In this document: positions 1 to 64,000 of the stretch, in pieces
How positions within the stretch are numbered: the stretch's first letter is position 1
Layout of the letters: each line of letters starts with the position of its first letter
Assembly: GCA_963796215.1 (NCBI GenBank)
Contig: CAWCKU010000012.1
Location: 35,049-99,048 of the forward strand
Source: an uncultured delta proteobacterium
GTDB taxonomy: Bacteria; Desulfobacterota; Desulfobaccia; Desulfobaccales; 0-14-0-80-60-11
Length of the DNA: 64,000 nt
Direction: 5' to 3'
Notes under the pieces: model-generated
Seen by the model: the letters and a program-made list of their open reading frames with translations, nothing else
Told to the model about the DNA's origin: nothing
The model's database searches: none
Program-made: the position numbers and the translations under genes

Positions 1-1129
1 GGGCCGCGCCCTCGCGGGCCAATTGAATCGCCTGCTGGGCCACCTGGCTCTCAGAGTGCCGGCTGCTCTTGGCGATCTCCTCGACGACATGGCGATAGCG
101 GTCACGGGTGGCAAAATCCATCTTGGGGTAGACGCCACCAGGATCTTGATGCAGGGTCTGCTCGACCACGCTCAGCGTCTCGACGAAAACGCGCCAATCC
201 ATCGCCCCCAGGAAACGGAGGCTGCCGATGCTGTTGCTCATGGAGACCTGATCGGCGGCCTGTTGCTGGTTCTCCGACTGCACCAACTCCTTGCTCGTCC
301 AGCCACATTCGGCCAGGCGCTGCTCGATCCAGGTGAGCGGCAAGGCCAGGTCGGGCCCTTGCCCCTGCAACCGGCGGGTCAGTTCCGCCACAAACGAGCT
401 CACCATCGGCGGATCCGACCGCGCCATATCGGCGATCACCAGAATCAGGCTCTTCGGGTCTTGCTCGGCGATCTCCGTCATCTGGTCCGCCCAATAGTCG
501 GCGAGGTTTCGGTCGATCCTGTCAGTGGCAATCCGGGCGGCAACGCGTCGGAGATTCTCGATCAGGGCGATGCGCAGCATGATGGGGATGGCCCACAATT
601 CACCCAACTTCAGGTCGGTGACGGTCTGGTAGGCGGCAATGAAACTGGTGAGACCTTCCGGATCCACCCGGCCATCGCCGTGGGAAATCGTCTCCAGCGC
701 CAGGTCATACACCCGCGGGAGCCCAGCCGAGGGGCCGGTCAGCAGGCGCGGCAGTTCTCGGCTGTAACCCTTGGGCAAATGCCGCTTGGCGGTGCGAATC
801 TGTTCTTCGATCAGATAAAAGTTGTCGAGCAGCCATTCCCCGGCCGGGGTAATCCGGCGGTTGGCCTTGACCGCCTCAGTCAGCAGGTTGCGGACTCCAA
901 TGAGGACGGCTTTATTCTCAGCCAGCCGCTTCAACAGCCGGCCCTGAGGACCTCCCGGGCTCAACTGGTGCGAGCCCGCCAGGGTCTTGCCGTGCTGCTC
1001 CATCTGATCGGCGCTGAACAACTCCGATCGCAGTGGAGGCTCGTCGCCGGCGTACCTGCGCCCCAAGCCGCCTCCCGGGAGGCACGACCTCAGGCGAAGC
1101 AAGGGCTCCCGAATGGTCTTGCTGCTCAT
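1..1129 (-). CDS. ndvB: Cyclic beta-1,2-glucan synthase (NdvB/ChvB family), N-terminal part; runs off the window
   Basis: Not in ORF track. Manual minus-strand translation from ATG at 1129 (RBS AAAGGAG): MSSKTIREP...PLRSELFSADQMEQHG...ITPAGEWLLDNFYLIEEQIRTAKRHLPKGYSRELPRL...LGELWAIPIMLRIALIENLRR, typical of the NdvB N-terminus. Confidence 0.9.
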   Translation of the reverse strand, partial: MSSKTIREPLLRLRSCLPGGGLGRRYAGDEPPLRSELFSADQMEQHGKTLAGSHQLSPGGPQGRLLKRLAENKAVLIGVRNLLTEAVKANRRITPAGEWLLDNFYLIEEQIRTAKRHLPKGYSRELPRLLTGPSAGLPRVYDLALETISHGDGRVDPEGLTSFIAAYQTVTDLKLGELWAIPIMLRIALIENLRRVAARIATDRIDRNLADYWADQMTEIAEQDPKSLILVIADMARSDPPMVSSFVAELTRRLQGQGPDLALPLTWIEQRLAECGWTSKELVQSENQQQAADQVSMSNSIGSLRFLGAMDWRVFVETLSVVEQTLHQDPGGVYPKMDFATRDRYRHVVEEIAKSSRHSESQVAQQAIQLAREGAA

Positions 1130-1590
1130 TGCTATCTTGAGGTCTCCTTTTTCCGGGCTTTTCGGCCGACTAGAGCGAAATTTGACGAAAGACTCTTGAT
1201 TTGTGGCGAAAGGCGGCTAATGCGATCCATAGGACTGGGTGCCGCGAGATTTTCTGACGAGAGCTGCAGAAACCCGTCGCTCCTTTTTCTTTAATCTAGT
1301 CGGCTGGTTGTTTCACCTGCCGGGCGCAAAAAGCAGACCGGGGTCGAATCCTCGCCCCCGGTCTATATATCATATCGAAGGGCCGGCCGCCCTTCAGCTC
1401 TGGAGTGGTCAAGCAGCCATACCTGGCAGGCGGCGGCGGCGGAGGCGATCCAGGACCGGGGCTCAGGCCCATACCGCCTGGGCCCAGGCAGCAGCCCTGG
1501 CCCAGACTCAGTCCATCCCGGCACCCCAGCCCTCCCCCCCTCAAGGGGGAGCGGTTTAAGGAAGTGCTGGTCTTGCCACTCCTGGCAACG

Positions 1591-1866
1591 TTACTTCTGT
1601 TGCGGCTCCCAACGAGCGGCGGCCTCATTATAAACCATGACCCGGCCATTCAGGTCGCAGAGCCACTGATTGCCGACTTTGCGCACATTTCTGGCTGCCG
1701 CGGGCGCCAGCGGAGACAATTCGTCCGGGGTGCCGACGGCGCTCTGCATATAACTGGTCTTGGCGGGTTGGGTCACGGGCGCCTCCGAGGAGGCACAGCC
1801 GCTAATGAAGACGAGGAACAGCGAAGCTGCCACGGCCATTCTGGCAAGATTAATCTGGAAGTGCAT
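1591..1866 (-). CDS. Small lipoprotein of unknown function
   Basis: Hydrophobic signal followed by lipobox ISGC; 91 aa; purine-rich RBS upstream. Confidence 0.7.
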   Translation of the reverse strand: MHFQINLARMAVAASLFLVFISGCASSEAPVTQPAKTSYMQSAVGTPDELSPLAPAAARNVRKVGNQWLCDLNGRVMVYNEAAARWEPQQK

Positions 1867-2640
1867 CTTTTCACCCTCCTGTTTTCGAGCAGGTTAGACG
1901 GCCAGTGATCCGGTTTGCCGAAATTAGCGCCAAAACCGAGATGGCCCATTGGCCTGGAAGGCATGATAGCACAAATTTCAACTCGATTTCCAAGTTGCCC
2001 TGGGGAACGAAAATGGCGGCCGGGCTGGGCCTGCGGCGAAAAAGGCAATGATAAGTATGAACTTAGGAAAGAAAAAACTGTGCATAAGCCAAGTTAGCGC
2101 ATATTACTTGGTTTTCCGGATTGAGCCGGCCATTTTTGCAGGTCTTCCAGCGCGGAATTTGGGCCTTTGGGGGCCAGCCTGTGCCGGCAGCGGGAAGTGT
2201 GCCGCAGTTTATTTCGGATAAGTACCTTATTTGGCTCACTTTAGTCCGCTGCGGTGTCGCTGGCTGAGCGGTCCGGGACCGCCGAAGCGCCGCTAGTGTA
2301 CCGCATTGGCGCCGCTGGGCGGCCGGGCGGTCCGGGGATAGAGCGGTCAAGTTACACATGCAGATAAGGTAAGGCCAGGGGAGAGAAATTTCCAGAAGAG
2401 AAAAGACGGTTGACCCGGTTGAAGTAATTCAGGTTCAGGTTCAAGGTTTGAAAGCAGCTCAGCCCCGGCAAAATCAATAGCTTAATGGTTTTTCAACCGT
2501 AAGAAAATTTTATGATATGGGAAAATTATTTCGATAATTAGTCAGAGGGTCATTAGGCTTCCCCAATTGGGGAATACCGTCTAAACTACTCTGTCTTTTT
2601 GTTCTGCGCGGTCATTGGACAGATACGAGGAGGTGGCTTC

Positions 2641-3714
2641 ATGGCGCCGGTTATGAAGAGAAGGTTTTTTCCCTGGAGGGCATTGATTTCTCTGCCTTTG
2701 GTCTTCCTGATCATCCTGGCGACTCCCTTGCCGGGGGCGGACTCCCCGGGGGCAGGGAACGATCCTGCCAAGAAGAAATGGAAGATTCTGCACATCATGA
2801 GCTATCATTCCCCCTGGAAATGGACCGATGGGCAGCTTGAGGGGTTTAAAGCGGCGTTGGGGGGCCTGGATATCGAATACAAAGTTTTTCAACTGGATAT
2901 GAAAAGAAGGACAGATGAGGCGTGGAAAAAGCAAGTCAGCCGGGAAGCCCGGGAATTGATCGAGACCTGGAAGCCTGACCTGGTTTCCACTTCAGATGAT
3001 TATGCCCAGGAATACGTGGCCAAGTATTACCTTAACCAGAAATTACCCTTCGTGTTCAGCGGGGTGAACGCTGATCCCTCGGTGTATGGATTTGTGGGCA
3101 GCAGCAATATCACCGGGGTTTTGGAAGAAGAGCATATTGTCGAAACAATTAAATTATTGAAACAGATTGTGCCCACGGTGAAAAAGATTGCGGTGATTTA
3201 TGACGATGATCCCACCTGGCCGCCGGTCCTGGCCAGAATGAAAAATAGCCTACCTCAACTTCCGGGCCTAGAGATAATAAGTTGGGATCTGATCCGTACT
3301 TTCGCGCAATTCAAGCAAAGGCTGCAGGAACTGCAAGCGGAGGTAGACGCCATCGGTTTTTTGGGGATTTTCGCCTTCAAAGGCGAGGATGGCAAAAATG
3401 TCTCTTATAAGACGGTCAGCCGCTGGGTGATGGACCACAGCCTGCTGCCGGATTTCAGCTTTTGGGAAGACCGCATTTCCTATGGCACTCTGTGCACCGT
3501 CAATGTCTCAGAATATGAGCAGGGATATGCCGCCGGGCAACTAGCCCGGTCCATTCTCATGGAAGGGCGGAGTCCCGCCAGCATCCCTATGAAACCCACG
3601 GTCAAAGGGGTACCCATGATCAACCTTTCACGGGCCAAGAAACTGGGGATCAACATTAAAACCGGCATCCTGCTTTCCGTAACAGTGCGTGATGAGGTTA
3701 ATGAAGATTTCTAA
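2641..3714 (+). CDS. Periplasmic ABC-type substrate-binding-like protein (ABC_sub_bind family), no transporter adjacent
   Basis: Signal peptide; ILHIMSYH..W, PFVFSGVN, ITGVLE, YEQGYAAG, PMINL motifs; RBS GGAGG before ATG 2641. Confidence 0.85.
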   Translation: MAPVMKRRFFPWRALISLPLVFLIILATPLPGADSPGAGNDPAKKKWKILHIMSYHSPWKWTDGQLEGFKAALGGLDIEYKVFQLDMKRRTDEAWKKQVSREARELIETWKPDLVSTSDDYAQEYVAKYYLNQKLPFVFSGVNADPSVYGFVGSSNITGVLEEEHIVETIKLLKQIVPTVKKIAVIYDDDPTWPPVLARMKNSLPQLPGLEIISWDLIRTFAQFKQRLQELQAEVDAIGFLGIFAFKGEDGKNVSYKTVSRWVMDHSLLPDFSFWEDRISYGTLCTVNVSEYEQGYAAGQLARSILMEGRSPASIPMKPTVKGVPMINLSRAKKLGINIKTGILLSVTVRDEVNEDF

Positions 3715-6129
3715 ATGATGACTATCGGAATCCGAAAAAAGGTAATTTTCATTTCAGTTGCCATATTATTTTTGACTCTGGCGGCGACGACCATTGTCAG
3801 TGGCCTCTTTTTTATGAGGGAGTATTCCGCGGCGCTAAAATCCAGGGCCTTTCTGGTGGGTAGCATCTTAACATATCAGTTAGAGAAGCTGCTGAAATAT
3901 GACATTCCCCTTAATAACTTAGTGGGTTTCGATGAGCAATGCCAGGAAATTATTAGTAACTATGGGGATATCGGCTATGCCATGGTGGTGGATTCGAAAG
4001 GCAAGATATTGTTTCATAATAATCCTCTGAAACATGGGGAGATGGTAACATATATAAATGTTCCAGAAATAGTGGAACGGAATAAGCAAGAGTTGCAAAA
4101 GAATAGAGAAAAAGGAGAGGATTATTACAGTATTATTATCCCAGTACGGGGTTTGCGCAATACGCCAATCGGGGCAGTAATCATCGGCTTCCCGGCGAAT
4201 CTAATTACTCATAAGACCGCGCAAATGGTCGCCTCTTCGGTGGGAGTGGCCTTTATTTTCCTCACCGTTGGGGGTATATCCCTGATCATCCTGCTGCAGA
4301 TCTGGGTGACCAACCCCCTGGGCCAGTTGCTCAAGGCCATTATGGGTATCAGGTCCAGTGGCACTGACTCCGCCCAACTGCTAACCGTAAAGTCCAAGGA
4401 TGAATTCGGCGTCCTGGGGCGGGCTTTCAATGAAATGGTCCTGCAACTGAAAGAGTCACACGCTAAAATAAAAAATTATACTCAAGAACTGGAATTCAAG
4501 GTGGCGGAAAGCACCGCCCATCTTCAGGAGGCCAACGAAAAACTGCGGCGAGATATCCAGGTGCGCCTGCTGGCCGAGGTGGCCTTAAGGGAGAGCGAAG
4601 AGAAATACCGGGGTTTGATTGAGACTACCCGCACCGGTTATGTGATCATTGATCCCGAAGGCAAGGTTCTCGACGCCAATCCGGAGTATGTAAGGCTGAC
4701 CGGACATAGCGAATTAGAGAAAATATTAGGCCGAGGCGTCCTGGAGTGGACGGCGGCGCCCGACCGGGAAAAAAATGCTGCGGCAATCCAGCATTGTTTG
4801 CAGCATGGCCTCGTCAAGAATATTGAACTCAATTATGCCACGATCGATGGCCGGTCCGTTCCGGTCGAGATAAACGCCACAGCCATCAGCACCTCGGAGG
4901 GAATAAAATTATTGGCCTTGGTTAGAGATATCTCTGATCGCAAACAGGCCGAGGAGGCCTTACGCCAGAGTGAGGAACAACTTCAACACGCCCAAAAAAT
5001 GGAAGCAGTAGGCAAATTGGCGGGGGGAGTCGCCCATGATTTCAACAATATTTTGACGGCCATCAGCGGTCAAAGCGAGCTTTTATTGATGGATCTTCCC
5101 GAGAATGATCCCCGACGACATGGTGTGGAAGAAATTCAACGGGGTGCCGACCGGGCTGCTTCCTTGACTCGACAGTTATTGGCCTTCAGCCGCAAGCAGA
5201 TAATTCAGCCCAGGGTCTTGGACCTCAATGAATTAATCCTTAACCTGGACAAAATGCTTCGTCGCCTTATTCCCGAAGTTGTCCAAATAATCTCCATCCC
5301 CGGTTTAAATTTAGGGAGGGTGTTCGCCGATCCGGGACAGATCGAACAATCAATTGTTAATTTGGCCGTCAATGCCTGCGATGCCATGCCAAAAGGGGGC
5401 AAACTTACAATAGAAACTGCCAACGCCGATCTGGATGTGGAGTATTGCCAGCGACACGCACAAGTCAAACCTGGCCCGTATGTGATGCTGGCGGTGAGCG
5501 ATACAGGTATCGGCATGGATTCCGAGACCCAAGCCCACATTTTTGAGCCTTTCTTTACTACCAAAGGAATGGGTCGAGGAACCGGATTAGGTCTATCTAT
5601 GGTCCATGGGATTGTCAATCAGAATGGCGGTCATATTTGGGTTTATAGTGAAGTTGACCATGGGACAACCTGCAAGATTTATCTGCCGCGGACGATTGAA
5701 TCAGGGGAGTCAGTCGAGGCATCCCAAGTTTCCGGCGCCTCGTTCAAGGGCTCGGAAACCATTCTGCTGCTGGAGGATGAAGATATGGTGCGTGAGATAA
5801 CCCGGAAAATTCTCCAAAAAGAAGGCTACGTGGTGTTGACAGCAAGTTCCGGTTCCGAAGCCCTTCTTATCGGGGAACAGTATAAGGGACCCATCCATCT
5901 AATCTTATCCGATGTCTTGATGCCGGATATGAGCGGCCCTGAGACGGTAGTACGTTTGATGCCAAGGCGTTCCGAAGCTAAAGTTCTTTATATGTCGGGA
6001 CATACTGAAAATGCTATTGTCCACCATGGTGTTTTGGATCAGGGGGTAGCCTTCATTCAAAAACCCTTCAGGCGAGAGGCATTATTAAGCAAAGTTAGGG
6101 AAGGTCTTGATACGTTCTCTGACCAATAA
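3715..6129 (+). CDS. Membrane hybrid sensor histidine kinase (TM-periplasmic-TM-HAMP-PAS-HisKA-HATPase-REC)
   Basis: H-box [21 protein letters not shown]-terminal receiver domain; starts right after the binding-protein stop. Confidence 0.95.
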   Translation: MMTIGIRKKVIFISVAILFLTLAATTIVSGLFFMREYSAALKSRAFLVGSILTYQLEKLLKYDIPLNNLVGFDEQCQEIISNYGDIGYAMVVDSKGKILFHNNPLKHGEMVTYINVPEIVERNKQELQKNREKGEDYYSIIIPVRGLRNTPIGAVIIGFPANLITHKTAQMVASSVGVAFIFLTVGGISLIILLQIWVTNPLGQLLKAIMGIRSSGTDSAQLLTVKSKDEFGVLGRAFNEMVLQLKESHAKIKNYTQELEFKVAESTAHLQEANEKLRRDIQVRLLAEVALRESEEKYRGLIETTRTGYVIIDPEGKVLDANPEYVRLTGHSELEKILGRGVLEWTAAPDREKNAAAIQHCLQHGLVKNIELNYATIDGRSVPVEINATAISTSEGIKLLALVRDISDRKQAEEALRQSEEQLQHAQKMEAVGKLAGGVAHDFNNILTAISGQSELLLMDLPENDPRRHGVEEIQRGADRAASLTRQLLAFSRKQIIQPRVLDLNELILNLDKMLRRLIPEVVQIISIPGLNLGRVFADPGQIEQSIVNLAVNACDAMPKGGKLTIETANADLDVEYCQRHAQVKPGPYVMLAVSDTGIGMDSETQAHIFEPFFTTKGMGRGTGLGLSMVHGIVNQNGGHIWVYSEVDHGTTCKIYLPRTIESGESVEASQVSGASFKGSETILLLEDEDMVREITRKILQKEGYVVLTASSGSEALLIGEQYKGPIHLILSDVLMPDMSGPETVVRLMPRRSEAKVLYMSGHTENAIVHHGVLDQGVAFIQKPFRREALLSKVREGLDTFSDQ

Positions 6130-6255
6130 CCAATATTCGAGGTAGTTCTAGGGTTTTTCATGGGCTTGCATGATATGTTTGCCCTAATCTGAATTGCCTA
6201 GATCTACTCTATATATAGATAATTTGACGTAATTATAAATAGTTAAGGTATCATA

Positions 6256-6280
6256 AGGGCGGTTCGAGAACCGCCCCTAC
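6256..6280. repeat. GTAG-family REP-like palindrome
   Basis: GGGCGGTTCGAGAACCGCCCCTAC; related hairpins ending CCCTAC recur in the window. Confidence 0.7.
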
Positions 6281-6430
6281 AAGAGCGTTTGAGCAAATAA
6301 TTATTAATGGGAGCGTAAAAGAGATTACTTCCCCCTCACCCTAACCCCCTCCCCCATTGGGGGAGAGGGGATAAAAACGGAATCCCATTTTTGCACCCAT
6401 TAATATTCGCCAAAGAAGATAAGGTTTTCA

Positions 6431-7615
6431 TTACAGCTTCAAATTCTCCCGGGCCAGGCGTTCGCCGCGGGCCCGGATCTCCACCAGTTCATGGAGGGTC
6501 GGGAGGTATTTGCATTGGAAGCCTTCGTGGACCAGCTTGATCTTCATGGCCTCCAAGATCTGGTTCATCTGGGCCACGGCCTGGCCGCTCCAGCCGTAGG
6601 AGCCGAAGCAGGCCGCGGCCTTGTGCTGGGGGCGCAGCCCCTGGAGGTAGGTGAGGAACTCCCCCATGGACGGGAACATGGTGTTGTTGAGGGTGGGGGA
6701 GCCGAAGAGCAGCAGCCCGGCGTCGAGGACGTCGGTGACGATGTCGCTGTAATGGGTGCGGCGCAAACGATAGGGCAGGGTTTCGGCCCCGGCGTCGATC
6801 AGGCCGTTGATCAGGGCCTGGGCCATCAGCTCGGTGCTGCCCCACATGGTGTCGTAGATCACCAGGGCCTTGGGCTCCACTTCCCCGGCGCCCCATTTCC
6901 GGTAAGCCGCCAGGACCTTGCCCGGTTCCCGCAGGAGCAGGCCGTGGTCCGGGGCGATGAGCTTGAAGTCCAGCTGCAACTGGTCGACGCTGTTCAACAA
7001 CCTGGTGATCAGGCTGCCGAAGGGCATCAGGATATTGGCGTAGTACTTCTTTACTTGATGAAAATAGGCGGCGTAATCCTTGGTCTGGTCGTCGAAGCGT
7101 TCGCTGGAGGCGAAGTGGGCCCCGAAGCCGTCGCTGGAGAAGAGGATTTGCTCTTCTTTGAGGAAGCTCATCATGGAGTCCGGCCAGTGGAGCATGGGGG
7201 TCTCGAGGAAGAGGAGGTGGCGGCTTCCGAGAGAGAGCTCCTGGCCGGTTTTTACTTCCTCGAAGGGCCAGTCGCTCTGGTAATGCCGGCTCAGGCCCGC
7301 CTTGCCCATGGCGGAGCAGAAGAGCTTTTCCGGCTTGACCCGAGCCATGACTTCGGGCAGGCCGCCGGAGTGGTCCATCTCCACGTGGTTGGAGACGATA
7401 TAGTCAATCTTCTCCGGGTCCACGACCGCCGCCACCCGCTCCAGCAGCTCCGGGACGAATTCCTTTTTGACCGTGTCGATCAGGGTGATTTTGTCATCCA
7501 GAATCAAAAAGGCGTTGTAAGTGGAGCCTCTTTCGGTGACGTAGCCGTGGAATTCCCGGATATCCCAGTCGATGGCGCCCACCCAGAAGACGTTGGGGGC
7601 TAATTCTATCGGCAT
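6431..7615 (-). CDS. fprA: Flavodiiron protein (FprA/ROO, A-type flavoprotein)
   Basis: MPIELAPNVFWVGAIDWDIREFHGY, HVEMDHSG, PMLHWPDSM, IAPDHG, flavodoxin YDTMWGST; RBS GGAGG. Confidence 0.93.
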   Translation of the reverse strand: MPIELAPNVFWVGAIDWDIREFHGYVTERGSTYNAFLILDDKITLIDTVKKEFVPELLERVAAVVDPEKIDYIVSNHVEMDHSGGLPEVMARVKPEKLFCSAMGKAGLSRHYQSDWPFEEVKTGQELSLGSRHLLFLETPMLHWPDSMMSFLKEEQILFSSDGFGAHFASSERFDDQTKDYAAYFHQVKKYYANILMPFGSLITRLLNSVDQLQLDFKLIAPDHGLLLREPGKVLAAYRKWGAGEVEPKALVIYDTMWGSTELMAQALINGLIDAGAETLPYRLRRTHYSDIVTDVLDAGLLLFGSPTLNNTMFPSMGEFLTYLQGLRPQHKAAACFGSYGWSGQAVAQMNQILEAMKIKLVHEGFQCKYLPTLHELVEIRARGERLARENLKL

Positions 7616-7780
7616 GTTGCCTCCAGTAGTCAGTAGCAGTGAGCCAGTAGTCAGTAAAGGCTGAAAAGCAGGGTTATTTTTGGTTCGTCCAGCTCGCAAA
7701 GCAGAGCTTTGCAGAAAGGCGGGTTCCCAAGCAGGAGCTTGGGAACCAGAAAAACTGGTGGGCAGTGCCCACCCTACATC

Positions 7781-8716
7781 TTAGAGCCCTTCCTTGACCA
7801 GCTCTTCCAGCAGGGCCTTCTGCTTTTTGTTCAGAGTGGCGGGGGTCTCGACGATGATGCGGACGAATTGGTCTCCCCGGGTCTTGCCGTGGGCCTGGGG
7901 GAGACCGTAGTTCTTGAGGCGCATCTTGGTGTGGCTCTGGGTCCCCGGAGGCACCTTGAGGCTCATGGTCTTGCCGTCCAGAGTGGGCACCGTCACCTTG
8001 GTGCCGAGGATGGCCTCGGTGAACTTGATGCGCCGGTCCACATACAGGTCACTGCCCTCCCGTTTAAATACCGGGTGTTCCACCTCTTTCAACCTGACGT
8101 AGAGGTCGCCGGGGGGCCCGCCCATGGGACCGGGCTGACCCTTGCCGCTGACCCGCAGTCTTTTGCCCGGCAAGGCCCCGGGTGGGATCTTCACGGAGAT
8201 CTTTTCCACCTGGCCATTGTGGGGCATGGCCACCACCTTTTCGGTGCCGAAGGCCATTTCGTGGAGGGTGATGGGCATCTCCACCTGCAGGTCCTCGCCC
8301 TTCATGGGCGGGGCTTGGGCGCCATAGCCTTCGGGACCGCCGCCGTAGCGGTAGACCCGGGTGCGCCCGCCGCCGCGGCCGCCGCGGCCGCCGCCGAAAA
8401 GACGGCTGAAAATGGACTCGTTGAGGCCGACGTCGAACAAATCGCTGTAATCAAAGCCCTTGAAGATGTCCTCCTGGCTGAATTTTTGCCGGAAGACCTG
8501 GGAGCCGAACTGGTCGTATTCCTTTCGCTTTTCTGGATTGCTCAGGACCGCGTAGGCTTCGCTGATCTGCTTGAATTTCTCCTCCGCCAGCTTCTTGTCA
8601 CCTTTGGCTTTGTCCGGATGATACTTCAAGGCCAGCTTGCGGTACGCCTTCTTGATCTCTTCGGGAGAGGCCTCGCGGCCAACTCCCAATACCTGGTAAT
8701 AATCGAGCTCCGCCAT
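7781..8716 (-). CDS. Class B J-domain chaperone (DnaJ/CbpA-like, no zinc finger)
   Basis: J domain with HPD, G/F-rich linker, DnaJ C-terminal domain. Confidence 0.93.
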
Positions 8717-8960
8717 GGGATAGTTCTCACCCTTCTGAGGGGATAATTTGGCTTATTATAAGTTCCGGAGACTTTTTGTCAACCGGTCTTTCCAGATAAC
8801 CTTTCTATTTCATTAGAAATTTCTTTTAAGTTGATTTAGTTACGGCCATTTCTTGGTTGATAAATTTTTCTCTTTCTGATAACAATCAAAAGCTAAGCAG
8901 TGTACCCAGTTCTAATCCGGCGGCAAGCCGGGTATTTCATGGATGGTAAGGAGGTTGGGC

Positions 8961-9257
8961 ATGACGGCTTTGGTGGGCGGACTGGTCGCGGTGGCACTGG
9001 GATTAATCGGCCTGGGGCTGTGGTGGCGTGAATTCCTTGGCCTCATCGCCGGGGGGCTTCCCCTCTTGCTCCTCTTGGGCGGCGCTTTGGCGGTCTATCT
9101 GGGTTTTGAGGAGACCAAGGACAAGTTTTTCAAGAAAGCGGAACCCCCGGCTTACGAGCCTCCCAAGATGGCTGAGGCCGAAGTGGAACAATATAAGGCT
9201 GAAGTGGAGCGCTTGAAGAAAGAGGTCGATGATCTCAAGGCTACCAAGAAGAAGTAA
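8961..9257 (+). CDS. Small membrane protein with two TM helices and a C-terminal coiled coil
   Basis: RBS AAGGAGG, two hydrophobic segments, charged tail, followed by terminator. Confidence 0.75.
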   Translation: MTALVGGLVAVALGLIGLGLWWREFLGLIAGGLPLLLLLGGALAVYLGFEETKDKFFKKAEPPAYEPPKMAEAEVEQYKAEVERLKKEVDDLKATKKK

Positions 9258-9284
9258 AACAGGCCTTATCGCAGGATCGAAATA

Positions 9285-9311
9285 AAGGGCGGGTTAACCC
9301 CGCCCTTTTTT
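9285..9311 (+). terminator. Rho-independent terminator
   Basis: AAGGGCGGG-TTAAC-CCCGCCCTT stem-loop followed by a T tract. Confidence 0.85.
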
Positions 9312-9436
9312 GTTTGGGGTTAAACGGGGAAAGGGGAGAAAGGGAAAAAGGGAAAGAACCCAGGCGCTTTGCCTTTTACCCTTTTAGCCGTTTACCCTTT
9401 TCCCCTCTCTTACCACCTCAAAGTCTGTCTTTTCGA

Positions 9437-10438
9437 TCAAGAGGCGATTTCACCAGAGGTCACTCGCACTACCTCGCCTGAATCCGTCTCCACCAGCAGG
9501 GCCCCATCCGGGGCCACCTCCAGGGCCTGACCGTGGATGACCCGCGGCCCCTGCCGCACCACTACCGGTCGCCCGAGGGTCACGGCAAAACTGCGCCATT
9601 CGTCAAGAATCCCGGCAAACTCCCGGGCCAGGAAGCGCCCGTAGAGCTCCTCGAACTCCTCCAGCCAGGCCTGCAGGAGCTGCACCCGGGAATGGCGGCG
9701 CCCGGTGGTCAGGGCCAGGGAAGTGGCAATGTCGGCCAGCTCTGCCGGAAAGGCGGGGTTGTTGACATTGAGCCCCAGGCCCACCACCAGGTGGCGGATC
9801 TGGTCGGTTTCGGTCTCCATTTCCGTGAGAATGCCCCCCAGTTTTTTTCCGGCCAACAGGAGGTCATTGGGCCATTTGATGCCCGGGGCCACGCCGGTGA
9901 CCCGTTTTACCGCCCGGGCCACCGCCACCGCGGTGGTCAGGGTGATCTGGGGCATCTCCGTGGGGGGCAGTACCGGCCTGAGGACCAGCGACACATAGAG
10001 CCCCGCCCCTGGGGGGGAATCCCACTGGCGCCCCAGCCGGCCCCGGCCCTGGCTTTGGGCTTCGGCCACCACCAGGGTGCCTTCCGGGGCGCCACGGGCC
10101 GCCAGTTCCTTGGCCAAATCGTTGGTGGAGGCCACCTGCTCGAAATAATGCACCGGCCCCGTGAAACGGCGAGCCTTGAGCCCCAGGGCGATCTCCTCCG
10201 GCAACAGCTTTTCGGTGGCGGCCACCAGCAGGTAACCCCGGCGCGGCGAGCCTTCAATGGCATAACCCAGGGCCTTGAGGCGGTGGATGCGCTTCCACAC
10301 CGCGGCCCGGCTCAGACCCAGCCGCAGGGCCAGAACCTCGCCGGAGAGGGGCTTGGACGTCTGGCGCAGGGCCTGCAAGACCGCGGTGAGGGGGCTCTCG
10401 GGAAGGCCCGCAGGTTCTATAGGTTTTTTGGGTGTCAT
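9437..10438 (-). CDS. birA: Bifunctional biotin--[acetyl-CoA-carboxylase] ligase / biotin operon repressor
   Basis: HTH (SGEVLA..LGLSRAAVWK), STND, GRGRLGRQW, KWPND, KLGGIL; start at MTPKKP is a best guess. Confidence 0.95.
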   Translation of the reverse strand: MTPKKPIEPAGLPESPLTAVLQALRQTSKPLSGEVLALRLGLSRAAVWKRIHRLKALGYAIEGSPRRGYLLVAATEKLLPEEIALGLKARRFTGPVHYFEQVASTNDLAKELAARGAPEGTLVVAEAQSQGRGRLGRQWDSPPGAGLYVSLVLRPVLPPTEMPQITLTTAVAVARAVKRVTGVAPGIKWPNDLLLAGKKLGGILTEMETETDQIRHLVVGLGLNVNNPAFPAELADIATSLALTTGRRHSRVQLLQAWLEEFEELYGRFLAREFAGILDEWRSFAVTLGRPVVVRQGPRVIHGQALEVAPDGALLVETDSGEVVRVTSGEIAS

Positions 10439-10592
10439 TTTAGGAGAATTATACTCGCGGCAAAAAATTTTTTCCACTTTCCCCCTCAACCTAACCTTCT
10501 CCCCCATCGCAGGGGGCGGGACGGTTGACAAGGAAATTGTGCAGACGTGACGGTTTATTGAAACGTCCGATTTTGTGCATACACTGATTCTC

Positions 10593-10621
10593 TTGACAAA
10601 GAGTTTTAATGTGCATACAAT
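10593..10621 (+). promoter_or_regulatory. Sigma70 promoter of the brnTA operon overlapped by a TGTGCATACA operator (second copy at ~10574)
   Basis: TTGACA(10593)-N17-TACAAT(10616); imperfect palindrome TGTGCATACA occurs twice; GTG start 8 nt after the -10. Confidence 0.7.
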
Positions 10622-10628
10622 TTATGCT

Positions 10629-10907
10629 GTGGAATTTGACTGGGACCCGGCCAAGGCCCGGGAAAATATCAGAATTCATGGAATTGACTTTGCCGATGCG
10701 GTGCAAGTCTTTGCTAACCCGCATCTACCCAGGGAAGACCCGGATGCCGAGGGCGAACAGCGATTCGTGACGCTCGGCATGGATGACTTGGGAAGGGTTT
10801 TGGTGGTGGTTTACACCTATCGGCCGGGCAAAATCAGAGTGATATCCGCCCGGAAGGCCAGCAAGAAAGAAGGAAAAGAATATGCGCAAAGAGTACGATT
10901 TCAGTAA
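10629..10907 (+). CDS. brnT: BrnT family ribonuclease toxin
   Basis: MEFDWDPAKARENIRIHGIDFADA...EQRFVTLG...LVVVYT..IRVISARKA. Confidence 0.92.
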   Translation: MEFDWDPAKARENIRIHGIDFADAVQVFANPHLPREDPDAEGEQRFVTLGMDDLGRVLVVVYTYRPGKIRVISARKASKKEGKEYAQRVRFQ

Positions 10908-11229
10908 GGCAAAACTCGTGGTGCCGCCTATAGACCCGAGAAAGACGCGGATTACCATCCGGATAGATACCAAAATCTTGAACTGGTTTCGGCGGCGCGT
11001 GCATGAGGCCGGGGGCGGCAATTATCAGACCATGATCAATGAGGCCCTGAAGAGCTACATCGAGAGCGTGAATGCGAAAACCATCCGCTATCCCGGCGGG
11101 CCGCACGTCGAGCTTGATGACCAATATCAAAGCGAATGTGAGGCTAAAGGGTTGAAGTTTCAAGGCCGGGGCTATGATTTCAGGGAACAGATCAGAGACC
11201 TGAGCTTCACCAGGAGAAAAGCGGCCTAG
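10882..11229 (+). CDS. brnA: BrnA family antitoxin (RHH) with a C-terminal extension
   Basis: MRKEYDFSKA...RITIRID..ILNWFR...YQTMINEAL; overlaps brnT. Confidence 0.9.
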   Translation: MRKEYDFSKAKLVVPPIDPRKTRITIRIDTKILNWFRRRVHEAGGGNYQTMINEALKSYIESVNAKTIRYPGGPHVELDDQYQSECEAKGLKFQGRGYDFREQIRDLSFTRRKAA

Positions 11230-11248
11230 CGGTTGGGAGGATAAGACC

Positions 11249-11524
11249 ATGGGAACCAAGACGGTTAAATACAACAGGCAAGGGATTGACCAACTTCCCG
11301 ATGACCAGCCGGTGCTTTATCGGATAAAGACAGACTCCGGGAAGCTGAATTATGTGGGCATTGCTCAGGGGGGCCGGGTGCGGGAGAGAATCTCTGGACA
11401 TCTGGATAAAATTCCTGGAGCGAAGGTGCAAATCGAGCAGTTCAACAGTATCAACGAGGCCCAGAAGAAAGAGGTTAACGTGATCAGGAGGGCACAGGCG
11501 AAATATAACAAGCAAGGGAAGTGA
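11249..11524 (+). CDS. Standalone minimal GIY-YIG-like nuclease
   Basis: VLYRI...LNYVGIA, R.RERISGH, EA..KE, terminal YN; RBS GGGAGG. Confidence 0.8.
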   Translation: MGTKTVKYNRQGIDQLPDDQPVLYRIKTDSGKLNYVGIAQGGRVRERISGHLDKIPGAKVQIEQFNSINEAQKKEVNVIRRAQAKYNKQGK

Positions 11525-11565
11525 TATGCTTGACTAAACTTAATAAGTAATGTTAGGTTGGCTAA

Positions 11566-12543
11566 ATGGCATTATCGAGTACAACATCAGTAAAGATTGA
11601 TAGAGATCGCTTAGGGGCGCCGGGCACCGATGCCTGTCTTCACTTCGTTGAGATTCGGAGCGATGATACCAGGCCTGACGAGCAGCGACTTGCTGATAGA
11701 ACTCAGCGAACTTTCCATATTCGTGCTGTCCTATCCAAAGCGCCTTCCCAGCTTGAAGGCATTCGTGGTGGAATTACATTAGGAGAGGGCGGCTGCTTCA
11801 TCACAGCCCCACAAGATGTTAAAATCGAAGATCCCAGAGGAACCTATCTGATTTCCAGAAATGAACGCGGGGAATTTGCCCTGGTTGCTCGAACTGTAAT
11901 GGCGACTTGGTATGAAGAAGCCTTTGATTTTTTTCTGATAGGTTTAACTCCGTCCCTTGATTATCTCTCCTTCCTCAGCAATACTCCCATCGTGGTGGAT
12001 ATCATGGAGGCGAGAGATGAAGCTAACCACATCACAACTGTGACTTACAGTACTCCATACGCGACTAAAGTCTTGTCGGAGGGATTAATGGGGCTTTCTT
12101 CTCCCCTCTTCCCTGTATATGGTCTTTATCGGGAAGCGCTTAGCGCTCATAGCAACTTCTATCGGTTCCTATGCTTCTTTAAGATAATGGAGGGCATTAT
12201 CAAAAGCATCCGCCCCCAGTTGTTCCGGCTCGCCCAGCAACAAGGAATCTCCATCACAAAGCAGAAAGATTTGGTCCCCGAGGACCCAGAACTACAAAAA
12301 TTTCAGCCCAAATACATCGGACGACTGATTCATGAGCTTTACAATGGCGAGTTTCAGAGCGAGTATCGCCACTGCGTGGCTCATTTTGCCCTCAATGATG
12401 GGGGTGTGACGAATCCGAGTTCCCAGCGGGAAAGAAGCAGGTTTGCGAACATCGTATATCTGGCAGAAGTATGTGCAAGGGAGTTGATCCGAAATCAAGA
12501 GGGCTATTTTGCCCAGTTTTTTCGCGCGGGAGGCACAATTTAG
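11566..12543 (+). CDS. MauJ/ApeA-like protein with C-terminal HEPN-type domain
   Basis: LYREAL...FYRFLCFFKIME helix followed by Rx4H motif YRHCVAH; less GC-rich than flanks. Confidence 0.7.
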   Translation: MALSSTTSVKIDRDRLGAPGTDACLHFVEIRSDDTRPDEQRLADRTQRTFHIRAVLSKAPSQLEGIRGGITLGEGGCFITAPQDVKIEDPRGTYLISRNERGEFALVARTVMATWYEEAFDFFLIGLTPSLDYLSFLSNTPIVVDIMEARDEANHITTVTYSTPYATKVLSEGLMGLSSPLFPVYGLYREALSAHSNFYRFLCFFKIMEGIIKSIRPQLFRLAQQQGISITKQKDLVPEDPELQKFQPKYIGRLIHELYNGEFQSEYRHCVAHFALNDGGVTNPSSQRERSRFANIVYLAEVCARELIRNQEGYFAQFFRAGGTI

Positions 12544-12676
12544 ATGTCGTGCGGGCACGGAGGCCCGCCCCAGCGAGGGAAGGGCGGACACATGGGTCCG
12601 CCCCTACTGATATATTACTTGTTTGACGGCAACTTGGTATCATTGGTTGAACCGCAACCAAAAACCGACAACGGCA

Positions 12677-12963
12677 TCAGCGAGGGGGCGGGTCGCTGCG
12701 CTGTCGTTCCTGAATCTGGCGCTTGAGGGAATTGTTATAGACCGCGGCGCCCAGGAGGCAGCCCACCGCCAGGCCCACCGCGGCGGCCGTGAAGGTGGGC
12801 GACATGAGCAGGGCGACGCACATGCCGGCGACGGCGTAGGCCAGGGGGATGTAAAACTGGGCCGGGCTCCACTGGCAGGCCGGGATCAGGACCAGGATGA
12901 GGCAGACCGCCACCAGCCTGCAGCCCCGACTCGAGTCCCGCGTCCCCGCCGACCAATAAGCAT
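12677..12963 (-). CDS. Small hydrophobic membrane protein, 5' end possibly frameshifted
   Basis: Hydrophobic ORF 12677-12913 with GC3-rich codons; upstream ATG at 12963 is in another frame. Confidence 0.45.
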
Positions 12964-13133
12964 AGGTTATCTCTTAAGAGTAGTCAGTAGTCAGTGTCGT
13001 CGGTAAAAACCGGCAAAGACTAAAGCTAGTCAGGTGTAGGGTCCGCCCGGTGCACCAGATATTGGTGGCAACGGCTTTCAGCCGGTGCACCCAGGCCGGA
13101 GGCCTGTGCCACTAAAAACTCAAAACTCAAAAA

Positions 13134-14012
13134 CTACAGCCGCTGCCAGAGCATCAGGTTAAAACCCAGGCCCATCCCCAGGTGCAGGGCCAGGCTGAGG
13201 CGGCAGAGCAGCCTGAGCCGGGTCTCCTCCCGGTAGGCCCGCCGCTTGATGAGCTCCTGGTTGACCACCGCCAGGACCAATAAGGGCCAGATGGCATTCC
13301 TCCAGGGCAGGGGCGAGGGCGGAAATATCAGGATAGCCACCAGCCCGAGGATAACCAGGACGTTAGCCACAGTGTAAATCAAGGCCGCGGGCACCGGACC
13401 CAGCCGGGCTGCCAGGCTGTGCCGCGCCGGCGCCTCCTCCCTAAGGTCCGGGAACCCGTAAAGCAGAAAGAGATTAAACCCGGCCCAGGTGAGAGGCAGG
13501 CCGTAGAGCAGCTCTTCCGCCACCCAGTAGCCGGACTGTAAATAAAACCCGGTGACCACCGGCAGCACCCCGAAGCACAAAGCTCCCAGCGCCTCCCCCA
13601 GGCCCCGGCGGCGCCAGGCCAGCGGCGGGGCGAAGTAAAAATAACCGCCCAGGACCCCCAGGGCCCCCAGGGGAATGGTCAGGTCGCCGGTGTGATAGAG
13701 GAACTGCAAGATCGCCCCCATCAAGGCCGCCACCCCTAATAAGGCATACGCCGGGCGTTCCGGCCCCTTGACCGCGCGCAGCCGCCAGGCGGGGCAACGT
13801 CCGGCCCCGGGGGCAAAGTTCTCCCGGGCGGCGAAAGCGGCCAGGACCAGGCTCACCACCGCCAGGGTGCCGGCCAGCATCACTCCAGGGCGCAAAGGAT
13901 ATCCGGAAACCTGCGCCAGAAGCGTGCCGGCCCAGAAGGGCAGGCACCCGGCCAGCAGAAAGGGCAGGGTCCCAAGAAAATGTCCGGAAACGGGGGCAGT
14001 TCTGGCAGCCAT
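13134..14012 (-). CDS. UbiA/MenA-like prenyltransferase family membrane protein (divergent)
   Basis: Multi-TM; GYFYFAPPL...RGLGE and FPDL.E....R.SLA.RLG resemble MenA motifs; first Asp-rich motif degenerate. Confidence 0.65.
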   Translation of the reverse strand: MAARTAPVSGHFLGTLPFLLAGCLPFWAGTLLAQVSGYPLRPGVMLAGTLAVVSLVLAAFAARENFAPGAGRCPAWRLRAVKGPERPAYALLGVAALMGAILQFLYHTGDLTIPLGALGVLGGYFYFAPPLAWRRRGLGEALGALCFGVLPVVTGFYLQSGYWVAEELLYGLPLTWAGFNLFLLYGFPDLREEAPARHSLAARLGPVPAALIYTVANVLVILGLVAILIFPPSPLPWRNAIWPLLVLAVVNQELIKRRAYREETRLRLLCRLSLALHLGMGLGFNLMLWQRL

Positions 14013-14157
14013 GATTATCTTTAGGGATGAACCTGACTTATTTATGTCATAACTTCTAGAAAGGTCAAGGGGGATTCCGGGAGCGCCTTGAACGGCCGCG
14101 GAATCGCTGAGGGCGCGGTCCGAGGAAATTTGGCCCAGCGGCCCACCGGGGGCAAAA

Positions 14158-14586
14158 ATGCGTGACATGACCCTTGTTTTTAAGCCGCAAAATGAATATT
14201 TTCTCAACATATCGCCAGAATCCTTCACCAATATCGGCAAACATGCCAAAGCCACCCAGGTATCGGTCAGCATCAAAAAAATGGGCCAGCAAGTTTCGTT
14301 TTTGATTAAAGATAATGGCCAAGGGTTTAACCCGGCAGGAATCCTTGGACAAGAGAATCGCACCAAAGGGACTGGGCTATTCACTATGATGGAGCGTGCC
14401 AGGTTGGGCGGTGGTCAACTCGATATTAACAGCCGGGTAGGGGGGCACCGAAATAGCCCTGATGATCCCGGCAAGGGTAGAAAGGGAAGCAGAGAACGGC
14501 CAATTATCAAATCGTCCTGGCGGATGATCACCCCTGATGGCGCGAGGGAAAGAAAGCGCAGCCTTGAAGGCTTTCCCGGCGTTTAA
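14158..14586 (+). pseudogene. Remnant of a NarX/DegS-type histidine kinase HATPase domain
   Basis: ESFTNIGKHAKA..V.V...IKDNGQGF...GTGL..M.ERA.L.GG.L.I.S; no H-box or sensor, degenerate ends. Confidence 0.6.
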
Positions 14587-14676
14587 GTCTGAGCGGGCCC
14601 TCCGGGCCCCACTTTTACCCCTGGGGGTTGACTTTGCCAGGAGACTCAGAGATAATCATGCCCGTAACCAGCCTTG

Positions 14677-14752
14677 GGGCCGTTAGCTCAATTGGTAGAG
14701 CAAGTGACTCTTAATCACTAGGTTTGGGGTTCGAGCCCCCGACGGCCCACCA
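14677..14752 (+). tRNA. tRNA-Lys(CTT)
   Basis: Acceptor GGGCCGT/ACGGCCC, anticodon arm AGTGA-CT[CTT]AA-TCACT, GGTTCGA T loop, CCA end. Confidence 0.97.
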
Positions 14753-14767
14753 GATAGAAAAAAATTA

Positions 14768-14800
14768 AAGGGGTTAGCCGATAATGGCTAACCCCTTTTT
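14768..14800 (+). terminator. Terminator after tRNA-Lys
   Basis: AAGGGGTTAGCC-GATAAT-GGCTAACCCCTT plus T tract. Confidence 0.8.
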
Positions 14801-16028
14801 CTTTAAACACCAGGGATAACCCAGGGATAACCAGCGTGCGGAAATCTTTTGAGTGCCCGGAAAATCTTCTGTCCGCTATCCTGAAGATGTGGAATTCAGA
14901 AAGGACTCATCACTTCCACGTGAGCATCAGAATTTCTTGGCAGCTTTCGCCATAGGGAATATGCCCTGAAGTCCATTGTCCATGCCGAGAAGGTGGGAAA
15001 TCTTGGTGATTCGTAAAGGCTGATCTGCTGACCTGGCTGGGGAGGGATCAGGAAGCAAGATAGGAACTTTAGGATCGAGTCGAAGGAACTAAAGGCTGCT
15101 ACCCATCGGCTACCTGCCCCACCACAACCTGAGCCTACCCTGTGGGGAGTGATCACGGCCTGGCTAAAGGCCAGGTTGAAGCGGTTAGAGCCCCGTCCTG
15201 GGGTGATCGCCCTACCTCTGCCCCCTTTCCCTTGCCCCCTGTCGGTCGGCCCCGGAGCGCAGCCAGGACGCCGCCAGGGCCGACTTGAGCAAGGACCTCA
15301 GGCCAGGAGGGAAACGCTCGTTAGCAACCGCCTCGTGGCCTCCAGGTCCTCCCCCTTCCAACTTCCTCTGCTTGCCCGGCCCCTGCCAGCCGGCCCCGAC
15401 CCCCGGCGTCCACCATGCAGCAACCGCTTGCCGCGGCCCCACCCTGGCGCCGGCCCCTGCCCTGAGGTTTTTCGGCCCCGGAACACAAACCCGGAGACTG
15501 GGACTCCTCCCCCCTGGGTCATATGAACAGGGCGGACATTTTTATCAAAATTCGGTCCCGGAAAAATCGAAGTACCCCCCGGTGATGGGACCCAGGCCCA
15601 AAAATTTTATAAGCAAAATGTGGCCGGGTGGCGGGGCCTTCAGGGGGCGATTTAAGCATTTCACAGGCGCCCCTGACCCTTTCCCTTGGATGTCCCCTTT
15701 GCGGGCCGTGGTGGGGCTGTGAGTGGCCCTCAGACCGTAGATTTATCTTTCCGGGGGGAGGTCTGGGGGGCATTTCGGGTGCCGGTGCTCCCGGCGGGCA
15801 AGGTCGGCCAGGAGAAGGGCGACGGCACCCGTGCCGATTTCTTAATGCCTGCTGCTTCCGGCGTCAGCACCGCCCGGTCCCGCACCTCTGGCCTTGGTCT
15901 GAGTCGGAAACCGGAACACCTCGGGACAGCCCTCCCCCCAGTCAATGTGATCTCCAATCCCCTTTGCAAGGGTTCCGATATACGAACGATATGGAAAAAT
16001 TAGCGGAAGGGCGTATAGTGGCAAGATA

Positions 16029-17891
16029 GTGCGCCACGAGCGCGCTTGGTGTTATAGGGAAGCGTGCGCAACTGCGCGAGAGATGGGGGTGGGCCCCCCG
16101 GAGCCGGCTTGCAGGAGCAGGCTCCAAACCACCTTAAGCTGCGCTGGTTAAGAGCCAGGGTGGTGAGCGTTAAGGACAAGTCATGGCTAAAGACCGTGGC
16201 AGGTGAGGTTCAGGGAGACGAGCAGCCGCGAACCACTGATGAGGTGTCGAAACACTAAAGATGACGTCAAAACTGGAGGCTAGCTTGACTCCAGGACAAA
16301 CCCAGGGGGAACCTGCTTACTGCCTGGGTGGCGTCCGGCATAAAGGTGGCGTGAACCTGAACCAGGCTCTCGTGCGGAACGTGGGAACCTGTCGTCCCGA
16401 TGTGAAGGGAGAAACTCAAGTGGAGGACCCATGAGAGTGAGAGTACCGAGGCGGGGCACAGGGGCGGAACAACCCGTAGTAGCGAGGAAGTCCCGTAATG
16501 GGGATGGAGCGAAGGGGTTGTATCGATCGGCTTTATTGGATGGTCAACCAGGAATGGGAGGAGCCATTGAATAAGGCAAGGCCGTTTGGTATTTCCAAGC
16601 GAGTGGTGTGGGAGGCCTTTAAGCGGGTCAAGGCAAACCAGGGTGCTGCTGGTGTGGATGGAGAATCGATTGCAGAGTTCGAGAGGGACTTGACCAATAA
16701 CCTCTACAAACTTTGGAATCGGATGTCATCCGGGAGTTATTTTCCGCCTCCGGTGAGGACGGTAGAGATACCGAAGAGCGATGGCGGGAAACGGGCGTTG
16801 GGGATCCCCACGGTAACCGACCGTGTGGCCCAGATGGTGGTCAAGATGTACCTGGAACCCCTGGTGGAGCCTCACTTTCATCAGGATTCCTACGGGTACC
16901 GGCCTGGCAGGTCGGCGATTCAGGCAGTGGGTGTGGCCCGGCAGAGATGCTGGCGCATTGACTGGGTGCTGGATCTCGACATCAAGGGCTTCTTTGACAA
17001 CCTGGATCACGCTCTCTTGATGCGGGCGGTGCGTAAACACACCGACTGCCGGTGGATCATTCTCTATATTGCGAGGTGGCTAACAGCCCCGGCGCAATTA
17101 CCGGATGGTACGCTGGTGGTTCGGGAGCAGGGCACTCCTCAAGGTGGGGTTATCAGCCCTCTGCTGGCCAACCTGTTCTTGCATTACGCCTTCGATGTCT
17201 GGATGCAGCGGCACTATCCGAGCATTCCCTTCGAGCGTTATGCCGATGATATCATCGTGCACTGCAAGAGCGAGCGGCAGGCCATCTGGCTTAAAACCGC
17301 CGTGGTCAGGCGGTTGGCTCAGTGCAAGCTGGAACTCCATCCTGAGAAGACCAAGATTGTTTACTGCAAGGATGTGGATCGGACAGGCGACTATCCAAAG
17401 GAAAGCTTCGATTTCCTGGGGTTCGAGTTTCGGCCCCGGGGAGCCAAGAGCCGTTTGGGTAGGTACTTTGTCAGCTTCCTCCCGGCAGTAAGCAAGAAGG
17501 CGGCCAAATCAATCCGGAGCGTCATCCGGGGCTGGCGCCTGCACCGGCTCAGCGACAAGGGTCTCCTGGACCTATCCCGCATGTTTAATCCCATCATCCG
17601 TGGTTGGATTAACTATTATGGCAGCTTCTATAGGTCTGCCCTTTATCCCTTATTCGACCAACTTAATCGCTCGCTGAAAAGATGGGCAATGCGGAAATAC
17701 AAGAGGTTGCGGGGTCGCCAGAGGCGGGCAGCTTATTGGCTCAGGCGCATCAGAAGCCAACAGCCTTCGCTGTTTTCTCACTGGCAACTGGCCTCGCACC
17801 TTGTGGCCGGTCGATAGGAGCCGGATGAACCGAGAGGTTCACGTCCGGAACTGTGAGGGCGTGGGGGTGAAACTCCCCCGCGCTACTCGAC
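16029..17891 (+). mobile_element. Group II intron, bacterial class D-like (RmInt1-like), apparently full length
   Basis: 5' GTGCG at 16029; domain V GAGCCGGATGAACCGAGAGGTTCACGTCCGG; domain VI ending ACTCGAC at 17891; EBS1 TAGCTTG (16281) pairs 6/7 with exon CAAGATA; EBS2 CACTA (16253) pairs with exon TAGTG. Confidence 0.93.
16567..17817 (+). CDS. ltrA: Group II intron reverse transcriptase/maturase without endonuclease domain
   Basis: RT0 KANQGAAGVDG, GTPQGGVISPLLAN, YADD, domain X RGWINYY; TTG start after GGGAGGAG. Confidence 0.95.
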   Translation: MNKARPFGISKRVVWEAFKRVKANQGAAGVDGESIAEFERDLTNNLYKLWNRMSSGSYFPPPVRTVEIPKSDGGKRALGIPTVTDRVAQMVVKMYLEPLVEPHFHQDSYGYRPGRSAIQAVGVARQRCWRIDWVLDLDIKGFFDNLDHALLMRAVRKHTDCRWIILYIARWLTAPAQLPDGTLVVREQGTPQGGVISPLLANLFLHYAFDVWMQRHYPSIPFERYADDIIVHCKSERQAIWLKTAVVRRLAQCKLELHPEKTKIVYCKDVDRTGDYPKESFDFLGFEFRPRGAKSRLGRYFVSFLPAVSKKAAKSIRSVIRGWRLHRLSDKGLLDLSRMFNPIIRGWINYYGSFYRSALYPLFDQLNRSLKRWAMRKYKRLRGRQRRAAYWLRRIRSQQPSLFSHWQLASHLVAGR

Positions 17892-18231
17892 TCTGGCGAT
17901 CCACCTGAGCGGGGACCACGAAAAGGAGACTGGCTTGGATTCTAACCGGATACCGCGGCACCTTTGGAACTTGACTTTGCATATAGGAGATATCGGTAAT
18001 TTCGGATGGCTAATCAAGCTGATCTGAATGGGCGCCAGAGTTTTTCCCAGGCCAGGCCTGAGAATCTTGCCGGAAGTCGCCAAAAATCAATGACGGCTTG
18101 GTGGCTGAATCCTGATAATTTCGGGATTAAATTGATTTCAATAAAATTTGTGAATATGTTATCTGTATATCTTTTGGAACATAATATTATATCCCAGTAT
18201 AAAATAACGCAGCACCATTTTGAGGTTTAAA

Positions 18232-21200
18232 ATGGCAGACGAAAAATCTCCTGACATTACTCAGAAGGAATTGCCCGGGAGCAATCACTTAAATCAGATC
18301 ATCCTGGACAGCCTGCCTTGCGTCGCCCTCCTGCTGCGACCTTCCACCCGAGAGATCGTCGCTTCTAACCAAGCCGCCAGAAAAGTCGGGGCTATCCCGG
18401 GAACGAAAATGCTTTGCTACCTGGGGACAGCGGGAAAATCCCTGCCCCTGGTGTCTGGCTCCGTCTCTTTGGGAAACCGGCCAGCCACAACATCTGGAAG
18501 TAGAGGCATCCGGCATCATCTGGGACGCGCATTGGATACCAGTAGGACCAGACCTGTATCATGCATTATGCCTTCGATATCACTGAGCGCAAGCAGATGG
18601 AGAATGCCCTGGCGGAAGAAGCGATCCGCCGACGCGTGCTGTTCGAGCAATCTAAGGACGGGATCGTGGTCCTTGATCAAAACGGTAAGGTCTACGAGGC
18701 CAACCAACAGTTTGCCGCTATGCTCGGCTATTCTCTCGAGGAAGTCCAGCAGCTCCACGTCTGGGATTGGGATGCGCAATGGACCCGCGAGCAACTGCTG
18801 GAAATGTTCCCGCGCGTCGGGGCGGACGGCGAAAGATTCGAGACAGTCCACCGGCGTAAGGATGGTACGGTTTATGACGTTGAAATAACTGCCAATTGGG
18901 TCATGTTGGCCGGGCAGCAACTGGGGTTTTGCGTGTGCCGGGATATTTCACCAACGCAAGGCCGCCGAGAGGGCTCTGCAGCGAGAGCGAGGAGCGCTTC
19001 CGGGTTTTGGTGGAGGAGGCCTCGGACGCCTTCTTTGTGCATGACTTTAATGGCAGGTTCTACGATGTCAACCGGCGGGCTTGTGAGAGCCTCGGTTATA
19101 CGCGGGAAGAACTTCTGCACATGGGTGTGCTCGATTTGGAGCAAGATTTCGACCTGGCGAAGCGCCCAGAAAGCCTGGGACCAAATCCAGCCCGGCCAGG
19201 CCTTAACTTTGTACGGCCACCACAAGCGTAAGGATGGGACCTCTTTCCCCGTGGAAGTCCATTTGAGCGTTTTCAGCACCAAGGCCAGCGGCTTTTTCTG
19301 GGGCTGGTGCGAGACATCACCGAGCAGCAGCAGGCCCGAGCCGCCCTGGAGGAATCCCTGTCCCTCTACAAGGCCACCCTGGAGTCCACCGCCGACGGTC
19401 TCCTGGTGGCCGATCTCCATGGACGGATGGTGAGCTGGAACCGGAAGTTCATGGAAATGTGGCGTATGCCCGAGGACCTCTGCAATTCCCGGAATGAAGA
19501 AAAAGGCCTGGCATATATTTTGGACCAACTGCAGGACCCGGAAGGCTTCTTAACGAAAGTGAAAGAACTCTATGCCCATCCGGAAACCGAGGACTTCGAC
19601 ACCATCCATTTTAAAGATGGCCGGGTGTTTGAACGCTATTCCATTCCCCAATATCTCGAAAACCGGATCGTGGGCCGGGTCTGGAGTTTCCGGGACGTCA
19701 CCACCCGGGTCCGGGCGGAGGAGGCCTTACGCCAATCCGAGGAAAATTTTCGTCTAATCAACGAGAATATTCAGGATGTCTTTTGGATGAGTACCGCCTC
19801 CCTTGATAAGATCATCTATGTTAGCCCAGCCTACGAAAAGTTGTGGGGCCGGACCAGGGAAAGCCTCTACGCTTCTCCCCAATCCTTCTTAGACGGGATT
19901 CATCCGGAGGATCGTGAGAGAGCCATCGATGTGGTATCAGGTGGACATGCCCAGGGAATCCCCTGGAATGTCGAATATCGCGTGATTCGGCCTGATGGCT
20001 CCATACGATGGATTCAAGACCGCGGCTTTCCCATCAAAGATGGCCAGGGGAATCTTCGCCTATTAACGGGAGTGGCGACGGATATCACCGAGCGCAAGCT
20101 GGCAGAAGAAGGCCTTCGGGAGAGTGAGGAGAGGCTGGTCAAAGCGGAACAAGTTGCCCGGTTGGGCCATTGGGATTTGGACTTAAAAAATCAGAAATTA
20201 GCCTGGTCTAAAGAAGTTTACCTGCTGTTTAGCAAAGACCCCGATACCTTCGTACCGACCTTCGAGACTTTTTTGGACACAATCCATCCGGAGGACCGTG
20301 AGCGATTTCTGTGCATCAGGGACGAGGCAGTAGCGGAAGGCAGAAATTTCACGGTTGACTATCGCATCATCCTGCCCGATGGTTCTTCTCATTTCATGCA
20401 GGAAATAGTGGAGGTTACCAGAAATGGCGTAGGAAATCCTACCAGAATTTTCGGAACCATCCAAGATATCACCGAACTCAAGCAGGCCGAGGAGGAGGTA
20501 GCGTGGCTCGCCTCCTTCCCGCAATTAAACCCGGACCCCGTCCTGGAAGTGAAACCTTCTTCCGGCCGCATCACTTATTGCAACCCTGCGACCATCCAGG
20601 CTTTGGAAAAATTGGAGGTTTCGGAGGGACCACAGGCCTTTTTGCCCCCGGACATGGACCAAATCCTGAAAACCCCCGGGGAAGAAAATATTAGCCGGTT
20701 CTACCGGGAAGTGCAGATAAAGGATACGGTGTTTGGAGAAAACATCGAATTTGTGCCGCAATATAAGGTAATCCGCATTCGCGCCTTCGACATCACCGAG
20801 CACAAACGGGCGAAGGACGCCCTGCGGCAGGAGCGGGATTTTATCGCCGCCCTCCTGCAAACGCTAGGAGCCCTGGTAATAGTAATGGATTGTGCGGGTA
20901 GAGTCGTCCGCTTCAACCGAGCTTGTGAGCAGGCCACCGGCTATACCTTTCAGGAGGTAAAGGGAAAACATATTTTTTGATCTGCTCCTGTTGCCAGAGG
21001 AAGCCGAGGAGACTAAGGAGGTTTTTCAGAAACTGACGTTCGGGGAATTTCCTTCTGTGAACAAGAACCATTGGGTGACGCGGGATGGTGACCGACGACT
21101 GTTCTCCTGGTCTAACACCGTCCTCAAAGATGACCAGGGGCAGGTGCTCTACGTTATCGGGACGGGCATCGACATTACTGAGCGCTGGCAGGCTGAAAAG

Positions 21201-22708
21201 TCCCTCCGGGAATCAGAAACCAAGTACCACTTCTTGATCGATAACCTCAGTGATGGGATTATCTTGGCTGATCTCGACGGCAACATCATGGATACGAACC
21301 GGAAAATTGAGGAATTACTGGATTACAGCAAGGTAGAACTCTTATGTATGAACATTACTCAAATTCACCCGGAAGAAGACTTGCAGAAATTAATGGCTGA
21401 CTTTCAAGAAGGGGTGCGATCGGGAGGAGGTAATGTCTCAACCGCTAGGATACTGCGCAAAGACAAGACAAAGATCCCGATTGAGATAAGCGGCCGGAGG
21501 ATTGAATTTGGCGGAAAAACTATGATGCAGGGGGTCTTTCGAGATATCAGCGAGCGGCAGAAAGCCGAAGAAGAGCGTTTGCGCTTCAGCAAACTGGAGT
21601 CCATGTCTACCCTGGCTGGCGGTATTGCCCACGACTTCAACAATATTCTTACTGCCATCCTGGGGAATATTGGCCTGGCCATGCTGGATAGCAAGAAAGA
21701 ACCCCAGGTTCAGGATAGGCTGGCTCAGGCAGAACAGGCTTGCCTACGGGCGCAAGCCTTGTCTCGGCAACTACTCACCTTTGCCAAGGGTGGGGCACCG
21801 ATTAAAAAGATTGTTTCTATTGCTAATTTACTAAAAGAGTCAGCTAATCTAACGTTATCCGGTTCCAAGTCTCGCCATGAAGTGTCAATCCCTGACGATC
21901 TCTGGTCAGTGGAAGCCGATGAAGGACAGATCAATCAAGTTATCAGCAACTTGCTGATAAATGCCGATCAGGCCATGCCAGAGGGTGGAGTTATCAAGAT
22001 AACCGCGGAAAATATGTTAGTGAAAGCAGAATCGAATTTACCTTTATCAGGGGGGAAATATGTTAAGTTTGCCATCGCCGATCAAGGGATTGGCATCTCC
22101 CCAAAATATTTAGATAAAATATTTGACCCATATTTTAGTACCAAGCAAAAGGGTAGCGGATTGGGCCTGGCGACGGCCTATTCAATTATTAAAAATCATT
22201 CCGGACACATTCAAGTAGAATCCCAAATAGGAGTTGGTGCCACTTTTCATGTCTATCTCCCAGCCACAGACAAAGGAGTTCCTGCTGAATCAGTAGCGGT
22301 AAAACCGGCTATGGGGCAAGGGAAAGTCCTGATAATGGACGATGAAGCAATGGTCAGGGAAGTTTTAGGCAGGATGTTGAGCCGCTTGGGCTACGAGGTG
22401 GATTTTGCCAGCGATGGCTCCCAGGCCATTGAAAAATTTGTCCGAGCCCAGGCAGAGGGGCGGCCATTTACTGCGGTAATCCTTGATCTGACTGTTCCTG
22501 GCGGCATGGGGGGCAAAGATGCCATAAAGGAACTGCTTAAGATCGATCCCCAGGTGAAAGCCATAGTTTCCAGTGGTTATTCCGAAGACCCGATTATGGC
22601 TGATTTTAAAAAATATGGGTTCAGCGAAGTCATTGCAAAGCCTTATAGAGTTGTAGGATGAGCAAAATCCTGCAGGGACTTATTACAAAATGTGTCAATA
22701 AAAGATAA
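18232..22708 (+). CDS. Large cytoplasmic multi-PAS hybrid histidine kinase with C-terminal REC, split by several frameshifts
   Basis: Successive ORFs (18220, 18561, 18896, 19307, 20991) carry contiguous PAS/PAC repeats (DITERK), AHDFNN, GSGLGL and REC; breaks near 18410, 18950, 19160, 19280, 20975, 22658. Confidence 0.85.
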
Positions 22709-22841
22709 CTGCTATGATTCTGGACTTATCAAGCCGCGGAAAATTCAACCTATTCAATACTTATCAATGCTTTTCGACCTGCACTTTAACCTGGATTCCA
22801 TCCCACTTTTCATATGGCAGAGTTTTGAAGGAGGATGAATA

Positions 22842-23012
22842 GTGCTAATCCTTACTCGAAAGGTGGACGAGGCCGTTGTTATTGGAGACTACATAAAAGT
22901 TACGCTCATTCAAATCCGTGGAAAGCAAGTCCGTTTGGGAATTGAGGCTCCGCCTGGCCTCTTGATATTAAGGGAAGAGGAAAAACTTTCTGAGAGGGCC
23001 AAAGGGAGATGA
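22842..23012 (+). CDS. csrA: Carbon storage regulator CsrA (56 aa; below the ORF-track cutoff)
   Basis: Manual translation MLILTRKVDEAVVIGDYIKVTLIQIRGKQVRLGIEAPPGLLILREEEKLSERAKGR; RBS AAGGAGG. Confidence 0.92.
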   Translation: MLILTRKVDEAVVIGDYIKVTLIQIRGKQVRLGIEAPPGLLILREEEKLSERAKGR

Positions 23013-23124
23013 GCCATTCCTAATACAAATCCATATTCTCAATTTTCCCAATCTCTAAAACTGCCTTCTTGAGTAACCAGTTATGGTTGAGGGTAGTGCA
23101 ACTTCCCAAAGAAGGAGCCCGGAA

Positions 23125-25805
23125 ATGATCCAGAAGGCGCTAAAAGTCCTGCTGATCGAAGACAACGAGGCCGACGTTGTCTCGCTGCGCTATTGTTTGG
23201 TGCAATCTCCTTTGGCCCAGGTAAAAATCGAACCTTGCCCAAATCTCGCCGAGGCCTTGAAGCATCTGAGTGATGAGAATGCCGATGTCGACGTTATTTT
23301 GTTGGATCTCGGGTTGCCCGATAGCAAGGGCCTTGAAACCTTTGCCAGGGTTCATCAAAAAGCGCCCCATATTCCCATCGTAATTCTGTCCGGCCTGAGC
23401 GATGAAAGCCTGGCAATTCAGGCTGTCCGGCAAGGCGCCAGGATTATCTAGTAAAAAATTTGGTTAATGGGGACTTGTTGATGCGGGCTCTGCACTATTC
23501 GGTGGAGCGTAAGCGGGCTGAAAAGGCGCTGTGGCAGAGCGAGGAGAAATATCGTTTACTGGTCGATCAGGTCACGGCGGTGCTGTTTCACGGCTTTGTA
23601 GATTGGAGTGTCGATTTCTTCAACAATAAAATAGAATCTCTAACCGGATTTCGTAAGGAGGAGTTTGATTCTCGAGAAATCAAATGGTGTGACCTGATCC
23701 TCCCGGAAGACCTTGATAATGCGCGGCAAATCTTCATAGATGCCCTAAAGACAGACAAATCTTACGTGCGGGAATACCGCATCAGGAGAAAGGATGGAGA
23801 GATTCGCTGGGTTCATTGTCGGGGGCGGATATTCTGTGATGCCAAAGGAGATATTGAGTTCATCAGCGGGGTAACCTTTGACATCACCGAGCGCAAGCAG
23901 GCAGAGGAGGCTTTACGTAAATATAAGTTCATAGCCAACACCGCCAAAGACTGCATGACGTTGATCAACCGCAATTACATTTATGAGGCGGCCAATGCCG
24001 CTTTTTGCCAGGCGCACGGCAAGACCCGGGAAGAAGTGGTGGGAACCAGCCTGGCCAACATTTGGGGGGAAGATAGATTTAAAAATAACATCAAAGGATA
24101 TCTCGACCGATGTTTTACCGGCCAGGCGGTGGACTCCGAAGGCTGGTTTGAATTCGGGAAGAGGGGCAGGGGGTGCTATCATGTCTTTTACACACCATAT
24201 TTTAATGAGGACGGGACGGTGGCTTACGCCGCGGTGGTGAGCCACGACATCACAGACCGGAAGAGGGATGAGAAAGCACTGCGGCAGAGCGAGGCGAAAT
24301 ATCGCCAGTTGGTCCAGCAAATCCCCATGGTGGTTTACAAAGGGTATACAGATTGGAGCCTGGAATGCTTCGACCAAAAGGTTGAGGAAATAACCGGCTA
24401 TTCCATGGAAACATTTAATACTCGTCAGAAAACCTGGCTGGACTTGATACTTCCGGAAGACGTGGATCAGACCAAAAAACTTTTTAAAGCAGCCCTGAAA
24501 GGTGATGGCTCTTATGTCAATGAGCACCGCATCCGCAAGAAAACGGGGGAGGTTCGCTGGATCCAGGCCAGAAACCGGATAATCCGCGATGCTGCCGGGA
24601 AAGTGGATTATATCAGCGGGGTCTTTTTCGATATCAGCCAGCGCAAGAGCCTGGAGGATCAGTTTCTCCAGGCGCAAAAAATGGAAGTGGTCGGCAACCT
24701 GGCTGGGGGGGTCGCCCACGACTTCAACAACCTTCTAAGTGCCATTATGGGTTATGCTGAACTCATAAAAATTGGGATGAACGAGGCTGACCCGTGTCTC
24801 GATTATGTTGAAGAGACGATGAATGCTGCGCAACGGGCTGCGGCGCTGACCCGTCAGCTTTTGGCCTTTAGCCACAGACAAATACTGCAACCTCAAGTAA
24901 TCAATTTAAACTTTGTGATTAGTGACTTGGGGAAAATGCTTCGGCGCCTTATCAACGAAAACATTGAGCTGACCACCGTTCTTGACCCGGAATTGGCATT
25001 AACGAAAGCCGATCCTGGTCAAATCGAACAGGTACTGATGAACCTGGTAATTAATGCGAGTGATGCAATGCCCTCAGGGGGAAACCTTACTATTAGAACC
25101 GGCAATATCTATCTAGACAATTCCTTGCCCCTTAAAAGTCCGTGGCCCTTGCCAGGCAATTACGTGGTGTTGATGGTGAGTGATACTGGGATGGGTATGG
25201 ATGCCGAAATACTTTCCCACGTCTTCGAACCATTCTTTACCACCAAGAAATTTGGCAAAGGCACTGGGCTGGGCCTGTCCACGGTTTATGGGATTGTCAA
25301 GCAGAGTGGAGGCTATATTGAGGTGGACAGCAATCCGGGGATGGGGACAACCTTCAAAATCTATCTGCCTCAGTTCGAGGGAGCTTTACAACCAAAGGAA
25401 GAACTTACTCCCAGTGTGATTCCAAATGGTTCAGAAACCATTCTGCTGGTTGAAGATGATGAAGCTCTGAAGACCGCGACTACTAAGTATCTGGAAAAGT
25501 ATGGCTACTCGGTACTGCAAGCCAGGGATTTTAGTACGGCCATGAATATCTCTGAAAGACATGAAGGTCCAATCCATCTACTGCTGACAGATATAGTCAT
25601 GCCTCATCTAAGTGGACCTGAACTCTCCGAACTCATGGCCTCATTCCGCCCAGAGATGAAGGTAATCTATATGTCGGGCTATTCGGAGGCTCTGATTCTC
25701 GATCAGAAAGTATTAGATTATTCAGCTTTTCTCCAGAAGCCGTTCAAACCGATAGATCTGGTGCTGAAGATACGAGCCGTCTTGGACGATTCATCGGATA
25801 GATGA
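23125..25805 (+). CDS. REC-PAS-PAS-PAS-HisKA-HATPase-REC hybrid kinase, frameshift near 23445
   Basis: N-terminal REC ([10 protein letters not shown]...GA[QDYLVK]) continues into ORF 23460-25805 with AHDFNN and GTGLGL. Confidence 0.9.
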
Positions 25806-26127
25806 CAACTCGACCCTGTCCTTAAAAGAAAAGATTTACCTCCACGGATTTGATCATAGATAGGCAGATCACTGCTATATCTTCGCACTTCACAACCCGA
25901 ATTTTGGCGTGCTGATATGCTCAGCATAACTGTGCTTCAGATCATGCCATTTTTTAATTTTTGCCCTCAATGTCGGATTTAATCTGATCTCGGTTTGATG
26001 ACTGTCAGCTCAAATATTAGTCATTACACCTAAACGGTACAATTTCCGCCCCCTTCCTTAGCACATCCAGAAATTCCGACCCAGCCATGCATCATCCGCC
26101 ACCGTTCCCACAGATGCTTTCATCTGA

Positions 26128-27351
26128 TTATGCCGGCTTTCTCCGGAGGAGAACAACTTTCTGCTCATTCGCCAGAGATTCAATGCATGCTCCCCACCAG
26201 TCCATCATCTTTTGACGCTCCTCCAAGTATTCAGACCTATGGTAGGCCGCCCGGACCTTGTTCCGCTCAACATGGGCGAGCTGGCGCTCGATAACATCCG
26301 GCCGGAAGCCGGTCTCATTCAGAATCGTGCTCGCCAGTGCCCGGAAGCCGTGCACGGTGGCGCGCTTGTGGTAGCCGAGCCGGTAGAGGGCGTAAAGGAG
26401 GGTATTTTCGGAGATGGGCTTTCCTTGGTCTCGCTGAGACGGGAAGAGTAAATCGCAGTGGCCGGTCAGCGGCCTGAGCTCTTCGAGGACAGTCATGGCT
26501 TGAGGCGATAAAGGGACAATGTGCGGCGACCGCATCTTCATGCGCTCTGCCGGGATGCGCCACTCCCCCTGATCGACATCGAATTCCTCCCAGCGGGCGC
26601 CCCGCAGTTCTCCAGTCCGGACGAAAGTCAGTACGATGAGCCTCAGAGCCAGCTTGGTGATAGATTCGCCGGAATAAGAATCGAGCTTCTTGAGGAAGTC
26701 CGGCAACTCACCCTGAGAGATTGTGGAACGGTGCTCCACCTTGCGGGTTTTCAGAACCCCCTTCATGTCTGCCGCCGGGTTGTAGGATGCCCGGCCGGTC
26801 TGGATGGCATAGCGGAAAATGGCACTGGTCCGCTGCAGGACCCGTGAGGCGACATCAAGGGCACCGCGGGACTCGACCGCCCGGATAACCTCCAGGACCA
26901 TCGGGGGGGTGATCTCCTTAACGGGTAGGTTGCCCAAGGCAGGGAAGGCGTCCTCCTCCAGGGAGGTCACCACCCGGCGAAGGTGTGACTCCGTCCAGCG
27001 GGCGCCGTATGTCCCGGCCCAATCCAGAGCAATCGCCCGGAAGGTATTCTCAACCTGCTTCCACTCGGCGCGCTTCTCCTTCTTTTTTGCGTCGCCCGGG
27101 TCAATGCCCTCCATCAACTGATTCCGGGCCTTGTCGCGCTCCTCCCGAGCCTTCTTTAGCGAGATGCCCTTGTCATAGCTCCCGAGTGCAAGAAGCTTTT
27201 CCTTCCCGCCGAAACGGTACTTTAGCCGCCAGAGCTTCGAACCGCCTGGCTGCACCAGCAAGAACAGGCCGCCGCCGTCGAAAAGCTTGTAGGGTTTGTC
27301 CGCTGGCTTGGCTTGCCGGATCTTGGGATCGGTCAGCTTATCGGTAGGCAT
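26128..27351 (-). CDS. P4/IntA-like tyrosine integrase with arm-binding domain
   Basis: KPYKLFDGGGLFLLV..GSKLWRLKYR; catalytic R (VRTGE), K, HGFR, LAH and Y (AAYHR) all present. Confidence 0.96.
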   Translation of the reverse strand: MPTDKLTDPKIRQAKPADKPYKLFDGGGLFLLVQPGGSKLWRLKYRFGGKEKLLALGSYDKGISLKKAREERDKARNQLMEGIDPGDAKKKEKRAEWKQVENTFRAIALDWAGTYGARWTESHLRRVVTSLEEDAFPALGNLPVKEITPPMVLEVIRAVESRGALDVASRVLQRTSAIFRYAIQTGRASYNPAADMKGVLKTRKVEHRSTISQGELPDFLKKLDSYSGESITKLALRLIVLTFVRTGELRGARWEEFDVDQGEWRIPAERMKMRSPHIVPLSPQAMTVLEELRPLTGHCDLLFPSQRDQGKPISENTLLYALYRLGYHKRATVHGFRALASTILNETGFRPDVIERQLAHVERNKVRAAYHRSEYLEERQKMMDWWGACIESLANEQKVVLLRRKPA

Positions 27352-27441
27352 AGGGTACCTCCTCATGCGTGGGAATCACACTTATTCCGGTTTCTATCCC
27401 ATTCGCCTTGTAACCCGCTCCCTACAAGGAAACAGGATTAA

Positions 27442-27499
27442 TTGGGGGTATTTTATATACCCCCAGCCCCATATACCCCCTATTCTACCCCCACATACC
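27442..27499. repeat. Probable integrase arm-binding sites (TACCCCC repeats)
   Basis: One inverted GGGGGTA and three direct TACCCCC copies between integrase and tRNA. Confidence 0.6.
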
Positions 27500-27605
27500 T
27501 TGGCTGTCAATGGAATTTACCGGACGATAACAGACAAAGAAAAGCCCGCAATCTATTGCCAGACGCGGGCTTTTGTAAGTCTAAAGATCAATTTGGATTA
27601 TCATG

Positions 27606-27692
27606 TGGTGCCGGAGGCCGGACTCGAACCGGCACAAGGTTGCCCTCGGAGGATTTTGAGTCCTCTGCGTCTACCAATTCCACCACTCCGGC
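27606..27692 (-). tRNA. tRNA-Leu(CAA)
   Basis: Reverse complement GCCGGAGTGGTGGAATTGGTAGACGCAGAGGACT[CAA]AATCCTC...GGTTCGAGTCCGGCCTCCGGCACCA; long variable arm. Confidence 0.97.
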
Positions 27693-27961
27693 GACAGAGA
27701 TATTTTAGCTTCCTTCCCCGTCCTTTGGCAAGGGGGCAGTGGAAAAAACCTGGCCGCTTGGCGCGGTTGGCAGGGTGGGCCCCCCTGTCCTCTCGCCCTG
27801 CGGCGGCCGGGGCTATCCACCTTGGCAGGCAAAAAAAAGCGGCGGAAACTCCTGCTTCCGCCGCCTTGGCCGGGCGCCCAAGGCGCCATGGCCTGAGGCG
27901 CCGCCCCACCGTGGCGCCTCTATCAGTAATCCGATTATTCCGGGGTATCGGGGCCAAGCCG

Positions 27962-28558
27962 TTAACGGCCGGGCCGGGAAACCGGAATCTCCCGGGGGGC
28001 CGAGGGGGTAAAAGGCGCCGTTTCCCCGGGTCCGCCGCCCTTGATACTCCGGGCTTCTTTCAGCAGTTTTCTTTGATACATGAGATAACGGGCCTGCTGG
28101 ACTGGGTTGAGCAAGGCATCCTCTTCCGCACCCTGCCGCGCCTGCAGCTCCTGCATCGCCTTTTGCTTCTGCTTGACGTTGGTCAAAATCGCCCTTATTT
28201 CCGGCTCCGACGGCGAGGGCTGCTCCATGAGCTGCTCCAGCCGCCGGTATTCGACCATGCTATCCCGGATCAATTGCTGCCTGACGGGCTTGTAGCGCTG
28301 CTCGATCTGCAGGAGCTGGTCCACGGTCTGTTGGTTCACTCCCAGGGCCGGCCCCATTTGGGTCCGTTTGATCTCCTGGAATTGAGCCTGGAAGCCCCCG
28401 CCCCTGCCGCTGCCGGGTTGGACCTGGGGTTGGACCTGGGGTCGGCCCATTGGTTGGCCCATGGGTGGTTGGCCCATGGGTTGGGCCAGGGCCCAGGTGG
28501 CCGAGGCCAGACCGGCCAGGATCAGGCCCAGGAAATGGCGGAGTACCTTGTTAGACAT
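27962..28558 (-). CDS. Periplasmic Spy/CpxP-like helical protein
   Basis: Signal peptide, Q/P/M/G-rich linker, helical hairpin ending LNPVQQARY (LTxxQ-like). Confidence 0.7.
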   Translation of the reverse strand: MSNKVLRHFLGLILAGLASATWALAQPMGQPPMGQPMGRPQVQPQVQPGSGRGGGFQAQFQEIKRTQMGPALGVNQQTVDQLLQIEQRYKPVRQQLIRDSMVEYRRLEQLMEQPSPSEPEIRAILTNVKQKQKAMQELQARQGAEEDALLNPVQQARYLMYQRKLLKEARSIKGGGPGETAPFTPSAPREIPVSRPGR

Positions 28559-29221
28559 GATCCATCCTTTTCATGCTGACTTAACTTTTTCAGAAAAGCT
28601 TCCCTTTCCTGCGGGGTCATCCCGGCCAGGGTCGAATCCAGGTCGTCCAGATCTTCTTCAGGGAACGCCTCGTCACCGCTGTTCCTGGCGACATTGACAA
28701 AATTTTGGGATTCCCCGAGGGCTTCGGCCGGGGCCTGGGGTGTGGCCGCCAGCTTCCGCGCCGGAGTGGCGCTTTCCTGTTTGGCTATTGCGGCCGGTGG
28801 CGCCGTAACGGCTGGGGCCGCGCTCTTGGCTACCTGCGGCGGCGGGGTCAGCCCGGGCCGCTCCGGGTTCAGGTAACCCACCGCCACCCAGAGGAGCAGC
28901 GCCGCCAGGGCCGGAGCCCCCACCAGGTAGGGAATCCGGCCCCACCAGACGGAACGGGCCGGGGCCATTTGCCCTGCCTGGTCGGCCCGCACCAGCTTCA
29001 GGTGCATTTCCCGGGAAAAGTCGGCCCAAAACTCCGGGCCGGGATCAGCCTTCGGGGCCGAGTGCGATGGCCTCCACCACTTCCCGCAGGGCCGCCTGCT
29101 CGGCACGGCAGGCGGGGCACCGGTCCAAATGGGCCTTGAGCCTTCCTTTCCAAAAGGCAGGCAGGTCACCCTCGGGGTACTCTGGTAGCCACCGCTGGAG
29201 AAGTGTGCATTGCCACTTCAT
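28522..29221 (-). CDS. Zinc-binding membrane anti-sigma factor, frameshift near 29065
   Basis: Manual N-terminus MKWQCTLLQRWLPEY...AHLDRCPAC (HxxxCxxC), then TM helix in ORF 28522-29169. Confidence 0.8.
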
Positions 29222-29774
29222 CTTCTTCCTCGCTCTTCATATTTTTCTTCAAGGTCTTCAAGGCCTGGCAGTAGTTCACCCGGGCCGCCCCCGGGGTCCC
29301 TCCCAGAACCTCGCTGATTTCCTGGTAAGAGAGGCCCTGTTCCACCTTCAGGGTGAGCACCGCCTGCTGTTTGGGGGGAAGCTTTTCCAGGGCGGCATAA
29401 ACCCGCCGGCGCTCATCCTGGGTTACCAATTCCTCTTCCGGGGAATCATCCTCCCCCACCAACACTACGTCATCACAATTCACCGGATCCCCAAACTTTT
29501 TCCGGTTTTTCAGAAAATTGTAGCATTGGTTAATGGCAATCCGGAACAGCCAGGTGCGGAACTGGGCATCTTGGCGAAAGCTCCGGATATGGATAAAGGC
29601 CTGCATGAAGGCCTGCTGCGCCAGATCCTTCGCCTCCTCCGGATCACTCACCATCCGGCACGCCAGCCCGTAAATCTCCCGCTGATACTTCTTCACCAAT
29701 TCTTCGAAGGCCGGGAGGTCGCCATTTTGAGCCTGGGCCACGAGCTGTGCGTCAGTCATGAGATCTCGTTTCAC
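29166..29774 (-). CDS. ECF sigma factor
   Basis: AFEELVKKYQ, EEAKDLAQQAF, FRTWLFRIAIN, region 4 GLSYQEI. Confidence 0.93.
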   Translation of the reverse strand: MKRDLMTDAQLVAQAQNGDLPAFEELVKKYQREIYGLACRMVSDPEEAKDLAQQAFMQAFIHIRSFRQDAQFRTWLFRIAINQCYNFLKNRKKFGDPVNCDDVVLVGEDDSPEEELVTQDERRRVYAALEKLPPKQQAVLTLKVEQGLSYQEISEVLGGTPGAARVNYCQALKTLKKNMKSEEEDEVAMHTSPAVATRVPRG

Positions 29775-29944
29775 CGGCTTTCATTAATTTAGACCCGATA
29801 GCCATGAAAATGTTAAATAGGGCTTTGCTAAATGGTCTGCAACCATTTCCAAATCCGGTTCTATTGGTAATATCGACCAGTCTTCATGACCCAAGGGCCA
29901 AAATGAAGCCTGAAAAGGTCTCACGCCAAGACGCGAAATCTTTT

Positions 29945-29972
29945 GTAGGGGCGGCTCGCGAGCCGCCCCTAC
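29945..29972. repeat. GTAG-family REP palindrome
   Basis: Perfect palindrome GTAGGGGCGGCTCGCGAGCCGCCCCTAC. Confidence 0.8.
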
Positions 29973-30051
29973 GTCGAACTTTCACATTAAGAGCTGACTG
30001 CTGACAGCTATTTATTATTATCCCTTATCCAACGGATCGGCTCAACCATAT

Positions 30052-31254
30052 TTATTCCGTCTCCCGCCCGGCTTGCTCCTGGCGCCGCTCCGACAGGCCA
30101 GTGGCGAACGGCAGGGCCAACACCGCGGTACCCAAGGCAGCCACCCCCGGCCAGCCGGCCAGGCTATAGGCATAGCCGCTCAGGGTGATGCCCGCCGCGC
30201 CCCCCAGGTAATAGGCCAGGACATAGAGGGAATTGGCCCGGCCCCGGCTGGAGGTGAGCTTGCGGTTCAAAGACCCGGCCGCCGCGGCGTGGATGGCGAA
30301 AAACCCGGCGCACACCAAGGCCAGGGCCGCCAGGATAGCCACCAGGGATTTGATCAGGGTCAGGGCCAGGGCCAGGGCAAAGACCAGAGAGCCCAAGACC
30401 ATGGTGCCGCCGTTGCCGATGCGATTGCTCAGGTTCCCGGCCACCGGACCGATAAAGACCCCGATGAGGTAGGAGAGATAAAGCAGGGTGATGAGCTGGG
30501 TGGAGGCGTGAAACGGCGCCCCGGAGAGATAGAACGGCAGGTAGTTGAACACCGACGAGAAGACGAAAAAGCCTCCAAAGGCCACCAGAAAGATGCGACG
30601 CAACTCCTGGTGGGAGAGCAGCGCCAGGAACCCTTCACCTTCGGTCTGGCCCTCCTCGGCCCGCCGGCCGGCCGGCAGCCGCCAGGCCGCCATGACGGTG
30701 GCCATGATCAGGAGAACGGCGGCGGTGATAAAGGCGTAACGCCAGTGCAGGGGCGGATGCAGCCAGCCGCCCAACAGGCGCCCCCCCAGGCCGCCGGCCA
30801 CGGTGGCGGAGACGTAAGAGCCCATGACCACGTTGAGCCGCTCGAGCGGCAGGTTGGCCGAGAGATAGGCCGCCAGGCAGGTGGTGAGGGCCGGCACGAA
30901 CAGCCCCTGGACAAAGCGGGCCGCCACCAGGAGGAGCAGGTTATTGGTGGCGGCGCAGCAGAGCCCCGCCGCGGCCACCACCGCGCCCCCCACCAGGATG
31001 AGGCGCCGCAATGGGAAACGGTCCGAAAGCCACCCGAAGGGGAGGTTGGCCAGCGAGATTCCCAGGATCACCGCCGACACGGTATAGGAGGCCTGGGAGG
31101 GGCTGACTCCGAATTCCTGCTGGATCACCGGCAAGACCGGCTGGGTGATATAGACGTTGCTGATGGCCGCGGCCACCAGCGCGAAGACCAGGGCCTGTAA
31201 ACCGAAAGTGCCGGGAATCTTCTTGCCGTTTTCTGTTTTGGGGGTATCGCTCAT
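30052..31254 (-). CDS. MFS transporter (YnfM/YbfB-like)
   Basis: Multi-TM; YITQPVLP, GWLSDRF, ARFVQG, FNYLPFYL, YYLGG. Confidence 0.9.
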   Translation of the reverse strand: MSDTPKTENGKKIPGTFGLQALVFALVAAAISNVYITQPVLPVIQQEFGVSPSQASYTVSAVILGISLANLPFGWLSDRFPLRRLILVGGAVVAAAGLCCAATNNLLLLVAARFVQGLFVPALTTCLAAYLSANLPLERLNVVMGSYVSATVAGGLGGRLLGGWLHPPLHWRYAFITAAVLLIMATVMAAWRLPAGRRAEEGQTEGEGFLALLSHQELRRIFLVAFGGFFVFSSVFNYLPFYLSGAPFHASTQLITLLYLSYLIGVFIGPVAGNLSNRIGNGGTMVLGSLVFALALALTLIKSLVAILAALALVCAGFFAIHAAAAGSLNRKLTSSRGRANSLYVLAYYLGGAAGITLSGYAYSLAGWPGVAALGTAVLALPFATGLSERRQEQAGRETE

Positions 31255-31448
31255 TGCTTGTTTTGGTAGCCGCAGGCTTTAGCCTGCGCCTGATAGGCAA
31301 GCCGCTAGACGTATGGGGGGGCCGTGCCCGCCGTAAATATGGCGGCCACAGGCCGCTCCATAACTCTTGAATAGGTGGGCGGGCCTCCGTGCCGGCCCAC
31401 CAGCGGATGGCCGGAAACGGCCATCCATCACCGGAACCGAAACCGGCT

Positions 31449-33608
31449 TCACTGGCTCACTAACTTTTGAATCACCTTAAAAACCTCCGGCGACACCGAG
31501 GTGAAGCGGATCTCGACCTCCGTGCGGCCCTCCGCCCCGGGGTTCACCGCCGTCACCTTGCCGTAGATCTTTCCCGGCACCTCCGTGCCGTCCTCCGCCA
31601 GCAGGTGGAGGCGCACGTCCTGCCAGGCCTCAGGCTCGCCCTGCAAGGCCATCCGGGCCCCGGTTTCTCCCAGCTCGCTGATTCGGGCCTCTTCGATGGT
31701 AATGGTGACGATTTTATCTTTCATCAAGTCCAGGCGCGCCGCCAGAGGTTGGGCTAGCCGCGTCAGGACGTAGCTCTTGGCCTTCAGGCTGATGTTATAG
31801 GGGTCGCCGATGCCCTGCACGATATAGAGGGTAACGGTGCCGCTGACTCCTTTCATCTGGGCCTGCACCTCCCCCTCGATCTGCACCAGATCCCGCACCC
31901 GTTCATAGGTGTCGGGGCTGATAAGCACCTGGCCGCCCATCGCGTAAGCCTCGATGCGGCTGGTGAAGTTGACATGGGCTCCCACCACGCTGTACTTGGT
32001 GCGGCGCTCGGAGCCGATGTTGCCCACCACCACCTCGCCGGTATTCACCGCGATGCCCATCTCCAGGTGCGGGAGATTGTCGGCCTCGTTTAAGGCATTG
32101 ATTTCGTCCATCGCCGCCTGCATTTGCAGGGCGCAGGCCACCGTCCGGGCCGGATGATCCGCCATCGGCGTCGGCGCCCCGAAAAAGGCCAGGATGCCGT
32201 CCCCCACGATTTCGTCGATGACCGCCTGGTTGTCGGTGAGGATCTCGATCATCTTGCCCAGGTAGCGGTTCAGAAAGGTCACCACCTGCTCCGGGTGCAT
32301 GTCCGCGGTGATCGCGGTGAAGCCCCGCAGGTCGCTCATGATGATGGAGACCTCCCGGAATTCGCCCCCCATCTCCAGGGCGTCTTTATCTTCCAGGAGC
32401 TTTTTTACCACTTCCTGGGTGACGTAGCGCCCGAAGGTGTCCCGGACGAAGTCCCGCTTGGCGATGTACTCCGCCAGGTGCTCGCCCATGTGGTTGAAGG
32501 AGCGGGCCAGATGGGCGATCTCCTTGGCGCCCGTTTCCGGTACCGTGGCGCTGAAATCGCCCTGAGCGATGTCCGCGGTTTTCCGGGCCAGGGCCCGCAG
32601 TGGTTTGGTGATCCTCCGGGAGATGCCGGTAATCGCCACGGCCAGGAAAACCAGGCCCAGGATGGCGATGGCCACGGTGCGCTGCACCAGGCGCTGGGCG
32701 TCGGCGAATAATTCGTCATCCGGGAAAACCACCCCCAGGGACCAGCCGGTGGCTGGCAGGGGGGCATAATAAAACCAGGACTTCTTGCCGGTGAGAGATG
32801 CGGGGATGGGCACAAAGCCCTCGCCGCCTCGGATCATATCCCGCCCCACCTCCCGCATCTCGGGAGATTTCCTGGCTTCCGCCAGGCTGAACATGCTCTC
32901 CCGCATGATCCAATCTTCCTTGGGATGGGTGACGAAGACGCCGTCCTGCGAAACGAGAAAGGCGAAGCCGCTCTCATAAATCTTCACCGCGGCGACGATA
33001 TCTGTCAGCCGCCTCAGCGAGAGGTCGGCCCCCACCACCCCGGCCAACTGCCGATGGCCTTCGGTTTCCCGGTAAAATGGCACCGAAAAGGTGGACATGA
33101 CAATGTTGCCGCCGCCTTCGTCAAAATAGGGCGCGCTCCATAGCGGCCGCCCCAATTCCCGGGGGACCTGGTACCAATCCAGGCCGAAGTACTGATAGGA
33201 GTCGCCGCCCAACCATTTAAGTTGCTGCTGATCGCCGTTGCGGAAACAGTAAGGCATGAAATATTTTGACTTGGGATTGCCGGCGTAGGGTTCGAAGGCG
33301 ACGCCCAGGCCGAACAGCTCTTTATTGTGCTCCATGCCCGTCTGAAGCAATTGCACCAAATCATCCCGCTCACAGGAGATATGTTCCAGGGTGTCTGCCA
33401 GGTTCAACGGAATCTTTTCCACCCCCCGCAGGATCACCTCTATCCGGTAAACCGTCTCCCGGGTCAGGTGCATGGCGGTCTCCTGAGCCCGCCGGATGAT
33501 GCCCTCCTTGGAGGCATAATAATTATAGGCTGACGCCGCTAAAAAAATGGCCGCGGCGCCGCTCAGCACAAAGAAGATGAGTTGGGTGGCCAGGCTCTTA
33601 TTTCTCAT
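31449..33608 (-). CDS. Class III nucleotide cyclase (dCache-HAMP-cyclase-PilZ-like tail), Cya2-like, probable guanylyl cyclase
   Basis: dCache DWY..P....WSAPYFDEGGG; SDLRGFT, DEIVGDG, GNIGSERRTKYSVVGAHVNFTSRIE. Confidence 0.88.
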   Translation of the reverse strand: MRNKSLATQLIFFVLSGAAAIFLAASAYNYYASKEGIIRRAQETAMHLTRETVYRIEVILRGVEKIPLNLADTLEHISCERDDLVQLLQTGMEHNKELFGLGVAFEPYAGNPKSKYFMPYCFRNGDQQQLKWLGGDSYQYFGLDWYQVPRELGRPLWSAPYFDEGGGNIVMSTFSVPFYRETEGHRQLAGVVGADLSLRRLTDIVAAVKIYESGFAFLVSQDGVFVTHPKEDWIMRESMFSLAEARKSPEMREVGRDMIRGGEGFVPIPASLTGKKSWFYYAPLPATGWSLGVVFPDDELFADAQRLVQRTVAIAILGLVFLAVAITGISRRITKPLRALARKTADIAQGDFSATVPETGAKEIAHLARSFNHMGEHLAEYIAKRDFVRDTFGRYVTQEVVKKLLEDKDALEMGGEFREVSIIMSDLRGFTAITADMHPEQVVTFLNRYLGKMIEILTDNQAVIDEIVGDGILAFFGAPTPMADHPARTVACALQMQAAMDEINALNEADNLPHLEMGIAVNTGEVVVGNIGSERRTKYSVVGAHVNFTSRIEAYAMGGQVLISPDTYERVRDLVQIEGEVQAQMKGVSGTVTLYIVQGIGDPYNISLKAKSYVLTRLAQPLAARLDLMKDKIVTITIEEARISELGETGARMALQGEPEAWQDVRLHLLAEDGTEVPGKIYGKVTAVNPGAEGRTEVEIRFTSVSPEVFKVIQKLVSQ

Positions 33609-34608
33609 CAGGGGTATCGCAATCGCAATAAAACTTGGAAAAATCGGGAATCTCTCTGATGGTCCCGTCATCCTTCAGACCTTTCGCGGCCCGATAATAA
33701 TCATCCGGGTCCAGGCCGCCTATGGGCCCCCGGGGTCCGGCGGCCAGGATCATGGTCCGCAGGCGCTCCAGCATCCATTGCTGGTGGACCCGGTTGGTGG
33801 GCACATGAGCCGCGTCCACGTATTTCATGACGATGTCCAAAGCTTCCTCGGGGTGGGCCAGGGCATATTCCCAGCCGGCGATGGAACCCTGAACAAATTG
33901 GCGGCACACTTGCGGCTTTTCCTTAAAGGTCCGCTCCAGGCAGTAAATGCCGTCTTCAGGGACATTGAGGCCATGCGCGGCCAGGAAAAAGGCGGTCAAA
34001 TCCTCAGGATTCAGGCCGGCGTTAAGGAGCAGGTGATATTCGTTGTACCACATGGCCGAAGCTACATCCACGCCGCCCCGCAAGAAGAGATTCAGGGTCG
34101 CCCCCTGTGGCACGGTCTGCACCTTAAGACCATACTTGCGGAAAAAGGCATGGACCTGACCTTGGAAATCCTCACCCCAGAGGCCCACCTTTTTGCCATT
34201 GATATCTTCTGGTTCAATGATGCCGCTGGACTTTTTGGCGATCAGCATCAGGGCCGAATGCTGCGCCAACTGGCAAATATTCACCAGTTTAAGGCCCCGG
34301 GCTCGCCGGACAATGCCGGCGGTGAGCTGCATGGTGCCGAAATCGGCCCGTCCCTGGGCCAGCATCTCCGAAGGGGGCCATTCCGGTCCGCCCCGCAGGA
34401 TCCTGACGTCCAGGCCCCGCTCCCGGTAGAAGCCTTTTTCGTAGGCCACGTAGAAGCCGGCGAACTGGGCCTGGGGCTGCCATTGGGGGATGAAGGAGAC
34501 GGTGGCCGACTCGGCGATGCCGACGGCGGCAAAGCACAGGAGAAACCAGATAAAAATCAGGCGGCAAGGCCTTCTGAGGGCTGAATATTGCAGGGGACCA
34601 GGCTCCAT
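33598..34608 (-). CDS. NMT1/THI5-like periplasmic binding protein overlapping the cyclase start
   Basis: Signal peptide; QWQPQAQFAGFYVAYEKGFY, AMWYNE. Confidence 0.9.
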   Translation of the reverse strand: MEPGPLQYSALRRPCRLIFIWFLLCFAAVGIAESATVSFIPQWQPQAQFAGFYVAYEKGFYRERGLDVRILRGGPEWPPSEMLAQGRADFGTMQLTAGIVRRARGLKLVNICQLAQHSALMLIAKKSSGIIEPEDINGKKVGLWGEDFQGQVHAFFRKYGLKVQTVPQGATLNLFLRGGVDVASAMWYNEYHLLLNAGLNPEDLTAFFLAAHGLNVPEDGIYCLERTFKEKPQVCRQFVQGSIAGWEYALAHPEEALDIVMKYVDAAHVPTNRVHQQWMLERLRTMILAAGPRGPIGGLDPDDYYRAAKGLKDDGTIREIPDFSKFYCDCDTPDEK

Positions 34609-34886
34609 GGGGTTATTGCATCTTATCGGTTTCCTCCCGGGGTTTCAATAGGATAAAACCTAACTCCCGAGCCTGGGGAGGCCGGGGAGAAAGACGCCGG
34701 CCCGGCCCCGCACCTCGGGCAAGTCCTCTGCCCCCCTCTCTTCGGCCAGCCCTGAAAAAAAAGGGTGTTATCGCTGCCCGGTTATCACTAAGCGGACGGA
34801 ATAACACCCTTTGGTCAATTGTCACGACTTACTTTAAATTACCTGGTCCATTCCTGCGGATTCCCGCGAGCTTGCCCCCACGGAAA

Positions 34887-35840
34887 CTAACGTTTTTCCT
34901 CACCGGGACCGCCCTTTTCAGGTTGAGTCGCGCCAGGGGCAGCCTTAGGTGCAGGGGCCGGGGCCGGTGCAGCTTTGGGAGCCGGTGCCGGGCCCGGCTT
35001 CGGTGCCGCCGGGGGGGCCACCTGGGCCGGACCAGGTCTCGGTCCCGCCGGTGGAGCTACATGAGCGGGTCCTGGCTTCGGTTCCGCCGGCGGAGCCACT
35101 TGGGCCGGACCTGGTCTCGGTCCCGCCGGGGGAGCCACATGAGCGGGTCCTGGCTTCGGTTCCGCCGGGGGGGCTACATGAGCGGGTCCTGGTCTCGGTT
35201 CCGCCGGGGGGGCCACATGAGCGGGTCCTGGTCTCGGTCCCGCCGGGGGGGCTACATGAGTCGGACCTGTTGGTCCTGGTCCTGCAGGCGGGGTCACCTG
35301 ACCAGGGCCTGGTCTCTGTCCCGGGGTCGGGGTCACTTGACCCGGGCCTGGGCCTGGTCGCTGTCCGCCTGTAGCGGTTGGAGCACTGGGGTGGCCACGG
35401 AATCCTTTTTGCCACTCTCCAGCCTGCCCATGTTGGTGTTGTTCAAAAAATTTCTCGTCATAGCGGCGACCTTGCCGGTGTTGGCGCCAATAGGGATACT
35501 CTTGCTGAAAATGCTGATAGTAATCAGGATGTCCTTTGTACCACGTCAGCCACCGCGGCGCATACCAGGTACCGGGTCTCACGATATAAGTGGGAGCATA
35601 AGAGTAATACGGGGCCCAGCCGTATTGGGGGCCGAAAAAGTAATACAGGATGCCATTCAAAAACCAATCGCCGTTGTAATAGACCCACGGCGTATCAGGC
35701 CCCACCCAGGGTGATGCATAGGGATCAGAGGGCGGGGGTGGATAATTATAGCCCTGAGCATAAGAAGGCGCCGACATGGCGGTGACCGCGCCTCCAGCCA
35801 GCAGAATTGCCAGCATCAAAATAAAAGCTACCTTTTTCAT
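34887..35840 (-). CDS. Secreted protein with aromatic-rich N-domain and Pro-rich 14-aa repeats
   Basis: Signal MKKVAFILMLAILL; PWVYYNGDWF...GWAPYY; repeats PGPAHVAPPA(G/E)P(R/K). Confidence 0.8.
   Translation of the reverse strand: MKKVAFILMLAILLAGGAVTAMSAPSYAQGYNYPPPPSDPYASPWVGPDTPWVYYNGDWFLNGILYYFFGPQYGWAPYYSYAPTYIVRPGTWYAPRWLTWYKGHPDYYQHFQQEYPYWRQHRQGRRYDEKFFEQHQHGQAGEWQKGFRGHPSAPTATGGQRPGPGPGQVTPTPGQRPGPGQVTPPAGPGPTGPTHVAPPAGPRPGPAHVAPPAEPRPGPAHVAPPAEPKPGPAHVAPPAGPRPGPAQVAPPAEPKPGPAHVAPPAGPRPGPAQVAPPAAPKPGPAPAPKAAPAPAPAPKAAPGATQPEKGGPGEEKR
34990..35350 (-). repeat. Intragenic 42-bp tandem repeat (about 8 diverged units)
   Basis: Recurrent ACATGAGCGGGTCCTGG(C/T)(T/C)TCGGT units spaced 42 nt apart. 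Confidence 0.85.
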
Positions 35841-36151
35841 AAGTTTCCTCCCAGTGGATTTTTGCCGGAACATTTGCTTTAAAATAAGTCTGCCAATCAA
35901 CGATGCAAGAATCCGAATCTAGAAAAGATCAGCGACTTAGGAAGAAATCAGGCCTTGGGGTCTTGCCCTACCGATTTCCGGGTTAGCGGAGGCGGCAGCG
36001 CTAGACAGCCAAAAGAGCTTAAACCGCTGGTGCAGAGAGGGTCCGGGGGGGGGTGAAATTTAGGGTTAGTCCTTCAGGAGATCTCCATCCCGCCAACCCC
36101 ATTATCTCAGGGGAGGGGGTTGTTAAGGCAACGCCCTGGCGAAACCCCACT

Positions 36152-38125
36152 TCAGGCCGCGGCCTTCAGCCTCTGGCGAATAATCTGGTAGACCTCCGGC
36201 GCCACCGACGTGAAACGGATGGTTGCGGTGAGGCGGCCATCCGCCCCGGTCTGCACCTGGGTCACCTTGCCGTAGATTTTTCCGGGAATGGCCGCGCCCT
36301 GGTCGTCCAGCATCTGCAGGCGCACATCCTCCCATTCCACCAATTCGCCCTCAAAGGCCAACCGGGCTGCGGTCTCGCTGAGATGGGTGGCCCACACCGC
36401 CTCGTTGCTGCCGATGACCACCTTTTCCCGGATGCGGTGCAGATGGAATTTAAGGGGCGCCGGCAGTTGAACCAGGGCCTCCTGCCGGGCCTTAAGCTGA
36501 ATGTTGTAAGGGCCGCCGATGGACCGCACCTCATACAGGGTGGCCTTGCCGGGGATGCCTTTCATCTCCGCAGTCAGAACCTCTCCTATTTCCACCAGGC
36601 CCTTCACCCGCTCATAGGTATCAGCGCTGATGAGCACCTGCCCCCCCAGGGCAAAGGATTCGATCCGGCTGGTAAAATTGACGTGAGCCCCCACCACGCT
36701 GTATTTGGCCCGGCGCTCCGAGCCGATATTACCCACCACCACCGCGCCGGTGTTCACCGCGACCCCCATCTCCAGGTAGGGCAGGCCGTCAGCTTCGTTT
36801 AGAAAATTAATCTCATCCATGGCCGCCTGCATGGCCATGGCGCAAGCCACCGCTCGCACCGGGTGGTCCTCCAGGGGCTCCGGGGCCCCGAAAAAGGCCA
36901 GGATGCCGTCGCCCAGGATCTCGTCGATGACGGCCCGGTAATCCAGGAGAATCTCAATCATCTTCTCCAGATAGCGGTTGAGAAAGGCGATAATATCCTG
37001 CGGCTCCAGGTCGGCGGTCAGGGCGGTAAAGCCCCGCAGATCGCAGATGAGCAAGGACACTTCCCGGGTCTCGCCTCCCATCTCCAGGGCATCTTTGTCT
37101 TCCAGGAGTCTTTTCACCACTTCCTGGGTGACATAGCGCCCGAAGGTATCCCGGATGAAATCCCGTTTTTCGATGTAGTCGGTAAGTTGCTCGCCTAGAT
37201 TATTGAAGGATCGGGCCAGGGCCGCCACCTCCCTGACGCCTTGCTCAGGCACCGCCACCGCGAAATCCCCTTCCCCCACCTGATGCACCGCCGCCTCCAG
37301 ACGGCGCAGCGGCCGGGAAATGGCCCCGGCGAACCACAGGCCTCCCAGGACGGCCAGCAGAGCCAGGACCAGCCCCGCGATCAGACTACCGATCCTGACT
37401 TGCCGATCGATGGCTTTCTCATGTTCCGCCAGGCGCTCCCTGGTCCTGGCCAGGATTTCCTCGCTGGCCCTCTTGATCTCGTCCCCGGTGGGCTTAAAGA
37501 ATTCATCAATATTTACTATGGCCGCGACAATAAACGGCGTCCCGGGAAGGCGCACCCGGGCTGAATACCTTTGCCGCTCTCGCTTTTGGTGGTCAAAAAA
37601 GGTGAAGTATCCCGAGACCTGGTTTTCGGTAAACGACCTTTTCACCAGCTCGGTGGTTTCCGGGTATTCCTCCTGCCAATCCAACTGGTTGCGGCCTTCC
37701 ACCTTGGGGTCGGGATGAAAGAGGATATAACCATGCTGGTCATACAGATCGGTATAGCCGGCTTCCTTCCCAAAGGCATAGATCTTCTGAATAGCCAGTT
37801 TTCTGAGGTTGGGGTTATGACGAATTTGGGCGTAGTCATAACTCTTCTTGCCTTTGAAATAATGCGCCAGTTCCCTGGCAACGTCTTCAGCTTTATCCTG
37901 GACAATATATTCGCCCACCGCGGTGAGAATCTTTTTTGACACCTGGATATTGGCAGCCGTGGCGGTTTGCATGGCCTGGCCCGAGGTCTTCAGGGATCGG
38001 GCCAGCAGGACGTCGGTAGCATAGTCTTCGACGACCGCCATCCCCGCGATAAGCAGCAGAATCAGCGCCAGATAGGAAAACAGCAGATAGGTGCGGATGC
38101 TAAGAGAGCGCAGTGGCATGGCCAT
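36152..38125 (-). CDS. Second Cya2-like class III cyclase (Cache-like sensor, HAMP, cyclase, PilZ-like tail)
   Basis: CDLRGFT, DEILGDG, GNIGSERRAKYSVVGAHVNFTSRIE; cytoplasmic half closely paralogous to 31449-33608. Confidence 0.88.
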   Translation of the reverse strand: MAMPLRSLSIRTYLLFSYLALILLLIAGMAVVEDYATDVLLARSLKTSGQAMQTATAANIQVSKKILTAVGEYIVQDKAEDVARELAHYFKGKKSYDYAQIRHNPNLRKLAIQKIYAFGKEAGYTDLYDQHGYILFHPDPKVEGRNQLDWQEEYPETTELVKRSFTENQVSGYFTFFDHQKRERQRYSARVRLPGTPFIVAAIVNIDEFFKPTGDEIKRASEEILARTRERLAEHEKAIDRQVRIGSLIAGLVLALLAVLGGLWFAGAISRPLRRLEAAVHQVGEGDFAVAVPEQGVREVAALARSFNNLGEQLTDYIEKRDFIRDTFGRYVTQEVVKRLLEDKDALEMGGETREVSLLICDLRGFTALTADLEPQDIIAFLNRYLEKMIEILLDYRAVIDEILGDGILAFFGAPEPLEDHPVRAVACAMAMQAAMDEINFLNEADGLPYLEMGVAVNTGAVVVGNIGSERRAKYSVVGAHVNFTSRIESFALGGQVLISADTYERVKGLVEIGEVLTAEMKGIPGKATLYEVRSIGGPYNIQLKARQEALVQLPAPLKFHLHRIREKVVIGSNEAVWATHLSETAARLAFEGELVEWEDVRLQMLDDQGAAIPGKIYGKVTQVQTGADGRLTATIRFTSVAPEVYQIIRQRLKAAA

Positions 38126-38276
38126 CTCCAAAAATCCCCGGGTTGCTGACCCAGCCCCAGGCGGCAGGACCGGCCCCAGCCATATATTTTGTTCGGATTA
38201 TATAACCTTTCGGCAACTACGGTGAGAAAATGAAGGCTGGCGGAAAAGCTGAGGTGCCGCGGCATTTAACCAACTC

Positions 38277-39591
38277 TCAAGGATAAATCCGGTCAATCAG
38301 CCGCGGGAAGGGGATAGTCTCCCGCACGTGGTGCAGGCCGCAGAGCCAGGCCACCACCCGTTCGATGCCCAGGCCGAAGCCGCCATGGGGCACGCTGCCA
38401 TAACGGCGCAGATCCAGGTACCACTCCAGGGGCTCCCGGGGCAGGTTATGGGCCGCCAGGCTCTTAAGCAGGGTCTCCAGGTCATCCATGCGCTGGGAGC
38501 CGCCGACGATCTCGCCATAGCCTTCCGGGGCCAACAGGTCGACGCACAGGGCCAGGCGCGGGTCGGCCGGGTCCGGCTCCATGTAAAAGGCCTTGGCGGA
38601 CCTAGGGTAGCGGTGCACCAGCACCGGCCGCTTAAACATCTGGGACAGCACGGTCTCTTCATCCCCGCCCAGGTCTTCCCCCCAGGGGATCTCCTTGCCC
38701 TGCTCCTTGAGGCGCTCCAGGGCCTCGCCATAGCTCAGGCGGGGAAAAGGCCCGGCCACCACCTGCTCCAACGGTCCCAGGTCCCGCTCCAAGAGGCGCA
38801 ACTGCGGCTCCTGGTGCTCCAGCACCCGTGCCACCACGTGGCGCACCAGGTCTTCCGCCAGCGCCATGACATCTTCCAGGGTAAAGAAGGCGGCCTCGGC
38901 CTCCACCATCCAAAACTCCGTCAGGTGGCGCCGGGTCTTGGATTTTTCGGCCCGGAAGGTGGGCCCGAAACAATAGACCCGGCCCAGGGCCATGGCCGCG
39001 GCCTCCAGGTAGAGCTGGCCGCTTTGCGACAGGTAGGCCTTGCCCTGGTCCAGGTAGTTGGTCTCGAACAGACTGGTGGTGCCTTCGCACGACGTCGGCG
39101 TCAGGATGGGGGTGTCCACCAGGACGAAGCCCCGCTCCTGAAAAAAATCGCGGCAGGCCCGGCAAACCTCGTCCCGGACCCGCAGGATGGCCTGCTGGCG
39201 GGGCGACCTGAGCCAGAGATGGCGCCGGTCCAGCAGGAAGGCCACCCCGTGCTCCTTGGGAGAGATGGGAAATTCTTGGGAGATGTTGCACCGGGCGCAA
39301 CCGGGAGACCTCCAACTCATAGCCTCCGGGGGCCCTGGGTTCGGCCTTCACTTTACCCTCCAGGATCAGGGAGGACTCCAGGGTGAGGCGGTCGAACTGC
39401 TGAAAGTCTTCCTCCGGCAGGTTGCCCTTGACCAGGACCCCTTGGGCCAGGCCGGTGCCGTCCCGCACCACCAGGAAACGCACCTTGCCGCTGGAGCGCA
39501 GATGGTAGACCCAGCCGCGCAGGGTGACGGTCTGCCCCACGTGGGTCTGCAAGTCGGCGATAGCGGTTACCGGCGGTGATTCAGTATTCAT
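38277..39591 (-). CDS. asnS: Asparagine--tRNA ligase, frameshift near 39290
   Basis: OB fold LRGWV..LRSSGK.RF.VVRDGTG; [22 protein letters not shown]; GFGLGIER. Confidence 0.93.
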
Positions 39592-39709
39592 TGAGAGGAT
39601 CACTAATCCGTATGGGTGGCTCGCAGCCGCCCCTACAGCTGATATTTTCTGAGGCCGTTCTTCGATTTCTCTCTTTTTGGCTCACCGCCGGAAACCAACT
39701 GCTCACGGC

Positions 39710-40678
39710 TTACTGGGCCACTCCTGACAACATAATCTTGATATGGGCCTTTTCCCTGAGGGTCTTGACCCACTCGGAGAAGCGCTTTTCCATCTCCTTC
39801 TGCTGTAGGATGCGGCGAATCTCCGGGGCAGCCTCTTCAAAGGACCGGGCCTGTCCAGAACGGCGTTCCACCAACTGGATCAACTGAATCCCCTCCGGAG
39901 TCAAGGCCGGGGCCACCTCTTTGGGCTTCAACCGCCCTAAAAATTCCGCCAGCTTGGGGTCCAGGTCGGTTTGGTTGACAAAACCGACATCGGTCTCTTC
40001 CAAGGAGAATTTCTTGGCCAGCGTCCTGGAAAGAAACGCCGTTTTTGACTTCCGCCAGAACCGCTTCGGCCTTCTTCTTGAGTTCCTCCTTTTGGGCATC
40101 CGTGGTGCCCGGAGGAAAAGGAATCCTGATGGCGCGCAGATGCATCTGGGCGCCGCCACTTCCCTTATAATGCTCCTCGTAAATCCGGCGGACCTCGGCT
40201 TCGCTGACCATGGACTTGGCCCCCACCGCGATGGTGACCAGGCGCTCCTGGATCATCTGGTCGGTGAGGTTTTGTTTGAATTCCTTCAAGGTGAGGCCGG
40301 CCTTGCTCAGGGCATTTTTAAGGGCCTCGTCGTCCGGCAGATTGTTGCGCTTTTTGAAAGTTTCCAGGGCGGCCGCCATTTCTTTGTCCTCGATGGTCAT
40401 CCCCCGGCGTTTGGCCTCAGCTTTGGCCAGTTTCCGGTCGATCAAGGACTCCAGCATCTGGCGTTCGACTTCTTTTTCTTCTTTGCCCTTGGGTTTGATG
40501 CCCGCCTGGGCCTCCATGGATTTGGAGGCCGCCTGCAGCTCCGACATGGTGATGATTTCATCGTTGACCTCAGCCACGATGCGGTCCACCACTTCGGCGG
40601 CGCTCACTTTGACCATGAGCACTGCAGCAGGCAGGTCAATGCCACCGTCAGCAGCCCTCTAAAAATTATCTTCATCAT
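39710..40678 (-). CDS. SurA-family peptidyl-prolyl isomerase/chaperone, frameshifted
   Basis: EVVDRIVAEVNDEIITMSEL (SurA N), parvulin-like remnant, LREKAHIKI; next to mfd. Confidence 0.85.
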
Positions 40679-40679
40679 T

Positions 40680-43600
40680 CTATTCCTCTTCCTCTGCCTT
40701 AACAAATGTCTCCACTTCTTTCAAGCAGTTTTGTAAACGTTGCAACGGTGGGCCTTCCTGGGACAGGCGCACCCGTAAGGTTTGGTCCTGAGTGAGGCGA
40801 AAGGTGTCCGGCTGGCTTTTCAACAGGCGGACGAGGCGCGGCAGGTCCAGGCGCTCCGGTTGGGCAAACTGCAACCGGGCGAAGCTGTCCTGCACTTCCA
40901 GGCGTTTGAGGCCCAATTGCCGCAGCCGATGCTTGAGGCGCACCACCTCCAGAAGGTTGCGCCCTTCCGGAGGCAGCGGCCCGAAACGATCCTGGAATTC
41001 TTCCTCCAATTCCTGGACCATCTCCGGGGTCAGGCGGCCGGAAAGCCGCCGATACAGGGCCAGACGCTGCTGGACGTCCGGCACGTAGTCCTCGGGCAGA
41101 TAGGCGGCCAGAGGCAGCCGGATCTCCGGGTCCGGAGCCAAATCCTCCGGCTCCCCCTTGAACTCCCGGATGGCCTGCTCCAGGAGTTGCAGGTAGAGCT
41201 CATAGCCCACCTCCGCCACCTGGCCCGATTGGGCCTGGCCCAGGAGATTGCCGGCGCCCCGGATCTGCAGGTCGTGCATGGCGATCTTGAAGCCGGAGCC
41301 CAATTCAGTGAACTCCATCAGGGCCTTCAGGCGTTTCTGGGCATCGTTGGAGAGGGCCGCCTCATCGGGCACCAGCAGGTAGGCATAGGCCTGGGCCTGG
41401 CTCCGGCCCACCCGGCCCCGCAACTGGTAAAGCTGCGCCAGTCCCAGGGTATGAGCCCGGTTGATGATGATGGTGTTGGCCGCGGGGATGTCCAGACCGG
41501 CTTCGATGATGGCGGTGCACACCAGAACATCCACTTCTTTGCGCCAGAAGCGCACCATCACCTTTTCCAGCTCTCGCTCCGGCATCTGGCCGTGAGCCAT
41601 GGCCACCCGGGCCTCCGGCACCATCTCCTGGACGTGGCGAGCCCAGGTGGCCAGGTTGCGCACCCGGTTGTGCACGAAAAAGACCTGGCCGCCCCGGGCC
41701 AGTTCCCGGCGGATGGCCGCCTGGATCACCGCTCGCTCCGGGCGGCACAGGTAGGTGCGCACCGACCGGCGGTCCTCCGGCGGGGTGTTGATCAGGCTCA
41801 GTTCCCGCAAGCCCGTCAGCGACAGTTGCAGGGTCCGGGGAATGGGGGTGGCGGTGAGGGTGAGCACGTCCACGGTGCGGCGCCACTCCTTCAGCCGCTC
41901 CTTCTGCTTCACCCCGAAGCGCTGTTCCTCGTCGATGATGGCCAGACCCAAATCCTTGAAGACCACATCCTTGGACAGCAGCCGGTGGGTGCCGATGATG
42001 ATGTCCACCTTGCCCCGGGCCAGGTCCGCCAGGATCTGACGCTGCTCCGCCGGCGATCTTGAACCGGCTCAGGGCCCGCACCTCCACCGGGTAAGGCGCC
42101 AGCCGGCGGCTAAAGGTCTCGTAATGCTGCTCCGCCAGCACCGTGGTGGGCACCAGCATGGCCACCTGCTTGCCGTCCATGGCCGCCTTGAAGGCGGCCC
42201 GCACCGCCACCTCGGTCTTGCCGTAGCCCACGTCGCCGCAGATGAGCCGGTCCATGGGCTTATCCGAAGCCATATCGGCCAAGACCTCCTGCGATGGCCT
42301 GCTCCTGGTCCGGGGTCTCGGCAAATTCGAAGGTGGCCTCGAACTCCCGGTACACCGGGTCCGGCGGCGAAAAGTGATGGCCCGGCAGCACCCGGCGCAA
42401 GGCGTAGAGTTCCACCAGTTCCCGGGCGATCTTTTCCACCGCCTTCTTGACCCGGCCCTTGGCCTTCTCCCAGTTCTTGCCCCCCAGGCGCTCGACCCGG
42501 GGCTCCACCCCTTCCACCCCCAGGTATTTCTGCACCAGGTTGAGGCGGTCCACCGGCAGGTAGAGGCGGTCGCCGTTTAAATATTCCAATTCCAGAAAAT
42601 CGTTGGCCTGGGGGCCGACGGAGAGCTTCACCAGCCCCCGGTAGATGCCGATGCCATGGTCCAGGTGGACGATGAAGTCGCCTTCCTCGAGGTCGGCCAG
42701 GGAGGCCAGGTCCTGAGGGGCGCGGGTTTCCTTGCGGCGCCGCCCTTCGGGCCGGAACCCGAGGGCCTCATCTTCGGTGAGGACGATGAGCCCCTGGGAG
42801 AGCAGCCGGAAGCCCCCGGAGAGTTCGCCCACGGTGATTTCCACCCGGCTGCCGGGCTCCCAGGTGGGCGTCAGGTTGACTTCTATCTCTAAATTTTCTT
42901 CCTGCAGCAGACGGGCCAGGCGCTCGGCCCGGTGCCGACTTTTGCCCACCAAAACGACGTGAAAACCGCCCTGTCGCCACTCTTCCAGGCGGCCGGCCAG
43001 GGCCGGCACCAGTCGCCCGGCTTCGGTCCCGGCCTCGGCCAACTCCCGGGCCAAACCGTCGTTTTTCTCCACCCGGTAATGCCAGTCCTTCTCCGGGTGG
43101 GCGTGGCCCCAGGGCAGCAGCGGGCAGAAAACCGTGCTGAATCGGCCCAGGCGCTCCTCCCAGGGGACCTGGTCCAGCCAGCCCTGAGGCTCATGGGCCG
43201 TATCCTCCACCACCTTTTTCAGCTCCCGGGCCAGGCTCATGGGGTCCCAGGCCACCACCACGGTCTCCGGCGGCAGCAGGTCCCACAGGGTCTGGGGCTG
43301 GTCGTAAAATTCTGACAGAAAGCGTTCGATGCGGGGGAAGTGGCGGCCTTCCTGGACGTTTTCCCAAAACTGCGGGTCCTGGCGGCGCTTGCGCCGGGCC
43401 AGGGCGTGTTCCCGGGTCTCGCCGTCCAGCACCACTTCGCTGGCGGGCAACACCACTAACTCGTCCAGGTTCCCCAGGGACCGCTGCGTCGCCGGATCGA
43501 ACCGCCGGATGGACTCCACTTCGTCGCCCCAAAACTCCAGGCGCACCGGCTGTTCATAGAGCGGCGGGAACAGGTCGATGATGCCGCCCCGGACGCTGAA

Positions 43601-44248
43601 TTCGCCCTTCTCCTCCACCACCGGCCGCCGGGCATAGCCCCCATCCAGCAGGTGCTGGAGAAATCCCGGGCGCTCCAGGTTCTCGCCGGGCAGCACGTAG
43701 GCCAGCAGGTTCCGCACCCGCTCGGCCGGCGGCAGCTTCTGGCGCAAGGCCAGGGCCGGGGCCACCATGAAGAAGGGTTGCGCGGCGGTCAGGGCCACAT
43801 AGGCCGCGGCCATCCTGGCGCAACTGATATCTGAGTCAAAGCTCAGTTCCCGGAAGGGCAGGACTTCGTGGCCCGGGAAGAGCCAAAGGCGCGCCCCGGG
43901 GCCGGCAGCCGGGTCCGCCGCCGCTCCGAGAAAAAAAGCCAGGTCCTTCAGGAAGGTCTCATGGCCCTCGCCGTTGGGGGTCACCAACAGGAAGGGCCGT
44001 TGCCAGTTGCCGAAAGAGGTTGGCCAGTAGGTAGGCCCCAGAGGCTGGGGTAAGACCTTGCAAAAAAACCTGGCTGGGTTCCTTGGCAAAACGCCGTCAA
44101 AAGGTGCTGGGATTCGACTCCCGTTGCCAAAGCAGAATGCATTGCTTAATGATATCCGTGAATTTATGAAATCTTCAAGTGGGCAGACACCGCGCTGCTC
44201 CAAGCCACGGCCAGACTGACCTGTAAGGCGGGCGTCCTCGCCCGCCAT
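40680..44248 (-). CDS. mfd: Transcription-repair coupling factor, split by frameshifts near 42055 and 42295; start uncertain
   Basis: [17 protein letters not shown] domain [41 protein letters not shown]-terminal domain. Confidence 0.95.
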
Positions 44249-44349
44249 TGTAAGCCGGGCCTGAAAGCCCGCCTGCCGGATACCCTTGATTTTTCGAAAA
44301 TCGGATTAATCATATTTCAGTTCTTAACTGCATGAGGACGGAAAAATCC

Positions 44350-45489
44350 ATGAAAATTAGTCCGATTTTTATAATCTTTTTGGCCTTGGGAACCTTGGCC
44401 GGCGGCTGGCAGCCGGCCCAGGCCAATCCAAAAGAGGAACCAAAACGGAGTGCAACAATGAATGACACGCAAAAAAATCTGCCCGTCGCCACCCTGGCCG
44501 GCGGCTGTTTCTGGTGCGTCGAATCGGACTTCAGAAAGCTCCCCGGGGTGGTGAAGGTGGTCTCCGGCTATGCCGGCGGCCGCGGCGCCAATCCCACCTA
44601 TGAAGACTATGCCGGAAAGGGCTACGTGGAGGCGGTCCAGGTCTTTTACGATCCTCAGAAGGTCACTTATCAGCAACTGCTGGACTACTTCTGGCGGCAC
44701 CTGGACCCCACCGACGCCGGCGGGCAGTTCGTGGATCGCGGACCTCAGTACCGCGGCGTCATCTATTACCACGACGAGGAGCAAAGGCGCCTGGCGGAGG
44801 AGTCCAAAACGGCCCTGGGGCGTTCCGGACCTTTCCAGAAGCCCATCGTCACGGAGATCAGCAAGTTCACCAATTTTTATCCGGCGGAGGATTACCACCA
44901 GGATTATGCCCATAAAAACCCGGTGCGCTATAAGTATTATCGCTGGAATTCCGGCCGGGACCAGTTCCTGAAGAAGACTTGGGGCACAGAGATGCCGGCT
45001 GCCCCCGATGATCCGCCCGGTGACGCCCCTGCCGGCAGCCAGAAATATACCAAGCCCAGCGATGAGGTGCTCCGGAAAAAGCTGACCCCCCTCCAGTACA
45101 AGGTGACCCAGCAGGAAGGCACGGAACCGGCGTTTAAGAACGAGTATGCCGACAACCATCGGGAAGGCATCTATGTGGATATCGTCTCGGGCGAGCCGCT
45201 GTTCAGCTCCTTGGACAAATACGAGTCCGGCACCGGTTGGCCCAGCTTCACCAAACCCCTGGAGCCCGGCAACATCGTGGAGAAAAAAGACCGCCACCTC
45301 TTCACGGTGCGCACCGAGGTTAGGAGCAAACACGGCGACTCCCATCTCGGGCACGTCTTTGACGACGGGCCGCCGCCCACCGGTCTGCGCTACTGCCTGA
45401 ACTCGGCCGCCCTGCGCTTCATCCCCAAGGAGGACCTGGAAAAGGAAGGCTATGGCCGGTATCTTGGCCTGTTCTCCAAACAGAAATGA
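44350..45489 (+). CDS. msrAB: Exported bifunctional methionine sulfoxide reductase MsrA-MsrB
   Basis: Signal peptide; [14 protein letters not shown]; GTGWPSF, HLGHVF, RYCLNS. Confidence 0.95.
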
Positions 45490-45531
45490 GCCCAGGGCAG
45501 CAGTCCCTCTATCTTCGATTTAAGAAGGGCT

Positions 45532-45593
45532 TGGTGGCACAGGCTTTCTAGCCTGTGCGGAATTTTCGGCACAGCCTGGAAAGGCTGTGCCAC
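45532..45593. repeat. GGTGGCACAGG-type paired REP-like hairpins
   Basis: GGTGGCACAGGCTTTCTAGCCTGTGC...GCACAGCCTGGAAAGGCTGTGCCAC; relatives at ~13063 and ~56260. Confidence 0.7.
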
Positions 45594-45609
45594 TATATTG
45601 AGAAAGGTA

Positions 45610-46188
45610 TTATGAACCGCTCCTGGCTGCCAGGCCGGCGGTTACTCCTCCGACCTCAGCCAGGTCCACCTCCGCCTGCAGGGTGAGGTAGACCTGCCGG
45701 CTCAGCCCAACCCCGCCATGCTCCATCTCCACGTTGTAGGTTATGCCGAAATCTTCGCGGTTGATGGCGGTCTTGCCCTCGAAGCCAAAGCTCGTATAGA
45801 TCTTGCCATCATCCTCCAGGTGGGCCGGCCCGGCCCAGCGCACGTCGAGGCACACTGGCCGCGTTACCCCGCGTACGGTCAGGTCGCCGTGCACCCAGGC
45901 ATGGTCCAGGCCGGCCGGCTCCACCCGCGTGCTTTTGAAGCTGATGGTCGGGTACTGGGCCACGTCGAAGAAATCAGGGCTCTTCAGGTGGTCGTCCCGC
46001 TGCGCCACCCCGGTGTGCAGGGATGAGGCGTCTATTTCCACCTCCACGGCGGAGGCCGCCAGGTTCAGCGGATCGAAATCCAGGGTTCCCGTAATTTTGT
46101 TGAACAAGCCGAGCACCCAGGTCACCATCATGTGGCGCACCGAAAATTCGGCGACGGTATGGTAAGAATTGATCACCCATTTGGCCAC
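45610..46188 (-). CDS. YceI-like polyisoprenoid-binding protein
   Basis: FSVRHMMV, RDDHLKSPDFFD, GDLTVRGVTRPV, INREDFGI; the real stop may be near 45642. Confidence 0.92.
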   Translation of the reverse strand: MAKWVINSYHTVAEFSVRHMMVTWVLGLFNKITGTLDFDPLNLAASAVEVEIDASSLHTGVAQRDDHLKSPDFFDVAQYPTISFKSTRVEPAGLDHAWVHGDLTVRGVTRPVCLDVRWAGPAHLEDDGKIYTSFGFEGKTAINREDFGITYNVEMEHGGVGLSRQVYLTLQAEVDLAEVGGVTAGLAARSGS

Positions 46189-46749
46189 GACTTTCCTCCG
46201 ATATGAGCTTGTTCTTCCCGGTTACAGTCCAGTTCCCCTTCCTGACCCGGTTCCTGATCCATCTCCCTTCCCCAAATTAATCACCCCAGGATTGGTTGTC
46301 ACCCAAGGGAGAAATATATTGGCCGGATGAGACGGCACTAAAATTCAGCCATGACGTTATATATCTAGTCAATTATTTTCACTGATTGATTCATTTTATG
46401 AACATTTCCCTTTCTTACCCAACCAAACCCCTTAGCAGAAAAACCACCCTCAGGCCTTTCAACCCCGATAACTGTTCTTTTAACCGGCTCCTGAAGATAT
46501 TTTTTCCCTAGCCCTGATTGCTTTTGGGCCCCCCTGGGTTGTACTTCCTTTTCTGGTATCCCTCCGTCCCGTAAAACTGGCAAGATAATTGCACAATTAA
46601 GCCTTGAATAAAGTAAAACTGCTCTACCTAAAATTTGCTTTCAGAAAAATGAACAAATTCCCCACCCGACCAGGGGAACCGAGAGGTGTGGCCGGATGGG
46701 ATCGGCCGCTAGGCCATGATCCCAAAATCTACGATTCGGGAAGGTCAAT

Positions 46750-47454
46750 TTGCTGATACTCACCCGCAGGGTTGGTGAAGGCATCCTCATTGGCGACGGC
46801 ATCCGGGTGGTGGTTCTGGAAGTCCGGGGTAAACAGTTCCGCCTGGGGATCGAGGCCCCCATGGATGTGGTCGTCCTGCGGGATGAAATTTTCCAGCGTC
46901 TGGCCAAGGAAAACCTTCAGGCCTCCACCTTCCTTCTCCGTGACCTGCAAGACTTGAAGCAGCAGACCAACGGCAAAATCACCACCAGTTTCCGCCCTGC
47001 CGAGGCGCCGCCGGAGGTACCGCGCTTGCCGGTCGACACCGGTAAATTGGGGTCCATCCAGATCCCGGAAGATCAGCTCATCACCTTCAGTCAAGGCCTT
47101 TTGGGGCTCAACGAATTTTTTCAGTTCGTCCTGTTGGCTCCGCCGGAGACCTCGCCTTTTCTCATCCTGCAAGGCGTCGATCAACCGGAGCTGGCTCTGG
47201 CGGTGGTTGAACCAGCCAGCCTGGTGCCCAATTTCCGGTTTAACCGCCTCAACTCCAACCTGGAGGAGCTGAAAGCCCAAAGTCCCGAGGATTTACAGGT
47301 GTTCGTACCCCTGACCATCCCCAACGGACAGCCTGAGGCGGCCACCGCCAATCTGGTGACCCCCATCCTCATCAACCCGAGGCGTCGCCTGGGTAAGCAG
47401 GTAGTTCTGGAAAATCAGCAATATTCCCACCAACATCGCCTCCTGCCGAATTAA
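46750..47454 (+). CDS. CsrA-FliW in-frame fusion
   Basis: N-terminal [16 protein letters not shown]...RLGIEAP.DV.VLRDEI (CsrA); C-terminal [34 protein letters not shown] (FliW). Confidence 0.85.
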
Positions 47455-47660
47455 CCGTTTCGGGGTCTCTCTCCCCACTTAACCCCAGGCGCCCGGCGGC
47501 GGGAACCGCGCCGGTCTAATCTTACTCAGAATGTCCTATTCCTTGACTCCACCCATATTTGTGCTAATATGTACATGCCTTTTTTATCGAGGGTTTCATT
47601 TGTAAAAATAACTGGTTAAGAACTCCGCCGCTCACTGCGGGGCCGCACCCTAGATATGTA

Positions 47661-47732
47661 TGTGGTTATTTTAAACAAATCAATCCGCGTCAATTTGCCG
47701 TGTGGTTTTTTTAAACACCTCAAACCGCGTCA
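47661..47732. promoter_or_regulatory. Tandem 32-bp direct repeat (40-bp period) upstream of fdh, candidate operators
   Basis: TGTGGTTATTTTAAACAAATCAATCCGCGTCA vs TGTGGTTTTTTTAAACACCTCAAACCGCGTCA (28/32 identical). Confidence 0.65.
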
Positions 47733-47780
47733 GGTCAAGCCATTACTGGTCGCCGACTTCAAGATGGAGGTAAACAAGGC

Positions 47781-50481
47781 ATGAGCAAGGCAACCCTCAA
47801 CCTTAATGGGATGACGGTGGAGTTCCAGCCCGGTCAGACCATTTTAGAAGTGGCCCGGGGGCACGGGATCTATACCATTCCCACCCTGTGCTATCTGAAA
47901 GATACTACCGCCACCGGATCGTGTCGCATGTGCATGGTGGAGGTGGAAAAGGCCCGGACCCTGCTGCCGGCCTGCGCCACCGTGGTCAACCCCGGCATGG
48001 TGATCAAAACCGAATCCCCCCGGATTGACGCCGCCCGCAAGATGGTCCTGGAACTGCTGCTGGGCTCCGGCAACCACAACTGCCTGGTCTGTGAGGCCAA
48101 CGGCGAGTGCGAACTCCAGGCCCTGGCCTATCGCTATGAAGTCCCCACCCCCAGCTTTGCCAATCCTCCGGGCACCCAATACTATTACGAAGATAACAAC
48201 AGCATGATCGTCCGGGACTTCTCCAAGTGCATCATGTGCGGCCGTTGCGTCCGGGGCTGCAATGAGCGCCAGGTCAACCAGGCCATTAGCATCGGCTACC
48301 GGGGCTCGCACAACAAGATTGTGGCCAAGGCGGATTATCCTTATATCGATTCAGACTGCGTCTTTTGCGGCGAATGCGTGCAGTCCTGCCCCGTGGGGGC
48401 CCTGCTGGATAAAAACGCCATGCACCAGGGCCGTTCCTGGGAGCGCCGCCACGTCCGCACCACCTGCCCCTATTGCGGGGTCGGCTGCCAGATCGACCTC
48501 CACGTCAAAGGCGGCCAGATCGTCAAGGCCATGGGCGCCCAGGCCCTGCCCAACGAAGGCCGGCTGTGCGTCAAGGGCCGCTTCGGCCTGGGCTTCGTGC
48601 AGCATCCGGACCGCTTGAAAACCCCGCTCCTCCGCAAAACCAAAAATGGCGAACTGCAGGAAGCCACCTGGGATGAAGCCCTGGATTTCGTGGCCAGCCG
48701 CCTGAAGGAAGTCAAGGAGAAACACGGCCCCGAAAAGATGGGCGGCTGGAGTTCGGCCCGGACCACCAACGAAGAAAATTATCTCCTGCAAAAACTGATG
48801 CGCGCCGTGATCGGCAGCAACCATGTCGATCACTGCGCCCGTCTCTGACACAGCTCCACCGTGGCCGGACTGGCCGCGTCCTTCGGTTCCGGAGCTATGA
48901 CCAACTCCATCGCCGAATTGGAGGATGCCGATTGCATCCTGGTAATCGGCTCCAACACCAACGAAAACCATCCGGTGATTGCAGCCCGCATCAAGCGGGC
49001 GGCTCGCCTGAAAAATAAAGACCTGATCGTCATCGATCCTCGCAAACAAGATCTGGTGAAATTCTCCCGCCTCTGGCTGCGGCAGACTCCGGGCACCGAC
49101 ATCGCCGTGGTCAACGGCATGATGAATATCATCATCCAGGAAAAGCTTTACGACGAAACCTACGTCGCGCGAGCGCACCGAGAACTTCGAGGCCTTGAAA
49201 GAGATGGTGGCCAAGTACACCCCGGCCTATGTCGAAAAGATCAGCGGCGTCCCGGCCGACGCCCTGGCGGCGGCGGCCCGGATGTATGCCAGGGCCAAGG
49301 CCGGCTCCATCGTCTACTGCATGGGCATCACCCAGCACACCGTGGGCACCGACAACGTCAAGACCCTGGCCAACCTGGCCATGCTCTGCGGCAACGTCGG
49401 CATCTACGCCGGCGGCGTCAACCCCCTGCGCGGCCAGAACAACGTCCAGGGCGCCTGCGACATGGGCGGCCTGCCCAACGTCTTCTCCGGCTATCAGCCG
49501 GTCACCGACGCCAACAACCGCAAGAAGATGGAGGCGGCCTGGGGCGTTAAAAACCTCCCCGATTGGGTGGGCATGACCATGACCGACATGCTGCCGGCCA
49601 TCTCCAAGGGCGGCATCAAGTCCCTGTACATCATCGGCGAAAATCCGGCCCTCACCGATCCCGACTCCGACCACGCCATCAAGGCCATGCAGCAACTGGA
49701 CCTCTTGGTGGTCCAGGATATCTTTCTGACCGAAACCGGTAAGCTGGCCGACGTGGTCCTGCCGGCCTCCACCTTCGCCGAAAAAGACGGCACCTTCTCC
49801 AACACCGAACGCCGGGTGGCTCGGGTGCGCCAGGCCATCCCGCCGGTGGGACAAAGCAAACCCGACTGGAAGATCATCTGCGAGATTTCTAATCGCCTGG
49901 GCTATCCCATGAATTATGGCAGCCCCGAAGAAGTTTTCGAAGAGATTCGCCAGGTGACTCCCGCCTATGCGGGGATTTCCTATAAGCGTCTCGATGCCGG
50001 CGGCCTGCAATGGCCCTGCCCCAACGAGGAGCACCCGGGCACCGTCTATCTCCACAAGGACCGTTTCGCCAAGGGCCTGGGGACGTTTTTTGCCATCGAC
50101 CACCACGATCCGGCTGAGATGCCCGACGCCCAATACCCGCTCTATCTCACCACCGGGCGGCTCTTGTATCAATATCATTCGGGCACGATGAGCCGGCGGG
50201 CCCCCGGCCTGGCGGAAAAAGCGCCGGAGTGCCAGGTGGAACTGGCCGCCTCGGATGCCGCCAAATACGGCATTGCCGCCGGCGACCAGGTGAAGATTCG
50301 CACCCGCCGCGGCGAGATCACCGCCAAGGCGCAAATCTCCGCCAAGGCCGTTCCCGGCACCGTTTTCCTGCCGTTTCATTTCGCCGAGGCCTCGGCCAAT
50401 AAACTGACCAACGCCGCCCTGGATCCGGTCTCCAAGATTCCGGAATACAAGGTCTGTGCGGTGCAGATCGAGAAAGCATAA
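47781..50481 (+). CDS. fdhF: Selenocysteine-containing cytoplasmic formate dehydrogenase alpha subunit (NuoG-like Fe-S N-terminus); frameshift near 49170
   Basis: Fe-S motifs, [10 protein letters not shown], in-frame TGA at 48846 in [28 protein letters not shown]. Confidence 0.93.
48861..48877 (+). promoter_or_regulatory. Bacterial SECIS hairpin
   Basis: GTGGCC-GGACT-GGCCGC stem-loop 12 nt after the in-frame UGA, with G in the loop. Confidence 0.75.
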
Positions 50482-50492
50482 GGAGGCCGACC

Positions 50493-52342
50493 ATGAGCAC
50501 TCATTCAGGATGCACCTGCCAGACGGCAGCGCCCCTCAGCCCGGAAATAATGACTAAGGTGGACGCCATCATCAACCGGCACAAAGATCAGGCCGGCGCC
50601 CTGATGCCCGTCCTGCAAGAGGTCCAGGAGGCGGTGGGCTATCTCCCGCCCGCGGTCCAGGAGCGCATCGCTACTGCCCTCAATATCCAGGGCAGCGAAG
50701 TCTTTGGGGTGATGAGCTTCTATTCCATGTATACCTGGAAGCCCAAAGGCAAATACGTGATTCGCATGTGCGAGTCGCCGCCGTGCCACGTGGGCAATGC
50801 CGAAAACATGCTGCACGCCCTGCAGCAGGAACTGGGTCATCGGCGTGGGCGAAACCACCGCCGACGGCCTCTTCACCCTGGAGCTCACCGCCTGTCTGGG
50901 GGTCTGCGAAGTGGCCCCCGCCATGCAGATCAACGAAGTGGTGATCGGCAACCTCACCCCCGCCAAGATCAAGCAGGTACTGGGCGACTACCGGGCCGGC
51001 AAAGTCCCGGACTATAAACAGTTGCCTTTTAGCACCAATGATTTCCGCAAGTATAAACAGAGTCCCACCGAGCTGATCCTGCTGGACCACGTCGGCGTCA
51101 TCGATCCCACCAAGGTCGAAGATTATGTGGCCAAGGGCGGCTACACCACCTTGAAGAAGGTGGTCACCACCATGACCCCGGAGGCGGTGGTGGAGGAAGT
51201 GAAGACCTCCGGCCTGCGCGGCCGGGGCGGCGCCGGTTTCCCCACCGGCCTCAAGTGGTCCTTTACCCGGCCGTTGCCCGCCCCGAAATACGTCATTTGC
51301 AACGCCGATGAAGGTGAACCCGGCACCATCAAGGACCGCTACCTCATGGAGGGCGACCCCCACAAGGTCCTGGAAGGCATGGCCATCGCCGGCTTTGCCG
51401 TCGGGGCCTCCAAGGGCTTCATCTATGTCAGGGGCGAATACTACCTCTCCAAGCTTAGGCTGAACCAGGCCATCGCCCAGGCGAAGGCCAAGGGCTATTT
51501 AGGGGAGAAGCTCTTCGGCACCGACTTCTCCTTTGACATCGAAGTCCGCTCCGGCTTCGGCTGCTACATCTGCGGCGAGGAAACCGCGCTCATCGAATCG
51601 ATTGAGGGCAAGCGCGGCTATCCTCGCATGAAGCCGCCCTTCCCCGGCGTCGCCGGTCTCTGGCATCAGCCCACCATCGTCAATAACGTCGAGAGCCTGG
51701 CCAGCGTCCCGGCCATCCTGGAGAAAGGCGGGGCCTGGTACAAATCCCTGGGCACGGCCGATACCACCGGCACCAAGATCTACCAGATCATCGGCCACGT
51801 CAAGACCCCGCAGATCGTGGAAGTGCCGGCGGGCATCACCTTGCGGGAACTGATCGACAACTACGGCGGCGGTCTGCGTCAAGGGCAGCAAGTTCAAGAT
51901 GTGCCAGACCGGCGGCGCCTCGGCCGGCCTGGTCACCGAGGCAGCCCTGGACACCCCCATCGACTATGGCTCCATGTCCAAGGTCGGCGGGGCCTTGGGC
52001 TCCGGCACCATGCTGGTGATGGACGAAGGCGTTTGCGCCGTGGACTTTATCCGCTCCGTGGCCCAATTCTTCCGCCATGAGTCCTGCGGCCAATGCACCC
52101 CCTGCCGGGAAGGGACGCCCCGCCTCCTGGAAACCATGACCCGCATCTGTCAGGGCCGGGGCAAAATGGAGGATCTGGACTTTATGGAGCGGCTGGCCGG
52201 CGTCTTGACCGACGCCTCCTTCTGCCCCCTGGGGCAGACCGCGGCCCAACCCATGATGAGCGCTTTGAAGAACTTCCGCCAGGAATTCGAGGAGCACATC
52301 CAGGAGAAGAAATGCCGGGCCGGAGTCTGTAAGCTCGGCTAA
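50493..52342 (+). CDS. Fused NuoE-NuoF-like NAD(H)-binding subunit; frameshifts near 50835 and 51880
   Basis: CESPPC...CLGVC [2Fe-2S] runs in frame into GLRGRGGAGFPTG, NADEGEPG, YICGEETAL, ESCGQCTPCREG. Confidence 0.9.
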
Positions 52343-52560
52343 AGTGTATAATTCTAGCACCACAGCAAGGGCCGCCCCGGCAGCTGCCCGGGGTGGCCTT
52401 TGCTGTCTCGTGCCAATGCATCTAAGAAGCCCAGGATCACCGGGTTAAAGGTGCCTTTGTGACCTGATCACCGCATACAACCATTCCCAGCTTCCCATCT
52501 AAAGTTCAAGCCCTTTTCCTCAAAAAAATTTATTCCGCCCACTCAGCGGGGCCCTTGACT

Positions 52561-52603
52561 TTGACCCTTGCAAGTCTAATATATATAACCTATTATATAT
52601 AAC
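52561..52603 (+). promoter_or_regulatory. Sigma70 promoter overlapped by a ModE-like box
   Basis: TTGACC(52561)-N17-TATAAC(52584); TATATA-N6-TATATA at 52582-52599. Confidence 0.55.
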
Positions 52604-52657
52604 AGGAAATCTTATTAGCCTCGAACAACTATCCTCACCGAAAAGAGGAAGCGATTC

Positions 52658-52969
52658 ATGAAGTTAAAGATAATGCTGCTCCTGGTACTGGCTGCACTAT
52701 TCCTGCTGGTCTCACTGGCTCAGGCTGAGAAATTGCTGTGCGTTTACAGTCAAACCCTCAGGGGCGAGGAAACGGTGAATTTCTGCCTGGCTAAAGGGGA
52801 AAAGTTCGCGGTGGTGGATCCGTATGGCTTGGTGCATATCTTAACCCCGGAGGAAGTGGAGCTGACCCGGGCCTTCAACCCCAAGCTCTTTGAAACGCGG
52901 GCCTTTGGGGCCAAGTATTTCAAGGAAGCTCCCGATATTCCGCCGCTGCCGGTCTCTCCGGAGCAGTAG
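52658..52969 (+). CDS. Small secreted protein, paralog 1 of 3
   Basis: Signal peptide AQA; KLLC...CLAKGEKFAVVDPYG...TPEEVELT.AFNPK. Confidence 0.85.
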   Translation: MKLKIMLLLVLAALFLLVSLAQAEKLLCVYSQTLRGEETVNFCLAKGEKFAVVDPYGLVHILTPEEVELTRAFNPKLFETRAFGAKYFKEAPDIPPLPVSPEQ

Positions 52970-53094
52970 GCTAGGGGCGGGGCCGCCTCTCCAGCCCCCC
53001 CTCCCCTTCCTCCGGCCTGGCGTCGGCCTTAAGGCTTTAAAGGGCCCGGCTCCACAGCGAAAAATTATTCTCACCTGCAGAGAGGAAACGATCC

Positions 53095-53409
53095 ATGAAG
53101 GTCAAAATAATGCTGCTCCTGGTGCTGGCTGCACTATTCCTGCTGGCCTCACTGGCTCAGGCCGAGAAATTGCTGTGTATCTCCACCCAAGGCCTCAAGG
53201 GTGAGAAAACGGTAAACTCTTGTTTGGCCACGGGGGAACGATTCGCCATGGTGGACCAGTATGGTTTCGCCAAGGTTCTGAGCCCGGAGGAAGTGGAGCT
53301 GACCAGACCCTTTAATCCTAAGCTCTTTGAGAGTAAGGCCTTTGGGGTCAAGTATTACAAGTTAGCCGCAGACATAGATTACTGCACCGAAGAGATCGGT
53401 CGAAAATAG
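53095..53409 (+). CDS. Small secreted protein, paralog 2 of 3
   Basis: Near-identical signal peptide and same core motif; RBS GAGG. Confidence 0.85.
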   Translation: MKVKIMLLLVLAALFLLASLAQAEKLLCISTQGLKGEKTVNSCLATGERFAMVDQYGFAKVLSPEEVELTRPFNPKLFESKAFGVKYYKLAADIDYCTEEIGRK

Positions 53410-53772
53410 GGGGGCTTCCCTCCCTTTGCTCCGGCCCGGCCTCCAGGCTTGAAGGGCCCGGCGCCGCCGGAAGACACCCTGCGGCCTTAGTGCCGGGAGA
53501 GCGCCAGGCGATCATGGGCCGGAAACGGTCTGGTCCGCCGGCCCTTGGGGGCCTTGCCAATTAGGTCAGATAACCCGTCCCGGGCGCAGAATTTCGTTAT
53601 CTTAACCCGGTGCCTTTACAAAATTATGATTTTTGGTGAGCAAGAATATTTAAGTTGACTTTTTAACCCTCACAACTATATTATATGCGCGGAAAGGAGT
53701 TTGCGGCTTTTTCTCAATTACTCCACTAGGGGGGGAAAGCCGGGTATCAACCTTAGCGAGAAGGAGGAGAGT

Positions 53773-54114
53773 ATGCGTTCAAAAGTACTAGTAGTAGGGT
53801 TGATGGTGGCTTTGGTGGCAGTATTTTGCTTTTCGACCGTCGCCATGGCACAGGTGAGATCGGGCGCCAAACTGCTTTGCGTCTCTAAGCAGGAGCTCAA
53901 GGGGGAAGAGACGGTAGCCTCGTGCCTGGCCAAAGGTGAGCGGTTTGCCGTGATGGATCCTTACGGCATCGTGCGGATCCTGACCCCGGAAGAAATCGAG
54001 CTAACCAAGGCTTTCAATCCCAAGGCCTTTGAAACTCGGGCCTTCGGCATGAAGTACCAGAAATTGGCTCCGGCGATCGCGCCATTGCCGGTATCCCCGG
54101 AAGCTGGCGGTTGA
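53773..54114 (+). CDS. Small secreted protein, paralog 3 of 3
   Basis: RBS AAGGAGG, signal AMA, same core motif; own TTGACT...TATATT promoter. Confidence 0.85.
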   Translation: MRSKVLVVGLMVALVAVFCFSTVAMAQVRSGAKLLCVSKQELKGEETVASCLAKGERFAVMDPYGIVRILTPEEIELTKAFNPKAFETRAFGMKYQKLAPAIAPLPVSPEAGG

Positions 54115-54171
54115 TCTAGCCAACCAGGATTTGGGATCTCTTGCTGAGAGATTCTGACTGTTCGACAAAAT

Positions 54172-54203
54172 AAGCCCTCAAAGATTTCTTTGGGGGCTTT
54201 TTT
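54172..54203 (+). terminator. Rho-independent terminator
   Basis: AAGCCCTCAAAGA-TT-TCTTTGGGGGCTT plus T tract. Confidence 0.75.
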
Positions 54204-54397
54204 GTGGGGATGAGGTTTAAGCAGGCGCCGCCGGCCCTCAAATATCGATCTTAGCGCTCCCCAACCTCTTTAAAGAACCGGACTTGGATAGTTCACCGGG
54301 TAAGTGGCACTGGACCGCTGGATGCTTATCTTGGCTTCAGGAGATCCTGCCGCCTGCCAGGGTCCAAACCATGCCCCTTCTTCAGGAGGTCCCACTC

Positions 54398-55110
54398 ATG
54401 GAAGCCATGACCAGTTTCGCAGTATCACGCCGGAATTTTCTGATCCGGGGCGGCGCCCTGGCCGCGGGCGCGGCCCTGCTGGGTCCGGCTCAACTCCTGG
54501 CCGCCGAAAAGAAAGAGTCGGCCGCAGCCGACGTCACCCCCACCGAGGACTTGATGCGGGAACACGGGGTCCTGCGCCGCCTCTTGTTGATTTATGACGA
54601 ATTGAGGCGCGGCTCAATGGCGGCAAGGAATTTCCGCTACCGGCGCTTTCGGGGGCCATTGATCTGATGCGCCGCTTTATCCAGGACTACCACGAAAAGG
54701 ATGAAGAAGACTTCCTCTTCTCCAGGTTTGAGAAGGCCGGCAAGCTCACCGACCTGGTGAAGGTCCTGTCCGCCCAGCATCAGGCGGGCCGTAAAGTCAC
54801 CGCCCAACTCCAGGGTTTGGCAACCGCCGCCACCCTGCAACAACCGGCCGAGCGGCAAAAGCTAAGCAAAAATCTCGAGGCCTTCAGCCGCATGTACCGG
54901 CCCCACGCCGCCTGGGAAGATACGGTGCTCTATCCGGCCTTCCGGTCGGTCATCACCCCCCGGGAATTCGTAGCCCTGGGGGACAAATTTGAAGATAAGG
55001 AACAGGAATTGTTCGGCAAGGACGGCTTTGAGAAGATCGTCGTCCAGGTGGCGGGGCTGGAGAAACAGTTAGGCCTCTACGACCTCTCCCAGTTCACCCC
55101 GAAAGGCTAA
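54398..55110 (+). CDS. Tat-exported hemerythrin-like (HHE) protein, frameshift near 54610
   Basis: SRRNFL twin-arginine signal; LMREHG, YHEKDEE, QHQAGR, HAAWED. Confidence 0.85.
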
Positions 55111-55169
55111 GCCGGCAAAGAGCGGGCGTCTCCGCCATCCCTTGAAAAGGCCCGGAAGCCCAGCCGGCG

Positions 55170-55589
55170 CTACTTCTGGGCCGCCGCCGGCGCGGCCTCC
55201 TTGACCGGGACCATGATGGCATCCCAGCCTTGCCGCTTGGTCAAAAATCCGGAGCCGTGGGTGACCAGACCGGTCAAAAACCACTGTTGCCGGCCATCGG
55301 GACGGCTGAGGAGCTGGAAGTTGCCGGCATAAACTACCGGTCTTGACGCCCTATCGCCGGGGTTGACGATGGACACGTAAGCCACCTGGGTGGCGCCGGC
55401 GGCCTCCGGTTTATAAAGGCCGTAAAATTCTGCCACCTTGCAGTAACTGGGATTCCAACTATCCAGGGTCTGCTGGGCTGCCGTCGCGCTCAACGGCGGC
55501 TGCGCCGCTGAAGGCGGCACCGTGCACCCCAGGAAAAAGGCCACGGGAATGAGCAGCCCCACCAGGCCGCGCCAACCTGAGAACTTCAT
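55170..55589 (-). CDS. Lipoprotein of unknown function
   Basis: Lipobox FLGC; RBS GGAGG. Confidence 0.75.
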   Translation of the reverse strand: MKFSGWRGLVGLLIPVAFFLGCTVPPSAAQPPLSATAAQQTLDSWNPSYCKVAEFYGLYKPEAAGATQVAYVSIVNPGDRASRPVVYAGNFQLLSRPDGRQQWFLTGLVTHGSGFLTKRQGWDAIMVPVKEAAPAAAQK

Positions 55590-55612
55590 GGCTTCCTGCT
55601 CCTTTTTCAGAG

Positions 55613-55686
55613 TTCAAGGTTCCAGGTTCAAAGTTCAAAGTTTACCGCTTACCTAACTTTGAACCTTGAACTTTGAACTTTGAACT
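55613..55686. repeat. Inverted arrays of a heptamer repeat
   Basis: (GTTCAAA/GTTCAAG)n followed by (TTGAACT)n. Confidence 0.75.
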
Positions 55687-56134
55687 ATTTTAAGAGCCCG
55701 GCCTCCTGGAGCCAGCCCAGCACCTGCTTCATCGCCTCCTGCCCTTGGGAGGCCAGCTTGCCTTTCTGGTCAAAAATCATGAAATGCGGGATGGAACGGA
55801 GCCCAAGCTGCTGCGCCAACGGCGATTGCCAATCGATGTGGCCGGAAACCTCAGAGCGTTGGATGTCCACCTTTTTAATCGCCAGGTCCGAGCGCTTCTG
55901 GGCCAGTTGCTCCAGGAGCGGGGCCAGTTGCATGCAGGGCGGACAGTACTGGCTGTAACAATCCACCACGGTGGTTTTCCCCTTCACCGGCAGCGACTTG
56001 AGGTCCAGGGTCTGGCCGCTCCGGCCGGGATTGCCGTCCTGCACCGCCCCGGCCATCACCTGCCCGGCGAGCGCCAGGAGAAGAAAAAACCCCAAAAAAC
56101 CGCAGGTTAAGACCCACTTGACTGGGCCCACCAT
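55685..56134 (-). CDS. Exported thioredoxin-like protein
   Basis: Signal/TM segment, YCPPC active site, cis-Pro SIPHF. Confidence 0.85.
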   Translation of the reverse strand: MVGPVKWVLTCGFLGFFLLLALAGQVMAGAVQDGNPGRSGQTLDLKSLPVKGKTTVVDCYSQYCPPCMQLAPLLEQLAQKRSDLAIKKVDIQRSEVSGHIDWQSPLAQQLGLRSIPHFMIFDQKGKLASQGQEAMKQVLGWLQEAGLLK

Positions 56135-56202
56135 TGTTCTTAGATATGCCCTCCTCGCCAACTTGTCAATCATTTTCCTGTTGTGCTCCCTGTTTCGGTA
56201 TT

Positions 56203-56384
56203 GAGACCTCTGCGAAAAGCCTTTTTGTCATCCTGAGCGAAGCGAAGGATCTCAGTTTTGGTGGCACAGGTTTTCTGGCCTGTGCTGGAATAGGCACAGC
56301 CCGGAAGGCTGCGCTACCAAACCGGATTCTTCGGTCGCTGCACTCCCTCTGAATGACAGGTGTGATGACTTTCGCAGAGGTCTC
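56203..56384. mobile_element. 182-bp MITE-like element with 15-bp perfect TIRs and 5-bp target duplication
   Basis: GAGACCTCTGCGAAA ... TTTCGCAGAGGTCTC flanked on both sides by GTATT (56198-56202, 56385-56389). Confidence 0.8.
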
Positions 56385-56385
56385 G

Positions 56386-56625
56386 TATTTAAGATCAAGG
56401 GCCGGCCGTCCCGGCCCCCCACGATAATCAGCTTGCTATTGGCGGATTCGGCCAGAGCCCGGGGGTTCCGATCCCTTTCCAGCGCCACAGTGGCTCGGAC
56501 CAACCCTGGGAGATGATCCTTTGGAAGTCCTGGATCCCCTGGGCTTCGCTGCGTTTGCGCTCGGCCTCCTGGCGCTCTTTGTCCAGCGCGCCGCGCCTCT
56601 GTTGGGCCTGCTGGTCCGCGGTCGC
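56386..56625 (-). pseudogene. Remnant of a prohibitin/SPFH protein C-terminus
   Basis: Manual translation LDKERQEAERKRSEAQGIQDFQRIISQG.SEPL.RWKGI, then a shifted frame LAESANSKLIIVGGRDGRPLILN. Confidence 0.65.
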
Positions 56626-56646
56626 AGGGGCGGGGTTCCCCCCTCC

Positions 56647-57270
56647 CTACTTCTTGAGCAACCGGCTCCGGGGGTGGCCCACATTCGCGAACACCGCCTG
56701 AAAGTCACGATATAGCCTTTTGTTGTGGCGCACCCGGTGACATTTCTTCAGATAAGTCTGGGAATCAGGGTTTTCCGCCAGCAGGTCCAGCCCCTCCCAG
56801 CGCTCCCGCCGGGGATAGGCGTAATAGGGGTAGGCCTTGGGAACCCCCCGGATGTAAGTGACCTGGGGCACGACCCACTCCAGCCGGGCCAGGTAGAGGC
56901 GGTGCATGCCGTCATTGATGAGCAGGGCCACGGTGCCGTCGGCCTCGATGGACTCCTCCACGATGGGAGGATAGAGATCGTAGGTCGCCTCCGAGCCGTC
57001 CTCCCGGCGCACGCTATAGGTGATGTAGCCGTCCAGGTGGAACAGGTCCACCCCCCGTTCAGCCAGACTCCAGCGCAACTCCTGGATCTTGCGTAACTCC
57101 TTGAGCCACAGGTAATTTTGCGGCGGGTGGAGGCAATCAGTATGGATCTGCTCCAGGCTGATCAGGGCCTGTTCATAAATCAGAACCTCGGTCTGCTCCA
57201 TGAGGGGTACCCGCCGAAGACAGGCGATCAATTCTGCCGCTGAATGCTGTTCGAGGGCAATGATGTCCAT
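56647..57270 (-). CDS. Hypothetical protein with ParB/sulfiredoxin-like motif
   Basis: PPIVEE...LLINDGMHRLYLAR; coding-like GC3 bias. Confidence 0.7.
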   Translation of the reverse strand: MDIIALEQHSAAELIACLRRVPLMEQTEVLIYEQALISLEQIHTDCLHPPQNYLWLKELRKIQELRWSLAERGVDLFHLDGYITYSVRREDGSEATYDLYPPIVEESIEADGTVALLINDGMHRLYLARLEWVVPQVTYIRGVPKAYPYYAYPRRERWEGLDLLAENPDSQTYLKKCHRVRHNKRLYRDFQAVFANVGHPRSRLLKK

Positions 57271-57511
57271 TTACTGAAACATTACCTGAGTGAAGTTCAG
57301 AATTTAGATACCTGCCGTTAGATTTTACCATCATTCCCACGCCCCGGGAAAATTATTTGGGTCTGGCCTCATTCTTTCAGGGGCGCCCGAGTTCCGATCT
57401 AAATCTAATCAGGTCCGATTATTGTGCATAAAAAACTACAAAATTTTTTGCAAATCTATTAACATGCGTCAACATCGGCGATGACGGATAATTTACTGGG
57501 AAGGGAGTAAG

Positions 57512-58430
57512 ATGATGAATTTTTTAGTTAAAAATAGTTTAACCGGCGTGGCTATTTCGGTATTTACTTTACTTCTGGGGTCGTCTGAGCGCTTATCCGG
57601 CTTCTTATCATTTCACTCAGTTCGATTACCCCGCCGCTTATGATACGGTTCCCCAGTCAATTAACCAGCTCGGTCAGATTGTGGGCGGCTGGCGCAACGG
57701 CCCGGAGGGCCAACCGGGCACGGTTGAAAAAGGCTTCTTCAAAGAGGGCGCCAGCTTTTCCTCATTCGTGGTTCCCGGCTTCACCTCGACCTGGAGCAGC
57801 GGCATCAATGCCTCCGGTCAGATCGTCGGGAGTTGCGGCGGAGAGACTCAGCACGGATTTTTAACAGACGGCAATACCCCCATCACCTTCGATTATCCCG
57901 GCGCCTTCTTCACCAATGCCGCCGGCATCAATGATCTGGGACAAATTGTCGGGGTTTACGGGGACGCCAACGGCGGGCATGGTTTTTTGAAAAATGGCAG
58001 CAACTTTGCGCCCATTGATTGCCCTTTTGGAAGTAATACTGCGGCCCTGGCCATCAATAAGCTGGGGCAAATTGTCGGCACCTATCAGGTGGGCAGCGGC
58101 GATACCGCTTTAACCCATGCTTTTCTGAAAGAAGGGACCAACTTCACCCCCATCGATTTTCCGGAAGCCCAGGAAACCCAGGCTTGGGGCATCAATAATC
58201 AGGGCCAGATTGTTGGTTATTACGAACCGGGTGGGGGAAGCCGGGGTTTTCTTAAAACCGGGTCAAGCTACCAGACGATTTGGGTTCCAGGTTCAACGAC
58301 GACACGCGCCTTGGGAATTAATGATCGCGGCCTGATTGTGGGAGTCTTCTGGAACGGAAATGGCCCATTCCACGGCTTTCTGGCCACCCCGGTCGGCAAC
58401 CCTGCTTTAAGCCTGTTGCTCTTGGATTAG
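57512..58430 (+). CDS. Secreted beta-repeat protein (HAF-like extracellular repeats), frameshift near 57588
   Basis: About six repeats D.P...T.A.GIN..GQIVG.Y...HGFL; signal peptide in the upstream frame; C-terminal NPALSLLLLD. Confidence 0.8.
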
Positions 58431-58470
58431 ACTTTACCAAAGGCTCTTCAGCCGGCGGCGGCAAACCGCC

Positions 58471-58725
58471 TCAACAACGGCCGCGCAGGGAGCGGCTGGA
58501 GGGACCTAAGAGAAAGGGGCCGAACCAGTCCCGGATGATGTAGCCCCGGGAAGACTCGGGGTCAAGGACTTCGGCCTCCGGCTCCACCGCCGTTCCCATC
58601 AGGTGGCTAGGGGTGCCGGCCGGCACTTCATCCCCCAGAGCCGCCGCCAGCCAGAACAAAATATATTCATCTCGGTCGAAATTTGCCATTGGTTTATCTC
58701 TTAACCATTTAGATGCAACATCCAT
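58471..58725 (-). CDS. Hypothetical protein
   Basis: 84-aa ORF without recognisable motif. Confidence 0.4.
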   Translation of the reverse strand: MDVASKWLRDKPMANFDRDEYILFWLAAALGDEVPAGTPSHLMGTAVEPEAEVLDPESSRGYIIRDWFGPFLLGPSSRSLRGRC

Positions 58726-58879
58726 TCCAAAAGTTAATTATAGGACTGGCATCGCCCGCCACTTGGGTTTCCGTCCGTTGGCGCCGGCTAAAATAATAAT
58801 AGGGCGGGCCGCCCCCGCCGAATTACGAGGGCCATGGGGCGCCCAGGCTCCCTGCCCTGCTTCTCTCGAAACTCGAAAC

Positions 58880-59542
58880 TCAAAACTTATCAGGCCAGCC
58901 CTGTAGCAAGCAGTCTTCACATCTGGGTTGGGGACGACAAAATTCCTTCCCCAGCCGCACCAACAGGGCGTGGTATTCCTGATAGAGCCCCACGTCCGGC
59001 CTCAGGTGGTCCATGAAGAGCCGGCGCAACTCCTCGTAGGTACAGGATTCGGGGGCCAGGTGGTGCCGGTTCAGAATGCGAAAAGTATAGGTATCCACCA
59101 CAAAGGTGGGCTTATTCAGGGCATAGAGCAGGATGCTGTCGGCGGTCTCCGGGCCGATTCCCTTCACCTCCAGAAGCACCGGCCGCAATGCTTCCAGGTC
59201 TTCCCGGGCCATCGACTCCATGGCGCCTTGATACCGATCCTGAAGAACGGCCAGAAAATTTTTCACCCGCCGCGCCTTGAGGTTGTAGTAACCCGCCGGC
59301 CGGAAGAGCCCGGCCAGTTCCGCCTCCGGCAGCGCAGTTAAAGCCTGGGCCGTCAGGCGGCCTTCGGCCTTGAGCCGCGCCATCACCTTGGCCACATTGT
59401 TCCAATTGGTGTTCTGGGTCAGGATGGCCCCCAGGGCCACTTCAAAAGGGGTCTCTCCAGGCCACCAGCCCTGGGGCCCGAAGGCCTGCCACAACTTCTC
59501 GTAAAGCTCCTGAAGTAATTTTCCCGCCTTGGCCGGGGTCAT
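58880..59542 (-). CDS. Endonuclease III-related HhH-GPD protein
   Basis: WWPGETPFEV..GAILTQNT.W, VKGIGPETADSILLYA, VVDTY, C..P.C..C. Confidence 0.92.
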   Translation of the reverse strand: MTPAKAGKLLQELYEKLWQAFGPQGWWPGETPFEVALGAILTQNTNWNNVAKVMARLKAEGRLTAQALTALPEAELAGLFRPAGYYNLKARRVKNFLAVLQDRYQGAMESMAREDLEALRPVLLEVKGIGPETADSILLYALNKPTFVVDTYTFRILNRHHLAPESCTYEELRRLFMDHLRPDVGLYQEYHALLVRLGKEFCRPQPRCEDCLLQGWPDKF

Positions 59543-59725
59543 GATTACCTCTAAATAGTTGCCGCTAACCGGCTGGCGCGCTTGCGCCTGGGCCGGTTTT
59601 CTATTTTAGCATTTTTTTTGGGCGGGGCCTGTGATATAAGTTTATTGTTATTAAGCCAGAATTTCCTACGGAAGCCGGGCGCTCTTCTTAGCCGGCGCTA
59701 AAGTTGCCGATATCAGGACCTAATT

Positions 59726-61660
59726 TTGAGCAAACGCGTTGTTTTTAAGCCATATGACATAACGGTTGAGGTGCCCGAAGGAGAGAATCTCCTGCGGGTC
59801 GCCCTGCAGGCGGGAGTGCACATCAACGCCTCCTGCGGCGGCGAAGGCGTCTGCGGCAAGTGCCGCATCCTGCTGGAGTCCGGCGAACTGGACAGCCTCC
59901 GCACCGGCCTGCTGGGCGACGATGACTGGAACCTGGGCTACCGCCAGGCCTGCCAGTCCCGGGTGTTGTCCGACGTAGTGGTGCGCATTCCCCCGGAATC
60001 CCTCCTGGACCGCCGCACCCTGACCCGGCGCCGGGGCGGCGTCGGCCTCCGGCCCAGCCCCATCGATCTGGCGGCCTTGAAGGCTGAAGGCCTCTATAAC
60101 CCGGCCTTCAAAAAGAGATTTGTCCAACTGTCGCCGCCCACCCTGGCGGATAACATCAATGACCTGGCCCGCCTGGAGAATGGGCTGGCGCGCCAGCATG
60201 CCGTCGACAGCCTCACCCTGGACTTCTTCCTGCTGCGCAAACTGGCCCCGGTGATGCGCCAGCAGGACTTCCAGGTCACCGCCACCCTCGATTTCTCCCG
60301 GCGCCGCTTCCGTTCTCCTCACCTGATGAATGTGGAGGCCGGCGACACCACCCAACGCCACTTCGCCTTGGCCATCGACATCGGCACCACCACCGTCTGG
60401 GTGCAACTCCTGGACCTGGCCAAGGGCGAAATCCTGGGCCACGCCGCCGACTATAACTCCCAGATGAGCTATGGCGACGACGTCATCACCCGCATCGTTT
60501 TCAGCCAGAAAGAGCAGGGGCTGCAAAAGCTGCAAAAATCGGTGGTCTCCACCATCAACCAGGTGATGCACCGGCTGCTGAAGCAGCATAAGTTGGCGGT
60601 GGAGGAGATCTCCCACATCACCATGGCCGCCAACACCACCATGACCCACCTCTTCTACGGCATCGACCCCAAAAACATCCGCCTGTCGCCGTATATCCCC
60701 ACCGCGGGCAGCATTCCGCTGGTGCGGGCCCTGGACCTGGGTCTGGAGGTGCCGGACCACGTCTTTATCTACAGTGTCAGCTCCGTGTCCAGTTACGTGG
60801 GCGGCGACATCGTCTCCGGGGTCCTGGCCTCCGGCATCTACAAGGACCCCAAGCTGACCCTGTTCATCGATATCGGCACCAACGGCGAGATCGTCATCGG
60901 CAACCAGGCCTGGCTGGCCTGCGCCGCCTGCTCCGCCGGGCCGGCCTTCGAAGGCGGCGGCATCAAGTTCGGCATGCGGGCCTCTGCCGGGGCCATCGAA
61001 GACGTCATCATCAATCCCGAGACCTTTGAACCCACCCTCATCACCATCGACATGGTGAAACCCAAGGGCATCGCCGGCTCCGGCCTGATCAACCTGATGG
61101 CCGCCATGATGGAGGCGGATATCATCTCCCCCAACGGCAAGTTCCGGGAGGACCTGAACACCCCGCGCATCCGCCTGGGGGACAGCGGCCGGGAGTACGT
61201 CCTGGTCTTCGCCTCCGACACTCATGGCGGGGATGACCTCACCATCAGCGAGGCGGACATCGACAACCTGATGCGGGCCAAGGGCGCCATGTTCGCCGGC
61301 TACCTCACCCTGCTGGAAGCCGTCGGCCTCAAGCTCCAGGACCTGGAGCAGGTGATCCTGGCCGGGGCCTTCGGCAACTTCATCAACATCGAAAACGCCA
61401 TCGCCATCGGCCTGCTGCCGGACCTGCCCCGGGACCGCTTCCAGTTCGTGGGCAATGCCTCCCTCCAGGGCGCCACCCTGCTGGCCTTCTCCCGGGAATT
61501 GCTGGCGGAGGAGCGCCGGGTGGCCGAAATGATGACCAACTTCGAACTCTCCGAAACCCCGGGCTTCATGGACCAGTACGTCGCCGCCCTCTTCCTGCCC
61601 CACACCCAGATGGAGTACTTCCCCACCGTCACCGAACGCCTCCGGGCCGCCAAGGGGTGA
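59726..61660 (+). CDS. ASKHA-family corrinoid reductive activator (RACo/AcsV-like) with N-terminal [2Fe-2S] ferredoxin
   Basis: CGGEGVCGKC...ACQ; DIGTTT, YVGGDI, DIGTNGE, CSAGPAFEG, LAGAFG. Confidence 0.92.
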   Translation: MSKRVVFKPYDITVEVPEGENLLRVALQAGVHINASCGGEGVCGKCRILLESGELDSLRTGLLGDDDWNLGYRQACQSRVLSDVVVRIPPESLLDRRTLTRRRGGVGLRPSPIDLAALKAEGLYNPAFKKRFVQLSPPTLADNINDLARLENGLARQHAVDSLTLDFFLLRKLAPVMRQQDFQVTATLDFSRRRFRSPHLMNVEAGDTTQRHFALAIDIGTTTVWVQLLDLAKGEILGHAADYNSQMSYGDDVITRIVFSQKEQGLQKLQKSVVSTINQVMHRLLKQHKLAVEEISHITMAANTTMTHLFYGIDPKNIRLSPYIPTAGSIPLVRALDLGLEVPDHVFIYSVSSVSSYVGGDIVSGVLASGIYKDPKLTLFIDIGTNGEIVIGNQAWLACAACSAGPAFEGGGIKFGMRASAGAIEDVIINPETFEPTLITIDMVKPKGIAGSGLINLMAAMMEADIISPNGKFREDLNTPRIRLGDSGREYVLVFASDTHGGDDLTISEADIDNLMRAKGAMFAGYLTLLEAVGLKLQDLEQVILAGAFGNFINIENAIAIGLLPDLPRDRFQFVGNASLQGATLLAFSRELLAEERRVAEMMTNFELSETPGFMDQYVAALFLPHTQMEYFPTVTERLRAAKG

Positions 61661-61687
61661 TGAGAACTAATTGCAGGGGATAATAGA

Positions 61688-62872
61688 ATGGCCTTATCTC
61701 AAGATGTCGTTGATCGACTTCGTAGTTGCAAAAGGCCTATTGGAGAAGATTCGATTCCTCCCATCGGCGCGTCCTGATCGTATTTCTTTGGCTCAAGCCG
61801 TTCTCGCTGCTCACGACGCTGCAGAACTTGCATCTGCGGCAGTCGCTCGGCATCTTAATTGCTTGCCAGACTCTCAAAAAATATATCTCATGGATATTCT
61901 TTCAGCTATAAAGAAAAACCAGGGGGCGGTTGTAGCCGGTCGTGATTACTTCTCACAGCTCAATAGTGTTAGAAATTCATTAAAGCATCAGGGAATTTTT
62001 GCAAATCAGCAAGATTGGTATCGGGTTGGGGAACGAACATATGATCATGTATCGGAGTGGTGCCAGCAATATCTCGGGCTTTCCCTGAACGAATTGGATG
62101 AATCGGCTCTTATTGCAAATCAAGATGTCAAGGAGTTATCCGATACCGCTAAGGATCTTTTCCAACAGGGTCAGCACAAGAGATGCTTGGAGCATCTTGC
62201 ACTAGCCGCCGAATACCTTTTTAAAAGTAACCAAGCCTTCGAAATCTCATAGTGGGCAGGGCCAGAGCAGAAGACGCCATCAAACTTGCTGCGTTTGGCG
62301 TTCATGCCAATGATTATCTCGCCCTTCAAGAATTTCTTCCATTAGTTACCTATGACGGTGATCATTATGGTTTCAGATGGGAACAAGGAAAATATGGCCA
62401 CCCGGGCAACTGGACTAAAGCCGCAGCTGAGTTCTCGCTAAAAACATTTGTCAATGTGGCACTTAGAATCCAAGATGCCGATTGGATTCCTGGAGCCATA
62501 GAGTTCAATTTACTTTATGAGCATAAGATTACGGCTTCGGTCGATGGTGTGGAGATAATCCAGGAAAAGCCAAGTGGTGGTGGTATATTTGATCGACTTA
62601 CCCCAGAGCGCGCGGTTATTAGAACTCTCAAGAAGGGTGAATCCCTCCGATGTCAGGTATTACAAAAAGAAAGGTCATTGTCTTTTGCTACTGGACTCTT
62701 ATCTGATTTTGTTGGAAAAGAGAAAAACCCCATCCTATCAATATGTAGTTTTGATCCTCTCCTTTGGGGTGAGGTGCAAGCAGATAAGGTTCATGTTACT
62801 TGTGTACCCAAAGATAGCGAATTAGTTCGTAAGTATTTTCCAGATCTTCCCGAGGTTGAGCACGAACCTTGA
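61688..62872 (+). CDS. AT-richer hypothetical protein with N-terminal HEPN-like motif, probably one gene split by frameshifts
   Basis: MALSQDVVDRL joins VVAKGLL frame; HDAAEL and RNSLKH (Rx4H); ORFs abut at 62252. Confidence 0.6.
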
Positions 62873-62923
62873 CGATGATCGCCAAAGGATTACCTCCCCT
62901 TCCCCTCCTTCCATTGGCATAAA

Positions 62924-62951
62924 TAGGGGCGACCCAGCGGGTCGCCCCTAC
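62924..62951. repeat. GTAG-family REP palindrome
   Basis: TAGGGGCGACCCAGCGGGTCGCCCCTAC. Confidence 0.75.
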
Positions 62952-63038
62952 ATTTTTTCTCATAAGGGGTTGGGGGAGGGAGTTTGAGGGAGGGGGCAGG
63001 GGCCGTCGGCCCCTGGCCCCCTCCCTCAACTATTACAT

Positions 63039-63604
63039 CTACCCCAGCTTCTTCATCAGCCACGCCATATTCTGGGCCAGGTCTGCATGGTCTTCATCCC
63101 CTCGGCGTCATTGGCGGCGTCGCCGGGCTTCAGGCCGTAGGCGATGGGCCAGTAGGTGGACCCCGGGGTGAACATCCCCATGATGACGAACCAGAACTGC
63201 AACTGGGCGTAGGTGAAATTGACCCCGGCCCGCCGGGCCACCACCACGGGTGAGCCCACCTTGCGGTAAAAGGGGTTGTCGCCCTGGCGGGCCACGTAGC
63301 CGGCCCGGTCCAGCAGGGCCATGAGGTTGGGGGTGGCGGAGCCGAAATAGACCGGCGAGCCCACCAGGAGGCCGTCGGCCGCGGCCATGGCCTCATAAAC
63401 CGGCATGAAGTCGTCTTCCTGGGCGCAGCGGTTCTTCTCCTTGGCGCATTTCATACAGGCCCGGCAGGGCAGGATCTGCTTGTCGTGCAAGGAGATGTAC
63501 TCCGTCTCCAACCCTTGCTGCTCCAAGACCTTCAAGGCCTCGTGCAGCAGCAGGTTGGTGTTTCCCTGGGGCCGGGGCGACCCGGAAATGGCCAGTACCT
63601 TCAA
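63039..63604 (-). CDS. Iron-sulfur flavoprotein (Isf / multimeric flavodoxin family), frameshift near the 3' end
   Basis: ISGSPR..GNT, CRACMKC.....RC, GSPVYFG; shifted frame ends NMAWLMKKLG. Confidence 0.9.
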
Positions 63605-63810
63605 GGTTGTTCCCTCCTTATCTCGGTTTATTAGCTTTTAAGCTAACATCTACCAATACAAATTTATGAGCTCGCTCCGATGAACCGCCGATATTCACGA
63701 GATGAAGTAAGGGCACTCGAGCCGCTCTACGGCGCACGTCCTCACCTGCCGCGGATTTTTCTTCCCAACTCGAAAAGACTTGACAGCCCAGCGAATTTTA
63801 TCCTAATAAA

Positions 63811-63824
63811 TGAGTGAACGCTCA
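63811..63824. promoter_or_regulatory. Candidate TetR autoregulatory operator downstream of a TTGACA -35
   Basis: TGAG-TGAACG-CTCA inverted repeat just upstream of the TetR start. Confidence 0.55.
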
Positions 63825-63839
63825 CATCGATTATTCCCT

Positions 63840-64000
63840 ATGGCCCGCAACGGCAACAATACCAAAGAACTGATCGCCCGCACCGCCCTGGAACTCTTCG
63901 TGGGGAAGGGCATCACCGAGACCACCGTCCGGGATATCGCCGCGGCCGCGGGCCTGGCCGAAGGCACCCTTTACCGCCACTTTGACAGCAAGGACGAGCT
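63840..64000 (+). CDS. TetR/AcrR family regulator, N-terminal part (truncated by window end)
   Basis: [53 protein letters not shown]. Confidence 0.92.

Follow-up and report, generated by a model that had tools for sequence, protein, structure and literature searches.

The window analysed here, a stretch of 64,000 nucleotides from an uncultured delta proteobacterium, carries two class III cyclase genes, and the question raised by this locus is whether their products, designated Cyc1 and Cyc2, form cGMP in an anaerobe. Biochemically proven bacterial guanylyl cyclases (GC) are, to our knowledge, few, and a cGMP signal has rarely been documented in bacteria. All features described below lie on the minus strand, and their coordinates refer to the window.

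Domain Organization of Cyc1 and Cyc2

Profile searches revealed that Cyc1 (31449..33671; ORF of 740 amino acids) and Cyc2 (36152..38131; ORF of 659 amino acids) are class III nucleotidyl cyclases, with PF00211 matches of 92 and 83 bits, respectively (cut-off 21.9). Both proteins share the order TM, Cache sensor, TM, HAMP domain, cyclase transducer element (CTE), class III cyclase domain and PilZ-fold tail. The likely start of Cyc1 was placed at the ATG at 33608 because its homologue P0001 has 719 amino acids, and that of Cyc2 is likely the ATG at 38119, giving a protein of 655 amino acids. The HAMP domains are located at 32472..32624 in Cyc1 (residues 350-400; PF00672, 56 bits) and at 37181..37336 in Cyc2 (51.8 bits), and the CTE and catalytic domain at 31776..32447 in Cyc1 (residues 409-632, with FGRY at 413) and at 36485..37168 in Cyc2.

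A first-pass annotation of this DNA had described the two paralogs as having similar cytoplasmic halves and different periplasmic sensors, and both statements agree with our results. The CTE and catalytic domains are 74% identical over 235 amino acids, and the motifs it quoted, DEIVGDG/DEILGDG and GNIGSERR(T/A)KYSVVGAHVNFTSRIE, were recovered. The sensor of Cyc1 (32682..33518, residues 52-330) is a double Cache (dCache) that passed the profile cut-off (PF22673, 89.5 bits; PF02743, 69.9 bits) and matched the dCache structures 3li8/3lib in a PDB sequence search. The sensor of Cyc2 (37397..38026, residues 36-245) had no match in the Pfam search; between the two TM helices, its AF2 model (pLDDT 87.3) shows a single-Cache fold made of a long N-terminal helix and a single PAS-like alpha/beta module, and Foldseek matched it to TlpB 3ub9, 5g4y, 4k08, and 2qhk.

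The Active Site Compared with Cya2

The nearest solved relative of both enzymes is Cya2 of Synechocystis sp. PCC 6803, a bacterial guanylyl cyclase of known structure (210 bits), followed by CyaB 3r5g (101 bits). The phmmer alignment of the Cyc1 core with Cya2 (2w01_A) was gap-free over 199 columns (E 4.4e-61), 103 of them identical by manual count of the printed alignment. The active-site positions of Cya2 listed in PMC6005667 (D448, D492, N569, R573, R450, K608, E488, and G562) correspond, at a constant offset, to the metal Asp pair D447 and D491, the transition-state N568 and R572, the phosphate-binding R449 and K607, and E487 and S561 in Cyc1; in the same order, they correspond to D364 and D408, N485 and R489, R366 and K524, and E404 and S478 in Cyc2. 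The Glu that had been assigned to the purine-specifying position was thus correctly placed: when aligned with Cya2 and adenylyl cyclases (AC), it is in register with Cya2 E488 (in ‘DEFMGDG’), and precedes the second metal Asp by four residues; Lys occupies this position in 6fht, an engineered variant with adenylyl-cyclase activity. It is encoded by GAA at 32211..32213 in Cyc1 and by GAG at 36920..36922 in Cyc2. At the second specificity position, the alignment places Ser561 of Cyc1 (31989..31991) and Ser478 of Cyc2 (36698..36700) instead of the Gly562 of Cya2, and the Tyr572 that lies beside the catalytic Arg of Cya2 is likewise Ser in both enzymes (Ser571 at 31959..31961 in Cyc1; Ser488 in Cyc2). 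The specificity pair of class IIIa/IIIb adenylyl cyclases, Lys with Asp or Thr, is absent, as both enzymes have Glu/Ser. Judged by these residues, Cyc1 and Cyc2 are probably a Glu/Ser variant of the Cya2-type guanylyl cyclases.

The two Ser substitutions count in favor of an alternative that we regard as unlikely, namely that Cyc1 and Cyc2 are adenylyl or dual cAMP/cGMP cyclases which tolerate the Glu and, lacking the Gly and Tyr partners of Cya2, form mainly cAMP. Cya2 is reported to bind ATP and GTP about equally, its preference being set by turnover and not by affinity (PMC4284465); Tyr572 is reported to boost its GC but not its AC activity (PMC4215837), and Gly562 is thought to act sterically together with Tyr572 (PMC6005667). 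With Tyr572 replaced by Ser, the GC:AC ratio could therefore be much lower than that of Cya2. Swaps of substrate-specifying residues in other cyclases, moreover, are described as often resulting in less activity rather than in changed specificity (PMC4215837). Against this alternative, the single exchange E488K is reported to turn Cya2 from a GC into an AC (PMC5995499), so that, within the Cya2 scaffold, the outcome depends mainly on the Glu. Glu/Ser is also a recognized GC combination, the pairs given for these enzymes including ‘Glu-Cys/Ser’ (PMC6005667) and their second residue being given as ‘C, S, T, H, A or G’ (PMC4215837). Cyc1 and Cyc2 bear a close resemblance to the bacterial cGMP-forming enzyme that has been studied best, and on this basis they probably produce cGMP; their preference for GTP is one that we infer.

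Conservation and Other Cyclic Nucleotide Proteins of the Genome

Glu and Ser occupy the two specificity positions in all 120 best homologues, with Lys at the Glu position in none, while four canonical Lys/Thr cyclases, which have 32-39% identity to Cyc1 and no tail, are retained in this genome. The Glu/Ser pair is therefore not chance drift, and the coexistence of Lys/Thr and Glu-type cyclases in one genome indicates that it maintains both specificity classes in parallel. Both observations also weigh against a mainly cAMP-forming role of Cyc1 and Cyc2. In more distant relatives with the same architecture, the second residue was Ser in 32 and Gly in 12 of 44 readable domains (from loci L016-L047, L057, and L062; residues read by eye), Glu/Gly being the same pair as in Cya2.

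The proposal of a two-cyclase system did not hold, as the Glu-type cyclases of the genome number four: three with Glu/Ser, one of which is split by a frameshift, and one with Glu/Gly. The assumption of an anaerobic host was supported, since this genome encodes a dsrA scoring above its curated cut-off, which fits an anaerobic sulfite/sulfate reducer. As for two inputs feeding a cGMP pathway, the differing sensors are in line with the idea, but the enzyme set is larger than two and a cGMP-specific effector was not found: the four cNMP-binding-domain loci of the genome have no cGMP signature, and no cGMP-specific receptor was detected among them. In 11 of 12 related loci, the phosphate-binding cassette of a conserved stand-alone cNMP-binding protein reads R-S-A; only the protein of this genome has R-T-A. 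The R-S-A cassettes of this genome's cNMP-binding proteins resemble the CRP motif, a likeness that favors cAMP as the product. No cNMP-domain effector gene lies next to the cyclases in this locus or in related loci, unlike in Xanthomonas (XC_0250/XC_0249) and Rhodospirillum centenum (Gcy/CgrA), where such an effector is encoded beside the class III cyclase, an enzyme for which cGMP formation is reported (PMC3770947).

A Solute-Binding Protein Coupled to Cyc1

Directly upstream of Cyc1 is the gene of a secreted orphan NMT1/THI5-type solute-binding protein (SBP; 33598..34608; PF09084, 142.5 bits, cut-off 20.5), the stop of which overlaps the Cyc1 start, and the two genes are translationally coupled. 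The SBP gene and a Cyc1-type gene are adjacent in 17 of 20 assessable loci, among them loci from other taxonomic orders. A role of SBP in ABC transport was not supported, as its operon has no permease or ATPase genes; SBP is flanked by Cyc1, an MFS protein and a Pro-rich protein, and related loci have the same layout. The secreted Pro-rich repeat protein (34887..35900), encoded between the two cyclase units, had no match in Pfam or NCBIfam, and its gene occupies the same place in six related loci.

The predicted SBP-Cyc1 complex reached an ipSAE of 0.88 in three runs, compared to 0.00 for the best control. Among solved complexes, 116 of 157 score this high or higher, as against 2 of 215 among mismatched pairs, a calibration that holds only roughly here because the prediction used self-made unpaired alignments. 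The contacts agreed by 100% across runs, the pLDDT of the partner was 91, and the interface includes invariant residues from both alignments. SBP is proposed as a co-sensor of Cyc1. Binding-protein-dependent sensing is familiar mainly from kinases; in LuxP-LuxQ, a periplasmic solute-binding protein docks on the tandem PDC/Cache-type sensor of a membrane signaling enzyme. The SBP-Cyc1 pair differs from it in having a cyclase instead of a kinase as output, an SBP of the NMT1/THI5 family, and a binding that is predicted.

The C-Terminal Tail Has a PilZ Fold

All four Glu-type cyclases of the genome end in a domain of approximately 105 residues with a confident PilZ fold, located at 31452..31763 in Cyc1 (residues 637-740; AF2 model pLDDT 89.6) and at 36155..36475 in Cyc2, the latter 48% identical to the Cyc1 tail and a member of alignment A1. 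The top 13 VIA-align matches of the Cyc1 tail model were all PilZ chains (Z 9.1-11.9), and Foldseek also ranked PilZ domains on top (E 7e-5 to 1e-3). At the profile level, Pfam PilZ (PF07238) scored 21.6 bits on the Cyc1 tail, just below its cut-off of 22.5, and reached E <= 1 in 11 of 36 tail-family members (best 7e-6), while the tail profile found no PilZ chain among PDB sequences. The tail shares the six-stranded barrel and C-terminal helix with the PilZ domains of BcsA, Alg44, YcgR, PlzD/VCA0042, MapZ, and MotI, but its Pfam score is mostly under the cut-off and the family does not keep RxxxR and (D/N)xSxxG, the canonical c-di-GMP motifs of PilZ domains. In the family consensus, whose register was read by eye and not from a structural alignment, R/x-x-x-x-K has an invariant Lys in place of the second Arg of RxxxR, and T-H-L-[SCG]-[ED]-T-A-A replaces DxSxxG.

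The tail profile search yielded 960 representatives with diverse inputs (Cache, PAS, GAF, REC, CHASE2, and kinase), and the tail clade occurs in 72 of 81 genomes from the class Desulfobaccia. Among 40 diverse long representatives chosen from these and aligned, the residue at the Cya2 E488 position was Glu in 37 and Asp in three; the absence of Lys in this set again speaks against adenylyl cyclases. The Tyr572 position had Ser, Ala, Gly or Phe in 39 of the 40 and Tyr in one. The PilZ-fold tail is characteristic of the Glu-type cyclase clade as a whole.

Cya2 itself has a C-terminal extension (residues 639-756) which PMC5995499 calls structurally uncharacterized and for which an activity-supporting or regulatory role is reported. 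P0236, a CHASE2 cyclase whose specificity residues form the E/G/Y triad of Cya2, bears the tail (tail profile E 3.9e-13), and by way of this relative the tail of Cyc1 and Cyc2 probably corresponds to the activity-required extension of Cya2. By analogy, the tail is probably an activity-supporting or regulatory module. A more speculative view, which we consider doubtful, is that it would serve as an allosteric nucleotide sensor exclusive to Glu-type (guanylyl) cyclases, binding c-di-GMP non-canonically or the product cGMP, and would so link c-di-GMP and cGMP signaling in a large, hitherto unrecognized clade (960 representative clusters). If true, this would explain why activity needs the uncharacterized Cya2 C-terminus.

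Discussion

With domain architecture, residue mapping, conservation, synteny and fold established for this locus, we favor as reasonably probable that Cyc1 and Cyc2 are two paralogous receptor-type cyclases of the Cya2 clade that convert GTP to cGMP, with an SBP-assisted Cyc1 and PilZ-fold tails. Each cyclase would be a membrane dimer in which the Cache sensor, double in Cyc1 and single in Cyc2, signals through HAMP and the FGRY transducer element to a homodimeric class III catalytic domain, where E487 or E404 would read the guanine base. SBP would dock on the dCache of Cyc1 and deliver the ligand signal, so that Cyc1 would not sense alone, and the β-barrel tail would support or regulate cyclase activity; the in vivo docking of SBP, the function of the tail and a downstream receptor are parts of the scheme that we infer.

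The likeness to Cya2 extends beyond the gap-free core and its aligned Glu, metal Asp pair, Asn, two Arg and Lys to the FGRY transducer element before the core and an extension of ~110-120 residues after it. The differences are Ser at the Gly562 and Tyr572 positions, Cache and HAMP in place of the CHASE2 sensor, the partner binding protein of Cyc1, and the PilZ fold of the extension, that of Cya2 being called structurally uncharacterized (PMC5995499). Eukaryotic guanylyl cyclases (soluble GC, receptor GCs, and RhGC, with Glu-Cys/Ser pairs) have the class III fold and the Glu plus small residue in common with Cyc1 and Cyc2, but are far more distant (E 1e-9 to 1e-11), carry different regulatory domains and lack the PilZ-fold tail. 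Class IIIb adenylyl cyclases, such as CyaB 3r5g of P. aeruginosa and the four Lys/Thr enzymes of this genome, share the fold and catalytic residues, some also HAMP or dCache, but differ in the Lys/Thr pair and the missing tail. That Cyc1 and Cyc2 make another cyclic nucleotide (cIMP, cCMP or cUMP), or are catalytically silent sensors acting via the tail, is very improbable: the fold of the tail is one that serves protein or nucleotide interaction, but the intact and conserved metal, transition-state and phosphate-binding residues suggest an active purine cyclase. The sequences have no similarity to defense-type pyrimidine cyclase contexts, and the neighbors are housekeeping or transport genes.

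Beyond the first-pass annotation, the locus gains the C-terminal PilZ-fold domain, the coupled SBP gene, the single Cache of Cyc2 and a set of four Glu-type cyclases. It offers three testable handles: a Glu/Ser/Ser triad to set against the Glu/Gly/Tyr of Cya2, a PilZ fold assigned to the C-terminal module that accompanies Glu-type cyclases across many architectures, and a predicted binding-protein-dependent Cache cyclase. Most genomes searched have one to four such cyclases, and if enzymes of the Cyc1/Cyc2 type make cGMP, cGMP signaling would be an established feature throughout an entire class of anaerobic sulfite/sulfate reducers.

Gene organization around the two cyclases

Both cyclase genes lie on the minus strand, in a series that begins, in order of transcription, with an asparaginyl-tRNA synthetase gene (38277-39603) and continues with Cyc2 (36152-38131), a secreted Pro-rich protein (34887-35900), a secreted NMT1-type solute-binding protein (SBP; 33598-34608) and Cyc1 (31449-33671). 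Cyc1 is followed on the same strand by genes for an MFS transporter and an ECF sigma factor, together with one for a probable anti-sigma protein (28522-31254). Cyc1 and Cyc2 each matched the PF00211 and HAMP models well over the cut-offs. The probable true start of Cyc1 is the ATG at 33608 (homologue P0001 has 719 aa) and that of Cyc2 the ATG at 38119 (called protein, 655 aa); residue numbers used here follow the long open reading frames and not these ATG starts. A promoter and terminator scan of 29000-40000 gave counts not above those of shuffled sequences (5 vs 3.1 and 15 vs 12.1), and thus yields no evidence for an operon.

The asparaginyl-tRNA synthetase gene consists of two overlapping open reading frames (38659-39603 and 38277-39320, minus strand), with a change of frame near 39300 that points to a frameshift or an assembly error. 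The Pro-rich protein has a Tyr/Trp/Pro-rich N-terminal part followed by tandem Pro-rich repeats of the type PAGPRPGPAHVAPPAEPKPG and showed no family match; six related loci (L016-L019, L022 and L024) also have its gene at this place between the cyclase units. The order of the MFS gene followed by the sigma factor gene is also kept in L018, L019, L020, L022, L025 and L026.

Catalytic core and substrate specificity

The first-pass annotation had described both enzymes as Cya2-like cyclases carrying the guanylyl-type Glu. The motifs on which it relied were recovered letter for letter in Cyc1 and Cyc2, and the likeness to the Synechocystis guanylyl cyclase Cya2 (PDB 2w01) proved apt, with 2w01 far ahead of all other families in a phmmer search of the PDB (Cyc1, 210 bits, E 4.4e-61; P. 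aeruginosa CyaB, 101 bits). The alignment of Cyc1 with 2w01 spans 199 columns with zero gaps and 103 identical residues (manual count), and gap-free alignment indeed places Cyc1 E487 and Cyc2 E404 on E488, the purine-specificity position of Cya2. The active-site residues of Cya2 given in a review table (D448, R450, E488, D492, G562, N569, R573 and K608; PMC6005667) correspond in Cyc1, with a constant offset of one, to D447, R449, E487, D491, S561, N568, R572 and K607; in Cyc2 they correspond equally to D364, R366, E404, D408, S478, N485, R489 and K524. At the position of this Glu, the engineered adenylyl-cyclase variant of Cya2 (6fht) has Lys, and an excerpt of PMC5995499 states that one exchange at the E488 position flips the substrate preference.

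Two differences from Cya2 are important, in that both Gly562 of the "unusual Glu-Gly pair" and Tyr572 are replaced by Ser in Cyc1 and Cyc2. According to an excerpt of the citing paper PMC4215837, Tyr572 boosts guanylyl but not adenylyl cyclase activity. Because the residues that accompany the Glu in Cya2 (Gly and Tyr) are both exchanged, adenylyl or dual specificity is kept as an unlikely but appreciable reading of the two enzymes. Ser at the second specificity position (that of Gly562) is itself among the residues reported in guanylyl cyclases in the excerpts of PMC6005667 and PMC4215837. Judged by their sequences, Cyc1 and Cyc2 are rather likely to be guanylyl cyclases, and by comparison with Cya2 they are a Glu/Ser variant of this known kind of enzyme.

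Conservation of the specificity pair and class III complement of the genome

Glu and Ser at the two specificity positions are not a product of chance; they occur in 120/120 of the best database homologues, whose source labels are mostly Desulfobaccales or Deltaproteobacteria and in which the Tyr572 position is Ser, Ala or Gly. Among relatives of the same architecture, read from 85 cyclase-domain matches in genome-contig loci, the second residue was Ser in 32 and Gly in 12, and the forms with Gly, the residue of Cya2, come from Desulfomonilaceae, Syntrophales and Desulfotignum records, which are more distant.

The window's own genome assembly (84.6% complete) encodes dsrA, above the curated cut-off, and eleven class III domains in all. 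Three have the Glu/Ser pair: besides Cyc1 and Cyc2 there is a third copy, on contig 23, broken by a frameshift. The remaining domains comprise one soluble Glu/Gly, one Asp/Gly, four Lys/Thr, one Asn/Thr and one degenerate form. The presence of Glu/Ser and Lys/Thr cyclases in one genome indicates that two specificity classes are maintained in parallel.

The core of the third Glu/Ser cyclase (L006, 1123-3088) is 78% identical to that of Cyc1 and its single-Cache sensor resembles that of Cyc2; the frameshift falls close to where the sensor ends and splits the gene into two open reading frames. The soluble Glu/Gly cyclase (L004, contig 20) has 482 aa and a PilZ-fold tail and is devoid of a membrane sensor; many genomes of the class contain tail-bearing open frames of such a length (about 480-483 aa). 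The Asp/Gly form (L005, contig 5) is a stand-alone cyclase domain of 217 aa with no tail. Glu-type cyclases (DEF[LIV]GDA) were also observed in Halieaceae-type gammaproteobacterial records (L049-L061), with 45-55% identity to the Cyc1 core; these lack the tail and stop directly at the end of the catalytic domain.

A PilZ-fold tail on Glu-type cyclases

Each of the genome's four Glu-type enzymes ends in a tail of about 105 residues terminating in R-F-T-S-V, which the other cyclases of the genome lack. An AlphaFold model of the tail, with an alignment of 36 tails as input, was confident (pLDDT 89.6, pTM 0.80), and its top Foldseek matches were PilZ domains (E 7e-5 to about 1e-3), including those of BcsA, a P. 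aeruginosa PilZ protein, Alg44, VCA0042, MapZ, MotI and YcgR. An independent structure aligner run on 48,161 chains returned PilZ chains as the top 13 (Z 9.1-11.9), and unrelated flavin-reductase barrels reached at most Z 7.1 in the same run. The top match in the ESM Atlas was also a PilZ cluster (0.85), taken as a lead only.

At the sequence level, the Pfam PilZ model matched 11/36 tails at E <= 1 (best E 7e-6), the Cyc1 tail scored 21.6 bits, below the cut-off of 22.5, and the profile of the 36 tails retrieved no PilZ chain from the PDB sequences (best E 0.38, to unrelated proteins). The canonical c-di-GMP motifs of PilZ domains are RxxxR and (D/N)xSxxG; in this form, neither is kept in the 36-tail alignment, and the family has instead an invariant Lys ahead of strand 1 and the motif T-H-L-[S/C/G]-[E/D]-T-A-A.

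A search of 1.84 billion representatives with the tail profile found 960 proteins at E <= 1e-3, of which 241 reached E <= 1e-10. Among the best 150 of the 960, 42 had at least 300 residues and 41 of these were scanned; the tail directly followed a PF00211 domain in 40 of the 41, and the inputs of the tail-bearing cyclases include HAMP, dCache, REC, PAS, GAF, a kinase-AAA-GAF array and CHASE2. Of the 40 tail-bearing representatives that were aligned, 37 have Glu as the first specificity residue, 3 have Asp and none has Lys; at the second position 26 have Gly, 8 Ser, 5 Ala and 1 Asp. The CHASE2 protein P0236 combines the tail with the complete Glu/Gly/Tyr triad of Cya2 (217 bits to 2w01). Within the class, the tail was found in 72/81 genomes, mostly in one to four copies each, and in 50/58 of the high-quality genomes.

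Cya2 (sll0646) itself has a C-terminal extension (residues 639-756), termed structurally uncharacterised in an excerpt of PMC5995499, which also describes light-regulated fusions as nearly inactive without it. We infer that this extension would be the same domain as the PilZ-fold tail.

Sensor domains and the solute-binding protein

The sensor of Cyc1 is a dCache domain. The periplasmic part of Cyc2 had no Pfam match; its confident model (pLDDT 87.3) consists of a long helix and one PAS-like module, with single-Cache chemoreceptor domains as best structural matches.

The NMT1-type SBP has a signal peptide, the stop of its gene overlaps the start of Cyc1, and its neighbourhood contains neither an ABC permease nor an ATPase gene. 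Among 21 loci with the Cyc1-type sensor, of which 20 were assessable (one is cut at the gene), the SBP gene lies directly upstream in 17, including Syntrophales, Desulfotignum and Desulfomonilaceae records, and is absent from three (L039, L044 and L045). The complex predicted for the mature SBP and the dCache domain of Cyc1 scored 0.88 in three runs, and the highest of three controls reached 0.00; the score mark is attained by 116/157 solved complexes and 2/215 mismatched pairs, a calibration that is only rough here since the prediction used our own unpaired alignments. Contact agreement between runs was 100%, the partner pLDDT was 91, and the predicted interface, to which SBP 270-275 and Cyc1 256-262 belong, takes in residues invariant in both alignments. 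The modelling supports a putative docking of the SBP on the dCache domain of Cyc1.

Candidate cyclic-nucleotide receptors in the genome

The first-pass annotation had proposed that the two cyclases feed a cGMP pathway, for which cyclic-nucleotide-binding effectors should be sought. The genome has four loci with a cNMP-binding domain, and they gave no cGMP signature. They comprise a CRP/FNR-type regulator (on C17) whose cassette Arg is absent, a cNMP-rhodanese-membrane protein (L013, contig 15), a truncated fragment, and a stand-alone cNMP-binding domain of 169 aa beside a K+ channel gene (L014, contig 21, 236-1908). No cNMP-binding gene adjoins the cyclases in the window or in related loci. 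The 504-aa frame of L013 joins the cNMP-binding domain to a rhodanese-like stretch and, at its C terminus, a multi-pass membrane part, the latter two judged by eye.

In L014, the stop of the K+ channel gene (Ion_trans_2 and TrkA_N/RCK) overlaps the start of the cNMP-binding protein by 4 bases. This gene pair is kept in 12/12 related loci and the stand-alone domain in 19/21 genomes, and the pair may form a two-gene cyclic-nucleotide-gated channel. An R-T-A cassette is a feature of cGMP-dependent kinases. The R-T-A of the stand-alone protein of this genome was considered as a cGMP signature and dropped, because the cassette is R-S-A in 11/12 of the related loci; the domain thus shows no sign of cGMP selectivity, although the channel-associated protein is one candidate for the cGMP receptor.

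Relation to previous work and significance

Among the partly accessible sources of the literature search, no paper was found that links PilZ with Cya2-type cyclases, PilZ with cyclase architectures, or class III guanylyl cyclases with Deltaproteobacteria. The work of Ryu in 2015 may already define bacterial guanylyl cyclase signatures touching the Ser and Tyr positions, which would overlap with the present points. What this analysis adds is threefold: a PilZ-fold tail as a hallmark of the Glu-type cyclases, the coupled SBP, and the wide spread of the clade within this anaerobic class.

Follow-up and report, generated by a model that had tools for sequence, protein, structure and literature searches.

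A natural CsrA-FliW fusion conserved in three bacterial genera in which no flagellin was found

Few bacterial regulators of translation have been studied as well as CsrA, and the known logic of its control by FliW relies on flagellin; to our knowledge, FliW is the sole widespread protein antagonist of CsrA. What, then, is to be made of a single reading frame that encodes both proteins where no flagellar gene is to be seen? The question arises from 64,000 nucleotides of an uncultured delta proteobacterium (this whole stretch is referred to as the window), in which an earlier note, made from the letters alone, had pointed out a 234-aa ORF composed of CsrA, a linker and FliW and had proposed that it acts as a self-inhibited regulator. 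Our analysis confirms the observation itself and supports part of the interpretation.

The architecture was borne out by the ORF listing, Pfam and NCBIfam alike (Table 1). The Pfam model of CsrA (PF02599) matches residues 1-51 with 72.7 bits against a cut-off of 27 (E 2.4e-20), and that of FliW (PF02623) matches residues 111-231 with 112.6 bits against a cut-off of 25 (E 1.3e-32). Residues 1-58 pass both NCBIfam equivalog cut-offs for CsrA (NF002469, 79 vs 73; TIGR00202, 74.7 vs 70.1). For residues 95-232 the top FliW model, NF009793, scores 120.2 bits and stays below its equivalog cut-off of 130, as the remaining NCBIfam FliW models likewise stay under theirs. The fused ORF holds a complete CsrA and a complete FliW. 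GGA-rich start regions occur in other fused genes of the window's genus as well. An autoregulatory leader, i.e., a GGA-in-loop hairpin 5' of the start, was considered and rejected, as it is absent from the predicted fold of 46660-46760; this region is no more stable than its shuffles (z = -0.84). In a promoter and terminator scan of 46150-47850, the number of sites was not above that of shuffles, and the sole promoter-like site (47543-47570) lies 3' of the fused ORF.

Table 1. Coordinates of the fused gene, its parts, the stand-alone csrA genes and other features of the window.
Feature	Position	Strand	Remarks
csrA::fliW fused ORF	46750..47454	+	234 aa, TTG start, TAA stop
SD-like GGGAAGG	46738..46744	+	putative, read from the sequence; 5 nt 5' of the TTG start; contains GGA
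CsrA core, residues 1-58	46750..46923	+	R6, R44 and N55 (codon 46912-46914) conserved
Connector, residues 59-95 (~40 residues)	46924..47034	+	includes CsrA tail helix 63-73 and FliW N-terminal arm
Internal GGAGGT (47013-47018) and in-frame TTG (47026-47028, codon 93)	47013..47028	+	read from the sequence
FliW domain, residues 96-234	47035..47451	+	N201, G215, K216, Q217 (codon 47398-47400)
Stand-alone short CsrA, 56 aa	22842..23012	+	without the C-terminal helix bearing N55
Further short CsrA genes, 53 and 56 aa	G000 C3:231206-231337, C13:185908-186042		elsewhere in the same genome
PAS-domain hybrid histidine kinases and single-domain response regulator	18561..25802	+	surround the 22842 csrA
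Formate-dehydrogenase-like gene	47781..50481	+	two ORFs, 47781-48848 and 49195-50481; TGA at 48846-48848
mfd (TRCF)	40680..44305	-	open 42260-44305, frame change, stop 42069-42071, then 40680-42068
HAMP + adenylate/guanylate-cyclase membrane sensors (two)	31452..33671 and 36152..38128	-	large
Group II intron reverse transcriptase/maturase ORF	16498..17814	+	
Phage-type integrase ORF	26131..27366	-	

The fusion is not confined to this genome. Among the best 120 of 158 matching public protein clusters, 119 carry both Pfam domains; these clusters range from 222 to 268 aa, reach down to 46% identity and stem from several source collections (JGI, ENA, NCBI, Logan). The window's order was surveyed through 83 genomes. 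In three of its genera, 34 of 37 genomes have the full-length frame without interruption: every one of the 15 from the genus of the window itself (g1), 16 of 18 in a second (g2), the remaining two being 87% and 56% complete, and three of four in a third (g257), where the fourth gave a partial match. The three genera diverge to 46-50% identity. Freshwater and sediment are among the sources of samples with close relatives. The earlier note had allowed that relatives might all have two separate genes, which does not hold for these genera. We conclude that the fusion is a real, conserved variant of the CsrA-FliW system.

How the two genes came to be joined can be read from relatives. Flagellated kin of the same family have the order flgA-flgH-flgI-flgN-flgK-flgL followed by separate csrA (76 aa) and fliW (156 aa) genes, beyond which FeS protein, MvhD-like and HdrA-like genes lie on the opposite strand. 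In non-flagellated kin the flagellar genes are absent and mfd adjoins csrA-fliW or the fusion; g2, g257 and the unfused genera still have the FeS/MvhD/HdrA-like genes on the downstream side, and g1 shows further rearrangement of the surroundings. The window's fusion has mfd, msrAB and yceI upstream, and downstream a formate-dehydrogenase-like and then a NuoF-like gene. In three genomes (G416 and G454, in which no flagellin was found, and the flagellated G244), the csrA and fliW halves are separated by a single in-frame TAA, with the fliW start 2-7 codons past it; therefore, the loss of one stop codon suffices for fusion. By the same layout, connector residues 59-95 correspond to the old CsrA tail, intergenic codons and the FliW N-terminal arm. 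In an alignment of 29 fused genes, the connector is variable in sequence and has only one indel. We propose that a stop codon was lost between adjacent csrA and fliW genes closing a flgN-flgK-flgL cluster, and that the lineage would later have lost its flagella while the fused gene stayed under purifying selection. Support is good for both the fusion and this origin. A single fusion origin within the family was also considered: in the FliW-domain tree the g1 and g2 fusions group together (SH-aLRT 90) and g257 is left unplaced, so that one and two events are indistinguishable.

The flanking genes have peculiarities of their own. The downstream formate-dehydrogenase-like gene reads as two ORFs, the first of which ends at a TGA just past a ...VDHCARL motif. 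Going by the sequence, this TGA could be a selenocysteine codon, and other breaks are possible in the ~350 nt between the ORFs; a kin locus (L066) displays a matching two-ORF pattern. On the upstream side mfd is in pieces, which points to a broken gene or else to a misassembly; it forms one ORF of 1151-1179 aa in several kin, and looks split in L071, L078 and L079 too. Within 15 kb upstream of the fusion lie two HAMP-cyclase sensors, one of which bears Cache/PDC sensor domains. The intron reverse transcriptase and integrase ORFs hint at mobile DNA in the window's first half.

We then turn to the flagellum. The 37 genomes of g1, g2 and g257, many of them 97-100% complete, gave no match to either Flagellin_N or FlhA (0/37 for each); across the order, matches to the two were obtained in 30/83 and 29/83 genomes, respectively, all outside the fused genera. 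The earlier note had seen no flagellar genes in the window and had suggested looking for flagellin in the genome; none of the 57 window ORFs scanned matched a flagellar Pfam family, and the window's genome (84.58% complete), whose sole FliW is the fusion, gave no match to Flagellin_N, Flagellin_C or FlhA/FHIPEP. Unfused FliW also occurs without flagellin, in g255, g256, g259, g260 and two g10 genomes. Keeping the module once flagella are lost is thus characteristic of the order, with fusion as one outcome.

Fusions were also found elsewhere. A search of 1.84 billion cluster representatives brought up more CsrA+FliW proteins with shorter connectors (204-243 aa), one of which (222 aa, 152 contigs, 36% identical) maps to uncultured Mailhella / Desulfovibrionaceae MAGs. 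At three of the Mailhella loci no stop separates the halves, and at a fourth the genes are unfused; the gene order is flgJ-flgN-flgK-flgL-csrA::fliW, and the fused form occurs in only 3/121 sampled genomes of the family. Two of the three fused Mailhella genomes (G469, G471) gave flagellin-type matches, and the third (G470) only a FlgL-like match. The Mailhella protein has the same architecture and order as the window's and keeps the equivalents of N55 and Q217, but its connector is shorter and its gene lies inside a flagellar cluster. Judging by these comparisons, it probably originated independently. The CsrA-FliW fusion arose at least twice, and the window's case is unusual in persisting without flagellin. 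Moreover, the finding of a fused gene among the flagellar genes of flagellin-bearing Mailhella indicates that fusion is compatible with a flagellin circuit, which weakens the flagellin-independent switch that the earlier note had implied.

As side observations, a V4R-domain protein and a GGDEF diguanylate cyclase are encoded directly downstream of csrA::fliW in one Mailhella MAG (L080, 6734-8219). Further architectures were present among the public representatives: tandem FliW-FliW of 260-326 aa (P0127, P0128, P0131, P0133, P0145, P0147, P0164, P0175, P0250), tandem CsrA-CsrA (P0166, 159 aa) and CsrA with a glycosyltransferase domain (P0137, 194 aa).

Could the two halves of the fusion still bind each other? 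According to the accessible part of Oshiro et al. (10.1101/2020.07.02.184341), N55 of CsrA and Q124 of FliW form an invariant contact pair required for binding, N108, Q124 and G122/K123 are the CsrA-binding FliW residues of B. subtilis, and the K123-D41 salt bridge is Bacillales-specific; the accessible part of PMC13407953 reports that FliW-CsrA binding depends on N55 in Geobacter sulfurreducens. In the fusion, N201, G215, K216 and Q217 align with N108, G122, K123 and Q124 of Geobacillus FliW. N55 is invariant in the genome copies (29/29) and present in at least 90% of 77 fused proteins, throughout which Q217, G215 and N201 are invariant. Two features count against docking: position 41 is Val, and a counterpart of the K123-D41 bridge is absent; and g1 has Leu in place of B. 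subtilis P26, as does the flagellated relative G244.

The CsrA half aligns to E. coli CsrA (1y00) across residues 1-60, and L2, L4, R6, R44 and their neighbours, which we take to be the RNA-binding residues of CsrA strands beta1/beta5, are identical in the two. In the 77 fused proteins T5, R6, R44 and R50 are invariant, and L2 and L4 nearly so. Members of the CsrA/RsmA family form interlocked homodimers that recognise GGA motifs. The FliW half folds like 5dmd_A/5dmb_A (target TM-score 0.89-0.90, rmsd 1.7-1.8 A). In the full-length AlphaFold2 model (pTM 0.78), residues 51-100 reach a pLDDT of 89-96 and the CsrA core, which needs a dimer partner, 61-76. When residues 1-95 were folded alone, residues 51-95 dropped to 46-71 and the core stayed at 64-81; the order of the connector thus depends on the FliW half, in a comparison of a 77-row alignment for the full length with a 29-row one for the fragment.

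We read the fusion as a tethered, self-antagonised CsrA that arose by stop-codon loss, was kept after flagellar loss and is released by a partner, and assign this statement as a whole a probability of roughly 0.55. We are nearly certain of the parts that have been demonstrated: the fusion is real, its origin is as described, flagellar genes are absent, and the contact and RNA-binding residues have been retained. For the rest, we infer docking in cis, inhibition by default and release by a partner, in the form of a working model. An N55-Q217 contact would seat the FliW half on the CsrA half, at the C-terminal helix and tail of the latter. In the dimer, antagonist and CsrA would come in an invariable 1:1 ratio, with one FliW half tethered to each subunit, and the local concentration of the antagonist would be very high. 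Unless some partner binds the FliW half and draws it away, the face of CsrA that contacts RNA would stay inhibited; only when freed would it bind GGA-containing mRNAs and repress their translation. The self-inhibition put forward in the earlier note is plausible, then, in that the residues holding FliW (N55 and Q217) are retained, with inhibition by default as the conjectural part of it. In flagellated Mailhella, the releaser could still be flagellin; given that no flagellin was found in the window's clade, the releasing partner there cannot be flagellin. A non-flagellin partner is purely conjectural, no candidate for it having been found.

A more specific version of this model, in which rewiring has turned the FliW half into a sensor of some non-flagellin protein and substitutions at W139 and G204 mark its changed partner surface, strikes us as tentative and somewhat unlikely. 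Both residues are invariant in 15/15 unfused FliW proteins and replaced in 29/29 fused copies, a pattern that counts against self-antagonism. W139 is replaced in 2/2 unfused non-flagellated copies too, and Geobacillus has Ile there; its link to flagellar loss is imperfect and suggestive only. As a mark of flagellin binding W139 was rejected, since the 15 W-bearing unfused rows include G184, which is without flagellin, and seven of unchecked status. G204 aligns with A111 of the 'N55-proximal cluster' described in the accessible part of 10.1101/2020.07.02.184341. If true, the rewired fusion would be a whole partner-switching regulator (sensor, antagonist and RNA-binding effector) in one polypeptide, with a non-flagellar regulon.

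Alternatively, the fusion could be a decaying relic that lost its input together with the flagella, leaving an inert CsrA, locked for good by FliW and destined to be lost. The missing flagellin of all 37 fused-genus genomes is what such a history would leave behind, as are a related genus (g9, 9 genomes) that retains CsrA and no FliW, a genome (G411) lacking the fusion at 87% completeness, the lost W139 and the presence of three other short CsrA genes that could handle the RNA work. Selection was gauged by pairwise Nei-Gojobori dN/dS. In the fused genes the ratio is 0.09-0.34 for CsrA, 0.39-0.73 for the connector and 0.12-0.71 for FliW, compared with 0.06-0.17 for CsrA and 0.14-0.38 for FliW in flagellated kin, to which the connector does not apply. 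Some close g1 pairs reach 0.60-0.71 in FliW, which suggests relaxed constraint and fits decay, although these ratios are noisy because dS is low in close pairs. Against decay, dN/dS is below 1 in all 29 comparisons giving a ratio (in a 30th, dS was 0), and FliW of g2, at 0.12-0.23, matches its flagellated kin. The frame, moreover, has stayed intact in nearly all genomes of three well-diverged genera, with the connector's length kept and the contact and RNA-binding residues invariant. We therefore consider a relic improbable.

The three stand-alone CsrA genes bear on another reading, in which CsrA is active and FliW has been put to a different use (as an adaptor, or in localisation or stability), or in which the fusion controls the short CsrAs via mixed dimers. 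A stand-alone CsrA at 22842 had been named in the earlier note as coexisting with the fusion; it is real, and is one of three such genes in the genome. The C13 copy has a C-terminus nearly identical to that of the 22842 copy, and all three proteins (53-56 aa) stop short of the N55 helix and would be out of FliW's reach, given its known mode of binding. In the survey of the order, extra short CsrA matches are largely a feature of the fused genera that lack flagella, as opposed to the flagellated genera. The 22842 gene is set among signalling genes (Table 1), an unusual setting for csrA. While these paralogues would supply partners for mixed dimers, and the replacement of W139 and G204 in every fused copy is in keeping with a FliW of altered use, the conservation of N55-Q217 and of G215/K216 would be unexpected had the contact with CsrA been abandoned, and we give this reading, too, a low probability.

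One gene could also yield two products: translation from the internal GGAGGT-TTG could also give free FliW, which would restore a two-protein mode of working. The motif and the TTG stand where the earlier note had placed them, 7 nt apart, the ancestral fliW start lies within a few codons of this site, and 12/15 g1 copies have a TTG at that column. However, an SD-like motif precedes the TTG in only 5/29 fused genes, the 14 g2 and g257 genes have no start codon at the column, and the GGAGG derives from variable Pro-Glu-Val codons. Free FliW, as the earlier note had raised it, is hence possible in this species and not a conserved trait, and as an account of the fusion we find two products very unlikely.

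There remains the assembly itself. Contigs of four runs from four studies span 46600-47600 and, over the junction at which the earlier note had suggested checking reads for an indel, restore no stop. They contain no indel within the ORF, the only two (46629 and 47468) lying outside it, and single contigs cross the junction gap-free over 46600-47336 (15 substitutions) and 46600-47237 (14). That two ordinary genes were joined only by an artefact, through a deleted stop or a shifted frame, is next to inconceivable, for although the source assembly consists of 27 contigs at 84.58% completeness and sister genomes differ from the fusion by one in-frame stop, the identical frame recurs in 34 independent genomes and in clusters of several collections, and the contigs of the four studies cross the junction without a gap.

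Returning to the tethered, self-antagonised CsrA, its closest known counterpart is the Hag-FliW-CsrA checkpoint of Bacillus subtilis and Geobacillus thermodenitrificans (5DMB), with which it shares the two families, the N55-Q124 pair and the C-terminal extension of CsrA, as well as, for the window module's ancestral site, a place beside flagellar late genes. It differs in being a single polypeptide in the order csrA then fliW, and in lacking flagellin, FlhA, a flagellar neighbourhood and a counterpart of K123-D41. The CsrA-FliW pair of Geobacter sulfurreducens, which belongs to a related deltaproteobacterial-type lineage, depends on N55, a residue that the window's fusion retains, and serves a non-flagellar trait (biofilm), but consists of two separate proteins, according to the accessible part of PMC13407953. 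In enteropathogenic E. coli, CesT offers another case in which a protein, and not an sRNA, antagonises CsrA, as FliW does; unlike the FliW half, it has an unrelated fold and is a separate protein, as far as the accessible part of PMC5864733 goes. No description of a natural CsrA-FliW fusion was found among the papers that the literature searches listed (full text, with subscription journals and supplements outside its scope), and the accessible parts of PMC13443453, PMC9321776 and PMC10746217 do not mention one.

Under the public names 'FliW' or 'CsrA' the architecture of such proteins is hidden and a flagellar function is wrongly implied. A natural covalent CsrA-FliW confirms the physical pairing of the two proteins and suggests selection for a fixed 1:1 ratio, and its purifying selection without flagellin poses the question of what FliW senses when the flagellum is absent. 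The fusion also provides a ready single-chain construct for structural and biochemical study of the allosteric inhibition step.
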